Notes under the pieces: generated by a model
What the model saw: the letters and a program-made list of their open reading frames with translations, nothing else
Databases searched by the model: none
What the model was told of the DNA's origin: nothing
Position numbers and translations under genes: made by a program
Shown here: one piece after another, positions 1 to 64,000 of the stretch
Position numbering within the stretch: position 1 is the first letter of the stretch
Layout of the letters: each line of letters starts with the position of its first letter
Source of the DNA: Gammaproteobacteria bacterium
GTDB taxonomy: Bacteria; Pseudomonadota; Gammaproteobacteria; Ga0077554; Ga007554
Direction of reading: 5' to 3'
Assembly: GCA_021731145.1 (NCBI GenBank)
Contig: JAKFXX010000007.1
Location: 5,653-69,652 of the forward strand
Length of the DNA stretch: 64,000 nt

Positions 1-1484
1 TGGAAGGTCTGCAAATCGCCGCCCCCGCACTGGAGCCATACGTAATTCCCGTGGCGCTGGCAGTCCTGGTGATATTGTTCCTGTTTCAGCGCAGGGGTAC
101 CGCAGGGGTCGGGGCGCTATTCGGGCCAGTCATGGGTCTCTGGTTCGCAACCCTCGCCGTGCTCGGTATCATCAACATTGTTGATTTCCCCCAGATATTG
201 GCGGCTGTTAACCCCGCCTACGCCGTCGAGTTCTTTCTTCATAACAAGTGGCAAGGATTCCTCGCCTTGGGCACGGTGGTGCTGGCGGTGACCGGCGCCG
301 AGGCGCTGTACGCCGACATGGGGCATTTTGGTAAAAAGCCCATCCAGGTCGCGTGGTTCTTCCTGGTTTTGCCCGCCCTGCTGCTCAACTATTTCGGCCA
401 GGGTGCGCTGCTTATCCACGACCCGTCCACCGCGCGCAATCCCTTTTTCATGATGGCCCCCTCCTGGGCCCTGTATCCCCTGATCGCGTTGGCGACGGCG
501 GCTACGGTTATCGCCTCCCAGGCAGTGATCTCCGGTGCCTTCTCGGTGACGCGTCAAGCCATTCAGCTCGGTTACGCGCCACGCATGGAGATGCTGCACA
601 CCTCCGACAAGGCAGCGGGGCAGATTTATCTGCCCTTCATCAACTGGGGCTTATTGATTGGCATTGTGGCATTAGTGATCGGCTTTGAGTCTTCGAGCAA
701 CCTGGCCGCCGCCTATGGCATCGCCGTAACCGGAACCATGGCGATCGACACTATCCTCGCCTTCGTTGTGGTGAGCACGCTGTGGGGCTGGAACTGGACT
801 GCCGCCGTGGCGATCATGTCGTTTTTTCTTGCGATCGACCTTGCATTCTTCGGCGCTAATGCCCTGAAAATTGCTCACGGCGGCTGGTTTCCTCTGGTCA
901 TCGCCGTCGTCGTCTTCACCATCCTGGCGACATGGAAAAGAGGGCGCGAAATTCTTATAGCCCGCCTGAGCGCCGAGGCGATGGCGCTGGCTCCCTTTCT
1001 GACGACCATCGCGGCCCACCCACCGATGCGCGTGCCCGGTACTGCGGTTTTTCTTACTGCGAGCTGCGAGGGCGTGCCCCACGCCCTGCTGCATAACCTT
1101 GCCCACAACAAGGTACTGCACGAAAAAGTGGTATTCCTCACCATCGTCACCGAAGACATCCCCTACGTGCCCGTGCAAGACCGCTTTGAAGTGGAGCCAC
1201 TGGGCAACGGCTTCTCCCGCATCATCATGCATTTCGGTTTCAAGGATGACCCTGACGTACCCAAAGCCCTTGCCCAATGCGAACCACTCGGTCCGCAATT
1301 CAATATGCTCGAAACCTCTTTTTTCCTGAGCCGTGAAACCCTCATCGCTACACGCATACCGGGAATGGCGCTGTGGCGGGAAAAACTGTTCATCGGCATG
1401 GCGCGCAACGCCTCCAACGCCATGACATTTTTCAAAATCCCCACTAACCGCGTGATCGAACTGGGGGCGCAGGTGGAGCTGTGA
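1..1484 (+). CDS. kup: K+ uptake permease Kup (HAK/KUP/KT family), N-terminus cut by window edge
   Basis: Frame is open from the window edge; the listed ORF 51-1484 starts at an internal GTG. Collinear with Kup: GAEALYADMGHFG, VIASQAVISGAFS, GIAVTGTM, HNLAHNKVLHEKVVFLT, C-terminal NRVIELGAQVEL. Confidence 0.92.
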   Translation, partial: EGLQIAAPALEPYVIPVALAVLVILFLFQRRGTAGVGALFGPVMGLWFATLAVLGIINIVDFPQILAAVNPAYAVEFFLHNKWQGFLALGTVVLAVTGAEALYADMGHFGKKPIQVAWFFLVLPALLLNYFGQGALLIHDPSTARNPFFMMAPSWALYPLIALATAATVIASQAVISGAFSVTRQAIQLGYAPRMEMLHTSDKAAGQIYLPFINWGLLIGIVALVIGFESSSNLAAAYGIAVTGTMAIDTILAFVVVSTLWGWNWTAAVAIMSFFLAIDLAFFGANALKIAHGGWFPLVIAVVVFTILATWKRGREILIARLSAEAMALAPFLTTIAAHPPMRVPGTAVFLTASCEGVPHALLHNLAHNKVLHEKVVFLTIVTEDIPYVPVQDRFEVEPLGNGFSRIIMHFGFKDDPDVPKALAQCEPLGPQFNMLETSFFLSRETLIATRIPGMALWREKLFIGMARNASNAMTFFKIPTNRVIELGAQVEL

Positions 1485-1949
1485 GGCTGGTAGACCTCAT
1501 CGTCGGCGGGAAGTAGAGTAACGCATGAAGCGATTGCCGAAAATGATTAAGACGTTTGAGAATTACCGAGACGTTGAAGATGCACCTGATTGCCAGGAAC
1601 ACAGCGGGTAAACCTGATGATCGTGCAACGCGCCGGACATCTTAAACGGGCATGGCATCAAACCAAAGGGAATGCACTGGAACACCTATCAGCGGCTAAT
1701 CACCATGCACGATACATATCGCTGAATTACATGGCGCGACGGACAGGGATGATCGAGGCGGGCTTGGGCGATATTGGCGAGGATTTTAGTCTGTTTTGCA
1801 AAATCGACGGGTAGTCTATCGGTGTTAAACCGTCGCAACGTCATTGCCCAGGCCCTGCAAAGGCTGTACATTTAAAATAGTAATAATACGCTCGCCGTGT
1901 TCAGCGCCTGCAATGCCTGCCAATATAAAAACCAACCCAAAATAGAACC

Positions 1950-3914
1950 ATGCAAAATCATTCCGAAATCGCCGAATTCCTTTGGAAAATCGCTGACCTC
2001 ATCAAAGACGACTACGACGCCAAGGATTACGAGGATGTGATTCTGCCGTTCACCTTGCTGCGCCGTCTGGATTGCGTGTTGCAACCCACCCGGCAGGCGG
2101 TGCGTGATGCGGCGGTGAAATACAAAACCACACCCGCGCAAACCCGCGATGCGCTGTTGATGAGGGCCGCTGGACAGAAGTTTTACAACACGTCCGAATA
2201 CTCGCTCGAAGAGCTGATCCGCCGACCCGCCGACATAGTGCCGAATTTCTCTGCCTACCTGGCGGGGTTCTCGGCCAATGTAAAGGACATCCTCTACAAC
2301 TTTTCCGGCGGTGAGGAAAAGGGGCTGTCGCCGATTTACGAAACGCTCGCGCGCAAGCGGCTCATTCTCAAAATCACCCAGGCGTTTTCTGAAGCCGACC
2401 TCTCGCTTGAGAACGTGGACAACCACGGCATGGGGACGATTTTTGAATACCTGATCCGCAAATTCAAGGAAGCCAGCAACGAAGCCGCCGGGCAGTTCTA
2501 CACCCCGCGCGACATCATCCGGCTGATGGTGAAGCTCATGTTCGAGCCAGACCGCGCCAAGCTCGCCAAGGAGAGCCTGGTCGGCATTTATGACCCGGCC
2601 TGCGGCACGGGCGGCATGTTGACCATTGCCAAGGAGCATTTGCTGGGCGGCATCAACCCGTCGCTTGAGGTGTATCTCTACGGCCAGGAATTGAATGAAA
2701 AGACCTACGCTATCGCCAAGGCCGACATGCTGATGAAGGGCGAAGACCCGGAAAACATCAAACGCGAAAACACCCTCAGTCACGACCTGTTGCCCGGCAA
2801 GCAATTCAACTACATGCTTTCCAATCCGCCGTTTGGCAAGGACTGGAAAAATATCCGCGAAGAGATCGAAGCGGAACACAAAATGGGTGCGGCGGGCCGC
2901 TACGCACCCGGCCTGCCCGACGTGGGCGATGGCGCGATGTTGTTTCTGCTGCACAAGCTCAGCAAGATGGCTCCACAGGGTTCCAAGATCGCGCTGATCT
3001 TTAACGGTTCGCCGCTGTTCAACGGCGATGCGGGCAGCGGCCCCAGCAACATCCGCAAACACATTCTGGAAAATGATTGGCTCGACGCCATCGTCGCGTT
3101 GCCGAATGACCTGTTCTACAACACCGGCATCGCCACCTACATCTGGCTCATCAACAACAAAAAGCCCGTTGAGAGGCGCAACAAAGTGCAGCTCATCAAT
3201 GCCACCAGCGCAGACTATTACACCCTGCTGCGGCGCAACCTCGGCAAAAAGCGCGTGGAAATCAGCGAAGACCAGTCCGCCAGCATCCTGGGTATTTATC
3301 AAACATTTGAAGAGAGCAAGGTCAGCAAGATTTTCGATACCACAGACTTCGGCTACACCAAAGTCTGTGTGGAACGTCCGCTGCGCCTGCGTTTTGATCT
3401 GACCGAGGCACAACGCCAACACCTGCAACTCGATGCCACCGTGCTCAAGCTCAAAGACGGCCGTGCGCAAGAACTCGCCAGCGTGCTGGAAAAACTGGCG
3501 GCGCAAGCGCCGTGGAATGACGACGCTGCATTCTTCGCCGCACTGAATAAAGCACTGTCGTGGAAGCCCGCCGCCGGGCTGGTGAAGTTGCTTCGCGCTG
3601 CTTTAAGCGAGCGCGATGAAACTGCCAAACCCGTGCTGGATGCCGATGGCAAGCAAGCGCCGGACAGCGACCTGCGCGACTTCGAAAACGTGCCGCTGAA
3701 AGACGACATCGACGCCTACTTCGCCCGCGAAGTGTTGCCCCATGTGCCGGATGCGTGGATGGATCGAAGCAAAGATAAGGTCGGCTATGAAATCAGCTTC
3801 ACCAAATATTTCTACGAATACACCCCGCTGCGCGCCACCGAGGAAATAGCCGCCGAACTGCTGGCACTGGATGAGGAGACGGAGAATTTGTTGCGGGAGA
3901 TTGTGGCGGGATGA
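1950..3914 (+). CDS. hsdM: Type I restriction-modification system, N6-adenine DNA methyltransferase subunit
   Basis: 654 aa. SAM-binding motif DPACGTGGML and catalytic NPPFG. Stop overlaps the next start (ATGA), typical of hsdM-hsdS coupling. Confidence 0.93.
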   Translation: MQNHSEIAEFLWKIADLIKDDYDAKDYEDVILPFTLLRRLDCVLQPTRQAVRDAAVKYKTTPAQTRDALLMRAAGQKFYNTSEYSLEELIRRPADIVPNFSAYLAGFSANVKDILYNFSGGEEKGLSPIYETLARKRLILKITQAFSEADLSLENVDNHGMGTIFEYLIRKFKEASNEAAGQFYTPRDIIRLMVKLMFEPDRAKLAKESLVGIYDPACGTGGMLTIAKEHLLGGINPSLEVYLYGQELNEKTYAIAKADMLMKGEDPENIKRENTLSHDLLPGKQFNYMLSNPPFGKDWKNIREEIEAEHKMGAAGRYAPGLPDVGDGAMLFLLHKLSKMAPQGSKIALIFNGSPLFNGDAGSGPSNIRKHILENDWLDAIVALPNDLFYNTGIATYIWLINNKKPVERRNKVQLINATSADYYTLLRRNLGKKRVEISEDQSASILGIYQTFEESKVSKIFDTTDFGYTKVCVERPLRLRFDLTEAQRQHLQLDATVLKLKDGRAQELASVLEKLAAQAPWNDDAAFFAALNKALSWKPAAGLVKLLRAALSERDETAKPVLDADGKQAPDSDLRDFENVPLKDDIDAYFAREVLPHVPDAWMDRSKDKVGYEISFTKYFYEYTPLRATEEIAAELLALDEETENLLREIVAG

Positions 3915-5254
3915 GCACGATGCGTCTTAAATTCGCTTTTGAACCGACCATTGGCGGGGTATGGGGCGAAGAGCCAAATGGCGATGCAAACGATATGGTT
4001 TGTGTCCGTGTGGCCGACTTTGACGACACGGCATGTCGGGTATCCACTACGAAGTTGACGACTCGAAATATTTCCCTTTCCGAGCAACGGGGGCGAGTGC
4101 TGCAACAGGGCGATCTACTGCTTGAAAAGTCTGGCGGCGGCGAGCAAACCGCCGTAGGCAGAACCGTTTTATTTGATTATGAATTTAAAGCAGTCTGCTC
4201 CAACTTTGTTGCCCTGCTTCGCCCGAAGAAAATGCATGAACCACGATTCTTGGCTTATCTGTCTCGTGCCATCTATCTCGCAGGTGGATCAATACCGCAC
4301 ATCAAGCAAACGACCGGCATTCAGAACCTTGATTGCTCATCGTATTTGAGTCAATCAGTTGAAGTGCCAGATATTTCAAAACAACGCCGCATCGCCTCCT
4401 ATCTGGACGAGCAGACGGCGAAGATCGACCGGCTGATGGAGATGCGGCGGCGGCAGATGGCTTTGCTCAAGGAGCAGCGAGCGGCACTCATCCAGCAAGC
4501 TGTTACCCGTGGCCTCAACCCCAACGCCCCGATGAAAGACTGCGGCCTGCCGTGGCTGGGCGAGGTTCCGGCACATTGGGAAGTTGTGCATTTCAAGCGG
4601 TTGCTGTCTCTCGTAGAATACGGAATTTCAGAGCGAGTTGATGTTGAAGGAAGGTTCATCTGCCTACGCATGGGCGACCTTAATTTCGGCGAGATTTCAT
4701 TTGATGGTGTGGCCTTCGTTGATGCAGTCGATGAAGGACTGTTGCTCCGAAAGGGCGACTTGCTTTTCAATCGTACCAACAGTCTGGCTCAAGTCGGCAA
4801 GGTCGCAATTTATCGCGGGAACGGTGATAGCAGCGTGACTTTCGCTTCTTACCTTGTGCGTCTGCGAGCAGGACCTGACGCTGATTCCGAGTATTTGAAC
4901 TACCTGCTGAACTCGGAGCCGATTCTTGTTTGGGCGCGGAGCGAAGCAATCCCGGCAATCGGTCAGGCAAACCTAAATCCTACGCGTTACTGCTTGCTTC
5001 GCGTTGTTAAGCCACCGATTGAGGAGCAAAAAGCGATTGTTAGTTATTGCGTCACTGTCTCGCGGCGAATTGAAGATTTGCTTTTCGCCTACACTCGCCA
5101 ACTGGAGTTGCTGAAGGAATACCGCGCCGCACTGATTCACGAATGTGTTACTGGCCAGCGGGCTGTTTCTGGTGTTGTAGCCGCTGGCGCTGACAGCGGC
5201 TTTTCGCCGCGCTCAACGCGCGCGGCTACAATTGGCTCCAGGCTAAACCCGTGA
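3911..5254 (+). CDS. hsdS: Type I R-M specificity subunit with a repeat-derived C-terminal extension
   Basis: 447 aa. Two variable target-recognition halves, each followed by a conserved helical spacer (RRRQMALLKEQRAALIQQAVTRGLNP; LELLKEYRAALIHECVTGQ). The last ~30 codons (5166-5254) are read through a copy of the hairpin repeat that also follows the next gene. Confidence 0.88.
   Translation: MSTMRLKFAFEPTIGGVWGEEPNGDANDMVCVRVADFDDTACRVSTTKLTTRNISLSEQRGRVLQQGDLLLEKSGGGEQTAVGRTVLFDYEFKAVCSNFVALLRPKKMHEPRFLAYLSRAIYLAGGSIPHIKQTTGIQNLDCSSYLSQSVEVPDISKQRRIASYLDEQTAKIDRLMEMRRRQMALLKEQRAALIQQAVTRGLNPNAPMKDCGLPWLGEVPAHWEVVHFKRLLSLVEYGISERVDVEGRFICLRMGDLNFGEISFDGVAFVDAVDEGLLLRKGDLLFNRTNSLAQVGKVAIYRGNGDSSVTFASYLVRLRAGPDADSEYLNYLLNSEPILVWARSEAIPAIGQANLNPTRYCLLRVVKPPIEEQKAIVSYCVTVSRRIEDLLFAYTRQLELLKEYRAALIHECVTGQRAVSGVVAAGADSGFSPRSTRAATIGSRLNP
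5166..5230 (+). repeat. Left copy of hairpin repeat (tttctggtgttGTAG-ccgctg-gcgctga-cagcgg-ct...)
   Basis: Stem AGCCGCTG (5179-5186) / CAGCGGCT (5194-5201), loop GCGCTGA. A second GC-rich stem GCCGCGC/GCGCGGC follows. About 90% identical to the core of 5722-5821. Confidence 0.8.
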
Positions 5255-5721
5255 CTCAGCATAAACACCTACGCCGTCTTGAATCTGTTTGGGTCAATCA
5301 ACCGGTTTTCTTCATTACCACTTGCACCATGGGGCGGCGCCCTCTGCTGGCGTGCCCCGAAATATTTTCCATCATCCAGGATGAATTTCGTTCCGCGCCG
5401 CAACGCCATGGATGGCATGTTGGTCGTTTTGTCGTCATGCCCGACCACATACATTTTTTCTGCGCACGTGGTGGAGATGAGACAAGTTCATCGCTATCCC
5501 GTTTCGTCGGGGCGTTCAAGGAGTGGAGTTCAAAGCGGATAACCCGCCAGTTGGGGGCGCAACCCCCCATTTGGCAACCGGAGTTTTTTGATCATCTTCT
5601 GCGTTCCGATGAAAGTTACGCTGATAAATGGCTGTACGTTCGGGAGAACCCAGTGCGCGCTGGTCTAGTACAAACGGCTGAAGATTGGCCATATGCCGGA
5701 GAAATTGAGGTTTTAAGATGA
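5251..5721 (+). CDS. REP-associated tyrosine transposase-like protein (Y1 HUH / IS200-like fold)
   Basis: 156 aa. HUH motif in MPDHIHFF; C-terminal YVRENPVRAGLV...WPYAG typical of the RayT/COG1943 family. GTG start overlaps the hsdS stop (GTGA). Confidence 0.75.
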   Translation: MTQHKHLRRLESVWVNQPVFFITTCTMGRRPLLACPEIFSIIQDEFRSAPQRHGWHVGRFVVMPDHIHFFCARGGDETSSSLSRFVGAFKEWSSKRITRQLGAQPPIWQPEFFDHLLRSDESYADKWLYVRENPVRAGLVQTAEDWPYAGEIEVLR

Positions 5722-5821
5722 TTTCTGGTTTTGTAGCCGTTGGCGCTGACAACGGCTTTTCGCCGCGCGCGGACACAATGGACAGCAGCTATTTCTGCCG
5801 CGCTCACCGCGCACGGCTACA
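5722..5821 (+). repeat. Right copy of hairpin repeat, with a ~34-bp internal insertion
   Basis: tttctggttttGTAGCCGTTGgcgctgaCAACGGCT. The stem changes C>T and G>A relative to the left copy preserve pairing (covariation). Confidence 0.8.
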
Positions 5822-5830
5822 GGTTAACGC

Positions 5831-7504
5831 ATGAACACGCAAGAACTCACCGCCCTATTGGATCGACTGCGCGCGGAACCGCACGAGTCCGAGTGGCTGG
5901 AGTTCAAAGCCAACCGTTTCGAGCCGCAGCTGCTGGGCGAATATATTTCCGCCCTGGCCAATTCCGCCTGCCTGTTGGGCAAGCCACGCGCTTATCTGGT
6001 GTTCGGTATTGCGGACGGCAGCCATGCGGTGGTGGGCACGAGCTTTGATCCGCAGGCCGAGAAAGGCGTCGGTAATCAGTTGTTGCCGCTGTGGTTGTCG
6101 TTGGGTTTGCATCCCAATACCGGCTTTGAGATTCATCCCTTTACCTATCACGGCCAGCGCGTGGTGCTGTTTGAGATTCATCCGGCCTTTGATCAGCCGG
6201 TGAAGTTTTACGGCACGGCCTATATCCGCGATGGCACCAGCAAAACCGAGCTGGCGCGCTACCCGGAAAAGCAGCGGCAAATCTGGCAGCGCCGGGTGGA
6301 TTGGAGCGCCCAGGTGTGTGAGCGGGCAAGCCTCACCGATCTTGATCCGGTGGCGATAGCCAAGGCGCGCGCGGAGTATAAAACCAAGTTTCCGGCCAAG
6401 GCTGCCGAGGTGGATAGCTGGGATGATGCGACCTTTCTGAACAAAGCCAAGCTGACGATACAGGGCGCGATGACGAACGCCGCGCTGTTGTTGCTGGGCT
6501 TGCCGGAAGCAACTTCCTTGCTGTCGCCCGCTGTGGCACGGATCAGCTGGCTATTGAAGAATGAGCGCAACGAGGATCAGGACTACGAGCATTTCGAGCC
6601 GCCTTTTTTGTTGAACGTGGATAAAGTCCTCGCGCGTATCCGCAACCTGACGGTGCGGGAACTGCCGAGTGGTACGCTGTTTCCCGTGGAGATGTCGCAG
6701 TATGACCCGTGGGTGATCCGCGAGGCATTGCACAACTGTATCGCCCACCAGGACTACGGCTTGCGCGGCCGCATTCAGGTGGTGGAAACGCCGCAAGGGC
6801 TGACGCTGACCAATGTGGGCGGTTTTCTGCCGGGGCGTGTGGAGACGGTGATCGAGCAGGATGCGCCGCTGGAAATCTATCGTAACCCCTTTCTCGCTGA
6901 GGCGATGGTCAATCTGAATATGATTGATACGCAGGGCGGCGGCATCAAGCGCATGTTCCAAGCGCAACGACGACGCTTTTTTCCCATGCCGGATTACGAT
7001 CTTTCGCAGCCCGAGCGGGTGGCCGTTAGCATACAGGGACGCATTCTGGATGAACGCTATACCCGTTTGTTGATGACCCGAACCGATCTGGATTTACGCA
7101 CGATCATTCTGCTCGATAGGGTGCAAAAAAATCTAGCTATATTGCCGGAAGACAACAAACGACTGAAAGCAGCGAAACTCGTGGAAGGCCGTTACCCGAA
7201 CTTGGTGGTGGCTGCATCAATTGCTGCCGCTACCGGGCAGAAAGCGAAGCATATTCGCGATAAGGGATTCGATAACAGCTACTACCGTGATCTGATTTTG
7301 AAGATTATCCGTGAGCATCAACCGGTATCGCGCGAAGACATTGACCGGTTATTGCTGGATAAACTGCCAGAAATCCTGAGTCAGGAGCAGAAGCTCACCA
7401 AGATTAATAACTTAATGCAGAGTCTGGCAAAGGCAGGGCTGATTCGTAATGACGGTGTCCGCAAGTATCCGCAATGGGTTTGGGTGGTTAGCGAAAATAA
7501 TTAA
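5831..7504 (+). CDS. AlbA_2 (Schlafen-like) domain / HATPase_c_4 / wHTH protein, function unknown
   Basis: 557 aa. N-terminal ESEWLEFK...YLVFGI signature of the AlbA_2 divergent-AAA domain; central IREALHNCIAHQDY motif of the RecG-C-like ATPase domain; basic helical C-terminus. Embedded between hsdS and hsdR. Confidence 0.7.
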   Translation: MNTQELTALLDRLRAEPHESEWLEFKANRFEPQLLGEYISALANSACLLGKPRAYLVFGIADGSHAVVGTSFDPQAEKGVGNQLLPLWLSLGLHPNTGFEIHPFTYHGQRVVLFEIHPAFDQPVKFYGTAYIRDGTSKTELARYPEKQRQIWQRRVDWSAQVCERASLTDLDPVAIAKARAEYKTKFPAKAAEVDSWDDATFLNKAKLTIQGAMTNAALLLLGLPEATSLLSPAVARISWLLKNERNEDQDYEHFEPPFLLNVDKVLARIRNLTVRELPSGTLFPVEMSQYDPWVIREALHNCIAHQDYGLRGRIQVVETPQGLTLTNVGGFLPGRVETVIEQDAPLEIYRNPFLAEAMVNLNMIDTQGGGIKRMFQAQRRRFFPMPDYDLSQPERVAVSIQGRILDERYTRLLMTRTDLDLRTIILLDRVQKNLAILPEDNKRLKAAKLVEGRYPNLVVAASIAAATGQKAKHIRDKGFDNSYYRDLILKIIREHQPVSREDIDRLLLDKLPEILSQEQKLTKINNLMQSLAKAGLIRNDGVRKYPQWVWVVSENN

Positions 7505-7638
7505 TAAAAATTAATAAAAACAGGATGAATAGGGATCGGCAGAATATATAACTGGCCGTTATGAAAGGAGTTTTTTATTGATACCTGCGAAATCAAAGCA
7601 GACGGCAATCAATAAAACTATTAATAGGAGCCGCCCAC

Positions 7639-10600
7639 ATGGCAAAAACAAACTCCCTGAGCGAGGCTGCATTCGAGAATGTAGTGATGGAAGCACTGGC
7701 GGCTAGTCCCCTCTATATTGCCCGTGATGCCAACCACTTCGACGCGACAACCCTGCTCGATGCCGAACAGTTGTGGGACTTTATTGAGGCGACCCAGCCC
7801 AAGGAGTTAGCCAAGTTGCGCAAGCAGTTTCCTGATGCTCCGCGCGAGGCGCTGGCGGCGCATGTAACGGGCTTGACTCAGAAACGCGGCACGTTGGAGG
7901 TGTTGCGGAATGGCGTTTCGTTCAGCGGTATCAATCTGCAACTGGCCTATTTTCGCCCGTCTGCCGGTGGCAACCAGGAACATCAGGCACGCTATGAAGG
8001 CAACTGCTTTGCCGTGATGCGGCAGGTGCATTTCTCCACCAAAACGCCTGACCAGTCGGCGGATGTCATCATTTTGCTTAATGGCCTGCCGATTGTGTCG
8101 GTAGAGCTGAAAAACCATTTCACCAATCAAAACGTGCAGCACGCCATCGCCCAGTATCGGCGGCGCGATAAAAATGAGCCGTTCTGGAAACGCTGTCTGG
8201 TGCATTTTGCGGTAGACGACGATGCGGCCTTCATGAGTACACAAATTGCCGGGGCGGACACGGCCTTCCTGCCCTTCAACCGCGATACTCACAACCCGAT
8301 TATCGAAGACCATTTTTCAACCAGTTACCTATGGAGCGATTTCACCGATGAAGATGGCGAAGTGCAGCCAGGCATTTGGCAGGCCGATTCGCTGTTGCTA
8401 CTGATCCAGAATTATTTGCACATCGAGCGCGATGCTAAAACGGGCAAGGAAAAATTTATCTTCCCACGTTTTCATCAGTATCAGGTTGTGCGCAAACTGC
8501 TTGCCCACGCTAAAACACAGGGCAGCGGACACAACTACTTGGTTCAGCACAGTGCGGGCTCTGGAAAATCAAACAGCATCGCCTGGCTGGCGCATCAACT
8601 CGCCAATCTATGCGGCTCGGACGAGCAACCGGTATTCGATAGCGTGATTGTGATTACCGACCGGCGTGTGCTGGATAAGCAGTTGCAGGACACCATCAAG
8701 CAGTTCGAGAAAATCAAAGGGGTGGTGACGCCCATCCGCAGCGGTGCGAAGCAACTGACTCAGGCACTGGCGCACGGTGACAAGATCATTATTTCAACGT
8801 TGCAAAAATTTGGCTTTGTCGGCGAGCTGGCGAAGATGTCGGGCAAGCGTTTTGCCGTGGTGGTGGATGAGGCGCACAGTTCGCAAACGGGCGAAGGGGT
8901 TAAAGACCTCAAGCTGGTGCTGACCAGCGACGAAGATTTGCAAAAGGCTCTGGATAAGGACGATGAAGGTGAGGAGCTAGACCCCATCGAATCCGAATTG
9001 GAAAAAATTCAAAAGGCGAGGCAGAAGCTGCCGCACCTGTCGTTCTTCGCCTTCACCGCAACACCCAAAGACAAGACGCTGGAACTGTTCGGTGTGCCGG
9101 ATAAAGGCGTGAAGAAAGGCTTCCGGCCTTTTCATCAATACACCATGCGCCAGGCCATCGCTGAAGGCTTCATTCTCGATGTGCTGGAGAGCTACACCAC
9201 TTACAAAACCTATTTCGAGCTGATCGAAAACGAGAAAGCCGATGGCGAAAAGGAGGTGGAGAAGCTCAAGGCACGGCGGCTGATGCTGAACTATGTGGAT
9301 CAGCACGAGTTTGCCATCAAGCGCAAAGCGCACATTATCGTGGATCACTTCACCCGCAACACCTCGCACAAGATTGCCGGGCAGGCCAAGGCGATGGTGG
9401 TGACGCATTCGCGCGCCCATGCAGTGCGCTACAAACAGGAGCTGGATAATGTGGTGCGTGAGCAGGGTTTGAGTTTCGGCGTGCTGGTGGCGTTCTCTGG
9501 CACGGTAACGATTAACGAGCAGAAATACACCGAAGAGAATATGAACCCGCCCGGTACGGGTGATATTGCCGAGGCGTTCAAAAATCCGACACAGCGAATT
9601 TTGGTAGTGGCGAACAAATACCAGACCGGTTTCGATCAACCACTGTTACGCACCATGTATGTGGACAAAAAGCTGGGCGGCGTAGCAGCGGTGCAGACCC
9701 TAAGCCGCCTTAATCGTACCTACCCACCGCTCAAGCAAGACACGATGGTGCTGGATTTTGTGAACGTGCAAAAAGACATAGAAGCATCGTTCCAGGATTA
9801 CTATCAGCGCACCGAACTGGAAGGCGAGACCGACCCGAACAAGCTCAGCAACCTGAAATACTCACTGGAAAAGATGGACGTATTCACGCCGGAGGACGTG
9901 GTGGAATTTGTGGAACTGTTCGTCGTGAAAAAGGTGAAGTCAGAGAAGCTGCAACCCTTTTTCCAACGCATTGTGACTGGCAAAGGTAGCGATGGCAGCA
10001 TCGTGCGAAACAGCTATTACGACAAGCTGAAGACTGAGGCCAAGGACAAGTTCCGCAAGGAAACTGCACGCTATGTGAAGCAATACAGCTTTATCAGTCA
10101 GATTATGACTTTCACCGATACAGGGTTAGAGAAGTTCTATCTCTTTGCCAAGCTGCTGCTGCGGCAATTGCCGTATGAAAAGCAAACCCTGCCGCTGGAA
10201 GTGATCGAGATGATCGACATGGACAAGTATCGTGTTCAGGAAGAGCAGAATGGCCGCATTACCTTGAAGGACGAGGATGGCATTCTGGAACCGTCTCCAG
10301 ACGACGGGCATCGTGGCGGTGAGCCAGATATGGAAAAACTCAAACTTATCGTTAAGAAGTTGAATGAGGATTTCGGCATTCCCTTCGAGGAAGCCGACCG
10401 GGTGATGAACGCAATCAAGGTGAAGTTGGAAGGGGACGACGCGCTACGGGCTGCATTCAAAACCAATAGCATCGGGTTTTTACGAAAACAAAAGCTACAG
10501 GACAGCATCAAGGAAGCGTTCCTCAGCAATGCCGATGAGTTCCTGAACTTCATGTCGAAGACAGAGACTGACACCGGCTTCGGGAAGTTCTTCTTCTCGG

Positions 10601-10656
10601 AAATGTTCAAGTGGTATGAGGACAGCACGAAAGCTGGGAAGTCACCCACGGCGTGA
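7639..10656 (+). CDS. hsdR: Type I restriction enzyme, R (endonuclease/translocase) subunit
   Basis: 1005 aa. SF2 motor with Walker A HSAGSGKSNS and DEAH box VVDEAHSSQTG, helicase C-terminal QTGFDQP. AGGAG RBS upstream. Confidence 0.93.
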   Translation: MAKTNSLSEAAFENVVMEALAASPLYIARDANHFDATTLLDAEQLWDFIEATQPKELAKLRKQFPDAPREALAAHVTGLTQKRGTLEVLRNGVSFSGINLQLAYFRPSAGGNQEHQARYEGNCFAVMRQVHFSTKTPDQSADVIILLNGLPIVSVELKNHFTNQNVQHAIAQYRRRDKNEPFWKRCLVHFAVDDDAAFMSTQIAGADTAFLPFNRDTHNPIIEDHFSTSYLWSDFTDEDGEVQPGIWQADSLLLLIQNYLHIERDAKTGKEKFIFPRFHQYQVVRKLLAHAKTQGSGHNYLVQHSAGSGKSNSIAWLAHQLANLCGSDEQPVFDSVIVITDRRVLDKQLQDTIKQFEKIKGVVTPIRSGAKQLTQALAHGDKIIISTLQKFGFVGELAKMSGKRFAVVVDEAHSSQTGEGVKDLKLVLTSDEDLQKALDKDDEGEELDPIESELEKIQKARQKLPHLSFFAFTATPKDKTLELFGVPDKGVKKGFRPFHQYTMRQAIAEGFILDVLESYTTYKTYFELIENEKADGEKEVEKLKARRLMLNYVDQHEFAIKRKAHIIVDHFTRNTSHKIAGQAKAMVVTHSRAHAVRYKQELDNVVREQGLSFGVLVAFSGTVTINEQKYTEENMNPPGTGDIAEAFKNPTQRILVVANKYQTGFDQPLLRTMYVDKKLGGVAAVQTLSRLNRTYPPLKQDTMVLDFVNVQKDIEASFQDYYQRTELEGETDPNKLSNLKYSLEKMDVFTPEDVVEFVELFVVKKVKSEKLQPFFQRIVTGKGSDGSIVRNSYYDKLKTEAKDKFRKETARYVKQYSFISQIMTFTDTGLEKFYLFAKLLLRQLPYEKQTLPLEVIEMIDMDKYRVQEEQNGRITLKDEDGILEPSPDDGHRGGEPDMEKLKLIVKKLNEDFGIPFEEADRVMNAIKVKLEGDDALRAAFKTNSIGFLRKQKLQDSIKEAFLSNADEFLNFMSKTETDTGFGKFFFSEMFKWYEDSTKAGKSPTA

Positions 10657-11091
10657 GGATAATTTTGGGTTTTGTCGCATTAATTGCGTTACTCGTCAAT
10701 GCAGATTCAAATTCAACCCTTGCGGCAATTGGTGGAATGATTGCCGTGTTTATACCGAGGCCAATCTAGGCGGCAATGGCAGCTTTTGTGCTTTCGGTTC
10801 CATATCTTCGGCGTGGGGTATCGAAAGGATAGCCGCTATATGCTGCTGATGCTCGAATGCACGGACAGGCGACGCACTAACCGTCAAAAAAGGGGGCGCC
10901 TGGTTAACCATGATTCAGGGAAAGGGGGGGGGGCAGTAAAACGGCGTTTTTCGACAAAAGGGAAATCTGGCGGCAAAACGAGCTAACTTACGCTATAAAG
11001 GCGCCCGAGTTAGCGGACGCTATAAAAGCGGTCTTTCATAACCCACCGCCCTTATATTCAACGACGCTCGTTTGGCACCCGTTTGGCACGG

Positions 11092-11126
11092 GCAAAACAA
11101 AAAGGGTTAAGTTTCCCCAACCCTTT
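11092..11126 (-). terminator. Rho-independent terminator downstream of the tRNA pair
   Basis: 8-bp stem AAAGGGTT (11101-11108) / AACCCTTT (11119-11126). On the minus strand it is followed by a TTTTTGTTTTG run. Confidence 0.55.
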
Positions 11127-11134
11127 GATTTATA

Positions 11135-11211
11135 TGGCGTCCCCAAGGGGATTCGAACCCCTGTTACCGCCGTGAAAGGGCGATGTCCTAGGCCGGCTAG
11201 ACGATGGGGAC
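11135..11211 (-). tRNA. tRNA-Glu (anticodon UUC)
   Basis: Reverse complement GTCCCCATCGTCTAGCCGGCCTAGGACATCGCCCTTTCACGGCGGTAACAGGGGTTCGAATCCCCTTGGGGACGCCA. Folds as a cloverleaf, anticodon loop CTTTCAC, encoded CCA. Near-identical to E. coli tRNA-Glu. Confidence 0.95.
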
Positions 11212-11253
11212 GTAAACGGCTACAACAAGTTGGTTAGGCCAACTTTTGAAACT

Positions 11254-11329
<76 letters not shown>

Positions 11330-11483
11330 TCAAAAATTAGACGCGCACTTTACCGTTTATAGGCGGTGCCTGTCAAGGCGATTTCCTTTTAAATTCCCAA
11401 ACCGGGTGAATTTAAGGCTACAGAAAAATCAGAGAAAAAACAGAAGGGGGCGAATCGCGCTCCGCCCCCTCCGGTGGGTTACA

Positions 11484-12491
11484 TCAACCTTCTTTGTGAT
11501 ACGCCACAACGCGCTCGACTTCGTTCCTGGAGCCAAGAATCACGGCGACGCGCTGGTGCAGCCCTGTGGGCTGCACTTCCTGGATGCGCTCGCGGCCTGT
11601 GGAGCTCGCTCCGCCTGCCTGCTCGACGATGAAGGACATGGGGTTGGCTTCGTACATCAGGCGCAGCTTGCCAGCCTTGGTGGGGTCCTTCGTGTCGCGT
11701 GGGTACATGAAGATGCCGCCACGGGTGAGGATACGGTGAACTTCAGCAACCATGGAGGCAACCCAGCGCATGTTGAAATTCTCCTTGCGCGGCCCTTCTT
11801 TGCCTGCCAGGCATTCGTCGACGTAGCGCTTTACGGGCTTTTCCCAGAAGCGTGCATTCGAGGCGTTGATGGCGAATTCACGGGTGTCCTCGGGAATGCG
11901 CATGTTCGGTTGGGTCAACACGAACTCGCCGACGTTGTGATCCAATGTGAAGCAGTTAACGCCGTTGCCGGTGGTCAGCACCAGCAGGGTGGAGGGGCCG
12001 TAAAGCGCATAGCCGGCGCATACCTGCTGGGTGCCGGGCTGCATGAAATCAGCGACGGCGGGATCGGTGACGCCTTCCGGGCAACGCAGAACGGAGAAGA
12101 TGGTGCCGACGGAGATATTAACATCGATGTTGGAGGAGCCATCCAGCGGATCGAACATCAACAGGTACTTGCCTTTCGTGAACTCGGCGGGGATGGGGTA
12201 AAGGTCATCCATTTCTTCCGAGGCCATGCCTGCAAGATAGCCACCACGCTGAGCGGCCTCGATCACGATGTCGTTGGAGAGTACATCCAGTTTCTTCTGT
12301 GTCTCGCCCTGCACGTTTTCGCTGCCCGCGCTGCCCAGCACGCCAACCAATGCGCCCTGACTGATCACGTAGGACAAGCGCTTGCATGCCACGACAATGT
12401 CGTTGATCAGCGCGGGGAGATCGCTGTCCGTGCCGCCCAGGCGGCGCTGTTCTTCGATAAGAAACTGGTTAAGGGTAGTGCCGTTTTGCAT
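11484..12491 (-). CDS. fbp: Fructose-1,6-bisphosphatase class 1
   Basis: 335 aa. Metal-binding [12 protein letters not shown] and [21 protein letters not shown] motifs. Confidence 0.92.
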
Positions 12492-12595
12492 GGTGGTTTC
12501 CTTAAACTTAGACCATAGAGAGTGAGAGAATTTTTTCCTATTATCCTTGCTTTTGGAGGTAAAATCAAAGAAGCCCGCCGAACGTTGAGCACGTC

Positions 12596-13393
12596 ATGCC
12601 AGAAAATCTATTCCGCCGCGCATTAACTTGCCTCCTTACCGGCGATGTTGACGCCAAGCTCGTGCTGGTTGCCGCGCTGGAGGCGGATTGGCGGCAAGGC
12701 CGTCTGGTGTTTGAGGGCAGCCACGCGCTGCCCGAACTTATCAACGAGCCGGGACGCCCAGATAAACCCCTACTGGTATCCGCGCGCGCGGTAGAGCAGC
12801 GCAAGGTCTCCACGCCGGAAGGCCGAGCGGCATTGATCCACTCCCTTGCGCACATTGAGTTCAACGCTATCAATCTGGCGCTGGATGCGGTGTACCGCTT
12901 CCGTGACCTGCCCAAAGATTATTATGACGGCTGGATACAGGTCGCAGCGGAAGAGGCCTGCCACTTCGCCCTGCTGCGCGATCACTTGCGCACACTCGGC
13001 TTCGATTACGGGGATTTCACCGCGCACAATGGCCTGTGGGACATGGCCATGAAGACCGCTCATGACCCGTTGGTGCGCATGGCATTGGTGCCGCGCGGCC
13101 TGGATGTCACCCCCGCCATCATGCACAAGCTGGCCTCGTGCGGCGACAAAAGAGCGGCGGAGATTCTCGAAATCATCCTGCGTGACGAGATTGGCCATGT
13201 CCGTATCGGCAATCGCTGGTACGCCTGGTTCTGCGCCCGGCGCGGGGTCGAACCCATCGCCACGTTCCGCCAGTTATTACGCGAATACAACGCCCCCCAG
13301 TTCCGTCCGCCATTCCATCGTAACGCCCGGCTGGCGGCAGGGTTCAGCGAGGCAGAGATGGTGATGCTGGAGGATTTCAGCGCACGCGAATAA
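12596..13393 (+). CDS. Ferritin-like DUF455 family protein
   Basis: 265 aa. LAHIEFNAINLALD, AAEEACHF and RDEIGHV di-iron-type motifs, collinear with the DUF455 family. Confidence 0.75.
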   Translation: MPENLFRRALTCLLTGDVDAKLVLVAALEADWRQGRLVFEGSHALPELINEPGRPDKPLLVSARAVEQRKVSTPEGRAALIHSLAHIEFNAINLALDAVYRFRDLPKDYYDGWIQVAAEEACHFALLRDHLRTLGFDYGDFTAHNGLWDMAMKTAHDPLVRMALVPRGLDVTPAIMHKLASCGDKRAAEILEIILRDEIGHVRIGNRWYAWFCARRGVEPIATFRQLLREYNAPQFRPPFHRNARLAAGFSEAEMVMLEDFSARE

Positions 13394-13406
13394 AGACTGA
13401 GCTATA

Positions 13407-15584
<2,178 letters not shown>

Positions 15585-15712
15585 ACCCCGCTTTAAATCC
15601 GCCTCCTTAGATTGATTCTTGACATGCGGCAAACCAAGCAGGAGAATCGAACCATTCCTGCTGGTTGAGTGTCAAAAACCGCAAGTAATCCTATGTTTTA
15701 CCGGAGATCATC

Positions 15713-16066
15713 ATGAACGCAGTTGCCATAGAAACACCCGCCCTGCTGAATTTCACCGATAACGCGGTCAACAAGGTCAGGGAATTGATCGTTGAAGAAG
15801 GTAACGATAGTCTGAAGCTCCGCGTCTTTGTTTCGGGCGGCGGCTGCTCCGGCTTCCAGTATGGTTTTACTTTTGAAGAAAGCGTTGACGAGAGCGATAC
15901 CCTTGTTGAGAAAGGCGGCGTCACCTTGCTGGTTGATCCCATGAGCTATCAATACCTCGTGGGTGCCGAGATCGACTATACCGAAGGATTGGAAGGCGCG
16001 CATTTTGTCATCCGCAATCCCAACGCCACCACTACATGCGGTTGCGGATCGTCGTTTTCCGTATGA
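15713..16066 (+). CDS. erpA: Iron-sulfur cluster insertion protein ErpA (A-type carrier)
   Basis: 117 aa. [11 protein letters not shown] and C-terminal TCGCGSSF cysteine ligands. Confidence 0.9.
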
Positions 16067-16104
16067 TTTCCTGAACTAACCCGCTTTTTTCTCACGTCCT
16101 GCCA

Positions 16105-16136
16105 AAAGAGGAGGGGTTTCCCCCTCCTCTTTTTCT
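16105..16136 (+). terminator. Rho-independent terminator after erpA
   Basis: Perfect stem AAAGAGGAGGGG / CCCCTCCTCTTT, loop TTTC, then a T-run. Confidence 0.85.
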
Positions 16137-16181
16137 GTTATTCTTGATTTTCTAGTCATTTTTTCTGAAACAAGGTGCGTG

Positions 16182-17342
16182 ATGAGCGAGTATCTGCCTG
16201 GCCTGGAGGGCGTCCCCGCCACCAAATCCAATATCTCTCAAATTGATGGTGAGCGCGGCATACTCGCGTACCGTGGCTATCCCATCGAAGCGCTCGCCGA
16301 ACATAGCACCTTCGAGGAAACCTCGCTGCTGCTGCTCGACGGACGCCTCCCCACCGCACGGGAGCTGGCCGAGTTCGACGAACAGTTGCGCGGCAACCGG
16401 CGTGTCAAATACAACATCCGCGAAATGATGAAAAGCCTGCCACCCAGCGGCCACCCGATGGAAATGCTCCAGACGGCGGTGGCCAGCCTGGGAATGTTTT
16501 ATCCCGGCCCCGAAGGCCTGACGGGCCGTGACATCCGCGAAGACCTGGATTACGTGCATAGCATGACGGTCAAGATCCTGGCACGCATGGCGAGCCTGGT
16601 GGCAATGTGGGAGCATATTCGCAATGGCTACGACCCGGTGCCGCCGCGCACCGATCTCACTTATGCGGAAAATTTCCTTTATATGCTGAGCGGCAAGGAA
16701 CCCGAGCCATTCTACGCCGATATCATGGACACCTGCCTGGTGCTGCATGCCGAACACACCATCAACGCCTCCACCTTCGCCGCGCTGGTGGCGGGCTCCA
16801 CGCTGGCCGCCCCCAATGGCGTCATCGCCGCAGCCATTGGCACCCTCTCCGGGCCTTTGCATGGCGGCGCGAATCAGCGGGTGGTGGAGATGCTTGAAGA
16901 CATCGGCAGCCCGGACAACGCCCGGCCGTGGGTGGAAAAAAAGCTCGCCGCCAAGGCCAAGATCTGGGGCATGGGCCATCGCGAGTACAAGGTCAAAGAC
17001 CCGCGCGCCGTCATCCTGGAAAAACTGGTGGAAAAACTGGCAGTCTACAAAGGCGGCCAGGTCAGCCCGCTCTTCGAGACCGCCCTGGCGGTGGAAGAGG
17101 CTTGCCGTGAGCGGCTGGCACACAAGGGTGTGTATCCCAACGTGGATTTCTATTCAGGGGTTTTGTATGCAGAAATGGGCATCCCCGCCGATCAATTTAC
17201 CTCCATCTTCGCCATCTCGCGTTGCGCTGGCTGGCTCGCCCACTGGCGCGAACAACTCGCCGACAACCGCATCTTCCGGCCTACGCAGATGTATACCGGC
17301 GAGGGGATTCGGGATTATGTGATGCTTGGTGAACGCGGGTAG
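16182..17342 (+). CDS. Citrate synthase (short ~385-aa type; methylcitrate synthase not excluded)
   Basis: Catalytic signatures GPLHGGANQ, GMGHREYKVKDPRA and NVDFYSG. ATG at 16182, one codon inside the listed GTG ORF. Confidence 0.85.
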   Translation: MSEYLPGLEGVPATKSNISQIDGERGILAYRGYPIEALAEHSTFEETSLLLLDGRLPTARELAEFDEQLRGNRRVKYNIREMMKSLPPSGHPMEMLQTAVASLGMFYPGPEGLTGRDIREDLDYVHSMTVKILARMASLVAMWEHIRNGYDPVPPRTDLTYAENFLYMLSGKEPEPFYADIMDTCLVLHAEHTINASTFAALVAGSTLAAPNGVIAAAIGTLSGPLHGGANQRVVEMLEDIGSPDNARPWVEKKLAAKAKIWGMGHREYKVKDPRAVILEKLVEKLAVYKGGQVSPLFETALAVEEACRERLAHKGVYPNVDFYSGVLYAEMGIPADQFTSIFAISRCAGWLAHWREQLADNRIFRPTQMYTGEGIRDYVMLGERG

Positions 17343-17358
17343 CGCGGTATCTCTGCGG

Positions 17359-18303
17359 CTAACCGCTTTTTATGGGATAAAAGGCCCGCGCCACATAAGC
17401 AATCACCGCGTCAATCTGCGCATCAGTAAGCACTGACTTCCATGCCGGCATGGTGGCGCCGGGCAGGCCGTCGCGGATGACCTGTTTCAGCCGGGCGCGG
17501 GTCATGTCTGCCATGGCGGCGGTGCTGGTGAGGTCACGGGGATGCGGTTGCAGAAAGCTGCCTATCCAGTTGCGGCCAGTGCCGTCTGCTGCGTGGCAGA
17601 AGGCGCAATTCTGCTGGAACAGCGCTTCGCCCTGCCGCTCCTGGGGGGTAAGCCCCGTCAGCTTGGGGGCGGCATCGTGTTTGGCGTACACGCTGGCACC
17701 GGATACGCTATCAACCGGTTTGGCTGGCGGCTGCCGGTGCGAATAGCCGTTGCGCGGAAAGGACAGCGCGCGCGGATCCCACACGGCGGGGTCCTTGCCG
17801 CCCTTGGTGCGCGAGCCCTCATGGCAGGTGACACACGAAGACATGAATAATTGCTTGCCGGTGCGTTGTTCGGGCGTCAGTGCCTCCCATGGCGTATCGA
17901 GCGGGATTTCGCCCAGGGCGAAGGGATAGGCGGCCTTGTAGCGTTCGTGGTTGGGCCAGCCGTTTTCAGGTGTGTGGTAACGGGTGTTTTTGGCCTTGCT
18001 GGCCATGAATTCCTGACGCACAAAGTCTACAACTGCCTCTATCTCACGCGGCTTCAACATCCCTTTGAAGGACATCATGGCGGTGCCGGAGCGTCCGCTC
18101 GTCACCGCTTCGATCATTTTCCGACGGTCTATGGTGCGGGTGGTGAAGTCGCGCGGCGGAGGTGCGAGGTAGGTGGCGGCGACGGTCTTGGCGTCGCCGG
18201 AATAGCCGTGGCAGAAATAGCAGCGGTAGTTGTAGATGTCGCGCCCCTGCTCATGGGCGTTGCGCGGCTTGGTACGCCCGGCGCCATAGCCCGAAGCGGA
18301 GCT
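17359..18303 (-). CDS. Three further class-I cytochrome c domains without their own start codon or signal peptide (listed ORF covers only 17359-18117)
   Basis: The frame is open from the upstream stop region and encodes NYRCYFCHG (18118-18303 part), CVTCHE and CAFCHA. I found no ATG/GTG/TTG in the traced part of this frame upstream of 18117. It is the -1 frame relative to 18306-19511. Confidence 0.6.
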   Translation of the reverse strand, partial: SSASGYGAGRTKPRNAHEQGRDIYNYRCYFCHGYSGDAKTVAATYLAPPPRDFTTRTIDRRKMIEAVTSGRSGTAMMSFKGMLKPREIEAVVDFVRQEFMASKAKNTRYHTPENGWPNHERYKAAYPFALGEIPLDTPWEALTPEQRTGKQLFMSSCVTCHEGSRTKGGKDPAVWDPRALSFPRNGYSHRQPPAKPVDSVSGASVYAKHDAAPKLTGLTPQERQGEALFQQNCAFCHAADGTGRNWIGSFLQPHPRDLTSTAAMADMTRARLKQVIRDGLPGATMPAWKSVLTDAQIDAVIAYVARAFYPIKSG

Positions 18304-18305
18304 AT

Positions 18306-19511
18306 CTAGTTGCCGGGGACTTTTTTTTTCTGCTCGTCCGGTGCGAAGCTGGCGTGGTCTCCCTGGATAAACGCCTGGAAAACGAACTCGGCGACGTTGG
18401 CAATTTCCTGGTCGTTCAATACCTTGCCCCAGGCGGGCATGACGGTGCCAGTCTTGCCGTTATGAATGGCCTTGAGCAATGCCGGGCGGTTGAGGGTGCG
18501 GCGCGCATCAGGATGCACGAAGTTGCGCGGTTTGGGGCGGATGAAGGTGGAGCGCGGTCCCTCGCCGTCGCCCGCCTTGCCGTGACAGGTGAAGCAGTTG
18601 GACATATAGAACGTCTGCCCCTTGGCAGGGTCGCCCTTCAAGCCATTGGGGAAGGGCTGCGACATGTCGGCATCCGCAATCGCGGTGGGCGGTGGCGCGG
18701 TCGGCTGTCCTTGCCCGGCAGCGCCATGACCATGCTGGGGAGGTGTGGCGGCGGGGGCGCTGGCTACGGCGTCATCGCTGGGCGCGGCACCGCTCATGAA
18801 GGTGGCGCGGATATGATCCACCACGGCAGCAATTTCCGGGTCTGACAGGCGCGACTTGAATGACATCATGGCCGTGTCGGGGCGGCCGTAGGTTACGGAG
18901 TTGATCATGCGTTCGCGCGTCAGATCACGCCGCGCCTCTGCCGAGGTGAAATTGCGCGGCGACGGGTTGAGCGTGGCCTGCGTCCACATTGCTCCCGCAC
19001 CCTTGTCACCATGGCACACCGCGCAGTTGTTGATGTAGATGCGCTCGCCGAGGCTGGCGTTGGGTGGGATTATCCGCCGCGAGTTGGATCCCGGCCCGCC
19101 ACGCGGGGCGGCGGCAGTGTGGGCGTGGGGAGACGCGGTTGCAGGTGATGCCGGTGTGCTGGCGGCAGGCTCGGGCTGCATGAAAGTGGCACGGATGTGA
19201 TCCACGATGCCTTCGATCTGCCGCGACGAGAGGCGGTTACCCCAGCCGACCATGGCGGTGCCGGGGCGGCCATGGGTTACCGACGTGATCATGCGCTCGC
19301 GCGTCAGCGCCTGGCGCACGGCGGGCGCGGTGAAATCACGCGGCGGTGGATTCAGCGAACTCCCCGCCCGGCTCTGAGCGTTACCTTTTTCGCCATGGCA
19401 GGCCGAGCAGTATTTCTGGTATAGCGCAGGAGCGGAGGGCGCGGACCACGCGCTTGCCGGCACAACGGCAAGCATAGACACCAACACCATCCGCCGCAAA
19501 AACTTCGTCAT
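18306..19511 (-). CDS. Triheme c-type cytochrome (three class-I domains, Ala/Pro-rich linkers)
   Basis: CSACHG, CAVCHG and CFTCHG, each followed by a GRPGTAM/GRPDTAM-type Met-ligand region. Signal peptide MTKFLRRMVLVSMLAVVPASAWS (start taken at 19511). Ends ...DEQKKKVPGN* immediately after an A9 run. Confidence 0.85.
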   Translation of the reverse strand: MTKFLRRMVLVSMLAVVPASAWSAPSAPALYQKYCSACHGEKGNAQSRAGSSLNPPPRDFTAPAVRQALTRERMITSVTHGRPGTAMVGWGNRLSSRQIEGIVDHIRATFMQPEPAASTPASPATASPHAHTAAAPRGGPGSNSRRIIPPNASLGERIYINNCAVCHGDKGAGAMWTQATLNPSPRNFTSAEARRDLTRERMINSVTYGRPDTAMMSFKSRLSDPEIAAVVDHIRATFMSGAAPSDDAVASAPAATPPQHGHGAAGQGQPTAPPPTAIADADMSQPFPNGLKGDPAKGQTFYMSNCFTCHGKAGDGEGPRSTFIRPKPRNFVHPDARRTLNRPALLKAIHNGKTGTVMPAWGKVLNDQEIANVAEFVFQAFIQGDHASFAPDEQKKKVPGN

Positions 19512-19707
19512 GCAAAAACCCGCCACTCTCAAGTAAAAACACCCACAAATCAGTGTCCGACATAACAATCACACGGAAAGTTTGCGATATCTTGACACCG
19601 TGCGCTATATTTGACTACTGTTAAACCAAAAATTCACCCGCGCCGTCACGAAACAACATGCATGCTCAACTACTTATGCTCTGCGGAACACCAGAACGAG
19701 GCGATGC

Positions 19708-20454
19708 GTGAACAAGCGTAGATGGTTTATTGCGGGCGGCGTGGCGCTGGCACTGAATAGCGCGTGGATCGGCCCCACCCTGAGCGGCACGATCCTCGGC
19801 ACCAAGCACGACTTCACCGGGCTGAACGCCCGCGTCGGCGTTACCGCGATGTCCGGCGTGGCGTTTTCGGATTACGGTTCGCCCTGCGTGTATTGCCATA
19901 TCCCGCCGGACAAGAAGGGTGCTGATTCAGCCGAGACGGGCGGCAATCCAGGCTGGAACCGTTTCCTCCCGAATCCCGACAGCTACGCCCTGTATGACAG
20001 CCGTAGCCTTGAAAACAAGGTGCGCACGCCCAGCCCGATCAGCCTGTTGTGCCTGTCCTGCCACGACGGCACCATGGCCCTGGATATGACGGTATTCAAA
20101 CCCAACGGCTGGAACAGCAGCCAGGATGCCGCCCTGCATGTCCGGCTCAATGGCGGCAACGACCTGATGAGCTGCGGCAAATGCCACAACGGCAGCGTGG
20201 CGCACAGCATTGAAATCAAACACCTGGGCACCGATTTGCGCAACGATCATCCCATCTCCATGCAATACGCCGGGCTGAACCAGAAAGACGTGGATTTCTG
20301 GAAGCCCGACGGGCCGTATGGCTTCGACAATGGCGTGAAGCTGTACGATGGCAAGGTGGAATGCGCCACCTGCCATAATGTTCACAACCCGGACATCAAT
20401 CTGCTGTTGCGTGCCACGTCCGACAGGTTGTGCGAGACATGCCACATCAAATAG
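19708..20454 (+). CDS. Pentaheme c-type cytochrome (doubled-CXXCH type), secreted or anchored
   Basis: 248 aa. Five CxxCH (CVYCH, CLSCH, CGKCH, CATCH, CETCH). N-terminal hydrophobic segment WFIAGGVALALNSAWIG. Confidence 0.85.
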   Translation: MNKRRWFIAGGVALALNSAWIGPTLSGTILGTKHDFTGLNARVGVTAMSGVAFSDYGSPCVYCHIPPDKKGADSAETGGNPGWNRFLPNPDSYALYDSRSLENKVRTPSPISLLCLSCHDGTMALDMTVFKPNGWNSSQDAALHVRLNGGNDLMSCGKCHNGSVAHSIEIKHLGTDLRNDHPISMQYAGLNQKDVDFWKPDGPYGFDNGVKLYDGKVECATCHNVHNPDINLLLRATSDRLCETCHIK

Positions 20455-21548
20455 CTCGCCTGTGGCGTGGCGTGTTTCATGCGCTGGTTATCCTCACCCT
20501 TGCAGGTTGCGCCGCCACGCCCAAAGAGGCGCCATTCATTCCGCCGGTCTTCCCCGCCGCCCCTGATGCGCCGCGCTTCATTTATGAGCGCACCCTCAGC
20601 TTCAGCGACAACGTCGAGCAGGCCAGCAGCGTCACCGAACGCCTCAGGCTTTTCGCCGTGGGCGAGAAAAAAGGGGCCAAGGCACTGGTCAAACCGTTTG
20701 GTGTTGCCGTCCATCGAGGCCGTGTCTATGTCACCGATACTGCGCAGCGTCTGGTTGTCATGTTTGACATCCCTGGCGGGCGTTACGTCGAGATCGGCGT
20801 AGACAAGCCCGGCCAGCTCACCAAGCCGATGGGTATCGACGTCTCCAGCCAGGGGGAGGTCTTCGTCTCTGACATGACGCTCAGGCGCGTCCTGGTCTAC
20901 GACGGCGACGGCAAATTCCTGCGTTCCATCGGCGACAAGGACACCCTGCAGCGCCCCTCAAGCGTGGCCGTCAATCCCGCCGGCACCCGCCTGTATGTGG
21001 CGGATACCGGCGGCGTGGACTCGGAATCGCACCATGTGTATGTGTATGACGCCAGGACGGGCGCGCTGTTGCAAACCATCGGAAAACGCGGCATCAAGGA
21101 CGGCGAGTTCAACCTGCCCTTGCAGGCCGCCGTCGGCCCCGATGGCACCCTGTATGTGGTGGACAAGGGTAATTTCCGCGTCCAGGCCTTCCGGCCCGAC
21201 GGCAGCTTCGCGCTGGCTTTCGGCACTCCCGGGCGTTTCCCTGGCCAGTTCGCCAGCCCCAAAGGCATCGCCACGGACCTTCAGGGCAACATCTATGTGG
21301 TGGACACCGCCTTCGGCAATTTCCAGATCTTCAATAAGGATGGGCAACTGCTGATGTTCATCGGCGAGCGCGGCTCCTCCGGCGCCCCCGCTAAATACAT
21401 GCTCCCCGCCGGGATCGACGTTGACGAAGACGGCCGTATCTATGTCGTCGATCAGTTCTTCCGCAAAGTGGATGTGTTCAGGCCGACAGGGCTGCGGGCG
21501 GATGAGGGGTTTGCGGGGAAGGGCTTACAGGAAAAGGGAAAATCATGA
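20430..21548 (+). CDS. NHL-repeat six-bladed beta-propeller lipoprotein
   Basis: 372 aa. Lipobox LTLAGC. Repeated blades of the type P.GVAV...G.+YV.D..N.R+ (e.g. RVYVTDTAQRLVVMFD, LYVVDKGNFRVQAF, IYVVDTAFGNFQIF, IYVVDQFFRKVDVF). Overlaps the previous gene by 25 nt. Confidence 0.8.
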   Translation: MRDMPHQIARLWRGVFHALVILTLAGCAATPKEAPFIPPVFPAAPDAPRFIYERTLSFSDNVEQASSVTERLRLFAVGEKKGAKALVKPFGVAVHRGRVYVTDTAQRLVVMFDIPGGRYVEIGVDKPGQLTKPMGIDVSSQGEVFVSDMTLRRVLVYDGDGKFLRSIGDKDTLQRPSSVAVNPAGTRLYVADTGGVDSESHHVYVYDARTGALLQTIGKRGIKDGEFNLPLQAAVGPDGTLYVVDKGNFRVQAFRPDGSFALAFGTPGRFPGQFASPKGIATDLQGNIYVVDTAFGNFQIFNKDGQLLMFIGERGSSGAPAKYMLPAGIDVDEDGRIYVVDQFFRKVDVFRPTGLRADEGFAGKGLQEKGKS

Positions 21549-22096
21549 TTAAAAATAAAATTAAAACATTATTTTTAATTGGCCCGATCCTGTTTCCGCT
21601 TAATGTCTATAGCGGTGATGTTAAGCCATTCATCGGAACTGAATTCATCACCTCAACCGTCGGTACTGCACGCGACAATCGAACCGCATTGCTCAACCTG
21701 GGGGTTGACTACAATCCGGTCAGTCTCGTGGGGGGCGGCATGAATGTGACGTTAGGTGATCAAAGTGGCAACGAAAGAGTCAGCTTAAAATCCGACGTTT
21801 TTGTAAAATACAATATACTTCCCGAGTCGCAAGTAAACCCGTTTATCCTGACGGGTGTGACAGGTGCGATACTGAATCGGCAGACCTGTCCCATGGAGCA
21901 AGTCGTTGGCGATAGCGCCACTCCTGGTCACGGGAACACCTGCGGATCAACACAGTTCAACTCGACGGGCGCCACCTATGGTTTAGGCGCCACGATCAAA
22001 ACCTCAAAAACGTCGGCTGTCATCATAAAATATTCAAATACGATGGGCAGCAAGAACGTTAACATGAACACAATCAGCGTCGGTGTAACATTCTAA
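21545..22096 (+). CDS. Small outer-membrane beta-barrel protein (8-strand class), lower GC than neighbours
   Basis: 183 aa. Signal peptide; alternating hydrophobic strands; terminal ...ISVGVTF with C-terminal Phe (OMP signature). ATGA overlap with the NHL gene. Visibly AT-richer by eye. Confidence 0.6.
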   Translation: MIKNKIKTLFLIGPILFPLNVYSGDVKPFIGTEFITSTVGTARDNRTALLNLGVDYNPVSLVGGGMNVTLGDQSGNERVSLKSDVFVKYNILPESQVNPFILTGVTGAILNRQTCPMEQVVGDSATPGHGNTCGSTQFNSTGATYGLGATIKTSKTSAVIIKYSNTMGSKNVNMNTISVGVTF

Positions 22097-22142
22097 GAGC
22101 CTATCCGTGCATGCAAAAGCAGCCAGTCTGGTTGCGCTTTAA

Positions 22143-23411
22143 ATGAGACTCCTCTATTCATCCATCTTATACCTGCTGACGCCTCTGGTATTGCTGCGTC
22201 TGGCATGGCGCGGATTGCGTGCGCCGGAGTATTGGAAGCGCTGGCCGGGGCGGTTTGGATTTTTTTCCGCTCCGCAGTTGAACGAGACGATCTGGATACA
22301 TGCCGTGTCGGTGGGCGAATTCCAGGCGGCGTTGCCGCTCATCAAGGCGCTGCAAGCACGTTATCCCGATGTACGCATGGTGGTGACGACCACGACGCCC
22401 ACCGGTTCGGCGAGGGTGCGGGCGGCGTTGGGGGATACGGTGTTTCATGTCTACGCGCCCTATGACCTGCCCGACGCGGTGCGGCGCTTTTTGGGGCGCA
22501 TCCGCCCGCGTGTGGCGATCATCATGGAAACCGAGCTGTGGCCCAATCTGTTCCATGGTTGCCACGCGCGCGGCATCCCCCTGATTCTGGCCAATGCCCG
22601 CCTCTCCGAACGCTCGGCGGCGGGTTACCGGCGCATCGCGGGATTGTCCCGTCAGACGCTGGGCAATCTCACGGCCGTCGCCGCGCAGACCCAGGACGAC
22701 GCACGGCGCCTGATTTCACTGGGCGCCGATGCTGCATGTGTTCACGTCACCGGCAATATAAAGTTCGACATAAGCATTCCGGCGAGTCTGCATGAACAGG
22801 CGGTTGCGCTACGCCAGGAGTGGGGCGCGGAACGCCCGGTATGGATAGCCGCCAGCACGCACGAGGGGGAGGATGAACAGGTGCTGGAAGCCTTTGCCGC
22901 CGTGCGCCAGACAGTGCCCGATGCCTTGCTGGTGCTGGTGCCGCGTCACCCAGAACGCTTTGCCAGGGTGGCGGCGCTGTGCCGCAAGCAGGGCTATGAG
23001 GTAGTGTTGCGAAGTGAACAAAGGCTGTGTAGTGCCACGACAGCGGTATTTGTCGGCGACAGTATGGGCGAGCTGATGCTGTTTTATGCGGCGTCCGATG
23101 TCGCGTTTACCGGCGGCAGCCTGGTTGCCACCGGCGGCCACAACATGCTGGAACCCGCCGCACTGGGCATCCCCGTCATTGTCGGCCCACACACCTTCAA
23201 TTTCGCGGAGATCAGCCGCATGCTGCTCAACGCAGGCGCGGCGCGGCAGGTGGATGGTGCGACGCAGCTCGCCGAGGTGGTGACGGCTTATCTCAAGGAT
23301 AACGATCTGCGCCGGGCGGCGGGTGAGAAAGGCCGACGCCTGGTGGAACAGAATCGCGGTGCGTTAATGAAGCTCGTGGATATCGTTCAGGCTGGTTACT
23401 CCTCCAGGTAA
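22143..23411 (+). CDS. waaA: 3-deoxy-D-manno-octulosonic acid (Kdo) transferase
   Basis: 422 aa. WIHAVSVGE and GGSLVATGGHNMLEPAALGIPVIVGPHTFNF motifs. Confidence 0.9.
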   Translation: MRLLYSSILYLLTPLVLLRLAWRGLRAPEYWKRWPGRFGFFSAPQLNETIWIHAVSVGEFQAALPLIKALQARYPDVRMVVTTTTPTGSARVRAALGDTVFHVYAPYDLPDAVRRFLGRIRPRVAIIMETELWPNLFHGCHARGIPLILANARLSERSAAGYRRIAGLSRQTLGNLTAVAAQTQDDARRLISLGADAACVHVTGNIKFDISIPASLHEQAVALRQEWGAERPVWIAASTHEGEDEQVLEAFAAVRQTVPDALLVLVPRHPERFARVAALCRKQGYEVVLRSEQRLCSATTAVFVGDSMGELMLFYAASDVAFTGGSLVATGGHNMLEPAALGIPVIVGPHTFNFAEISRMLLNAGAARQVDGATQLAEVVTAYLKDNDLRRAAGEKGRRLVEQNRGALMKLVDIVQAGYSSR

Positions 23412-25279
23412 GTATACCCCTCCAGCCCCGCCGCCAGTTCCCCCAGATACGCGCTGCGCTGCTCGCTGGTCAGCGGCGCGTTGTTGATCTTGGTGCGGTA
23501 GGCTTTGAGTAGATCAGCGGCGTCGAAATTAACATAGCGCAGCACCGATTCAACGGTGTCGCCGCGTTGCGGCTGCGTGAGGCGGTAACCACCGTCGGGG
23601 GTGAGTTCGACATTCACCGAGTCGGTATCGCCGAACAGGTTGTGCATGTCGCCCAAAATCTCCTGGTAGGCACCGACCAGGAAGATGCCCAGCAGGTAGA
23701 GTTGTCCCGGCTGCCAGTCGTGTACCGGCAGGGTGCTTTCCACGCCTTCGCGGTCGACATACTGGCCGATGCAGCCGTCGGAGTCGCAGGTGAGATCTTC
23801 GATCACGGCGCGCCGGGTGGGTTGTTCATGGAGCCGGTGCAGCGGCACGACGGGGAAGATCTGGTCGATGGCCCATGCGTCGGGCATCGACTGGAACAGT
23901 GAGAAGTTGCAGAAATATTTGTCCGCCAGCTTTTCGTTTAGCTCGTCCAGCGCCTCGCGGTGCGATTTGGCGCCCGGTTGCAGCAGCGTGCGCACCTTGT
24001 GGCAGGTGGCGAAGTAGATCTGCTCGGCGCGCGCGCGCTGCTCCAGGGTCAGTACGCCGTGGGTATACATGGCCTGTACCTCGGCCAGCCAGTGCTGCGC
24101 GTCGTGATAGGCTTCGAGCGCCGAGCGGCTGGAGAGGTTGGCCAGGCCATGCCAGAGATCCTGGATGATGAGCGGCTCGTTGCTGGTGGCGGGGGCGAGC
24201 GACGCCCCATCCGGGATGCGGTCGATGTCGGTGACGTTGGTGATCAGCACCGCATGATGGGCGGTCATGGCGCGCCCTGATTCGGTGATGATATCGGGGT
24301 GCGGCAGATTCTGTTCAGCGCAGATCTCCCACAAGGCATGCACCACGTTGTTGGCGTATTCCTCCACGCTGTAATTCATGGAGCAGAAACTGCGCGAGCG
24401 CGTGCCCTCGTAATCCACGCCCAGGCCGCCGCCGACGTCGACACAGGTGATGGGGACGCCCATGCGGTGCAGCTCGGCGTAATAGCGCGCCGCTTCGCGC
24501 ATGCCATTCTGGATGTCACGGATATTGGCAATCTGCGAGCCAAGATGAAAATGCAGCAATTGCAGCGCATCAAGCATGTCCGCTGCACCCAAGCGATCCA
24601 CGACCTCCAGCACCTGGGATGCCGAGAGGCCGAACTTGGACTTCTCGCCGCCGGTGTTCTGCCACTTGCCCGCGCCGATCGAGGCCAGACGCATACGCAT
24701 TCCCAACAGAGGCTTGATGCCCATGTTATGGGCTTCTTGCAGGATCAACTCCAGCTCGGAGAGCTTTTCCACCACGATGTACACGCGGTGGCCGAGCTGC
24801 TTGCCGATCAGTGCCAAGCGGATGTATTCACGGTCCTTGTAGCCGTTGCATATCACCGTGCCACCGTTGGGATGCACTTGCGCCAACACCGCCAGCAGTT
24901 CTGGCTTGCTGCCCGCCTCCAGCCCCACCCGTTCGCCGCCGTGGCTGAGGATCTGCTCCACCACGCTGCGCTGCTGGTTGACCTTGATGGGGTAGACGGC
25001 GGTAAAGCGCGCCTGGTAGCCATCCGTGGCCATAGCCTGGCCGAAGGCATTGCACAGGGTGTCGACGCGATCGTGCAGGATGCCGGTGAAACGCACCAGC
25101 ACCGGCAGAGCAAGGCCGGCCTGGCGGATCTCATCGGTCAGGCGATAGAGATCCACCCCGGCGTGTTTGCGGTCAGGGCGGGCCAGCAGGTGCCCTTCGT
25201 CGTTGACATCAAAATAACCGCCACTCCAGTGGGAGACGTTATAGGCGTCGCGGGCGTGCTGTATGTTCCAGTCGGTCAT
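23396..25279 (-). CDS. speA: Biosynthetic arginine decarboxylase
   Basis: Start taken at MTDWNIQHARDAYNV (the listed ORF extends 11 codons upstream). PLP-lysine region YPIKVNQQRSVVE. Full-length collinearity with SpeA. Confidence 0.92.
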   Translation of the reverse strand: MTDWNIQHARDAYNVSHWSGGYFDVNDEGHLLARPDRKHAGVDLYRLTDEIRQAGLALPVLVRFTGILHDRVDTLCNAFGQAMATDGYQARFTAVYPIKVNQQRSVVEQILSHGGERVGLEAGSKPELLAVLAQVHPNGGTVICNGYKDREYIRLALIGKQLGHRVYIVVEKLSELELILQEAHNMGIKPLLGMRMRLASIGAGKWQNTGGEKSKFGLSASQVLEVVDRLGAADMLDALQLLHFHLGSQIANIRDIQNGMREAARYYAELHRMGVPITCVDVGGGLGVDYEGTRSRSFCSMNYSVEEYANNVVHALWEICAEQNLPHPDIITESGRAMTAHHAVLITNVTDIDRIPDGASLAPATSNEPLIIQDLWHGLANLSSRSALEAYHDAQHWLAEVQAMYTHGVLTLEQRARAEQIYFATCHKVRTLLQPGAKSHREALDELNEKLADKYFCNFSLFQSMPDAWAIDQIFPVVPLHRLHEQPTRRAVIEDLTCDSDGCIGQYVDREGVESTLPVHDWQPGQLYLLGIFLVGAYQEILGDMHNLFGDTDSVNVELTPDGGYRLTQPQRGDTVESVLRYVNFDAADLLKAYRTKINNAPLTSEQRSAYLGELAAGLEGYTYLEE

Positions 25280-25391
25280 TGTAAAAGGGCTGATATAATG
25301 TGGAAGGTGCAAGAATTATAACGGGTTTGGTTTCATTCCGAGGGCGAATCTTCCATAATCTTGCGTCTTACATCTTATTTTGGGGTTTGGC

Positions 25392-26234
25392 ATGGCACTA
25401 GATACAAGCTGGTACACTGAGATCCACACGTCGGAAGGCTCCGCCTTTTCCTTGAAGGTCAAGGAGAAGCTGCACGACGTACAGACCCCTTTTCAGCGCA
25501 TCGAGGTCTATGAGACGGAAGGCTTCGGCACGCTGATGACGATCGACGGCCTGGTGATGGTTACCGACCGCGACAACTTCATCTACCACGAGATGATCGC
25601 GCACCCGGTACTGTTCACCCACCCCAACCCCAAGGATGTGCTGATCATCGGTGGCGGCGATTGCGGCACGCTGCGCGAAGTGCTCAAGCATCCGGGCGTG
25701 ACGCGGGCGCAGCAGGTGGATATCGACGAGGGCGTGACGCGCGCCGCCGAGCTGTATTTCCCGGAGTTGTGCGACTCCAACAATGATCCGCGCGCGGAGC
25801 TGTATTTCGATGATGGCATCAAGTGGGTGAAGGATGCCGCACCCGGCAGCTACGACGTCATCATCGTCGACAGCACCGACCCGGTCGGCCCCGCCGAGGG
25901 ACTATTTTCCGCCGCGTTTTTCCGCGATTGCCACCGTGCGCTGCGTGCGGGAGGCATTATCGTGCAGCAGAGCGAGTCGCCGCTGTATCACAAGAAACTG
26001 ATCAACGACATGTATACCGCGATGCGCAGCGCCGGGTTCGACAGCACGCTGACGCTGAATTTCCCGCAGTGCAGCTATCCCTCCGGCTGGTGGTCGGCGA
26101 CCATGGCGGGCAAGGGGGGTGATTTGTCGCGCTTCCGCGAGCAGGATGCGTCCAACAAGACCTTCAAAACCCTGTATTACAATGCCGCCATCCACCGCGC
26201 CGCGATGGCGCAGCCCGAGTTCATGACCACCTGA
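25392..26234 (+). CDS. speE: Spermidine synthase (polyamine aminopropyltransferase)
   Basis: [14 protein letters not shown] and [18 protein letters not shown] motifs. ATG at 25392, inside the listed TTG ORF. Confidence 0.9.
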
Positions 26235-26253
26235 AGTGAGGAGTCCCCCCGCC

Positions 26254-28920
26254 ATGCGTAACCGGCAAAATCCGATATTATGCCGTATTGGCCTGGTTTT
26301 TTGCGCTGTGGCGGGCTTTTTCTCCGTTCTGCAGGCGAGCGCGGAAAGTTACACCATCACCGATCTGGGCAAGAATATTGTCCCCCATGACATTAGCAAT
26401 AATGGAATTATTGCAGGAGCAGGCGTGAATCAGTCATCTTTTGTGGCGATTGTGCGCAAAAATGGGACAATCCAGCAGGTCACTTCATCCGCGCTGGAAA
26501 GCCGGGCCAATGCCGTCAACAGTTCGGAACGAGTGGTGGGGTACGAGAAGGTGGACGCGACCCAGAAGCGTGCCTTTTTATGGCAGGAAAGCAAGGGGTT
26601 CACCCCCCTCGGTGCCGTCGAGGCCTGGGATGTCAGCGAGTTCGATCAAGTGACCGGAGAGGCGCTGGAAAATGGTCAACGCCGCGCCTTTCTTTACAAC
26701 GCCATGGCCGGCAGAATGCGGACGGTATCGCCGCTGCCGGGCGGCAGCGAGATCTGGGCCCGGGGTATCAACAGCTTCGCCGCCATTGCCGGCACCTCCT
26801 ATGCTGCCGACGGAGCGCCTCATGCCTTCATCTACAGTGACGTCAATGGTCTGCACCAACTGGACGAAAAACGCCTGCCCGGCTTCATCGGCAGCGAAGC
26901 GATGGCCGTGAACGATTCCAGTCAGGTGGTGGGTTGGATGTTTTCCGATTTCTCATCCAGCAATAGCAGCAAGCGGGCCTTCGTCTGGGTGCGGGGTCCG
27001 GAAATGCAGGATCTGGGCGTCATCGGCAAGGATGTCGGCAGCTCAGCCTACGACATCAACAACGCTGGTCATGTGGTGGGATATTCCGCGCTCAGCGATG
27101 GGGTTGGCATGACGCGTGCCTTTTTCCATGACAGAAAAAGCAGCGGGGTGGTCGCGCTGATGACCGGAGTGGTAAACGTTAATTCGCAGCAAATAGTGCT
27201 GGTTTTTCTCGGCACGGCCAGCAATGGGGTGTTCGTGAGCGGCGACGGTGGGGCGAGCATCGTCTCGCGCAACCAGGGACTGACTAATTCCAATATCACG
27301 GCGTTGGTGAGCGGCGGCACTAACATCCTTTATGCCGGCACCGCCGCTGGTGTATACAAGACCACAGATGCCAGCTTCAACTGGAGCGCTGTCAATACAG
27401 GGCTCGTTTATACCGACAATCTACAGAATCCGCCTGAGGTCATCCCGCGCATCAACACCCTGGTGGTCGATCCGAAGGACGCCTTGACCGTATATGCCGG
27501 CACGCCGGTTGGCGTGTACCGGAGTACCGATGGCGGTGCGAACTGGTCCGCCTTCAACGTGGGCTTCGCCCAGGTTCCTGCCATCAACAACCTGACCGTC
27601 GGTATCGCTGGCTCGAGTACCATTATTTATGCCGCCACCTCGGGCGGCGTCTATCAGAGTGTTGCTGGTGGGGGCTGGGGGTTGATCCAAGGGGATCTGC
27701 AAGAGCGGAACATTCAGGCCATCGCAGTGGGTGTGGGCGCGCTCTATGTCGGCATCTCCAATGGGGTATACAAGGGCACAGAAGCTGCGGGTAGTTGGCA
27801 GTGGACGGAGATCAACGACGGTTTACCCCCCAGTCGCTCAGTGCGTACGTTGCAAACCTACTGCCCCATCAGCGGTGCCTGTACCATATACGCTGGCCTG
27901 AGCGGCGGGCCGTACAAGCGGATCGAAGGCTCGACTACCTCCTGGGCGGGCCTGCCCAGTGCCGGCCTCACCAACAGCGACATCCAGGCTGTAGCTGTGG
28001 CGCCCACCACCCCCAGTCCGACCGTTTTTGCCGGCACCCAGAGTGGCATGTTCAGGATCACCGAGGGCGATACACGCTGGACGTTGACCAACAACATGCA
28101 GGACCTGAGTGGCCTGGTGGTGAACCGCGGCAACTGGATTTTGAGTAATGCATCGGCCATCAACAACGCGGGGCAGATCGTCGGCTGGGGTGTTCTCAGT
28201 GGCGAAATCCACGGCTTTCTGCTGACCCCTACCACAGGGGTGCCAACGGCGAAGCTCGCCATCACAAAAACCCTATCCCCCGGCCCTTACCAGCAATTTG
28301 TTCCGGTCACATACACCCTTACGGTAACCAATAACGGCCCCGACAAAGCCACAGGCGTGACGGTGGCCGACTGGCTGCCGGATAACGTCATTTTCCGCTC
28401 CTCGCAGGGTACGTCATGCGACGCCTCCAACGATAATATCCTGACCTGCAAAGTAGCCGATCTGGAGGCGGGCAAGAGCCTGTCCGTCAGGATTGTTGTG
28501 AGTCCAAATGGCCCGGATGTCACGTTTAACAACACCGCCCGCGTTATTGCCAACGAAGCCAATCCCGAGTTTTCCAGCATCGGCAACTCGTCGGTTGGCG
28601 CCTCGACCAACAAATGCTTTATCGCCACTGCTGCCTATGGTTCCTTCCTGGATCCGCATGTCCAGGCGTTGCGTGACTTCAGGGATGAACACCTGCTGAC
28701 CAATGCGCTGGGTCGAGACTTCGTTGCGTGGTATTACCGGAATTCCCCGCCTCTTGCGGCGTTTATCGCCCGGCATGAAGGCTTGAGGATGGCCGCACGG
28801 GCGGCGTTGACGCCCGTGGTATATGCGGTGAAGTATCCCTGGTCTGCCTTGGGACTGTTTCTAGTGGGGGCGGCGGGCCTGTTGATGGGCTGGAGGCGGC
28901 GGACTTTGCTGGCAACCTGA
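26254..28920 (+). CDS. Large secreted multidomain protein: HAF-family repeats + BNR/Asp-box propeller-like region + DUF11 repeat + [11 protein letters not shown]-terminal module with TM helix
   Basis: Signal peptide. HAF-type repeats (RAFLWQE, RAFLYN, HAFIYS, RAFVWV, RAFFHD, HGFLLTP). Asp-box [12 protein letters not shown]11-like [27 protein letters not shown]-terminal [28 protein letters not shown]...[16 protein letters not shown]. Confidence 0.7.
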
Positions 28921-28931
28921 TTCAGGTTTAC

Positions 28932-29396
28932 TTATTGAGTACACCACTTGTCAACCTCGCCGCGCGTATCTTCAATTAATTTTTTACGCTCATCCTCATT
29001 GAGCAGGCGCCGTTCGCCATCATTACCCGCATCAGTGAGCATCGCGGCAGCTTCGTATTTGCTTAGACGCTCCTTCATCCGCGTGCAGTTTTGCGTAATC
29101 TGCTCCCGCGCCTCTTTGGCGCTGGTGATGGTGTCATCCTGTTTTTTCTGTGCTTCCGGCTTGGCTTTGGGCGGCTTGCTCATGGCTTCTCGCTGTTGCC
29201 GCAGGCCTTCATCCACAGGTGGCGGGGGCGGGATATTGAGTGGACGTGCCGTGCTGTTCTGAGGCTGGTCACCATAGTGTATCCGGCCCTGGGCATCTAC
29301 CCATTTGTAAACGCCGGCAGCCTGCGCGGCTGCCCCGCAAACCAGGATCATCAGGCTTGCTGCTATCAAAGAGTGTCTCATTGTGTTTCCCGGCAT
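28932..29396 (-). CDS. DUF4124 domain protein
   Basis: Signal peptide, then GVYKWVDAQGRIHYGDQP (DUF4124 signature), then a charged coiled C-terminus. The start is probably the internal MRHSLIAAS (29381). Confidence 0.75.
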   Translation of the reverse strand: MPGNTMRHSLIAASLMILVCGAAAQAAGVYKWVDAQGRIHYGDQPQNSTARPLNIPPPPPVDEGLRQQREAMSKPPKAKPEAQKKQDDTITSAKEAREQITQNCTRMKERLSKYEAAAMLTDAGNDGERRLLNEDERKKLIEDTRGEVDKWCTQ

Positions 29397-29473
29397 TGCC
29401 TAACCCTTGATAGGTAGCGGCATTTTATGGGGAGCACTTGAGGGTGCCGCAACACGTCGATACGGGCAGGTTC

Positions 29474-29941
29474 TTACCTTACAGATATTCTCGCCCGGTT
29501 GTTGTCGATAGTCTTGCTGCCGATACCCTTGACCTGATCCAGGCCGTCAACGGATTTGAAGGGTCCATGCTGTTTTCTATAGGCGACGATGGCCTCTGCC
29601 TTCTGGAGGCCGATGCCCAGTAGTGCGTCGTCCAGGGTTTTGGCGTCGGCGGTGTTGATGTTGACTGGTTTCTGCGTAGTACCCGCTGTTTTTTGAGGAT
29701 CATCTTTTTCGGGGGCGTGTTCATTTGTCAGCGGTGCGGATTCGGTTTTTAGAGGCGCGGGGGTTGCGGATGAAGGCGGAATATTGAGTTCCTGTGCCTT
29801 TGCCTTTTTGCTGCTTTCAGGGTCATCACTGTAGTGCGTCTGGCCTTGCGCATCCGTCCATTTATAAATGCCGCTGCCGGCCCAGAGGGGAAGGGCTTGG
29901 GTGATTGTCAGCCAGAGGAGCGCCGTTATAGCGTGTTTCAT
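29474..29941 (-). CDS. DUF4124 domain fused to ComEA-type helix-hairpin-helix DNA-binding domain
   Basis: Start taken at MKHAITALLWL. GIYKWTDAQGQTHYSDDP, then VNINTADAKTLDD..GIGLQKAEAIVAYRKQHGPFKSVDGLDQVKGIGSKTIDNN. Confidence 0.75.
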   Translation of the reverse strand: MKHAITALLWLTITQALPLWAGSGIYKWTDAQGQTHYSDDPESSKKAKAQELNIPPSSATPAPLKTESAPLTNEHAPEKDDPQKTAGTTQKPVNINTADAKTLDDALLGIGLQKAEAIVAYRKQHGPFKSVDGLDQVKGIGSKTIDNNRARISVR

Positions 29942-29996
29942 GGTTGGTTTTCGGTTTGTGGGGGGAAGGCAATTATAACAAATTGCACGGGTCGGG

Positions 29997-30029
29997 TATT
30001 GTGCCCTCATTGTCACCTCATTGTGCCCT
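29997..30029 (+). repeat. Three tandem 11-bp repeats (tATTGTGCCCT / cATTGTCACCT / cATTGTGCCCT)
   Basis: Read directly. A fourth copy sits at 30089-30099 inside the amtB terminator loop. TATGGGTA(T/C)ATTGC is also duplicated (30050-30063 and 30101-30114). Confidence 0.8.
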
Positions 30030-30074
30030 TCACGGGCATCACGGTGATTATGGGTATATTGCTAGCCCCACACC

Positions 30075-30122
30075 AAAAAAAGCGGGCGCATTGTGCCCTT
30101 TATGGGTACATTGCGCGCCCGC
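30075..30122 (-). terminator. Rho-independent terminator after amtB
   Basis: GC stem GCGGGCGC.../...GCGCCCGC. On the minus strand it is followed by T7 (A-run 30075-30081 on plus). Confidence 0.8.
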
Positions 30123-30153
30123 GAACACTCACCTACTGCTCGGAAAAGACCGT

Positions 30154-31494
30154 TTACAGATTGTAACCCCGCTCGTTGTGCTGGGTAAGATCCAGCCCTT
30201 CGGTTTCCTGCTCTTCGCTCACGCGCAGCCCGATCACCGCATCCAGCACCTTGAGAATGACGAACGTGACCACCGCGCAATACACCACAGTGATGGCGAC
30301 GCCCTTGAATTGAATCAATAGCTGAGCGGCGATATCCAGATCGGCCTTCGATCCGCCCAGACTGGCGGCGGCGAACACGCCTGTCAGTAGTGCGCCGACG
30401 ATGCCGCCGATGGCATGCACGCCGAAGGCATCCAGCGAATCGTCATAGCCGAAGGCGCGCTTGATCTTGGTGGAGGCGATGAAGCACAGCAGACCTGCCG
30501 CCAGGCCAATCGCCAGGGCTCCGGTGGGGCCGACGAAGCCGGAAGCCGGGGTGATGGCGACCAGGCCCGCTACCGCACCGGAGGCGATGCCCAGCACGCT
30601 GGGTTTGCCGTGGGTCAGCCATTCGCTGAACATCCAGGCCAAGGCGGCGGAGCCGGTGGCGATCTGGGTGACGGCCATGGCCATGCCCGCCGTGCCGTTG
30701 GCGCCCACGGCGCTGCCTGCGTTAAAGCCGAACCAGCCCACCCACAGTAGTGAAGCGCCCACCAGAGTCATGGTGAGATTGTGCGGGGGCATGGCCGTGG
30801 TCGGGAAACCTTTACGCTTGCCCAGCACCAGCGCCGCCACCAGGCCTGCAATACCGGCGTTGATATGCACAACCGTGCCGCCGGCGAAGTCCAGAACGCC
30901 CATGTCCCAGAAGAAACCACCGTCGCCGCTCCATACCATATGGGCAATTGGCACATAAACGATGGTCACCCAGATGGCCATGAACCACAGCATGGCGGAA
31001 AATTTCATGCGCTCGGCAAACGCGCCGACGATCAACGCGGGGGTGATGATGGCGAACGTCATCTGGAAGGTCATGAACACCGTTTCAGGCACGGTGAGGG
31101 TGAGGCTCTCCACCGTTACGCCCGACAGGAACGCCTTGCTTAATCCGCCAATAAAGGAGTTGAGGTTGGTAACGCCCTTTTCCATGCCGGTAACGTCGAA
31201 GGCCATGCTGTAGCCGAACATCATCCACAGTATTGTGACGAGTGAGGTGATGGCGAAACATTGCATCATCACCGACAGCACGTTCTTGCTGCGCACCATA
31301 CCGGCGTAGAACAATGCCAGGCCGGGGATGGTCATCAGCAGCACCAGTGCGGTGGAGGTCAGCATCCACGCGGTGTCGCCGGTATTCGCGGCGGGGGGTG
31401 CGGCCGCATCGGCTGCGGCCAGGGCGGGCAATAACGCCGCAAACAGTGAAAACAGGACAGACGTTGCAGTTTTAATTTTTGTGTTGGGTATCAT
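30154..31494 (-). CDS. amtB: Ammonium transporter (Amt family)
   Basis: 446 aa. Signal peptide plus 11 TM. DFAGGTVVHINAGIAGLVAALVLGKR signature and twin-His region. Confidence 0.93.
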   Translation of the reverse strand: MIPNTKIKTATSVLFSLFAALLPALAAADAAAPPAANTGDTAWMLTSTALVLLMTIPGLALFYAGMVRSKNVLSVMMQCFAITSLVTILWMMFGYSMAFDVTGMEKGVTNLNSFIGGLSKAFLSGVTVESLTLTVPETVFMTFQMTFAIITPALIVGAFAERMKFSAMLWFMAIWVTIVYVPIAHMVWSGDGGFFWDMGVLDFAGGTVVHINAGIAGLVAALVLGKRKGFPTTAMPPHNLTMTLVGASLLWVGWFGFNAGSAVGANGTAGMAMAVTQIATGSAALAWMFSEWLTHGKPSVLGIASGAVAGLVAITPASGFVGPTGALAIGLAAGLLCFIASTKIKRAFGYDDSLDAFGVHAIGGIVGALLTGVFAAASLGGSKADLDIAAQLLIQFKGVAITVVYCAVVTFVILKVLDAVIGLRVSEEQETEGLDLTQHNERGYNL

Positions 31495-31517
31495 TTAAGT
31501 CATTCCTCCACTGCAAG

Positions 31518-31865
<348 letters not shown>

Positions 31866-31870
31866 TCACT

Positions 31871-31905
31871 AAAAAGAGGCAGGGAGCGACACAAACGCCC
31901 CCTGC
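31871..31905 (-). terminator. Probable terminator/attenuator between porin and glnK
   Basis: 10-bp stem (one mismatch) GCAGGGGGCG/CGCTCCCTGC on the minus strand, followed by CTCTTTTT. Confidence 0.5.
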
Positions 31906-31912
31906 ACGGGAA

Positions 31913-33034
31913 TTAAAACTTGTAGATGGCTTGCAACGCGGTGGAGAGTTGATTGTCTGTGAACGTGCCGTCGCTCTTCAGGAAGCTCTTCTTGTCAGAC
32001 TTGTCGGCGCGTACTTCCGCCCGCAGTTCCACGTTTTCGGTCGGTATGTGGGCCAGCGTCAGCGTGGCTTCATCCCACTTCTGCGTGACGCCGGTGCGGT
32101 AGCCATTCTTGTCGTCGAAGGTCTCGGCGCGCAGTGCCACGCGCCAGGTATCGCTGAACTTGTAATTGGCGTAGCCAGCCACACCCCACCACTTCGCTTT
32201 CTCGCCCAGCGTCACGGCATTTTCCTGAGTGGCATAGTCGTAGTTGAGGACGAAGCTCAGGGCGTCGGTGGCGTTCCAGGTGGCGACCAGGTCAACCAGG
32301 TTGCGCAGACCAAGATCGCCGGTGCCCGCTGCGTTATTGGCATATTCCCTGCCGCTGTGGAGCGAACCAGCCAGAAGTAATGGCTTGACAGGGTTGGCGG
32401 AGAAGCCGAATTCCAGGGTCTTGTTCTGGTTGTTGTCCTTCTGTGCATCCCAGCCGTTGTTGACGCCAGCCATCAGTGACAGCGTGTCATTAACGGTGTA
32501 GGTCAGCCGCGCGCCAGTGTGGGCGAAGGGGATGGCGTAGCCGAACAGGATGGAGCGCGAGAAGTTCAGATTGCTGGGGCTTTTGATTACCTCGGCGCCC
32601 GCCAGCGTGACATATTTACCCGCGATTACCATTAGCGGGCCACTGGCGTAATGCACATAGGCCTGCTGCACCTCTTTGGTGTTGCCAGGGCCGGCGGCGG
32701 CAACCACCTCGGCATCCGGCCCGAAATTGAGGTTTACCAACCCGCCAAACCCGTTGGAGGGCAGCTTGGATACCGTCACGTCGATCATTTGCAGGTTAAA
32801 ATTGTTGCGCGTGGTGTCGAAGACGCGGTTGGCGACACCACTGGTGAATGCGCCAGTCCCTGACAGGCTGGTATAAGAAGTATCGATATACCCCGACACA
32901 TTGATCCCCGATGCCCCCATGATCTGCCCCAGGCTCGGTACACCCGGTTTCTCCGGCATTTTTTCTTCCGCAGCAAGCGCGGGAACGCTGGTAAGCAGGC
33001 TGACGGCAAAAAGCGTATTTTTGAATGTACTCAT
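31913..33034 (-). CDS. Outer-membrane porin (OmpL-like/BBP2-type beta-barrel)
   Basis: 373 aa. Signal peptide ...VPALAAEE; alternating beta-strand pattern; C-terminal ...LQAIYKF. Upstream of glnK-amtB. Confidence 0.7.
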   Translation of the reverse strand: MSTFKNTLFAVSLLTSVPALAAEEKMPEKPGVPSLGQIMGASGINVSGYIDTSYTSLSGTGAFTSGVANRVFDTTRNNFNLQMIDVTVSKLPSNGFGGLVNLNFGPDAEVVAAAGPGNTKEVQQAYVHYASGPLMVIAGKYVTLAGAEVIKSPSNLNFSRSILFGYAIPFAHTGARLTYTVNDTLSLMAGVNNGWDAQKDNNQNKTLEFGFSANPVKPLLLAGSLHSGREYANNAAGTGDLGLRNLVDLVATWNATDALSFVLNYDYATQENAVTLGEKAKWWGVAGYANYKFSDTWRVALRAETFDDKNGYRTGVTQKWDEATLTLAHIPTENVELRAEVRADKSDKKSFLKSDGTFTDNQLSTALQAIYKF

Positions 33035-33361
33035 GATCTCCCCTTAATAATCTGTTTCCGGGCAGGGCCGGGCTGTGGTTTTTTGTGAAAAATAACGGAA
33101 AAACTTCATTATGATCCGTACTCGCCAAGACAAGTGCAGATCCCATGCCATTGCAATATTATTTATAATAAACAATATTTTAAAAAATAAATGCGAAAGC
33201 TCAAGAAAATCTTGTGAACCAATATGGTGCGGCATGCCAAGGGCGTCGCACCGAAAAGGTGCGTCGCTGGCTGCGGATCAGATTTCCGCAAGCTGCCTGG
33301 CATAATGTTAGGCTATGGATGTGCGCGGAATCTGGCATGGGTGTTTCTGACGATGTGAGGA

Positions 33362-33682
33362 ATGATGATGAAAATAACGCAAGGGACGTTTTCATTTCTG
33401 CCTGACCTGACTGCCGAACAGCTCACGGCGCAGATTAGATATGCGCTGGAACAGGGCTGGGCAATACACATTGAATACACCAGCGACCCTGATCCACGCA
33501 ACGACTACTGGGACATGTGGGGCGCGCCACTGCTGGACCCGCATGACCCTGCGAGCATCGTGGCGGAAATCAACGCCTGCTGTGCGGCTAACCCAAACAG
33601 TTATGCACGGGTCACGGCGTTCGACAGCACTCTCAAGCGTAACACCAAGATGTCCTTTCTTGTGAACCGTCCCAAGGAATAG
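33362..33682 (+). CDS. Orphan RuBisCO small-subunit-like protein, red-type (form IC/ID-like) core without the C-terminal hairpin extension
   Basis: 106 aa. KITQGTFSFLPDLTAEQ, GWAIHIEYTSDPDPRNDYWDMWG and AFDST...MSFLVNRPKE match the red-type SSU pattern. GAGGA RBS before a triple ATG. No adjacent large subunit. Confidence 0.75.
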   Translation: MMMKITQGTFSFLPDLTAEQLTAQIRYALEQGWAIHIEYTSDPDPRNDYWDMWGAPLLDPHDPASIVAEINACCAANPNSYARVTAFDSTLKRNTKMSFLVNRPKE

Positions 33683-33696
33683 GGAGCAGCATTATT

Positions 33697-34089
33697 TTGG
33701 AGGCGTGTGTGCCTGATCGTTTGCGAGACATCCCACCTCTGAGATCGTTGCCCTATGCCATGGAGGCGGCGCGCTACAACCATGTCAAGCTGGCGTTGAT
33801 CCGTCTGGGCAGTCCTCTTGAATTCGATCTGCCGGATGCCGGTGTAGACCTGGTGTTGGACAACCATTCATGGATCGGTTTTTCCAGTTGGCAGGAGGCC
33901 TTCCCCCTATTTGAATGGACGGACTTTCAAACCACGCATCGTGAGTCATTGCACGAACCCATCGCCTGCACCCTGCACATCTATCATCTGCACGCGGGGG
34001 TGCTGTTGAGGCGGGCAGTAGAGGAGATGGATGCGCTGCTGGATGAGCGGTTGTCGAAGCCTGATCAGACGTCCCCGGGCAAGACATAG
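33697..34089 (+). CDS. Hypothetical protein (110-130 aa), no recognised family
   Basis: ORF starts 15 nt after the SSU-like stop. GGAGG at 33698 precedes an in-frame GTG at 33709; an alternative ATG is at 33760. The 3' end overlaps the convergent VOC gene by 25 nt. Confidence 0.4.
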   Translation: MEACVPDRLRDIPPLRSLPYAMEAARYNHVKLALIRLGSPLEFDLPDAGVDLVLDNHSWIGFSSWQEAFPLFEWTDFQTTHRESLHEPIACTLHIYHLHAGVLLRRAVEEMDALLDERLSKPDQTSPGKT

Positions 34090-34511
34090 GCCGTATCCCT
34101 GGCAAAAGGCGCCGCATTCTGCGCCCATTCCTCCTGCGGCACGTCCACGCCCAGCTCCACCACGTTGCCATCCGGATCCTGCACATAAAACGAGCGCATT
34201 ACGGTGTGGTCCACCGTACCTAAAAGAGTGGCGCCGCTGGCCTGGCAACGCTTGTAAAGCTGCGCCAGTGCCGGTTCGTCGCCGACATCAATACAGAAGT
34301 GGAACAGCCCCGTGTGTTGCGGTTGCGGCGACGCCGCGCTTGCACCAATCTCCATCAGCGCCAGATCGTGGTGATGCCCTCCCGCGCGGTAAAACCACAT
34401 CCTGCCCCGCTCTCCGACGCGTTCCATGCCGAGGATCTCCCGGTAAAAGTGATCGGATGCGTGCAAGTTGCGCACCTTCAGGACAACATGATTGATACCG
34501 CGTAACGTCAT
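34065..34511 (-). CDS. VOC (glyoxalase/bleomycin resistance/extradiol dioxygenase) family protein
   Basis: 148 aa. INHVVLKVRNLHASDHFYREILGM... and HFCIDV... beta-alpha-beta-beta-beta module pattern. Confidence 0.8.
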   Translation of the reverse strand: MTLRGINHVVLKVRNLHASDHFYREILGMERVGERGRMWFYRAGGHHHDLALMEIGASAASPQPQHTGLFHFCIDVGDEPALAQLYKRCQASGATLLGTVDHTVMRSFYVQDPDGNVVELGVDVPQEEWAQNAAPFARDTAYVLPGDV

Positions 34512-34753
34512 GGCGTATCCTTATAGAAATATCTTGCCGAAATCAGGTTGCTACACCGTCGATAGAACCTGCATAGTAAAAAACCTATAAAAATAATATT
34601 TATTACTGATTGTTATTTATATGTGCGCGGATTGTATAGTCGTGCCATGGGTAAGGATATTTGCGAGAGTTTCCTTAGTGTCAAGGCCGAGCGGGTGCGG
34701 AGATTGGTTTGATCTGCCGTGAGGTTAAATCCAAATTGGGTGAGTATGCAAGC

Positions 34754-37639
34754 ATGAATGAAACGACAAACAACGTATCAGCACCTGTCTCCTCCGGACG
34801 GGACATCGCTTTGCAGCGCCGCCGTGCTTTGTCGAGCAACGGCAAGGCAGGGCTGGCAGCAAGCAAGCCGACGGCAATGCGTAGCGCGTCCAGCCCTGCA
34901 AAACCCACGGAAAAACCTGCCGAGATAACGGCTCCCTCTGCGCCAACTGCACAAACACCGCCAGTTCAGGCTACACCGGCAGGCAGCATGAGTGGCAGTG
35001 AGCGTGCCCGCGCACGGCGCCAGGCGCTTGCGCAAAATGGCAAGGCGGGGTTGGGGTTAAAGACGGTGCAGCAGGGCAGATCACGGTCCGCAGTTACGGC
35101 GCCAGTGCAGGTCAATACGGCGGCGGAGCTGCCCGCTGAGGCATCGACTGCCAAAAAAGAGGGTTGTGGCTGCGGTTGCAAGCCCGGCCGGTCTCCCGAA
35201 TCAACGGTGGCGCTTCAGGCCGAAGCCCAGTTGGACCAGATATGCGAGACGGTGGAGGCCGATGCCAGCGTTGACAGCCCCGCCGTATCAACAGTGCGCG
35301 CCTTGTGTCTGGCGCGGAGGCAGGCGCTGGCGAATCACGGCAAGGCGGCACTGGGTAAAACAACTGGCGTGACCAGGGCGCAACAACTGGCGGGAACGGG
35401 GCGTGAAGGGGCGTGGAAAAATGCTGCCGCCAAGGGCTTGTCGGGACGCGAAATTGCGCGCGCACGCCGGGAAGAGTTATGCAGGCTTGGCCGTGGCAGT
35501 CAGGCCACCTGCCGTCCCTCGGGACGGACGCGCCCGGCCGCCGATTCGGCCGATGCTCCGCCAAAGGTTGAGGAGACCTCAACCCTGCGCGGCCAGGTTA
35601 TCAGCGGCACACGCGTGGAGCGCAGCACCAAGGTGACCGGCAACGAGCCGGGTACTTGCCGCACCATCACCGGCACCGAATATATCGCGCTGGATCAATA
35701 CGAAGGCTTTTGCGGCACCCGCCCGGCGGCGGGCGTCGCCAAGGTGGGCATGACCCGCACCGGGCGTGGTCAATCGGTCACGGGCGTGGAGGTGGGCCGT
35801 AGCATGAAGGTGACGGGCGATGAGCATGGCGCCTGCAAATCAGTCACGGGCACGGAATACATCGGCACTGAGCGCTTTGATGAATTTTGCGCTGAACGCC
35901 CGGCGGTTGCTCCAGCCAAGGTGAGCGCAGTGCAGACCGGGCGCGGGCAGACCGTTACCGGTGCCGAGGTGGGCCGCAGCTCGAAGGTGACAGGAGACGA
36001 GACAGGTTCGTGCCGTGCCATTACGGGTGATGAATACCTGAATCCAAAGGCATCCGCAGTGCCCTGTGCGAGCGAAAGTGATGGCGGCGCCCCTAAAAAG
36101 GTAGGTGCTACGCGGACATCTCATGGCTTGGCCGTTTCAGGAACGCAGGTAGGACGCTCGGTGAAGGTTACCGGTGATGAGCATGGTGCATGCATGTCGG
36201 TGACGGGCACCGAATATCTTGGTGCGGAGCAGTTCAAGTCTTTTTGTGCCGCCGATTCCGTTGCGGGGCCGCGCTCGGCAATCGCTCCCTGCATTGCCCT
36301 ACCTCCTGCATCCATGCAGTCGAAGGTGCAGGAGATGGCGACGCTCGGTGGTCAGGGGCTTACAGGTACAGCAGTTGGGCGCAGCGTAAGTGTGACCGGC
36401 GATGAGCCCGGTTCATGCCGACAGCTTACGGGCACGCAGTATTACACCCCCAATCAGTCCGGGCGGTTATGCGCCGAACCGGGTGCGCCTGCCAAAGTGG
36501 GTTTGACGCACACCATGAGCGAGCGCGGCATAACCGGCACAGACGTCGACCGCAGCTCAAAAGTGACGGGCAACGAGTACGGCGCGTGCAAACCCGTCAC
36601 CGGCACGGAGTACGTTAGCGCAGAGCAATATCAGACATTGTGTGGCAGCAAGCCCGCGCCCAACCCTGCAAAGGTGGGGGTTGCGCGCACCTGGCATCAG
36701 CAACAGGTGTCCGGCACCCAGGTGGGTCGCAGTGACAGAGTGACGGGCGATGAGTATGGCGGCTGCAAGCCGATTACCGGCACGGAATATATCGGCCCTG
36801 ATCAGTACGCTGCTTTTTGCCAGAATGATGAAACGGCCGCCAGCCAGGAGCGTGTTAGAACGTTGCGCAGCACGCCAGGTGCGATGCTTACCGGTATCCA
36901 GCCGGGCATCAACGGTCGCATGACGGGTGGCGGGCGCGGTGCATGTACGCCGGTCAGCGGTACCCCTTATGTGGGTACGGATCAGTTTGCGGGGCAGTGT
37001 GGCACGGCCGCCGCGCCTGCCGTGAATGCGCACCATCGCGTGTCCGGCCCGGCCGATGGCAGCGGCGCCCGCTCCCAGGTGACACTCTCTGCTGCAAGGG
37101 CGGCTGCATCGCCATCGGCACGGGTGCCGAGCCTGGACTTTAGCGTCACTACCCCGGCGCGCAGTGCCCAGACGCGCCAAACCCAGCGTATCACCGGCAC
37201 GGCCTATGCCAGCAGTGGTCGGGTCACCGGCCCGGTGACACTGGCGGCGGGACTGATCTCCGGTACGCCGGAATTCCGCTACACCGCTGATGAGGGTGTG
37301 ACGGCTGCGCGGGGTTACTCTGCTGCAGGCGCCGCGCCCGTTGCCCCCGAATCCGAACCCGAGCGCAAGCGCGTTACCGGTGAGGGACGCGAGAATGGAC
37401 GTGCCATCACCGGCGATGATTGGCAGCGTGGCAGCCGGGTAACCGGCACCGAAGGCTCCTGGGCCGCAGGGCGCAACATGACACAGCGTGGCGAGTCGCG
37501 CGACAGACCGGTCGCAGTGGGCGCGCGTAACTTCAAGGGAATGGAGAAACCGGAAGTGGCGCCAAGCCGTGTCACCGGCAGCAGCGGCAACACAGGCAGC
37601 GGCGCGGCTATCACGATCTCGGGTGGTGCGCGTGGGTAA
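34754..37639 (+). CDS. csoS2: Carboxysome assembly scaffold CsoS2
   Basis: Start taken at MNETTNN. Four N-terminal basic repeats (ALQRRRALSSNGKAG, ARARRQALAQNGKAGLG, CLARRQALANHGKAALG, IARARREELCRLGRG). Seven middle repeats of the type VTG(D/N)E.G.C+.(I/V)TGTEY....F/C. C-terminal RVTG-type repeats. Confidence 0.92.
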   Translation: MNETTNNVSAPVSSGRDIALQRRRALSSNGKAGLAASKPTAMRSASSPAKPTEKPAEITAPSAPTAQTPPVQATPAGSMSGSERARARRQALAQNGKAGLGLKTVQQGRSRSAVTAPVQVNTAAELPAEASTAKKEGCGCGCKPGRSPESTVALQAEAQLDQICETVEADASVDSPAVSTVRALCLARRQALANHGKAALGKTTGVTRAQQLAGTGREGAWKNAAAKGLSGREIARARREELCRLGRGSQATCRPSGRTRPAADSADAPPKVEETSTLRGQVISGTRVERSTKVTGNEPGTCRTITGTEYIALDQYEGFCGTRPAAGVAKVGMTRTGRGQSVTGVEVGRSMKVTGDEHGACKSVTGTEYIGTERFDEFCAERPAVAPAKVSAVQTGRGQTVTGAEVGRSSKVTGDETGSCRAITGDEYLNPKASAVPCASESDGGAPKKVGATRTSHGLAVSGTQVGRSVKVTGDEHGACMSVTGTEYLGAEQFKSFCAADSVAGPRSAIAPCIALPPASMQSKVQEMATLGGQGLTGTAVGRSVSVTGDEPGSCRQLTGTQYYTPNQSGRLCAEPGAPAKVGLTHTMSERGITGTDVDRSSKVTGNEYGACKPVTGTEYVSAEQYQTLCGSKPAPNPAKVGVARTWHQQQVSGTQVGRSDRVTGDEYGGCKPITGTEYIGPDQYAAFCQNDETAASQERVRTLRSTPGAMLTGIQPGINGRMTGGGRGACTPVSGTPYVGTDQFAGQCGTAAAPAVNAHHRVSGPADGSGARSQVTLSAARAAASPSARVPSLDFSVTTPARSAQTRQTQRITGTAYASSGRVTGPVTLAAGLISGTPEFRYTADEGVTAARGYSAAGAAPVAPESEPERKRVTGEGRENGRAITGDDWQRGSRVTGTEGSWAAGRNMTQRGESRDRPVAVGARNFKGMEKPEVAPSRVTGSSGNTGSGAAITISGGARG

Positions 37640-37649
37640 TCTGGATTGA

Positions 37650-39266
37650 ATGGGTAAGCAGCAAATGAGCCTCAGAAATCGCACATCGCACGGCAGGGGT
37701 GCCCAACGCGCTGGCCCGTATGGCCTGGGTACGCGCCATGCGGCGATGCCGTATCGAGGTTCTGCCACCGCTCCGGAGGCTGCGGGATCTGCCCCAGTCT
37801 GTGATGTGGTTGACGAGTTGTCGGCGGCTCCCTTGGCAGCGAGCGAAAGGGGAAGTGCGCCTCACCCCTTGTCCAATGCGGAAGAAAACCAGCGGTTGTA
37901 CGATTACGAGCGTTCGGTGAAGGACAAATTTGCCGCGATTATTCCGGTGCTCAAGGAAATCGCAGCAATCCAGCACGAACCGGGCTTTGTTCAGCATGCC
38001 CAGAATATTGCCCATGCCCGGCTGGGTTTTGCGCTGCCATCAAGCACGCTTGAGGATGCCTGGGTAGAGCAACTGGACATGCGCTCATTATATGCCCACT
38101 GCGTATTTCAGGCCTTCCATTGGGCTGCGGAGCGGTTTTGCGACGAACAGGCGCGGCAGCAGGTGACGATGGAGCAGACGTTATGCTCGTTGTTCGACTG
38201 CGGTTTTCACGAGGTGGATTTTTCGCCGTGCGCAGACGGGCGCCTGATGGGGCTGGTGACATTTATTTTGCGTCTGCCGTATGGCGCCGTGCGCAGAAAG
38301 TCCTATGCCGGCGCGATGTTCGATGTGGAAGCGAATGCCAGACACTGGATGCGCACCGAGTTTTACCGCTATCGCGAGGGTAAGCCCAGCCTGCCGGATG
38401 CTGGAACGCGCTATCTGAAAATTGCGGTGTATCACTGGAGCAGTTCCGATCCGGCGCATGAGGGTTGCGCCGCGCACGGCAGCAACGAGCGCGATGCCGC
38501 TGAGGCGGCGCTGAATCAACTGATTGCCTTCCGCCAGGCGATAGAGAATAGCTTCTGCTGCGGCGCGTCGGTGGATATATTGCTGATCGGTGTTGACACC
38601 GACACCGACAGCATCAAGGTACACATCCCGGATGCGGATGGCGCGATGAGCCTGTTTCGTTATGTCGACAGCGCGGAACTTTATCGCCAGAGTGCAGGGC
38701 TGGATGTAGGCAATGCGCATTTGTATGTGCATCGGGCGATTCAGGAGACGGCCCGTGCCGAGGGTTGGGCGCAAGGTAACGGTGCGCCGCACGAAGGCAT
38801 GTTGCGGCTGATTGCATCATTGCTCATTAACAACCTGTCGCAGATCGAATATGTGCGCCGGAACCACGGCGGACGTTATGGCGACATCGGCCACAATGAA
38901 TTGTTTATCAGCGTGGGCGAAGGGTTTGAAGAGGTGCAGATACGCAACCTCACCTATTACGCAGCGACGTACACGGTGGAGGAAGGCGCGGCGGACCTTG
39001 ATATCGGCATCAAGATTTTCAAGAAGCTGAACGTGACGCACGGGTTGCCTATCCCGATTATCGTTCACTATCGCTATGACAGCCGGGTGCCGGGATCGAA
39101 ACAGCGCATCATGGCGCAGTGTCGGCGGATGAAGGCGGCGATCGAAGCACGGTACAGTGAGTTGAAGCAAAAAGGGCTGTTGGTATGCGCAATGGCGGTA
39201 CAGGATAAAACGCCTGGCAGCCGGATCGAGATGATCAATGATGAGGCGGTTCTTGCTCATCCCTGA
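37650..39266 (+). CDS. csoS3: Carboxysome shell carbonic anhydrase CsoSCA (CsoS3)
   Basis: 538 aa. Directly after csoS2. HPLSNAEENQRLYDYERSVKDKFAAIIPVLKEI N-domain and catalytic-domain Cys/His pattern (SPCADGRL..., HEGCAAHGSN) collinear with CsoSCA. The true start may be internal. Confidence 0.85.
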   Translation: MGKQQMSLRNRTSHGRGAQRAGPYGLGTRHAAMPYRGSATAPEAAGSAPVCDVVDELSAAPLAASERGSAPHPLSNAEENQRLYDYERSVKDKFAAIIPVLKEIAAIQHEPGFVQHAQNIAHARLGFALPSSTLEDAWVEQLDMRSLYAHCVFQAFHWAAERFCDEQARQQVTMEQTLCSLFDCGFHEVDFSPCADGRLMGLVTFILRLPYGAVRRKSYAGAMFDVEANARHWMRTEFYRYREGKPSLPDAGTRYLKIAVYHWSSSDPAHEGCAAHGSNERDAAEAALNQLIAFRQAIENSFCCGASVDILLIGVDTDTDSIKVHIPDADGAMSLFRYVDSAELYRQSAGLDVGNAHLYVHRAIQETARAEGWAQGNGAPHEGMLRLIASLLINNLSQIEYVRRNHGGRYGDIGHNELFISVGEGFEEVQIRNLTYYAATYTVEEGAADLDIGIKIFKKLNVTHGLPIPIIVHYRYDSRVPGSKQRIMAQCRRMKAAIEARYSELKQKGLLVCAMAVQDKTPGSRIEMINDEAVLAHP

Positions 39267-39332
39267 GTTCACCGCACTTGGCATCCTGCCCGGCGGCGGC
39301 AGATACGGTCATTAGATTTACTGGAGTGGAAC

Positions 39333-39581
39333 ATGAAGATTTGTCAGGTAGAGAAGACCTTGGTTTCCACAAATCGCATCAGAGAAATGGGACACAAACC
39401 CCTGCTGGTCGTGAAAGAGAAGAGCGGTGGCCGCAGTGTCGCGGTTGATGCGGTAGGATGCATTCCCGGCGACTGGGTGATTGTGGTGGGCAGTTCGGCG
39501 GCACGCGAGGCGGCGGGCAGCAAAGAATACCCGAGCGACGCTACCATTGTTGGCATTATTGATCACTGGAAGGAAGAATGA
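39333..39581 (+). CDS. csoS4A: Carboxysome vertex pentamer protein CsoS4A (EutN/CcmL family)
   Basis: 82 aa. MKICQVEKTLVSTNRI...AVDAVGCIPGDWVIVVGSSAAR pattern of BMC-P. Confidence 0.88.
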   Translation: MKICQVEKTLVSTNRIREMGHKPLLVVKEKSGGRSVAVDAVGCIPGDWVIVVGSSAAREAAGSKEYPSDATIVGIIDHWKEE

Positions 39582-39584
39582 CCG

Positions 39585-39869
39585 ATGGACATCCTGCAGG
39601 TGGTTGATGAGCTGGTGGTAACCCGTCGCATTCCAGGTTTGTACGGCGCCTCGTTGCGGATCATGCGTGACGCCAAAGGCAAGCTCAGCGTGGCGACCGA
39701 TCCGGTGGGTGTGCCGCCAGGAAAATGGGTTTTCACCGCAAGTGGTTCAGCCGCACGCTATGCGATGGGCAACTACAAGGTTCTTACTGATCTTGCGATT
39801 GGCGGGATCATAGACCAGTGGGATACGGAAGAAGCAGGCGACAGCGCATCTGCGAAAAAGGTTGTTTGA
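39585..39869 (+). CDS. csoS4B: Carboxysome vertex pentamer protein CsoS4B (EutN/CcmL family)
   Basis: 94 aa. MDILQVVDELVVTRRIPGL...ATDPVGVPPGKWVFTASGSAAR. Confidence 0.88.
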   Translation: MDILQVVDELVVTRRIPGLYGASLRIMRDAKGKLSVATDPVGVPPGKWVFTASGSAARYAMGNYKVLTDLAIGGIIDQWDTEEAGDSASAKKVV

Positions 39870-39925
39870 GTCAAAATTGTTTATGGGCGTGATTTTTTAT
39901 TTTACGAGAAAGAGAGGTGGTGAAA

Positions 39926-40225
39926 ATGGCAAATGAACGGTATGGAATTGCATTGGGCATGATCGAAACGCGTGGCTTGGTGCCTGCCATTGAAGCGGCG
40001 GATGCCATGACCAAGGCAGCGGAAGTGCGTCTGATTGGGCGTCAATTCGTCGGTGGCGGCTACGTCACTGTGCTGGTACGCGGTGAAACCGGCGCAGTCA
40101 ACGCCGCTGTGCGTGCCGGTGCGGATGCCTGCGAACGTGTCGGCGATGGCCTGGTGGCAGCGCACATCATCGCACGCGTGCATAGCGAGGTGGAAAACAT
40201 TCTGCCGGCACGTCCTGGCGCGTAA
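39926..40225 (+). CDS. csoS1: Carboxysome shell hexamer protein CsoS1 (BMC-H), copy 1
   Basis: MANERYGIALGMIETRGLVPAIEAADAMTKAAEVRLIGRQFVGGGYVTVLVRGETGAVNAAVRAG... ATG at 39926. Confidence 0.95.
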   Translation: MANERYGIALGMIETRGLVPAIEAADAMTKAAEVRLIGRQFVGGGYVTVLVRGETGAVNAAVRAGADACERVGDGLVAAHIIARVHSEVENILPARPGA

Positions 40226-40274
40226 GGTTTTTCGGTTTTTTTGGCTTCTTTAATGAGATAAATGAGGAATAGAC

Positions 40275-40577
40275 ATGGCTAACGAAGTGACGGGTATTGC
40301 ATTGGGTATGATTGAAACACGCGGCTTGGTGCCTGCCATCGAAGCGGCGGATGCCATGACCAAGGCAGCGGAAGTGCGTCTGATCGGGCGTCAGTTCGTC
40401 GGCGGCGGCTACGTCACCGTGCTGGTGCGCGGCGAAACCGGCGCAGTCAACGCCGCTGTGCGTGCTGGTGCGGATGCCTGTGAGCGTGTCGGCGATGGCC
40501 TGGTGGCAGCCCACATCATCGCGCGCGTACACAACGAAGTGGAAAATATTTTGCCCAGCAAGCCCACAGCGGGCTGA
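40275..40577 (+). CDS. csoS1: Carboxysome shell hexamer protein CsoS1 (BMC-H), copy 2
   Basis: Core of ~80 aa identical to copies 1 and 3; differs in the first ~6 and last ~10 residues. Confidence 0.95.
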   Translation: MANEVTGIALGMIETRGLVPAIEAADAMTKAAEVRLIGRQFVGGGYVTVLVRGETGAVNAAVRAGADACERVGDGLVAAHIIARVHNEVENILPSKPTAG

Positions 40578-40640
40578 ATGAACAAGCCGCAGGCTTGATT
40601 TGAATCCGGGTAGTTATTATTTTTTGAGGAGCAATAAGAA

Positions 40641-40979
40641 ATGGCAAATACTTTTCATGGTATTGCATTGGGTATGATTGAAACGCGTGGTCTGGTGCCT
40701 GCTATCGAAGCGGCCGATGCCATGACCAAGGCAGCGGAAGTGCGCTTGATCGGGCGTCAGTTCGTCGGCGGCGGCTACGTCACCGTGCTGGTGCGCGGCG
40801 AAACCGGCGCAGTCAACGCCGCTGTGCGTGCCGGTGCGGATGCCTGTGAGCGTGTTGGCGATGGCCTGGTGGCAGCGCACATCATCGCACGCGTACACAG
40901 CGAAGTAGAAAACATCCTGCCGCAAACGCCGGGTGGCGAAGGCGGACTTGACGCGGAAATCACCCAAGTTCGTAGCTGA
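40641..40979 (+). CDS. csoS1: Carboxysome shell hexamer protein CsoS1 (BMC-H), copy 3, longer C-terminal tail
   Basis: Same BMC core. The tail ...LPQTPGGEGGLDAEITQVRS is unique to this copy. Confidence 0.95.
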   Translation: MANTFHGIALGMIETRGLVPAIEAADAMTKAAEVRLIGRQFVGGGYVTVLVRGETGAVNAAVRAGADACERVGDGLVAAHIIARVHSEVENILPQTPGGEGGLDAEITQVRS

Positions 40980-41079
40980 TGGTGAGAGATAGCCGCCATA
41001 ATCAGGCACACTCCAGTGCATTCGCTTATGGCGGCCGCTGCTTCCGGCATGATATTGACAGCGCAAAGAGGCTGATTCC

Positions 41080-41517
41080 ATGATGCCAAATCCGCGCCTG
41101 ATAGGTTTTCTTAATCGTGCGCTAAGCCATGAAATGGCGGCGGTGCAACAATACCTCATGCAGTCCAGACTTGCCGCGTTGTGGGGAATGGCGGAACTCA
41201 GCGAACAATTCCGCCGTGATGTGGAGGAGGAGCTGGTCCATGCCGAGCGTCTCATGGAACGCATGCTGATTTACGGCGCCACCGCCAACGCCACCCAGCT
41301 TATCCCTGTCAGGCTGGGTAGGACGCTGTCGGAAATACTCGATATCAACCGTGCCATCGAACTTGAGGCGGTGCGTTTATACGAGGAAGCGGCGGATTAT
41401 TGTGAGCGCACCCGGGATTTTGAAAATCGTGATCTGTTTGCGGGTATACTGGAGGAAGAAATTGCACACCTTCGGCATATTGATAAACTGCAACAGTCAC
41501 TAATGAAACAGGTGTAA
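41080..41517 (+). CDS. Bacterioferritin-like (ferritin-like di-iron) protein of cso operons
   Basis: 145 aa. Four-helix ferritin pattern with E...E..H pairs (EEELVHAERL, EEEIAHLRHI). Confidence 0.75.
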   Translation: MMPNPRLIGFLNRALSHEMAAVQQYLMQSRLAALWGMAELSEQFRRDVEEELVHAERLMERMLIYGATANATQLIPVRLGRTLSEILDINRAIELEAVRLYEEAADYCERTRDFENRDLFAGILEEEIAHLRHIDKLQQSLMKQV

Positions 41518-41521
41518 CGCC

Positions 41522-41809
41522 ATGCACGACGAACGCGCTCCAAGCACCCTTTCAGCGGCATGGGAGCAACGCGAAAAGCCTGCCTCACTCAGTCGCCGTC
41601 TGGCTTTTCCGTCATACGCCGAGACCCGCCGCTTTCTCGATTGGCTGGCTGCCTTGTCGGAGCGCGATGGCTATTACCCAAGCAGCAGCTTTGGTACCAC
41701 CTATGTCAATATAACCATTGATGCGCGTGACGGACAGGCTATCAGTCCCGCCGATCTCGCATTTGCGCACGAGATTGATGTCTTCTGCGAAAATTCAGGC
41801 ACTGCGTAA
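41522..41809 (+). CDS. Pterin-4a-carbinolamine dehydratase-like protein (alpha-carboxysome RuBisCO assembly factor type)
   Basis: 95 aa. L.R...F.S+.E...FL..L....E...++P......T.V.I.+ pattern of the PCD fold. Position after the bfr-like gene is conserved in cso clusters. Confidence 0.65.
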   Translation: MHDERAPSTLSAAWEQREKPASLSRRLAFPSYAETRRFLDWLAALSERDGYYPSSSFGTTYVNITIDARDGQAISPADLAFAHEIDVFCENSGTA

Positions 41810-41819
41810 GGCACAACAT

Positions 41820-42458
41820 ATGCCCACACAGGTGTTTGCGATAGCGAATCAGAAGGGTGGTACGGGCAAAACCACCCTCACCATGAACCTGGCGGCCGGC
41901 TTGGCGCGCCGTGGTCGCACCTTGGTGGTGGATGCTGACCCGCAGGGATCCGCCAGCCAGTGGGCGCGCCTGGCGCCGGAGGAGCGCGCTTATCCCGCCA
42001 CGGTGATCGCAGTGGCAGGTAGCTTGAGCCGGGAAATTGGGCGTTTCCGGCAGGATTATCAATATATTGTGGTGGATTGCCCGCCAACGCTGGAGAACGA
42101 TGCCGTGCGTCTGGCGATGGTGGCAGCGGACAGGGTACTGATTCCGGTGCTGCCGTCACCCATGGATTTATGGGCGAGCGTGCGTATGGCCAAGGCCGTT
42201 GAAAGCGCAAGGCAGGACAATCGCAATTTACAAGCGCATTTAATCCTCAACCAGCTTGAGGTGCGCAATGCGTTGTCACGCTCCATGCGACAGGCGCTCG
42301 CTGAGTTTGACATCCCGGCGCTGAAAAACGCCGTGCAGCGCCGCGCCATCTATCGCAGCGCGGCGCTGGAAGGGGCGAGTGTGTATGAGCTTGCGAATCG
42401 CGGCAAACCCGCTGCCGCAGAAATTGACGCCATCATTGAGGAGATACTGGATCTATGA
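41820..42458 (+). CDS. mcdA: ParA/MinD-family ATPase, carboxysome-positioning McdA-like
   Basis: Start taken at MPTQVFAIANQKGGTGKTT (deviant Walker A with signature Lys). VVDCPP Walker B region. Located at the end of the cso operon. Confidence 0.8.
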   Translation: MPTQVFAIANQKGGTGKTTLTMNLAAGLARRGRTLVVDADPQGSASQWARLAPEERAYPATVIAVAGSLSREIGRFRQDYQYIVVDCPPTLENDAVRLAMVAADRVLIPVLPSPMDLWASVRMAKAVESARQDNRNLQAHLILNQLEVRNALSRSMRQALAEFDIPALKNAVQRRAIYRSAALEGASVYELANRGKPAAAEIDAIIEEILDL

Positions 42459-42649
42459 AAAAACTGGAAACCAAGCTGGCGGCCGGCGTGCGCCAAGCCA
42501 AAAAATCGCAGGAGTTGCCGGAGTCATCCACGACGCCTGCCTCGACTCCAACGCCGCCCCAAGCCGCGCGCCAAAGCGATCAGTCGCCTGCCTCGGCTCG
42601 GGATGATGCGCGGAACAACCTCCACCCGGAGCGGGTTTGGCCGGATTAA
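42455..42649 (+). CDS. Small disordered protein, McdB-like (C-terminal ...RVWPD)
   Basis: 64 aa. ATGA overlap with the ParA-like gene. Basic N-terminus, P/S/T/Q/A-rich low-complexity middle, Trp three residues from the C-terminus. Confidence 0.45.
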   Translation: MKKLETKLAAGVRQAKKSQELPESSTTPASTPTPPQAARQSDQSPASARDDARNNLHPERVWPD

Positions 42650-42673
42650 TAGCCAACCATAATGCGATCTGGT

Positions 42674-43651
42674 TCATACCTTCGGTAATGGCGCTTTAAT
42701 TGCCTTTAGTACCTTTTCCGGCCAAACGGTTCGCTGATCATTAAAGGGCGCCTCGGCGACCTGCCTTCCCTCATTAAGCAGGTAGTCATGGAATGCCTGC
42801 GCAACGACGGACAGCTTTTTATCGCCAGGGTAAGCAATGTACCAATGGCGCAGGATGGGGAAGCCCTCCACGTCGAGGATGGCGAAGCCCCCGGATATCC
42901 AGTCCAGCGCCAGGGTATGTACCGACAATGCCGCTATCCCAAGTCCGCCCGCGATGCCCTGCTTGATGGCCTCGTTGCTGCCCAGCTCCATCCTGACCCG
43001 CAGCGATATGCCGTTGTCCTCGAAAAGCTTCTGTGTCGCCTGACGTATGCCCGAGCCGGGTTCACGCATGATAAACGGCTCCTCGGCGATGCGTTGCAAG
43101 GGGATGTTTTTCCTTTTTGCCAGGGGGTGATCGGCGCGTGCCACCACCACCAGCGGATTTTCCATGAAAGGCTGGAAATTTGTTCCGAGATTTTCCGGAG
43201 GCTGACCCAGGATGTAGAGATCATCCATGTTTTCGCTCAAGCGCTCCAGGACGCGCTCACGGTTGGTGACATTGAGTGAAATATCGATGCCTGGATAACG
43301 CTGGCAGAATGGGCCGAGTACACGCGGTGCAAAATATTTTGCCGTGGTGATAACGGAAAGGCGCAACCGGCCTTTCTTTAACCCCTTGTGGTCTGCTATC
43401 GTCATTTCGAAGCGCTCGAGACTGCCGAAAATTTCCTGGCAGGTTGTATAGAGTTCGCGTCCCGCATCGGTAAGATGGATGCGCTTGCCGATCTGCTCGA
43501 ATAAGGGCAAGCCCACGATGTCGGTGAGCTGCTTGATCTGCATGGAAACGGTCGGCTGCGTCAGGAAGAGTTCTTCCGCCGCACGGGTAAAGCTGAGGTG
43601 GCGCGCGATGGTCTCAAAAACCTTGAGTTGGCGGAACGTGGCGTGTCTCAT
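42674..43651 (-). CDS. cbbR: LysR-family transcriptional regulator (CbbR-like), divergent from sulP
   Basis: Start taken at MRHATFRQLKVFETIARHLSFTRAAEELFLTQPTVSMQIKQL (HTH). LysR substrate-binding domain follows. Confidence 0.8.
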   Translation of the reverse strand: MRHATFRQLKVFETIARHLSFTRAAEELFLTQPTVSMQIKQLTDIVGLPLFEQIGKRIHLTDAGRELYTTCQEIFGSLERFEMTIADHKGLKKGRLRLSVITTAKYFAPRVLGPFCQRYPGIDISLNVTNRERVLERLSENMDDLYILGQPPENLGTNFQPFMENPLVVVARADHPLAKRKNIPLQRIAEEPFIMREPGSGIRQATQKLFEDNGISLRVRMELGSNEAIKQGIAGGLGIAALSVHTLALDWISGGFAILDVEGFPILRHWYIAYPGDKKLSVVAQAFHDYLLNEGRQVAEAPFNDQRTVWPEKVLKAIKAPLPKV

Positions 43652-43688
43652 AAGTTGGGTTCCTGAAAAAATACCTGCATTGCTATAT

Positions 43689-43706
43689 GATAGACAAAAT
43701 TCTATC
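43689..43706. promoter_or_regulatory. Perfect inverted repeat GATAGA-N6-TCTATC in the cbbR/sulP divergent region
   Basis: Read directly. Lies 38-55 bp upstream of the proposed cbbR ATG. Confidence 0.45.
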
Positions 43707-43820
43707 AAGACAATCATAAAAATCTAATTATATTTATCTAACCTTTGAATGTATTCTCGGCAACACATATTCAATATCAATATCGCGCGATGTGCATGGT
43801 ATACCCTAGAGTGAGCCGAG

Positions 43821-46085
43821 ATGAGTGAGGTCGCGAACGAACCGGCTGTTCAGCCCCAAAACGGCATAAAAGGCCTGCGTCACTGGCGCTATGACATGCT
43901 TGCCGGTCTGCAGGTGGCCATGGTTTCACTGCCGCTTTCTCTGGCTATTGCGATTGCATCGGGTGCTCCGCCCGTGGCTGGGCTTATTTCCGCAATCATC
44001 GCAGGTTTGATCTTTCCCTTGCTGGGTGGCGCGTATGTGACTATCAGCGGGCCAGCGGCAGGCTTGGCGCCCGCGCTGTTGGCGGGCATGCTCACGCTGG
44101 GCAGTGGCGATCTGGCGGTGGGCTACCCGCTGTTGCTGGTTGCCATCTGTCTGACGGGCATGATCCAGGTGATATTGAGCGCGCTGAAGGCGGGCAAATA
44201 CGCCATTTTTCTGCCCGCCACAGTGGTAGAGGGCATGCTTGCGGCAATCGGTGTGATGATTATCATCAAGCAACTTCCGTTACTGATCGGCGTTGCAGCG
44301 GCACCATCAAAAAGCATATTGGCTGCGTTGGCCAAGCTGCCCGGATATTTTTTGCACCTTGATGTGAAAGTGTTCCTGCTCGGCGCGATATGCCTATTCT
44401 TGATGTTTTTCTTCAACCGCAGCAAGAATCATTGGCTTAAACGACTTCCCGCCCCATTGCTGGTGGCGGCTACCGGCATTGCTCTTGGCTATCTGTTCCA
44501 GCTCGCGCCAAATCAATTGATCAAGGTGCCGGATCAAATCCTCCATGGCGTCACCCTGCCGAATTTCAGCGGTGTCTGGGAACGGCAGGAGCTCTGGTGG
44601 AGCGTCATCGTTATTGTGATTACGCTGACCCTTATTGATGGCATCGAGTCGCTTGCCACCATTGCGGCGGTGGACAAGATCGATCCGTTTCAACGAAAGT
44701 CGAACCCCAACGTCACATTGCGCGCGATGGGTGTCTCCAATATGTTGTCCAGCCTGGCGGGAGGGCTGACCATTATTCCCGGTGGAGTAAAAAGCCGGGC
44801 GAATATTGACGCTGGTGGGCGCACCTTGTGGGCTAATGCCTACAACGCAGTATTTTTGCTGATATTTACTCTGTTGGGTACGGCGCTGATTAACCGTATT
44901 CCTCTGGCCACCCTGGCGGCGATCATCATCTATGTGGGATGGCGCTTGTGTCAGCCAGGCGTGTTCAGTAAAACCTATGGCATAGGTAAAGATCAGTTTG
45001 TCATTTTTGTGGGTACGATAACCGCCATTCTCGTGACCGATCTCCTGATGGGGATTTTGCTCGGGGTGCTGGCGGAGTTCCTGCTGCTGCTTTATCTGCT
45101 GATGCCTTCTTTCAGGTACGTGCTCAGGGGGCATCTTACCTTCGGGCGTTCGTTTGAATTTTTACGGGCACATCTGTCCGGGCTGCTGACAAGCCCCGTG
45201 ATCAAGGTAAAAACCATTGAACATGCAGGCAAGGAAACCTGTGAAGTATCGCTCTCGTCGGTGGTCTGTTTTAACCTGCTGCACCTGGACAAGGTGCTCG
45301 CACTGCTCCCCAGGCATGCCGATGTGGCGCTGGTGGTCACCGAGTCTGGCAAGATTATTGATCACACTGCAATGGAATACTTACACCACTTCCGCGAAGA
45401 ATGCCTGCGCGAAGGGAGGTCATGCACTATCCAGGGGATGGAGAATTATTATCCCTTCTCGCAGCATTCCCTGTCCGCGCGCATGCCCGATGTCCAGCTT
45501 ATGCGGCAGGAAGAGACCCTATCAGAGCGCCAACAGGAAATGAGTGAAATTGCGGGACGATATGATCTGGCGTTTTCGCCGGGTATTGAAACCACCTTGA
45601 ATGCGCAAGATTTCGTCTACTTTCGCCGCGGCGACAACAAGCAGAAACGCAACGTCATGAGCGGCCTGTATAAAGGCCGTCAGGTCAAATTGTTTGACTA
45701 TAGCCACACCCGTGCGCCGGACTATTATTCGGAGCATCGCCACACGCTGATCATCGTAGGCCCGCTGGAAAAGGCGATCCCGGATTTCATCGTGGCGCCG
45801 GCGCACTACCTTGAACGCTATCTGGTCGGCTATCGGGAGGTGGCCTTTGACGATCACCAGGAATTCTCCGAGATCTATCGTGTTTACACCAAGAGTGACG
45901 CGGACATACGGGGCTGCCTGACTGACGAGCTGATCCAGTTCTTCATGGACAATCCGAAATTTTACATGGAGGTGCGCGGCACCATGTGCTTGGCGTTCAG
46001 GCCGGACAAGGAGTTGGAGCAGGCTGGCACGATCCCGGTATTATTCTCGTTTGCTGATGCGTGTGATAAAGCTGGCTCAGCCTGA
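43821..46085 (+). CDS. SulP-family anion transporter with STAS domain and an additional ~190-aa C-terminal domain of unknown function
   Basis: 754 aa. Polytopic SulP core (LAGLQVAMVSLPLSLAIAIASGAPPVAGL...), STAS-like segment (~aa 450-560), then an extra soluble region (aa ~560-754). Confidence 0.82.
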   Translation: MSEVANEPAVQPQNGIKGLRHWRYDMLAGLQVAMVSLPLSLAIAIASGAPPVAGLISAIIAGLIFPLLGGAYVTISGPAAGLAPALLAGMLTLGSGDLAVGYPLLLVAICLTGMIQVILSALKAGKYAIFLPATVVEGMLAAIGVMIIIKQLPLLIGVAAAPSKSILAALAKLPGYFLHLDVKVFLLGAICLFLMFFFNRSKNHWLKRLPAPLLVAATGIALGYLFQLAPNQLIKVPDQILHGVTLPNFSGVWERQELWWSVIVIVITLTLIDGIESLATIAAVDKIDPFQRKSNPNVTLRAMGVSNMLSSLAGGLTIIPGGVKSRANIDAGGRTLWANAYNAVFLLIFTLLGTALINRIPLATLAAIIIYVGWRLCQPGVFSKTYGIGKDQFVIFVGTITAILVTDLLMGILLGVLAEFLLLLYLLMPSFRYVLRGHLTFGRSFEFLRAHLSGLLTSPVIKVKTIEHAGKETCEVSLSSVVCFNLLHLDKVLALLPRHADVALVVTESGKIIDHTAMEYLHHFREECLREGRSCTIQGMENYYPFSQHSLSARMPDVQLMRQEETLSERQQEMSEIAGRYDLAFSPGIETTLNAQDFVYFRRGDNKQKRNVMSGLYKGRQVKLFDYSHTRAPDYYSEHRHTLIIVGPLEKAIPDFIVAPAHYLERYLVGYREVAFDDHQEFSEIYRVYTKSDADIRGCLTDELIQFFMDNPKFYMEVRGTMCLAFRPDKELEQAGTIPVLFSFADACDKAGSA

Positions 46086-46150
46086 GGCAGGTAAACGGAC
46101 GAAAATAGCATGCCACATGATTAGCGGCGCTACCATACCCCCCAAGAATC

Positions 46151-46166
46151 ATAGATATAAATCTAT
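46151..46166. promoter_or_regulatory. Perfect inverted repeat ATAGA-N6-TCTAT upstream of the sbtA-like gene
   Basis: Read directly. Same half-sites and spacing as 43689-43706. Confidence 0.4.
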
Positions 46167-46262
46167 CGAAAAGTAATTTACTTCTGATTTTTATTTATTT
46201 ATCTTTCCATGCATTATTAGTCTGACGTTTTCGCTATCGCATTAAAACGAGGCAGGTGAACT

Positions 46263-47255
46263 ATGCTTTCCAATCTTCTCATTCCGGCGGTATTGTTTTT
46301 TGCGCTCGGATTTCTCGCGCAGGTGGTCCGCTCCGATCTCAAGTTTCCCCCGGATCTGGCCAAGGCCTTATCCATTTACTTGTTGCTGGGTATCGGGCTG
46401 CACGGGGGCATCGAACTGGGCAAGGCGGACTTCGGCGCGGCAGTCGATGCCGTGGTCGCCGCGCTTGCCCTGGGGTTTTTGCTGCCGCTGCTGGCCTACG
46501 CCATCCTGCGTTGGCTGGGGCGCATCGATCCCCTGAATTCATCGGCGATCGCCGCCCATTACGGCTCGGTCAGCGCGGGTACCTTTCTGACTGCGCTGGC
46601 ATTCCTGGAAGTGCAGAATGTCGCCCATGAAACTTATCCGATCATCATGCTCGCCATCATGGAGTCCCCGGCGATTATCATCGGCCTGCTGCTGGCCAAG
46701 TTTTCGCGCTCTGGTACGGCGGCACAGCCTAATGAGGCGCAGGGTAATGGCGGTGGCCACTCGGTGATGGGTGAACTTCTCCGGGATGCCTTTACCAACG
46801 GCAGCGTGATTCTTCTTCTCGGCGCAATCGTGGTGGGGGTGGTCGCCACGCCTCCCAGCCTGCAAAAAATCATGCCGTTTTATGACCAGATTTTCATGGG
46901 CGTCCTGTCGCTGTTTCTGCTGGAAATGGGCATGGAGGCGGCCAAACGCATCGGCGAGTTCCGCAAGGTGGGGATGTTTCTGGTGGGTTTCGGGGTGGCC
47001 ATGCCGTTGATCGGCGGGGCCATCGGCCTGCTGGTGGGGCATGCCGTGCTGGGATTCAGCGTGGGTGGCGTCACTCTCGTTGCAGTGCTGGCCGCGAGCG
47101 CCTCCTACATTGCGGTGCCACCCGCCATGCGGCTGGCGATTCCCGAGGCCAACCCGTCCTTTTACCTGACTTTGTCGCTGGGGGTGACCTTCCCGTTTAA
47201 TGTCATTTTCGGTATTCCGCTGTATTATGAATTGGCTCAATGGCTCGCGCGTTAA
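46263..47255 (+). CDS. SbtA-like (Sbt_1 family) putative Na+/bicarbonate transporter
   Basis: 330 aa. Collinear with cyanobacterial SbtA from memory: LEMGMEAAKRIGEFRKV vs LIMGMEAWSRIGELRKV; AASASYIAVPPAMRLAIPEANPSFYL vs AASSSDISGPPTLRAGIPSANPSAYI. Confidence 0.75.
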   Translation: MLSNLLIPAVLFFALGFLAQVVRSDLKFPPDLAKALSIYLLLGIGLHGGIELGKADFGAAVDAVVAALALGFLLPLLAYAILRWLGRIDPLNSSAIAAHYGSVSAGTFLTALAFLEVQNVAHETYPIIMLAIMESPAIIIGLLLAKFSRSGTAAQPNEAQGNGGGHSVMGELLRDAFTNGSVILLLGAIVVGVVATPPSLQKIMPFYDQIFMGVLSLFLLEMGMEAAKRIGEFRKVGMFLVGFGVAMPLIGGAIGLLVGHAVLGFSVGGVTLVAVLAASASYIAVPPAMRLAIPEANPSFYLTLSLGVTFPFNVIFGIPLYYELAQWLAR

Positions 47256-47282
47256 GCGGCATTATTAGCCCCCCCCGGAGGT

Positions 47283-47600
47283 ATGAGTATGGTGAAATTA
47301 GTAGCAGAGAAATTGGTCCGTATCATTGCGACGGCGGAACTTGAGACACAGCTTATCGAGCTCTCGAAGCGTCATTCGGTGAGCGGGTACACAGTAGTGG
47401 ATGCCCGCGGCGCTGGGGCTTCCGGTATTCAACACGGGTTGATGGACATCGACAGCAATATCCTGTTTCTGATGGTCGTGCCCCCGGAGCGGCTTGATGA
47501 AGTCATGGAGGATCTGGCCAAGATCATCCGCCGTGGCCATCACCTGCTGGTGCTGGTCTCCGATACTGAGGTAATGCGCAGGAAGAAGGATTTGTCTTGA
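47283..47600 (+). CDS. P-II-like signalling protein (SbtB-like)
   Basis: 105 aa. beta-alpha-beta-beta-alpha-beta pattern (KLVRIIA...GYTVVDARGAG...ILFLMVV...LLVLVSD). Immediately downstream of the sbtA-like gene. Confidence 0.55.
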   Translation: MSMVKLVAEKLVRIIATAELETQLIELSKRHSVSGYTVVDARGAGASGIQHGLMDIDSNILFLMVVPPERLDEVMEDLAKIIRRGHHLLVLVSDTEVMRRKKDLS

Positions 47601-47610
47601 TATGTTGCTG

Positions 47611-48609
47611 TTACGGATCTTTCTTCGTGCCCGCAGCCTGTTTGTTCTTGTTCGACACCTGTGCCGGAATTCCCCCGCCACGCATGGCCTCCAGTAATCC
47701 CTTGGCCTCGTTCAGAATAAACTCCTTGAACGCCTGGGCGACCGGGGAGAGGCGTTTGTCGCGCTGGTGAACCAGGTACCACTGGCGGATGATGGGGAGC
47801 GAAGCGACATCGAGAATGGCAAGGCGTTTGACCTCTATTTCCAGATTAATGGTATGAATGGAAACGATCCCTAGCCCCAGCCCGGCCTGCACTCCCTGCT
47901 TGATGGCCTCGCTACTATCCATTTCCATGCCACCGATCAGGTGGATGTTGTGCTCCGCAAAGAACCGCTCCATGGCGATACGTGTGCCGGAACCCTGCTC
48001 GCGCATCAGGAAGGTCTCGCGTTGTAGCCGTTCCAGCGGGATGTTGCGCTCCTGGCGTAGCGGGTGATTGTAGGGCGCAATCACCACCAGCGGGTTTTCC
48101 ATAAACGGCTCGGCGATGATATCGTCCTGCTTGGGGGGCACGCCCATAATCATCATGTCCCGCTCGTTGGATGCAAGCTGGCGCAGCAGCGTCTCGCGGT
48201 TGGTGACATTCAGGCTGACTGTCGCCCCATCAAAACGTTTGCTGAAAATGGAGAGAAGATAAGGGGCAAAGTGTTTGGCAGTGCTGACCACCGAGATGTT
48301 GAGCCGGCCGCGTGTTACGCCCTTGAGTTCCGACAGCACCGCCTCGGCCTCGGCCAGTTGCTGCGTGATAAGGCGGCTGTAGTGGTAAAGCTCGCGCCCC
48401 GCCTCGGTCAGAAAAATACGCTTGCCGATCTGCTCAAACAGCGGCAGGCCGATATTGCCCTCCAACTGCTTGACTTGCATGGAGATCGCCGGTTGCGTCA
48501 AGTACAGATCCCCGGCAGCGCGCGTATAGCTGGAATGGCGCGCGACGGCCTCGAATACCCTGAGCTGGCGAAGCGTGATATTCTTCATCATAATGTCGTG
48601 CTTCAACAT
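47611..48609 (-). CDS. cbbR: LysR-family transcriptional regulator (CbbR), divergent from cbbL
   Basis: HTH ITLRQLRVFEAVARHSSYTRAAGDLYLTQPAISMQVKQLE. The true start is probably MMKNITL (48591/48588), which leaves the palindrome at 48614-48628 upstream. Confidence 0.85.
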   Translation of the reverse strand: MLKHDIMMKNITLRQLRVFEAVARHSSYTRAAGDLYLTQPAISMQVKQLEGNIGLPLFEQIGKRIFLTEAGRELYHYSRLITQQLAEAEAVLSELKGVTRGRLNISVVSTAKHFAPYLLSIFSKRFDGATVSLNVTNRETLLRQLASNERDMMIMGVPPKQDDIIAEPFMENPLVVIAPYNHPLRQERNIPLERLQRETFLMREQGSGTRIAMERFFAEHNIHLIGGMEMDSSEAIKQGVQAGLGLGIVSIHTINLEIEVKRLAILDVASLPIIRQWYLVHQRDKRLSPVAQAFKEFILNEAKGLLEAMRGGGIPAQVSNKNKQAAGTKKDP

Positions 48610-48613
48610 ATAG

Positions 48614-48628
48614 ATAAGAATATCTTAT
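48614..48628. promoter_or_regulatory. Inverted repeat ATAAGA-ATA-TCTTAT in the cbbR/cbbL divergent region
   Basis: Read directly. An overlapping ATAGA half-site lies at 48610-48614. Confidence 0.4.
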
Positions 48629-48645
48629 GCTGATAATAAAAAATA

Positions 48646-48663
48646 CTGAATATTATTTATAAT
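48646..48663 (+). promoter_or_regulatory. AT-rich box CTGAATATTATTTATAAT upstream of cbbL (one of five related boxes)
   Basis: 15 nt (48649-48663, AATATTATTTATAAT) are identical to 33155-33169 upstream of the orphan SSU-like gene. Related boxes: 34606-34620, 43723-43737, 46184-46198. Confidence 0.4.
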
Positions 48664-48819
48664 TAAAAGTGGGCATAGTAATGTCCACTAAGGTAGTGTT
48701 GATTTCCCGGCATACCAGAAATACCTTACGGCGGCCCCGCTCGGGATAGTTTGCGTGGGACGCTTTGACGATTTACTGAATAAACTAAAGTATTTTTCAT
48801 CCCTCAGAAGGAGTCACCT

Positions 48820-50244
48820 ATGGCAGTTGCAAAGAAATACAGCGCCGGCGTTAAAGAGTACCGTCAAACGTACTGGATGCCGGAATACACCCCTCTGGAC
48901 ACCGATATCCTGGCCTGCTTCAAGATCACCCCGCAACCCGGCGTGGATCGTGAAGAGGCTGCCGCTGCCGTGGCTGCTGAATCTTCTACCGGTACCTGGA
49001 CCACGGTGTGGACCGATTTGCTGACCGACATGGATTACTACAAAGGCCGCGCTTACCGCATCGAAGACGTGCCTGGCGACGATACCTGCTATTACGCCTT
49101 CATCGCCTACCCCATCGACCTGTTCGAAGAAGGCTCCGTGGTCAACGTGTTCACCTCGCTGGTGGGTAACGTGTTCGGCTTCAAGGCCGTGCGTGCGCTG
49201 CGTTTGGAAGACGTGCGCTTCCCCATCGCCTACGTCAAGACCTGCGGCGGCCCGCCCATGGGTATCCAGGTTGAACGCGACATCATGAACAAGTATGGCC
49301 GTCCTTTGCTGGGTTGCACCATCAAGCCCAAGCTCGGTCTGTCCGCCAAGAACTACGGCCGCGCCGTATACGAATGTCTGCGCGGTGGTCTGGATTTCAC
49401 CAAGGACGACGAGAACATCAACAGCCAGCCATTCATGCGCTGGAGACAGCGTTTTGACTTCGTGCAAGAAGCGACCATCAAGGCAGAGCGTGAGACCGGC
49501 GAGCGTAAAGGCCACTACCTGAACGTAACGGCTCCTACCCCGGAAGAGATGTACAAGCGTGCCGAGCACGCCAAAGACATCGGCGCGCCGATCATCATGC
49601 ACGATTACATCACTGGCGGTTTCTGCGCCAACACGGGTCTGGCCAACTGGTGCCGTGACAACGGCATGTTGCTGCACATCCATCGCGCCATGCACGCCGT
49701 GCTTGATCGCAACCCGCACCACGGTATTCACTTCCGCGTGTTGGCCAAGATCCTGCGCCTGTCCGGCGGTGACCATCTGCACACCGGTACTGTGGTTGGC
49801 AAGCTTGAAGGCGACCGTGAAGCGACCCTGGGCTGGATTGACATTCTGCGTGAGTCTTTCATTCCTGAAGACCGTTCGCGCGGCATTTTCTTTGATCAGG
49901 ACTGGGGCTCCATGCCCGGCGTGTTCGCCGTGGCTTCGGGCGGCATCCACGTCTGGCACATGCCTGCGCTGGTTAGCATCTTTGGCGATGACTCCGTGCT
50001 GCAGTTCGGTGGCGGCACCTTGGGCCATCCCTGGGGCAACGCGGCGGGCGCAGCAGCAAACCGCGTAGCACTGGAAGCCTGCGTGAAGGCACGTAACGAA
50101 GGTGTTGAGATCGAGAAGGCTGGCAAGGAAATCCTGACCAAGGCCGCTCAGAGCAGCCCCGAACTGAAGATCGCCATGGAAACATGGAAAGAGATCAAGT
50201 TCGAGTTCGACACCGTCGACAAGCTGGACGTGGCACACAAGTAA
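48820..50244 (+). CDS. cbbL: RuBisCO large subunit, form IA (green-type)
   Basis: 474 aa. [45 protein letters not shown] (carbamyl-Lys region), [11 protein letters not shown]. Confidence 0.96.
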
Positions 50245-50339
50245 GCGCGCACATGCGGGGGCGGAGCTTGTCAGCGATTGATCGCGGTCAAGGCCGCTCC
50301 TGCAATTCCATAGCACACAGAATTGAGGAGTTTTAAAAA

Positions 50340-50696
50340 ATGAGCGAAATGCAAGATTACAAATCACGCTTGAGCGATCCCGCCAGCCGCAAGTTCGAGA
50401 CCTTCTCCTACCTGCCGGCGATGACATCTGACGAAATCAAAAAGCAGGTGGAATATCTCGTTAAAAAAGGTTGGAATCCGGCTGTTGAGCACGTCGAGCC
50501 AGAAAACCTGATGGATGACTACTGGTATATGTGGAAGCTGCCGATGTTCGGCGAGACCGATATCAGCAAAATCCTGGCCGAGGTCGAGGCTTGCCGCAGG
50601 GCCAACCCCGACAACCACATCCGCCTGATTGGGTATGACAATTTTGCCCAGTCCCAGGGTGCTGCCATGGTTGTTTACCGCGGTAAGACGGTTTAA
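50340..50696 (+). CDS. cbbS: RuBisCO small subunit, form IA
   Basis: 118 aa. [33 protein letters not shown]...[11 protein letters not shown]...[12 protein letters not shown]. Confidence 0.93.
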
Positions 50697-50713
50697 ATCT
50701 GCAAGGGCGGTGA

Positions 50714-50769
50714 CCCCGCCCCTGCATGTAAAGAGCCCTCGTTGCCGCAAGGTGGCGGGGGTTTTTTTT
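50714..50769 (+). terminator. Probable intrinsic terminator/attenuator between cbbS and cbbQ
   Basis: CCCCGCC (50714-50720) pairs with GGCGGGG (50754-50760), followed by T8 (50762-50769). An additional hairpin sits at 50701-50725. Confidence 0.55.
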
Positions 50770-50870
50770 AGAAATGAGTTTAACCGCCAAGTCGCCAAGA
50801 ATTTTGCATTTTGGGTCTTGGGTAGCGCTCTTGACGCCTTGGCTGTTAAACATTCTGGAGCAAGTGAACC

Positions 50871-51674
50871 ATGAACGACGTGATCAAGCAGTACCTGATA
50901 ACCGAAAAACCCTATTATCACCCGGTTGCGGATGAAATCGAGCTGTATGAGGCGGCCTATTCCGTGCGCATGCCGATGATGCTGAAAGGCCCAACCGGCT
51001 GCGGCAAGACCCGCTTTGTCGAATATATCGCGTGGAAACTCGGCAAGCCGCTGATCACCGTCGCTTGTAATGAAGACATGACGGCCTCCGATCTGGTCGG
51101 GCGCTTCCTGCTCGATGCCAGCGGCACGCGCTGGCAGGACGGGCCGCTCGCTATCGCCGCCCGTTATGGTGCGATCTGCTACCTTGATGAAGTCGTCGAG
51201 GCACGCCAGGACACCACGGTGGTGATACATCCGCTCACCGATGCGCGCCGTATGCTGCCGCTGGAGAAGAAAGGCGAGTTGGTGCAGGCCCATCCCGATT
51301 TTCAGTTGGTGATCTCCTATAATCCGGGCTATCAGAGCTTGATGAAAGATCTGAAGCAATCCACCAAGCAACGTTTCGGTGCGCTGGATTTCAACTATCC
51401 GTCGCATGATGTCGAAACCGAGATCGTGGCGCACGAAACCGGCGTCAGCAATGATGTCGCAGGCAAACTGGTGAGCATCGCCGAGCGTGCCCGCAACCTC
51501 AAGGGGCATGGCCTGGATGAAGGCATCTCCACGCGTATGCTGGTATACGCAGGTTCGCTCATCGCCAAGGGTGTGGATGCCAAGTCCGCCTGTCTTGTGA
51601 CACTGGTGCGGCCGATTACCGACGATCCCGATATGCGCGATGCGCTGGACTCGGCGGTAACGACGTTTTTTTAA
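50871..51674 (+). CDS. cbbQ: RuBisCO activase subunit CbbQ (MoxR-type AAA+)
   Basis: 267 aa. Walker A GPTGCGKT, Walker [10 protein letters not shown]. Follows cbbLS. Confidence 0.92.
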
Positions 51675-51763
51675 GGTTCAGGAATCCGGGAGGACGGTGA
51701 AGGCCGTCCCCCCGGGCGCGATTCGACCTGCACACTGATCCCCGACTTCTGGACACTTAAAAA

Positions 51764-54094
51764 ATGGCAATCAATCTCGACGATTATCAAGATATCCTCG
51801 ACGAACTGGGTGAGCATGCCGCCGAAGTGTTGCGTTCTTCGTGGCAGGAGGCGACCAAGGTGTTCAGCCCCCGGGGGCTGGAAGATTACCTGCAAGGCGC
51901 AAAGGGCCTGAAAAACCTTGGGCGCGGCATCGAGCTGGTGGTCACCTATATTCAGGAGGCACCGGAGGTGGCGCGGGAAATCGGCGAGGATGCCGTGCCT
52001 GATCTGGTGCAAACCGCCATGATGATGGCGTCCAAGACCAGCGGTGCAGTGATCGAGATGATTTTCGCCACCGCGCCTGTCGCCGCCAAGCGTTTGGGTG
52101 ATGAGCAGCTATTCCGCGGTTACCTGCAATTGCTCAATCACCTGATTGCCCAGGCGCCGCGTGGGCTGCGCCCGATGCTGGACAAGCTTGACGTGCTGTT
52201 CGGCCAGCTCACCCTGGGTGGTCTGCGGCGCTGGGCGCTATGGGGCGCGCAGGCGCACCGCACCGATTATCCCGAGCAGGTCCGGTATTTCGGGCTGGAA
52301 AGCAAAGAAGCGCTGGCGGTGCTGCAAAAAGAGCGCAAGGGTACGTTGTTCGTGGATGTGCAGCGGCGCATCAACATCTACTTGCGCGCCTTGTGGGGCC
52401 GGGATTTCTTTATGCGCCCCACCAGCGGCGATTTCGAGAACCGCGAGGGTTACCAGCCCTTCATCGAGAACTATTTCATTCACCTGCCGGATGCCTACGA
52501 TGATTTCGAGGGCATCCCCGGCCTGGAGCTCTACCGCGCCACGGCGGCGCATGCCGCTGCCCATATCGTTTACTCACGCACGCCAATCTCTGCGGAAAGC
52601 TTGAGTCCGCTGCAAATGGCGGTGGTCTCTGTCATCGAGGACGCGCGGGTGGAGCAGCTCGCGATCAACGCCTTCCCCGGCTTGCGCCAACTGTGGGCTG
52701 CGCTTCATAACACCACCCCTGACCAGCAGGCAAGCGTGGGTGATTTTCTCAATCGCCTGGCGCGGGCGCTGCTCGATCCCGACTATCATGACGATCATGC
52801 GTGGGTTCAAAAGGGCCGTGACCTGTTTCGGCAGGCACAGGAAAACCTCGCCGATAACCGGATCTCCTGGGACATCGGTGTTGCCTTGGCGCATGATTTT
52901 GCGCAGATGCGCCTCGCCTCATTTAATCCTCGCACCGATGTGTTGCGCGCGCTCTACCGCGATGACAACCGTTATTTCTGGGAATTCGAGGAGTTCGATT
53001 TTGCCAAAAGCCTGGAGGCCACCTGGGGCGCGGCCAAGCAGGTGCGCAAGCATGTCAGCCTGATGGAGTTCGTCAACGAAGTCGAGGTGGAGACGGCGGG
53101 CGATGACGCCGAGGAAATCTGGGTGCTGCCCACGGAGCTGTTCCCCTACGAGGACGAGGGTAAGAGCTATAATGAAATGGAAGGCAAGGAGCCGGTCTCC
53201 CCGCCCTATCACTACCACGAATGGGATTATCAGATCCAGTTGGAGCGCCCGAGTTGGTGTACGTTGCTGGAAAAGCGTCCCCAGCTTGGTGATTTGGCCG
53301 TTGTCGATGACATTGTGGCGAAGAATAAGCCCATCATCAGCCGTTTGAAATATCTGATCGAGGCTATGCAGCCGCAGGGTGTGCAGCGCTTGCGCAAGCA
53401 GGAGGACGGCGACGAAATCGACATCAACGCCGCGATTCGCGCCATGATCGAAATACGCCAGGGCGAGATGCCCGACCCGCGCATCATGATGCGCAATATC
53501 CGCAAGGTGCGTGATCTGTCGGTGCTGGTGCTGCTGGATCTGTCCGAGTCCACCAACGAGCTGGTGCGCGGTTCGGAGAGTTCGGTGCTCTCGCTGTCAC
53601 GCGAGGCCACAGTGCTACTCGCCGATGCCATGAACAAGATCGGCGATCCGTTTGCCATTCATGGGTTCTCATCCAATGGCCGCCATGACGTGGAATACTA
53701 CCGCTTCAAGGATTTCGGCGCGCCTTATGACGAGAAAGCCAGGGCCAGAATCGCGGGCATGACCGGGCAACTCTCAACGCGCATGGGCACGGCGATCCGC
53801 CATGCCGGCCAGTTCCTGAAGTATCAGTCGTCCAGCAAAAAACTGCTGCTGGTGATCACCGATGGCGAGCCTGCCGATGTCGATGTGCGCGACCCGCAAT
53901 ACCTGCGCTTCGATGCCAAAAAATCGGTGGAAGAGATGAATCGCAATGGTATTCTCACCTATTGCATGAGCCTCGATCCCCACGCCGACCAGTATGTGTC
54001 ACGCATTTTCGGCGCGAAAAACTTCATGGTGGTGGATCATGTGCAGCGCCTGCCGGAGAAACTGCCGATGCTGTATATGGGGCTGACGCGGTAG
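51764..54094 (+). CDS. cbbO: RuBisCO activase adaptor CbbO (C-terminal VWA domain)
   Basis: 776 aa. VWA/MIDAS region VLVLLDLSESTN...ITDGEPAD. Follows cbbQ. Confidence 0.9.
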   Translation: MAINLDDYQDILDELGEHAAEVLRSSWQEATKVFSPRGLEDYLQGAKGLKNLGRGIELVVTYIQEAPEVAREIGEDAVPDLVQTAMMMASKTSGAVIEMIFATAPVAAKRLGDEQLFRGYLQLLNHLIAQAPRGLRPMLDKLDVLFGQLTLGGLRRWALWGAQAHRTDYPEQVRYFGLESKEALAVLQKERKGTLFVDVQRRINIYLRALWGRDFFMRPTSGDFENREGYQPFIENYFIHLPDAYDDFEGIPGLELYRATAAHAAAHIVYSRTPISAESLSPLQMAVVSVIEDARVEQLAINAFPGLRQLWAALHNTTPDQQASVGDFLNRLARALLDPDYHDDHAWVQKGRDLFRQAQENLADNRISWDIGVALAHDFAQMRLASFNPRTDVLRALYRDDNRYFWEFEEFDFAKSLEATWGAAKQVRKHVSLMEFVNEVEVETAGDDAEEIWVLPTELFPYEDEGKSYNEMEGKEPVSPPYHYHEWDYQIQLERPSWCTLLEKRPQLGDLAVVDDIVAKNKPIISRLKYLIEAMQPQGVQRLRKQEDGDEIDINAAIRAMIEIRQGEMPDPRIMMRNIRKVRDLSVLVLLDLSESTNELVRGSESSVLSLSREATVLLADAMNKIGDPFAIHGFSSNGRHDVEYYRFKDFGAPYDEKARARIAGMTGQLSTRMGTAIRHAGQFLKYQSSSKKLLLVITDGEPADVDVRDPQYLRFDAKKSVEEMNRNGILTYCMSLDPHADQYVSRIFGAKNFMVVDHVQRLPEKLPMLYMGLTR

Positions 54095-54253
54095 TTGATT
54101 TGGCCACGGAGGCACAGAGGACACGGAGCAGCAGGTCAGGTTGGTGCGTCGTGGTTGCCTGACCTGCGCCTTACGCTTTCTTCTTGACCCAGGATCACCG
54201 ATAATTCCCAGTAAGATCTGCCTGCATTTTTTTCTTCATCAAGGAATAAAACC

Positions 54254-55927
54254 ATGTCCGACAATCGTAGAAGCAAAGCAATCACCCAAGGCGTACAGCG
54301 CTCCCCCAATCGCGCCATGCTGCGCGCGGTGGGCTTTACCAACGGAGACTTCGACAAGCCTATCGTCGGCATCTCCAATGCCCACAGCACCATTACCCCG
54401 TGCAATATGGGCATAGGCAGCCTCGCAGCGCGCGCAGAGCAGGCTCTAAAGAGGGCGGGTGCGATGCCGCAGATGTTTGGGACCATCACCATTTCCGATG
54501 GCATATCCATGGGCACGGAAGGCATGAAATATTCGCTGGTGTCACGCGAGGTGATTGCGGACTCCATCGAAACCGTGTGCAACGGCCAGAGCATGGACGG
54601 TGTCATCGCTATTGGTGGTTGCGACAAAAACATGCCTGGCGCAATGATTGCCATCTCCCGATTGAATATTCCCGCGATTTTCGTGTACGGAGGCACCATC
54701 AAACCCGGCCATTACCGTGGGCGCGATCTTACCGTGGTGAGTGCTTTTGAGGCGGTAGGTCAATTCACCGCGCATAAAATCGACGAAGAAGAATTGACGG
54801 GTATCGAGCGCAACGCTTGTCCCGGTGCTGGCTCATGCGGCGGCATGTTTACCGCCAATACCATGTCGTCGGCCTTTGAAGCGATGGGCATGAGTCTGCC
54901 GTATTCCTCCACCATGGCGGCGGAAGATGCAGAGAAGGCCGAAAATACGGCCAAATCCGCCGAAGTGCTGGTGCAAGCCATCAAAAAACAAATTCTGCCC
55001 CTCGACATCATCACCCGCAAGTCTATCGAAAACGCTATCGCCGTCATCATGGCCGTAGGCGGTTCCACCAATGCCGTGCTGCACTTCCTGGCGATTGCGC
55101 ATACCGCCGGGGTGGAATTGAGCATTGATGACTTTGAAACAATGCGTGGCCGTGTGCCGGTGCTGTGTGACCTGAAGCCTTCCGGCAAATATGTGGCGAC
55201 AGATCTGCATCGTGCGGGTGGCGTGCCGCAAGTCATGAAGATGCTGCTTGATCACGGCCTGCTGCACGGCGATGCACTCACCATCACCGGCCAGACCATT
55301 GCCGAAGTATTGAAAGACATACCCGCCGAGCCACGCGCCGATCAGGATGTGATTCGCCCCTGGAACAACCCCATGTACGCACAAGGGCATCTTGCGGTGC
55401 TCAAAGGCAATCTGGCAACCGAAGGCGCTGTGGCCAAAATTACCGGCGTGAAAAACGCCAAAATCACCGGCCCGGCGCGCGTGTATGACTCCGAGGAAGC
55501 CTGCATGCAGGCCGTCCTCGATCAAAAAATCAAGGCAGGCGATGTGGTGGTGGTCCGTTACGAAGGCCCGAAAGGCGGCCCCGGTATGCGCGAAATGCTC
55601 TCCCCTACCTCCGCCATCATCGGTGCAGGATTGGGTGACAGCGTCGGCCTCATTACGGATGGACGTTTCTCCGGTGGCACCTACGGCATGGTCGTCGGCC
55701 ATGTCGCCCCCGAAGCGGCGGTGGGCGGCACCATCGCTTTAGTGCAGGAAGGCGACAGCATCACCATAGATGCCGAAGCGCGCCTATTGCAACTCAACGT
55801 CTCCGACGAAGAGCTCGCATGCCGCCGTGCAAGCTGGCAAGCGCCCAAGCCCCGTTACACCACCGGCGTGTTGGCGAAATACGCCAAGCTGGTATCCAGC
55901 GCCAGCAAAGGCGCGGTAACGGATTGA
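54254..55927 (+). CDS. ilvD: Dihydroxy-acid dehydratase
   Basis: 557 aa. [22 protein letters not shown] and ITDGRFSGG signatures. Confidence 0.95.
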
Positions 55928-56079
55928 GGTGATGCTTTCAGCTTCGTTTTTCAGTCTGCCCCGCGCCCTGAAAAACGAAGCTGCACATCATCGGTACACC
56001 GCTCGTGTGGAGGCGGGGGCATCAATCCCGGGAGCACATCTCCGTTCTGAGTCCCTTTTTCCGGTAACCGTCCTTCCCC

Positions 56080-59000
56080 GTGCAACCTCAATTCGATATC
56101 CTCTCTGCCGCGCTTGACGCGTGTATGCTTGCCGATCAACAGCCGTTGCGACGCCGTCTTGACCGGTTGTACCGCGACCATACCGCAGGGCGGTTGAGAC
56201 CAGAGGCCTATGCAGGCCTGAGCGCTGCGATAGACGCTTCGAGAGAGCGCCGTGCGCGGCGGCTGGCGGCCTTGCCGATGCCGGAATTCCCCGCAGATCT
56301 GCCCGTCAGCGAACAGCGGGAGAAGATCGCTGCGGCAATCCGTGATCATCAGGTGGTGATCGTGTGTGGCGAGACCGGCTCCGGCAAGACCACGCAATTG
56401 CCCAAGATCTGCCTGTCCCTGGGCAGGGGAGCGGCGGGCTATATCGGCCACACCCAGCCACGGCGTATCGCGGCACGTAGCGTGGCAATGCGCATCGCCA
56501 GTGAGCTGCACAGCGAATTGGGTGGCCTGGTGGGTTACAAGGTGCGCTTTCACGATAAAACCAGCGACGCGGCTTGCATCAAGCTGATGACTGACGGCAT
56601 CCTGCTCGCCGAGACACAGGGTGACCCGAACCTTACCCAATACGATACCATCATCATTGACGAGGCCCATGAACGCAGCCTCAACATCGACTTCCTGCTC
56701 GGCTATTTCAAGCAACTGCTGCCCAAGCGTCCCGATCTCAAACTGATCATCACCTCGGCGACCATCGACCCGGAGCGTTTTGCCCGGCACTTTAGCGGCG
56801 CCCCCATCATCACGGTAAGCGGCCGCAGCTATCCGGTGGAGATGCGCTACCGTCCGCTGCTGGCCGAAAACGAAGACCAGCAAGACCGTGACGTACAGCA
56901 AGCGATTCTCGACGCTGTGGACGAACTATCGCGCCTGGGGCCGGGCGATATCCTGATCTTCCTGAGCGGCGAGCGCGAGATACGCGAGACGGCGGAAAAC
57001 CTGCGCAAGCACCATCCGCCCCACACTGAAATCCTGCCGCTCTATGCGCGCCTCAACGCCGCCGAACAGGAGCAGGTGTTTCACCCCCACACCGGTCGCC
57101 GCATCGTGCTCGCCACTAACGTGGCCGAGACCTCGCTCACCGTGCCGGGCATCCGTTACGTCATAGACCCTGGCCATGCACGCGTCAGCCGCTACAATCC
57201 GCGCACCAAGGTGCAGCGCCTGCCCATCGAGCCAATCTCGCAAGCGGCGGCGGATCAGCGTGCAGGCCGCTGCGGCCGCGTGAGCAGCGGTGTGTGCATC
57301 CGTCTTTATTCTGAACAGGATTATGAGTTGCGGCCACGCCACACCGATCCCGAAATCCGGCGCGCCAATCTGGCACAGGTGATTTTGCAGATGAAGGCGC
57401 TGCAATTACACGAGATCGAGCACTTTCCGTTCATGGACCCGCCCGACTCACGTCATATCAAGGACGGTTATCAGACGCTGATCGAACTGGGCGCGCTGGA
57501 TGAGCAGCGCCACCTCACCGAACTGGGCCGCCAGCTCGCCAAGCTCCCCGCCGATCCGCGCATCGGACGCATGATCCTCGCGGCACGTGATGAACACTGC
57601 CTGAGCGAGGCCTTGATCATCGCGGCCGCCTTGAGCATCGCCGATCCGCGCGAGCGCCCTTTGGAGTCTCAACAACAGGCCGACGCCTGCCACCGTGCTT
57701 TCAGCGACGAGCACTCGGATTTCCTGAGTTATCCCAGACTGTGGGACGCCTATGAAGAACAGGCGCGCCACTTGTCCCAAGCCAAGCTGCGCCGCTGGTG
57801 CGCCGAGCGCTACCTGTCCTATGTGCGCATGCGTGAGTGGCGCGACATCCATACCCAGCTCTATACCGTGACAAAAGAGATCGGCCTGCGCCTCAACGAC
57901 ATCCCCGCCGACTATGCCGCTATCCATCGCGCCCTGCTGGCGGGACTGCTTGGCAATATCGCCATCAAGGGCGACGATCGCGAATATCTGGGAGCGCGCA
58001 ACACCAAGCTCACCCTCTTTCCCGGCTCGTCCCTCCACAAAAAGCCGCCCAAGTGGATCATGGCCGCCGAACTGGTGGAGACTGCGCGCCTCTATGCCCG
58101 CACCGTGGCGCGTATCGAGCCGGAGTGGCTGGAGCGCGTCGGCGCGCATCTGTTGCGGCGCAGTTATTTCGAGCCGCATTGGGAGAAAGGCAGCGCCCAG
58201 GTGGTGGCCTATGAACGTGTCGTACTGTTCGGCCTCACCGTGGTTGAAAAACGTCGCATAGTCTTCGGCGCCATTGATCCGGTAACGGCGCGCGATATCT
58301 TCATCCGCGCCGCCTTGGTCCAGTGCGAATACCGCACCAATGCGCCGTTCTTTACACACAATCGCGATTTACTCACGGAAGTCGAGGAGCTGGAGCACAA
58401 ACAACGGCGGCGTGATCTTGTCATCGACGAGCATCAGCTCTATGCGTTCTACGATGCGCGTATCCCCGAAGGGATCTACAATGGCCCGCTGTTCGAGCGC
58501 TGGCGCAAGGAGCAAGAGCGCACCCATCCGCGCCTGCTGTTCATGACACGCGAAGACCTTATGAACGAGGGCGCAGTGGCCGCGAGTGCGGAGCAGTTTC
58601 CCACGCATCTGGAGCTGCAAGGCCTGCGCTTGCAACTGGAATACCGCTTCGAGCCAGGCCATGAGGAAGATGGCGTCACCGTTATCGTCCCCGTCTCGGT
58701 GCTCAACCAGCTCCAGCCCGCCCGCTTCGATTGGCTGGTGCCTGGGCTGCTGCGCGAAAAGGTCACAGCCCTGCTCAAGTCCCTGCCGCAAGGGCTGCGC
58801 CGCCACTTCGTACCCGTGCCCAACTATGCCGACATCTGCCTGCAAACCCTGGCGCCTGGCACGCAAACCCTGATTCAATCCATTGCTGCCATTCTGGGCA
58901 AAATCACAGGGATAGAAATCCCACCTGATGCCTGGCGCGCGGATGCGCTGCCCGCCCATCTGCGCATGAACTTCAAGGTGGTGGACGCCCATGGCAAGGT

Positions 59001-59940
59001 CATTGCCTTGGGGCGCGACCTGGCTACCCTGCAACAGGGCCATCGCGTGCAGGCCCAGGCCGCATTTGCCGAATTGCCGCGCAGCACCTATGGCCGCAGC
59101 GGGATTACCGCCTGGGACTTCGGCGAGCTGCCTGAGCAAATCGAATTCCAGCGCGACGGCCTGACACTCATTGGCTACCCCGCGCTGGCCGAAGAGGGCG
59201 ATGCCGTGGCATTGCGCCTGTTCGACACCCGAGAGGCCGCGCACCACGCCATGCAATACGGTTTGCTGCGCCTGTATATGGCGCAACTGCCGCAACAAAT
59301 CAAATACCTGGAAAAGAACCTGCCCGGCCTGCAGGCCATGTGTCTGCACTATGTCGCGCTCGGGCGTTGCGAAGAACTCAAACAAGATCTGGTCACCGCC
59401 GCCGTCACGCGCGCCTTTCTCGACACCGCCCAACCACGCAACCAGCAAGCCTTCGAACAGCACAAGGAACAAGGCAAGGCGCGTCTGCCCTCTCTCGCCA
59501 ACGAACTGTGCGCCTGTGTCCAGGCTACGCTTGCCGAATATGCGGCGATACAAAAGGGCCTCAAGGCCCCGCTGCCCCCCGCCTGCCAGCCCGCGTTGAC
59601 CGACATCAAGGACCAACTGCAACGCCTGGTCTACCCAGGCTTCGTCACACGAACCTCATGGCCGCGCCTGCAACACCTGCCCCGCTACCTCAAGGCCATC
59701 CGCCTGCGTCTGGAAAAACTGCCGCGCAACCCCGCGCGCGATCGCCAGCTACAAAGTGAACTCGCGCCCCTCTGGCAGACGTACTGGCAACATGCCTCTG
59801 CGGCCACTCTGGAGGAATACCGCTGGCTGCTCGAAGAGCTGCGGGTATCGCTGTTCGCGCAAGAGCTTAAAACAGCAGCGCCTGTCTCGGTGAAGCGGTT
59901 ACAGAAGATGTGGCAAGAATTGCAATCACAGAAGCTCTAG
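56080..59940 (+). CDS. hrpA: ATP-dependent RNA helicase HrpA (DEAH-box)
   Basis: 1286 aa. GETGSGKTTQ, IIDEAHERS, TNVAETSLTVPG, QRAGRCGR. Long HrpA-specific C-terminal region. Confidence 0.93.
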   Translation: MQPQFDILSAALDACMLADQQPLRRRLDRLYRDHTAGRLRPEAYAGLSAAIDASRERRARRLAALPMPEFPADLPVSEQREKIAAAIRDHQVVIVCGETGSGKTTQLPKICLSLGRGAAGYIGHTQPRRIAARSVAMRIASELHSELGGLVGYKVRFHDKTSDAACIKLMTDGILLAETQGDPNLTQYDTIIIDEAHERSLNIDFLLGYFKQLLPKRPDLKLIITSATIDPERFARHFSGAPIITVSGRSYPVEMRYRPLLAENEDQQDRDVQQAILDAVDELSRLGPGDILIFLSGEREIRETAENLRKHHPPHTEILPLYARLNAAEQEQVFHPHTGRRIVLATNVAETSLTVPGIRYVIDPGHARVSRYNPRTKVQRLPIEPISQAAADQRAGRCGRVSSGVCIRLYSEQDYELRPRHTDPEIRRANLAQVILQMKALQLHEIEHFPFMDPPDSRHIKDGYQTLIELGALDEQRHLTELGRQLAKLPADPRIGRMILAARDEHCLSEALIIAAALSIADPRERPLESQQQADACHRAFSDEHSDFLSYPRLWDAYEEQARHLSQAKLRRWCAERYLSYVRMREWRDIHTQLYTVTKEIGLRLNDIPADYAAIHRALLAGLLGNIAIKGDDREYLGARNTKLTLFPGSSLHKKPPKWIMAAELVETARLYARTVARIEPEWLERVGAHLLRRSYFEPHWEKGSAQVVAYERVVLFGLTVVEKRRIVFGAIDPVTARDIFIRAALVQCEYRTNAPFFTHNRDLLTEVEELEHKQRRRDLVIDEHQLYAFYDARIPEGIYNGPLFERWRKEQERTHPRLLFMTREDLMNEGAVAASAEQFPTHLELQGLRLQLEYRFEPGHEEDGVTVIVPVSVLNQLQPARFDWLVPGLLREKVTALLKSLPQGLRRHFVPVPNYADICLQTLAPGTQTLIQSIAAILGKITGIEIPPDAWRADALPAHLRMNFKVVDAHGKVIALGRDLATLQQGHRVQAQAAFAELPRSTYGRSGITAWDFGELPEQIEFQRDGLTLIGYPALAEEGDAVALRLFDTREAAHHAMQYGLLRLYMAQLPQQIKYLEKNLPGLQAMCLHYVALGRCEELKQDLVTAAVTRAFLDTAQPRNQQAFEQHKEQGKARLPSLANELCACVQATLAEYAAIQKGLKAPLPPACQPALTDIKDQLQRLVYPGFVTRTSWPRLQHLPRYLKAIRLRLEKLPRNPARDRQLQSELAPLWQTYWQHASAATLEEYRWLLEELRVSLFAQELKTAAPVSVKRLQKMWQELQSQKL

Positions 59941-59954
59941 TACATGAACACATA

Positions 59955-60023
59955 AATCGTGCAGCATAATGCCGCACGATTGTAGGTCGGCCTTCAGGCC
60001 GACATGTCTGGCTAAAGCCAGAC
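59955..60023. repeat. Cluster of three REP-like hairpins between convergent hrpA and terC
   Basis: AATCGTGC/GCACGATT (59955-59981); GTAG + GTCGGCC-ttca-GGCCGAC (59982-60003); GTCTGGC-taaa-GCCAGAC (60006-60023). Confidence 0.75.
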
Positions 60024-60068
60024 CCACATGGGATTCGGATCATGTTTCGTAATGTATAATTTCATGTG

Positions 60069-61031
60069 CTAGCCACTTTTCAGATTCTTTGTAGTCGCAA
60101 GGCTCAGTATCACCGACGTCGCCAAAATTGCCGCGACCACGCCCAGTGCAAGCAGCACAGGTATTTTATATAGCTCCACGATCAGCATCTTGACGCCAAT
60201 GAACATCAGCACCAACGCCAGGCCGTATTTGAGCAGATGAAAGCGATCAGCAACATCGGCCAGCAGGAAATACATGGCACGCAGGCCGAGAATGGCGAAG
60301 ATGTTCGAGGTAAACACGATAAACGGATCTTCCGTCACCGCGAAAATCGCCGGGATGCTGTCCACCGCGAATATCAAATCGGTAAATTCGATCAACATCA
60401 GCACCAGAAACAAGGGCGTGGCATAACGGATGCCCTCCTTCACCACGAAGAATTTTTCCCCATGAAATTCGTTGGTAATTTTCATATGGCCGCGCATCCA
60501 GCGCAGCAAGGGATTCTTCTCCAGGTCCGGCTTTGCGTCGGCGAAGAAAAACATTTTGATGCCGGTAAACAGCAGAAACAATCCGAATAAATATAAAATC
60601 CAGTGGAATTTTGCGATAAGCATCGCACCCAGCAGGATCATCACCGCACGCATGATAATCGCCCCCAGCACGCCATAAAGAAGCACGCGGCGCTGGTATT
60701 CGGGGGGCACGGCAAAATAACTGAAGACCATCAGAAACACGAAGATGTTGTCTACCGCCAGCGATTTTTCGATCAGATAACCGGTGAAAAACTCCAGCGC
60801 CTTTTGGTCGGCGATTTCCCGCCCCATCTGGCCATCGAGATACCACCACAGCGCGGCATTGAAGACCATCGCCAGAGATACCCAGACGATGGACCACCCC
60901 AGCGCCTCCTTCACGGATACCTTGTGCGCGCCCTTTCTGCCGAGCAGAAATATGTCCACCGCCAGCATGGCCAGCACAAAGACAACAAAGCCCAGCCACA
61001 TCCACCAGGAACCGACCGTCTGCATCTCCAT
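60069..61031 (-). CDS. TerC-family integral membrane protein (Alx-like)
   Basis: 320 aa. Multi-TM; [12 protein letters not shown] and [13 protein letters not shown] motifs typical of TerC. Confidence 0.88.
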
Positions 61032-61333
61032 GCTATTTCACCTTGTGTATTTGTTTAGGGGCCGTAATCACCCGTGAAGGGCGCAATGCCTTACGGTGAT
61101 TACGGCCCCTTATGCCGTTCCCACCATTCTAAATGTACAGATGTGTGTGAACGACGGCTTATTGCTCATTTCTTGAAAGATCCGGGTTATGCGGTGCTCT
61201 ATAAAAAATAAGCCGTGGTTAACACAGAGTGCAACGATAACCAAATAGGCATATAAGTAAAAGTCAATATTAAGTATTGATATCATAATCTATTGATTAT
61301 GAATAACGCAGCAAACACTGGGCATCAGACAAA

Positions 61334-61852
61334 CTACCGTACCTCGCCAAATGTTGCCGCCACCCAGTCCCCCAGGTAATGGGTCATGACAATCACTGCA
61401 ACGGCAATCGTCAGGTGCTCCATCACCACTTTGACCGGTTTCTCGCCCACTGCCCGCGCGATGGCATAACTCAGAATACAGATCAGGCTTAACCCCCAGG
61501 CGACAGCGGCGATGATGGCGGTGGGCAGATCCAGCAGCAGGACAGGCACCAGGAAGGTAAGCGCAAACACCGCTTTCGACGCCAAGGTTGCCAGCGTCGC
61601 CTCCCATACCTCACGCGCGGAGGATTTGTTCTTGTATTCCTCGGAGACATGCACACCCAGCGCATCGGAGAATGCATCCGCTATGGCTATGGTCAAAACT
61701 CCGCCCATCACCGCCAGCCTGGAATGAGTGCCTGAATGCAGGCCCACCATGAGACCAAGCGTAGTGATGACCCCGGAAATCAAGCCGAAAGTAAACCCTG
61801 CCTTTAGAGACTCTTTCAACGGATACCCCTCGGAACAAAGATGAACCACCAT
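61334..61852 (-). CDS. VIT1/CCC1-family (Fe/Mn transporter-like) membrane protein, short form
   Basis: GFTFGLISGVITTLGLMVGL..., IADAFSDALGVHVSEE, three further TM segments. Start taken at the internal Met (the listed ORF extends to 61924). Confidence 0.6.
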   Translation of the reverse strand: MVVHLCSEGYPLKESLKAGFTFGLISGVITTLGLMVGLHSGTHSRLAVMGGVLTIAIADAFSDALGVHVSEEYKNKSSAREVWEATLATLASKAVFALTFLVPVLLLDLPTAIIAAVAWGLSLICILSYAIARAVGEKPVKVVMEHLTIAVAVIVMTHYLGDWVAATFGEVR

Positions 61853-62015
61853 ATTACATTGCCACGCGCATCGTGGTCTTGCGTTAATAAAGACCAGCCA
61901 GCCGTTGTGCCTTTTTTGGTTCACGGTCAGATATTCATCTGATTGTCATATATCCTCTCCACAATAAACGCCCATCTCCAAGCCAACTTTCGGTGAAACT
62001 TGCAAGGCGTTATTA

Positions 62016-62969
62016 ATGTATAGCAAAAATAGTATTTTGCCCGTAATCCTGCTTGCTGCTCTTTTGAGCGGTTGCGGGGGTGAGGACAAGACAGGCAAGG
62101 ACGGTCAGGTTGTTGCAAAGGTCAACGGCGATGAAGTCACGGTTCATCAGCTCAATTATGAACTGGGGTTGCTGGGGCAGGCCGCCACCCAAAATACCGA
62201 GAAGGTCGCGCGTCAAGCCCTGGAGCAACTTGTTAACCAGCAGCTTATCGTGCAAAAAGCCGTCACGGAAAAATTGGACCGTGATCCCCGGGTGATGCAA
62301 GCCCTGGAGCGCGCCAAAAGCCAGGTGTTGGTGCAGGCATATATGAGCAAGGTTGCGGGGAGGGATTCAACACCACCCAGCAAGCAGGAAGTTGGCGATT
62401 ATTACAGCAAGCACCCCGAGTTGTTCGCTGAGCGGCGTATCTATCAGATTCGTGAAATCCTTCTCGATAAGAGTGTACCTGCTGCCGAGCTCCAGTCTCG
62501 CGTCAAGAGTTCGAAATCGCTTGAGGAGCTGATGGGCTGGCTGGAGGAAAAAAAGGTGCAGATGAAGTCGGGTGTGCTGGTCAAGCCTGCGGAACAATTG
62601 CCACCTGAAATGTTGTCGCGTTTGTATCAGATGCGGCAGGGGCAGGTGATGGCAATTGAGGCGCCGAACAATATTTCACTCTCCATACTGATGGCCGCGC
62701 GTAACCAGCCGTTGAGCGAAGCGCAGGCCGCGCCTGCGATCGAGAATTTTCTGGTGAACCAGAAGCACGGGAAGCTCGCTGATGATGAAGTAAAGCGGCT
62801 GAGAGCCGAGGCGAAAATAGAATGGCTTGGAAAATTCGCAGCAGCCAAGGGAGATGATAAAGCCAGTTCTGCGGCGGTAAATCCCGGGCTGGAAAATGCA
62901 GAGAAGCACGTCGCTGATGAAAAGTCGAATGACACGGATTTTATAAAAAAAGGTGTCTCTGGCTTGTAG
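62016..62969 (+). CDS. EpsD-family peptidyl-prolyl isomerase-like lipoprotein (PEP-CTERM/EPS locus type)
   Basis: 317 aa. Lipobox LLSGCGG; VAKVNGDEVTVHQLNYEL SurA-N-like start. Placed directly before an EPS priming transferase. Confidence 0.6.
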   Translation: MYSKNSILPVILLAALLSGCGGEDKTGKDGQVVAKVNGDEVTVHQLNYELGLLGQAATQNTEKVARQALEQLVNQQLIVQKAVTEKLDRDPRVMQALERAKSQVLVQAYMSKVAGRDSTPPSKQEVGDYYSKHPELFAERRIYQIREILLDKSVPAAELQSRVKSSKSLEELMGWLEEKKVQMKSGVLVKPAEQLPPEMLSRLYQMRQGQVMAIEAPNNISLSILMAARNQPLSEAQAAPAIENFLVNQKHGKLADDEVKRLRAEAKIEWLGKFAAAKGDDKASSAAVNPGLENAEKHVADEKSNDTDFIKKGVSGL

Positions 62970-63106
62970 TCGTTTCACTGTGAGGAAGGGATGAAAGCAC
63001 AGAATTTTGCCCCCATTCCGTTTTCACGAGAATTTAATATTTCATGGTTATAGTGTCATGTGAATCAGGAATCGGATGTGTGTTGATTGCTTAGGATAAA
63101 GCCTCG

Positions 63107-64000
63107 ATGAAGCCCGTTATTGCACAGCATGATAATCACTATCACGGGAGTATTGTCGACATGCCGAACAAGAAGCTGCATGTAAATACCAACGCATTCA
63201 TGCCGCCTTATCTGGCGCTTCTTGAATATATTCTCGACCCTCTTCTGATAGTGGCTACACTTTTTCTGATTATTCATGCCTATGGCATGCCCTTGCAGAA
63301 TTCCCATATTATTCTGGCAGTGATTGCCTTTTTTGTTTCGTGTGTCATCTTTGAGCCGTCCGACGTTTGCCGGCCCTGGCGTTATCGTGGGCTATGGGAC
63401 CGGAGCCGTAGCCTGATCGTTTCATGGATTCTTCTGGTCGGAATTATGCTGTTTCTTGGGTATGCGACCAAGTACTCCGATGAGTTTTCCAGACGCGTGA
63501 TGCTGACCTGGTTTTTTGCGGCGCCTCCTGCCATTTTTATGGGAAATGGCCTGGCGCGCATACTCGTCTCAAAATTTTTTGAGTTGGAAACCAACACCCG
63601 CTCAGCAGTCATTGCAGTGGCTAATGATGCCAGCCAGCGGCTTGCGCAAAGCATAAGCGGCAGTCCCCAGATGGGCATGTCTTTGAAGGGATATTTTGAT
63701 GACCGTTCGATTGATCGTCTGGGCGCGTTAGGGGATGATCAGCTTCTTGGGCGACTTGACGACATGGCGCGCTATGTTTCGGATAACAAGATAGATGTGA
63801 TTTATATAGCGCTGCCCATGGTGAAGCAGGAGCGCATCGTAAACTTGCTGAATGGACTGCGTGATACGACAGCGTCGGTGTACTTTGTCCCTGATATATC
63901 CTTTTTTGATCTGATTCAGGCCAGGATGGGGGAGATCAATGGCATACCTGTCATGTCGGTGTGTGAAACGCCATTCTTTGGCCTGAGCGGCTTGTTGAAG
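63107..64000 (+). CDS. Undecaprenyl-phosphate sugar phosphotransferase (EPS priming glycosyltransferase), 3'-truncated by window edge
   Basis: Open frame from ATG 63107 to the window end (298 codons; not in the ORF track because it has no stop). N-terminal TM segments, then VIAVANDASQRLAQSI...KIDVIYIALPMVKQERIVNLLNGLRDTTASVYFVPD, typical of WcaJ/EpsB-type transferases. Confidence 0.75.
   Translation, partial: MKPVIAQHDNHYHGSIVDMPNKKLHVNTNAFMPPYLALLEYILDPLLIVATLFLIIHAYGMPLQNSHIILAVIAFFVSCVIFEPSDVCRPWRYRGLWDRSRSLIVSWILLVGIMLFLGYATKYSDEFSRRVMLTWFFAAPPAIFMGNGLARILVSKFFELETNTRSAVIAVANDASQRLAQSISGSPQMGMSLKGYFDDRSIDRLGALGDDQLLGRLDDMARYVSDNKIDVIYIALPMVKQERIVNLLNGLRDTTASVYFVPDISFFDLIQARMGEINGIPVMSVCETPFFGLSGLLK

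Follow-up and report, generated by a model that had tools for sequence, protein, structure and literature searches.

Small-Subunit-Like Modules and the Locus Examined

Two cyanobacterial proteins, CcmM and the activase-like ALC, carry SSUL domains, and these are the precedent for the binding of RuBisCO by modules with the fold of the RuBisCO small subunit (SSU). To our knowledge, such RuBisCO-organising or RuBisCO-regulating modules come only from cyanobacteria. The DNA analysed here, a stretch of 64 kb that we call the window, encodes a protein which, like these domains, is an SSU-fold module existing besides a regular small subunit and encoded with CCM or RuBisCO genes. However, the CcmM and ALC domains occur as tandem repeats joined to a gamma-CA or AAA+ protein, whereas the window protein is a single, stand-alone domain of 104 aa; unlike them, it is proteobacterial and of red-type descent, it keeps its N-terminal arm, and it has an unrelated small partner. 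The NCBIfam CcmM model gives it 27 bits against a cutoff of 550 (the window's true CbbS scores 25 bits). A search of the literature found no description of a stand-alone proteobacterial SSU-like RuBisCO module.

The second system for comparison is red-type (form IC/ID) CbbS, as in Cupriavidus necator (1bxn_I), Rhodobacter sphaeroides (5nv3_I), and Thermithiobacillus tepidarius. The window protein has the same Pfam domain and retains the N-terminal ITQGTFSFLPDLT, the EYT.DP.PRN.YW.MWG motif, and NRP, but it lacks the betaE-betaF hairpin of about 35 aa, and its gene lies beside neither cbbL nor cbbX. The hairpin is the hallmark of red-type SSUs and contributes to their assembly (PMC9833100). Red-type SSUs and green-type large subunits can give hybrid enzymes, according to Read and Tabita (1992) as cited in PMC9833100. 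The source architecture is the form IC operon of T. tepidarius DSM 3134, in which cbbL-cbbS-cbbX is followed by a gene for a protein of about 120 aa (WP_028990218.1); of this operon, the window keeps only the core of cbbS and the last gene.

A third comparison is with the atypical alpha-carboxysome loci of Thiobacillaceae, in which Sutter, Kerfeld, Scott et al. (2022, PMC9164163) described cbbLS as lying apart from csoS1-4. The window resembles them in having a csoS2-led locus without cbbLS and a form IA cbbLS(QO) cluster several kb away. PMC9164163 makes no mention of an SSU-like gene or a partner gene beside such loci, while in the window the pair adjoins the locus and is optional. The features are collected in Table 1.

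Table 1. Features of the window around the short SSU-like gene and its partner.
Feature	Coordinates	Strand	Basis or remark
AT-rich near-palindrome holding the 15-nt box common to the cbbL promoter	33155..33179	.	outside the cassette
Presence/absence cassette, about 790 bp (both genes and about 100 nt of their own upstream DNA)	33268..34056	+	alignment with L049, L040, and L044
GATCAGA, left copy of 7-nt direct repeat at cassette edge	33276..33282	+	
TGgCATAAT, extended -10-like element within cassette	33298..33306	+	reading of the sequence and alignment
GAGGA ribosome-binding site, 6 nt 5' of ATG 33368	33357..33361	+	read from sequence
Short SSU-like gene (red-type SSU core, no betaE-betaF hairpin)	33368..33682	+	PF00101, PDB and database matches, dN/dS, P0305
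Partner gene (uncatalogued family, normally after cbbX in form IC operons)	33709..34089	+	HMMER, synteny, dN/dS, AF2
GATCAGA, right copy of 7-nt direct repeat at cassette edge	34063..34069	+	
VOC/glyoxalase-family gene, convergent, between cassette and csoS2	34065..34511	-	PF00903, E 5.8e-15
RuBisCO-less alpha-carboxysome operon (context, outside cassette)	34754..42649	+	
Form IA cbbL-cbbS-cbbQ-cbbO, candidate client enzyme	48820..54094	+	

A Red-Type Small-Subunit Core without Its Hairpin

The sequence-only reading had proposed an ORF at 33362-33682 (+), preceded by a GAGGA ribosome-binding site, as a red-type, C-terminally shortened SSU-like gene without a large-subunit gene next to it, and each of these points has stood. 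The longest ORF does start at 33362 and stop at 33682, with GAGGA in place; its third ATG, at 33368, is the likely start and gives a product of 104 aa identical to the publicly called P0305. The protein matches PF00101 from end to end (profile 1-97/97, E 2.6e-33), with 114.3 bits against the curated cutoff of 27, and thus belongs to this family. Its closest relatives in the database are red-type SSUs, with 63-67% identity over the core, and the best solved ones, 1bxn_I and 5nv3_I, are also red-type and align to it only via residues 1-104 of 129-139. The SSU tree agrees, the protein falling on the red-type side by neighbour-joining of proteins of about 110 residues. Identity to the window's own form IA CbbS is 35%.

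The protein ends exactly after NRPKE, where canonical SSUs enter the C-terminal beta-hairpin, so that the extension of about 35 aa is missing. Among the matches listed in the database search, one close relative (P0001, 93% identical) is also 104 aa long; the 119 others are of 128-149 aa, and 119/119 of these canonical proteins run on for about 35 aa past the same point. Eight of the ten nearly universal SSU residues listed in PMC9164163 (C. necator S9, L11, P12, Y25, E36, W48, L53, P54, F56, and E67) are kept, L53 being replaced by A and F56 by L. Changes at canonical-invariant sites are D16A, D39S/N, H42D, M55L, F56L, R72C, G90K, and E92N. Three of these residues, D39, H42, and E92, are invariant in the 119 canonical red-type SSUs and substituted in every short SSU-like clade, and F56, also invariant in the 119, is substituted in all the short sequences but one. 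Core identity between the window protein and canonical SSUs averages 63%, versus 78% among the canonical proteins themselves.

One explanation would be that this is a true small subunit for a red-type (or other) large subunit encoded beyond the window. The retention of the TQGTFSFLPDLT arm and of most SSU-conserved residues would fit, as would the fact that only 64 kb of the genome is in view. We nevertheless regard this explanation as very improbable: the hairpin is gone, H42, F56, and E92 are replaced, and canonical red-type cbbS directly follows cbbL in 12/12 complete operons examined. Moreover, a similar pair in two other genomes, L034 and L036, belongs to a form IA operon with a cbbS of its own (see below). 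In the window, the upstream neighbour of the SSU-like gene is a divergent BBP2 porin gene rather than the gene of a large subunit that it might serve; a tblastn search found no remnant of cbbL or cbbX in the cassette, and neither a red-type cbbL nor a cbbX was found within the 64 kb.

The Partner Gene and the Post-cbbX Family

The sequence-only reading had noted a second ORF downstream and called it unclassifiable; the ORF exists, but it is a member of a family whose usual place is after cbbX. The longest version begins at TTG 33697, and the more probable start is GTG 33709, behind GGAGG at 33699-33703, which gives a protein of 126 aa (P0314). HMMER finds at least 173 representative clusters of this family at E<=1e-3, 92 of them at E<=1e-10. 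Homology spans a domain of about 115 aa, with N28, W59, P70, W74, F77, and C91 conserved in the partner alignments. In a synteny survey, the family lies directly 3' of cbbX in 20 loci and further along the same cbb cluster in 2 others; the order cbbL-cbbS-cbbX-ORF is also seen in the genome of Thermithiobacillus tepidarius. In the window, the gene does not come after cbbX but directly follows the short SSU-like gene.

The partner is 58% identical to the T. tepidarius-type post-cbbX protein and 45% identical to the post-cbbX ORF of another locus (L005), and in a neighbour-joining tree of proteins of about 110 residues, it clusters, at 98% bootstrap, with the T. tepidarius-type protein that is linked to cbbX. 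Since the neighbouring ORF is a member of the post-cbbX family, the unit is not an isolated SSU gene but a two-gene derivative of a red-type operon. It arose from cbbL-cbbS-cbbX-ORF through the loss of cbbL, of the hairpin-coding 3' end of cbbS, and of cbbX.

The partner is predicted to be a small alpha/beta protein (AF2 pLDDT 91 from an alignment of 84 sequences; a model from 2 sequences, with pLDDT 55, was unusable). A Foldseek comparison of the model with the PDB gave nothing significant (best E 0.21, TM 0.36), the matches being scattered and helix-grip/Aha1-like. Pfam scans of all 84 family members and a profile search of PDB sequences with the family gave no match. The idea that the partner is a cryptic second SSU was rejected (hhalign probability against the SSU family, 0.04). 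A word-indexed protein search returned one cluster only and a first metagenome scan returned none, which reflects the limited sensitivity of these searches, given the 173 clusters from full HMMER. For locus scanning, an alignment of 61 partner sequences was too diverse, and one of 7 sequences worked. Longer members resembling fusions (P0127, P0269, and others) are apparently start-site or read-through artefacts and are uninformative. No description of the family was found in the literature, and orf06 of a vent RuBisCO cluster (PMC5506194) held nothing relevant to the partner.

The Cassette and the Carboxysome Locus

Both genes lie in a segment that is present in some genomes and absent from others, with boundaries uncertain by about 10 nt. 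The cassette is found in L001, L041, and L045 and is missing from L049, L040, L044, and L039. In L039, the upstream flank differs. The closest relatives (L049, L040, and L044) have the same carboxysome locus and cbbLSQO, and the csoSCA of L049 is 96.5% identical to that of the window at the nucleotide level; since the cassette is missing from these relatives, it is dispensable. The -10-like element within the cassette is exact in L001 and has one mismatch in L041 (CATCAT); a consensus promoter scan did not report it.

Downstream, the alpha-carboxysome operon comprises csoS2 (start at 34754), csoSCA, csoS4A, csoS4B, three copies of csoS1, and then further small genes (ferritin-like, PCD/acRAF-like, ParA(McdA)-like, and a small McdB-like ORF). 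This content agrees with the earlier description of a cso operon without cbbLS. The only RuBisCO in the window is, as had also been read from the sequence, of form IA: its CbbL scores 1024 bits to 1svd of H. neapolitanus versus 615 bits to the red-type 1bxn, and cbbQ and cbbO are present too. The claim that the SSU-like gene heads the cso operon, however, has to be given up, because a convergent VOC/glyoxalase gene separates the cassette from csoS2. The VOC gene is found in all the relatives and overlaps the 3' end of the partner ORF by 25 nt.

These data bear on a second explanation, that the protein is a dedicated alpha-carboxysome component coexpressed with the cso genes, either a cargo organiser like the SSUL of CcmM or a carboxysome-specific small subunit. 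The gene does lie about 0.7 kb upstream of csoS2, beside a locus that has no RuBisCO genes of its own and whose cargo enzyme comes from genes 15 kb away, and a AATATTATTT core recurs in the csoS2 and cbbL promoters and in the region on the porin side. Such a role is improbable, though, in that the gene is a separate transcription unit outside the cso operon, with a convergent gene in between, and is not co-inherited with the cso locus: the synteny that the sequence-only reading proposed to test breaks down in L049, L040, L044, and L039, which have the same locus but no pair. L034 and L036 have the pair within a cbbLSQO operon, and the 20 kb in view there contain no cso gene.

The regulatory argument fails on the position of the 15-nt box, which is outside the cassette. 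The 15-mer AATATTATTTATAAT occurs in exact copies at 33155 and 48649, so that the identity with the cbbL promoter reported earlier is real; with up to 2 mismatches, there are 5 matches in the window versus 0 in 100 shuffles. Its assignment to the promoter of the SSU-like gene does not hold, because the box belongs to porin-side intergenic DNA conserved in relatives without either cassette gene. A promoter-like site on the minus strand (33204-33177) is directed toward the porin gene. The stretch 21548-21579, which also has matches to the box, belongs to the AT-rich beginning of a coding sequence. An 11-mer, ATGTGCGCGGA, that recurs in the csoS2 leader was treated as chance, since relatives do not conserve it.

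Selection on Both Genes

A third explanation is that a form IC operon has decayed and that the pair is a leftover of it, without function. It could account for the disappearance of cbbL, cbbX, and the SSU hairpin, for the closest relatives being without the cassette, and for the alteration of several canonical-invariant SSU residues. The selection data largely refute it. Both ORFs are intact in every copy, and dN/dS is 0.06-0.18 for the SSU-like gene and 0.11-0.15 for the partner (at dS of 0.19-0.44), compared with 0.13-0.16 for csoS2 and 0.11-0.14 for csoSCA. The copy in L002 has an in-frame deletion of 3 codons that leaves the stop unchanged. In a second clade of the pair, omega is about 0.08-0.16, with dS near saturation. 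Both cassette genes, therefore, evolve under purifying selection, and the SSU-like gene, whose dN/dS is like that of the neighbouring cso genes, is intact and not a decaying remnant. The same two-gene architecture, coupled by overlap within cbbLSQO, exists in other lineages, which is again contrary to a leftover; we consider this explanation hardly credible.

Similar Pairs in Other Lineages

In two MAGs, L034 and L036, the form IA operon has the order cbbL-cbbS-cbbQ-cbbO-SSUL-partner. In both, SSUL and the partner gene share 4 nt; between cbbO and SSUL, there is an overlap of 4 nt in L034, and in L036, SSUL begins 4 nt past cbbO. L016 has the order cbbO-SSUL-partner. In one further lineage (L017, L037, and L038), the pair is located between acetyltransferase and signal-peptidase genes, with no cbb gene within 10 kb. 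The two-gene architecture thus reappears in two or more unrelated lineages, and one of these has it coupled by overlap to the end of cbbLSQO. The FSFLP arm is gone from the L016/L034 clade, whereas the window version keeps its TQGTFSFLPDLT arm; a single binding mode common to all the short SSU-like proteins is therefore doubtful.

These loci also allow a different explanation, that the SSU fold has been re-used as a binding module for another target, in a function unrelated to RuBisCO. The pairs of L017, L037, and L038 without a cbb gene in 10 kb, the arm lost in the L016 clade, and a partner fold without known relatives are all compatible with it. Yet the parent family has a close association with RuBisCO operons, and 2/3 of the derived contexts are RuBisCO or CCM loci, which makes an unrelated function rather unlikely.

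A Candidate Accessory Pair for Form IA RuBisCO

Because a similar pair lies inside green-type RuBisCO operons elsewhere, the window pair is probably a RuBisCO accessory module, undescribed so far, and the occurrence within cbbLSQO operons makes a role for the SSU-like protein with form IA RuBisCO plausible. The best explanation, which stands at about even probability, is that of a facultative accessory pair co-opted for form IA RuBisCO, with the two genes forming one functional unit. The SSU-like protein and its partner would act together. The former would bind the form IA RuBisCO whose genes lie 15 kb downstream, docking either on its surface, as the cyanobacterial SSUL domains do, or at the small-subunit sites, which is conceivable because the window version keeps the TQGTFSFLPDLT arm. 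The partner would then provide an accessory activity in assembly, stabilisation, or regulation. The loss of the hairpin and the changes in red-invariant residues may represent release from the red-type L8 core.

A more tentative proposal, possible but not our leading expectation, is that the post-cbbX family represents a previously unrecognised accessory factor, one that influences RuBisCO via the small subunit, and that the short SSU-like protein is its portable adaptor. By moving together with its adaptor, the factor would gain access to a foreign form IA RuBisCO of the green type. This would explain why exactly these two genes have been retained together at least twice.

Significance

The lack of any known assembly factor for red-type RuBisCO is recognised as hindering its introduction into plants (PMC9833100), so that an uncharacterised gene conserved in form IC operons offers a definite candidate. 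If the proposal of an adaptor and a factor is true, the post-cbbX family would be a new candidate partner protein for red-type RuBisCO, of which CbbX is the only assembly or auxiliary factor known, and the pair would be a natural case of hybrid small-subunit use. All the parts are small and amenable to testing in E. coli, and the parent gene is available in the cultured T. tepidarius DSM 3134, which has a complete genome. Finally, PMC9164163 raised the question of the way in which organisms with atypical carboxysome loci handle form IA RuBisCO of the non-carboxysomal type, and a pair that occurs both attached to cbbLSQO operons of form IA and next to a carboxysome locus without RuBisCO bears on this question.

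A Short Red-Type Small-Subunit-Like Protein

The ORF described in the sequence-only reading is present, and the Pfam RuBisCO_small profile (PF00101) matches it over positions 1–97 of 97 (114 bits, E 2.6e-33). Since the GAGGA ribosome-binding site leaves zero spacing to the first ATG, the third ATG, 33368, is the probable start; the resulting product of 104 aa is identical to the publicly recorded protein P0305. Public annotation names the gene "ribulose bisphosphate carboxylase small subunit" and its partner "hypothetical protein". The solved structures nearest to this small-subunit-like (SSU-like) protein are the red-type small subunits of Cupriavidus necator (1bxn_I) and Rhodobacter sphaeroides (5nv3_I), with E ~1e-36, and the alignment is confined to residues 1–104 of their 129–139. 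Among 5.8 billion clustered proteins, the sole close match is P0001 (104 aa, 93% identity); the matches after it, at 58–67% identity, are all 128–149 aa long. The alignment span and these longer relatives bear out a red-type core that lacks the C-terminal extension: NRPKE is common to the SSU-like protein, which ends there, and to Thermithiobacillus tepidarius CbbS, which runs on into the hairpin. The SSU-like protein shares 35% identity with the form IA CbbS encoded in the window, and in a small-subunit tree it falls on the red-type side, basal to the canonical sequences.

Each short clade was aligned against 119 canonical red-type small subunits. Every short clade has replacements at D39, H42, and E92, three positions that do not vary among the 119, and F56 is replaced in all short sequences except protein P0277. 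The window clade has further changes (D16A, M55L, R72C, and G90K) and retains the N-terminal TQGTFSFLPDLT arm, which is gone from the clade of metagenome loci L016 and L034. Mean identity to the canonical cores is 63% for the window protein versus 78% for these cores among themselves.

The Carboxysome Locus

No cognate large subunit lies nearby, as had been noticed: the CbbL in the window belongs to form IA, scoring 1024 bits against H. neapolitanus 1svd and 615 bits against red-type 1bxn, and its gene is followed by cbbS, cbbQ, and cbbO. The cso operon comprises csoS2, csoSCA, csoS4A, csoS4B, three csoS1 copies, and genes for ferritin-like, PCD/acRAF-like, and ParA-like proteins with a small McdB-like ORF; it is without cbbLS, and beyond it come a LysR gene, SulP, SbtA, SbtB, cbbR, and cbbLSQO. 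The locus is thus of the "cbbLS separate from csoS1–4" type, as in Thiobacillaceae (PMC9164163). The proposal that the SSU-like gene heads this operon did not survive, because an opposite-strand VOC/glyoxalase gene, overlapping the last 25 nt of the partner, separates the two; the pair is outside the cso operon.

Several other features were observed. The tandem csoS1 paralogues have a common core of ~80 aa with one residue differing and diverge mainly at their two ends; in the third copy (112 aa), the C-terminal tail is extended. The 64-aa ORF overlapping the stop of the ParA-like gene is rich in Pro/Ser/Thr/Ala/Gln and ends in RVWPD; relatives have a called gene of 61–64 aa at the same place, and the product resembles McdB, the partner of McdA in alpha-carboxysome positioning (PMC8359340). 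The DIC-uptake cluster, between the cso operon and cbbLSQO, encodes a SulP-family transporter (754 aa, its Pfam match limited to residues 24–398), SbtA (PF05982), and a P-II-like SbtB, with a divergent LysR regulator on either side. Elsewhere, a type I restriction-modification system (HsdM, HsdS, and HsdR) has a Schlafen/AlbA_2 + HATPase_c_4 gene inserted between hsdS and hsdR.

Features of the cassette and its surroundings
Feature	Position	Strand	Basis or remark
SSU-like gene	33362-33682	+	Pfam RuBisCO_small, full-profile match
Ribosome-binding site GAGGA	33357-33361	+	sequence reading
Extended -10-like TGgCATAAT	33298-33306	+	own reading; exact in L001, one mismatch in L041
Partner gene	33709-34089	+	likely start GTG 33709 behind GGAGG; 126 aa = protein P0314
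Cassette indel	~33268-34056, ~790 bp	+	alignment with pair-less relatives
GATCAGA flanking repeats	33276 and 34063		cassette edges
AT-rich motif	33155-33179		porin-side intergenic
AT-rich motif	34585-34600	reverse	csoS2 leader
AT-rich motif	48649-48663		cbbR-cbbL intergenic
BBP2 porin	31913-33034	-	
VOC/glyoxalase	34065-34511	-	
csoS1 paralogues	39917-40979	+	n = 3
ParA-like gene	41718-42458		
64-aa ORF	42455-42649	+	
LysR regulators	42674-43717; 47611-48609	-	
DIC-uptake cluster	43821-47600	+	
Type I restriction-modification	1950-10656	+	
Schlafen/AlbA_2 gene	5831-7504		

Selection and Presence of the Cassette

Three orthologous loci (L001, L002, and L003, ~84% nucleotide identity to the window) share the gene order amt, glnK, and porin (all -), SSU-like gene and partner (+), VOC (-), followed by the cso operon from csoS2 onward. 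Nei–Gojobori dN/dS is 0.06–0.18 for the SSU-like gene and 0.11–0.15 for the partner, at dS of 0.18–0.44 for both, with 0.13–0.16 for csoS2, 0.11–0.14 for csoSCA, and 0.04–0.10 for the VOC gene. L002 has an in-frame deletion of three codons with the stop codon unchanged. The shortened gene could have been a dead remnant under relaxed selection; these values and the L002 deletion contradict this, exclude a decaying pseudogene, and make such a remnant extremely improbable.

Further relatives were found via proteins identical to the window CsoS4A and CsoS1. The pair is present in L001, L041 (the L002 contig), and L045 and missing from L049, L040, and L044, where the porin and VOC genes adjoin, and from L039 and its group, where the flank is different. 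The closest relative, L049, is among the pair-less ones (nucleotide identity of 96.5% in csoSCA, 91.9% in csoS2, and 99.6% in the csoS2 leader). The pair is thus facultative in this lineage.

The right edge of the cassette falls just past the conserved domain of the partner, whose last ~12 codons (34049–34089) are DNA also found at the empty site. The C-terminal tail is therefore probably read from flanking DNA, and the arrangement would fit a putative insertion better than a deletion. The porin gene has ~70% nucleotide identity to L001 and L045 and 89–92% to L041, L040, L044, and L049; its neighbouring genes are ~90% identical in all six. The mosaic pattern suggests that recombination has occurred around the site of the cassette.

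A box shared with the cbbL promoter had been attributed to the SSU-like gene. AATATTATTTATAAT does occur exactly at 33155 and 48649, and with up to two mismatches it has five matches in the window and none in 100 shuffles. The 33155 copy, however, is part of a near-palindrome situated beyond the cassette edge, conserved in pair-less relatives, and next to a promoter-like site facing the porin gene, so it is not assignable to the SSU-like gene. All three sites of the AT-rich motif (core AATATTATTT(A/T)TA) are conserved in relatives and the locus has two LysR/CbbR genes; the motif may be a common operator for a shared regulator, not specific to the SSU-like gene. The -10-like element within the cassette was not reported by a consensus promoter scan.

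The Partner Family and the Origin of the Pair

The second ORF had seemed unclassifiable, and a word-indexed search gave one cluster only. A full HMMER search of 1.84 billion representative proteins revealed a family of 173 clusters at E<=1e-3 (92 at E<=1e-10) with a consistent genomic context; members are mostly ~105–145 aa, a few being shorter fragments or longer mis-called products. None of 84 members had a match in a Pfam scan. An AlphaFold model from an 84-sequence alignment (pLDDT 91, pTM 0.83) predicts a helix, then strand-helix-five strands-helix; Foldseek against the PDB gave nothing significant (best E 0.21), and the family profile found no relative among PDB sequences. Kinship with the SSU family was rejected (hhalign probability 0.04).

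In 20 loci, the family gene is directly 3' of cbbX, in the order cbbL, cbbS (136–145 aa), cbbX, ORF where the contig suffices, hence "post-cbbX family"; the complete genome of T. tepidarius DSM 3134 has cbbL(483)-cbbS(139)-cbbX(320)-ORF121. In L019 and L020, the gene follows cbbX by ~1.8 kb in the same cbb cluster. In L020, the two are separated by a class II aldolase-like gene, and an ORF at 8377–9144, after the family gene, has a beta-carbonic-anhydrase-like motif, judged by sequence alone. The form IC clusters L004/L005, L006–L009, and L055 often have psiE and marC-like genes 3' of the post-cbbX gene.

The window partner clusters with the T. tepidarius-type, cbbX-linked proteins (98% bootstrap), and its gene starts 14–26 nt 3' of the SSU-like stop. 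No trace of cbbL, hairpin, or cbbX remnants is detectable in the cassette. Most simply, the unit would descend from a form IC operon by two losses: cbbL at one end and, internally, cbbX plus the stretch of cbbS that codes for the hairpin.

Recurrence and Possible Role

Two divergent short SSU-like proteins from metagenome loci were made into a profile, which retrieved six clusters (106–109 aa). Two MAGs, L034 and L036, have cbbR (-), then cbbL(474)-cbbS(119)-cbbQ-cbbO-SSUL(107)-partner(122), SSUL being the SSU-like gene; it overlaps the partner gene by 4 nt in both, and it overlaps cbbO by 4 nt in L034 and starts 4 nt past it in L036. L016 has the order cbbO-SSUL-partner. In L017, L037, and L038, the isolated pair is flanked by genes for an acetyltransferase and a signal peptidase, as might befit a function unrelated to RuBisCO, which we consider unlikely beside the cbbO-linked loci. 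In this second clade, omega is ~0.08–0.16 with dS near saturation. Its partners do not cluster with the window partner, which makes two or more origins of the pair probable, as judged from neighbour-joining trees of short proteins (SSU and partner trees being distance-based).

The 20 kb seen of L034 and L036 contain no cso genes. A dedicated carboxysome component, which the position beside the cso operon in the window might suggest, is improbable. Somewhat more doubtful still is a small subunit serving a large subunit encoded beyond the 64 kb of genome seen.

In the openly available literature, we found no description of a stand-alone proteobacterial SSU-like protein or of the post-cbbX family. 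The pair, carried by uncultured organisms, is of red-type origin, a two-gene unit under selection, and recurrent; one lineage has it physically attached to form IA cbbLSQO, and in the window lineage it lies beside CCM genes. Because only these two genes were retained each time, their products would act together. The SSU-like protein would target RuBisCO, and the loss of the hairpin and of red-type-invariant residues would mark its freedom from the L8 core of red-type enzymes, where the hairpin makes extensive central-pore contacts and is a built-in assembly aid (PMC9833100). We give about even odds to a RuBisCO-directed accessory pair. Large subunits of green type are known to form hybrid enzymes with red-type small ones (Read and Tabita 1992, as cited by PMC9833100), so the window version could possibly be an alternative small subunit; the SSU-like protein could equally well bind the RuBisCO surface in the manner of SSUL domains from cyanobacteria, above all in the arm-less clade.
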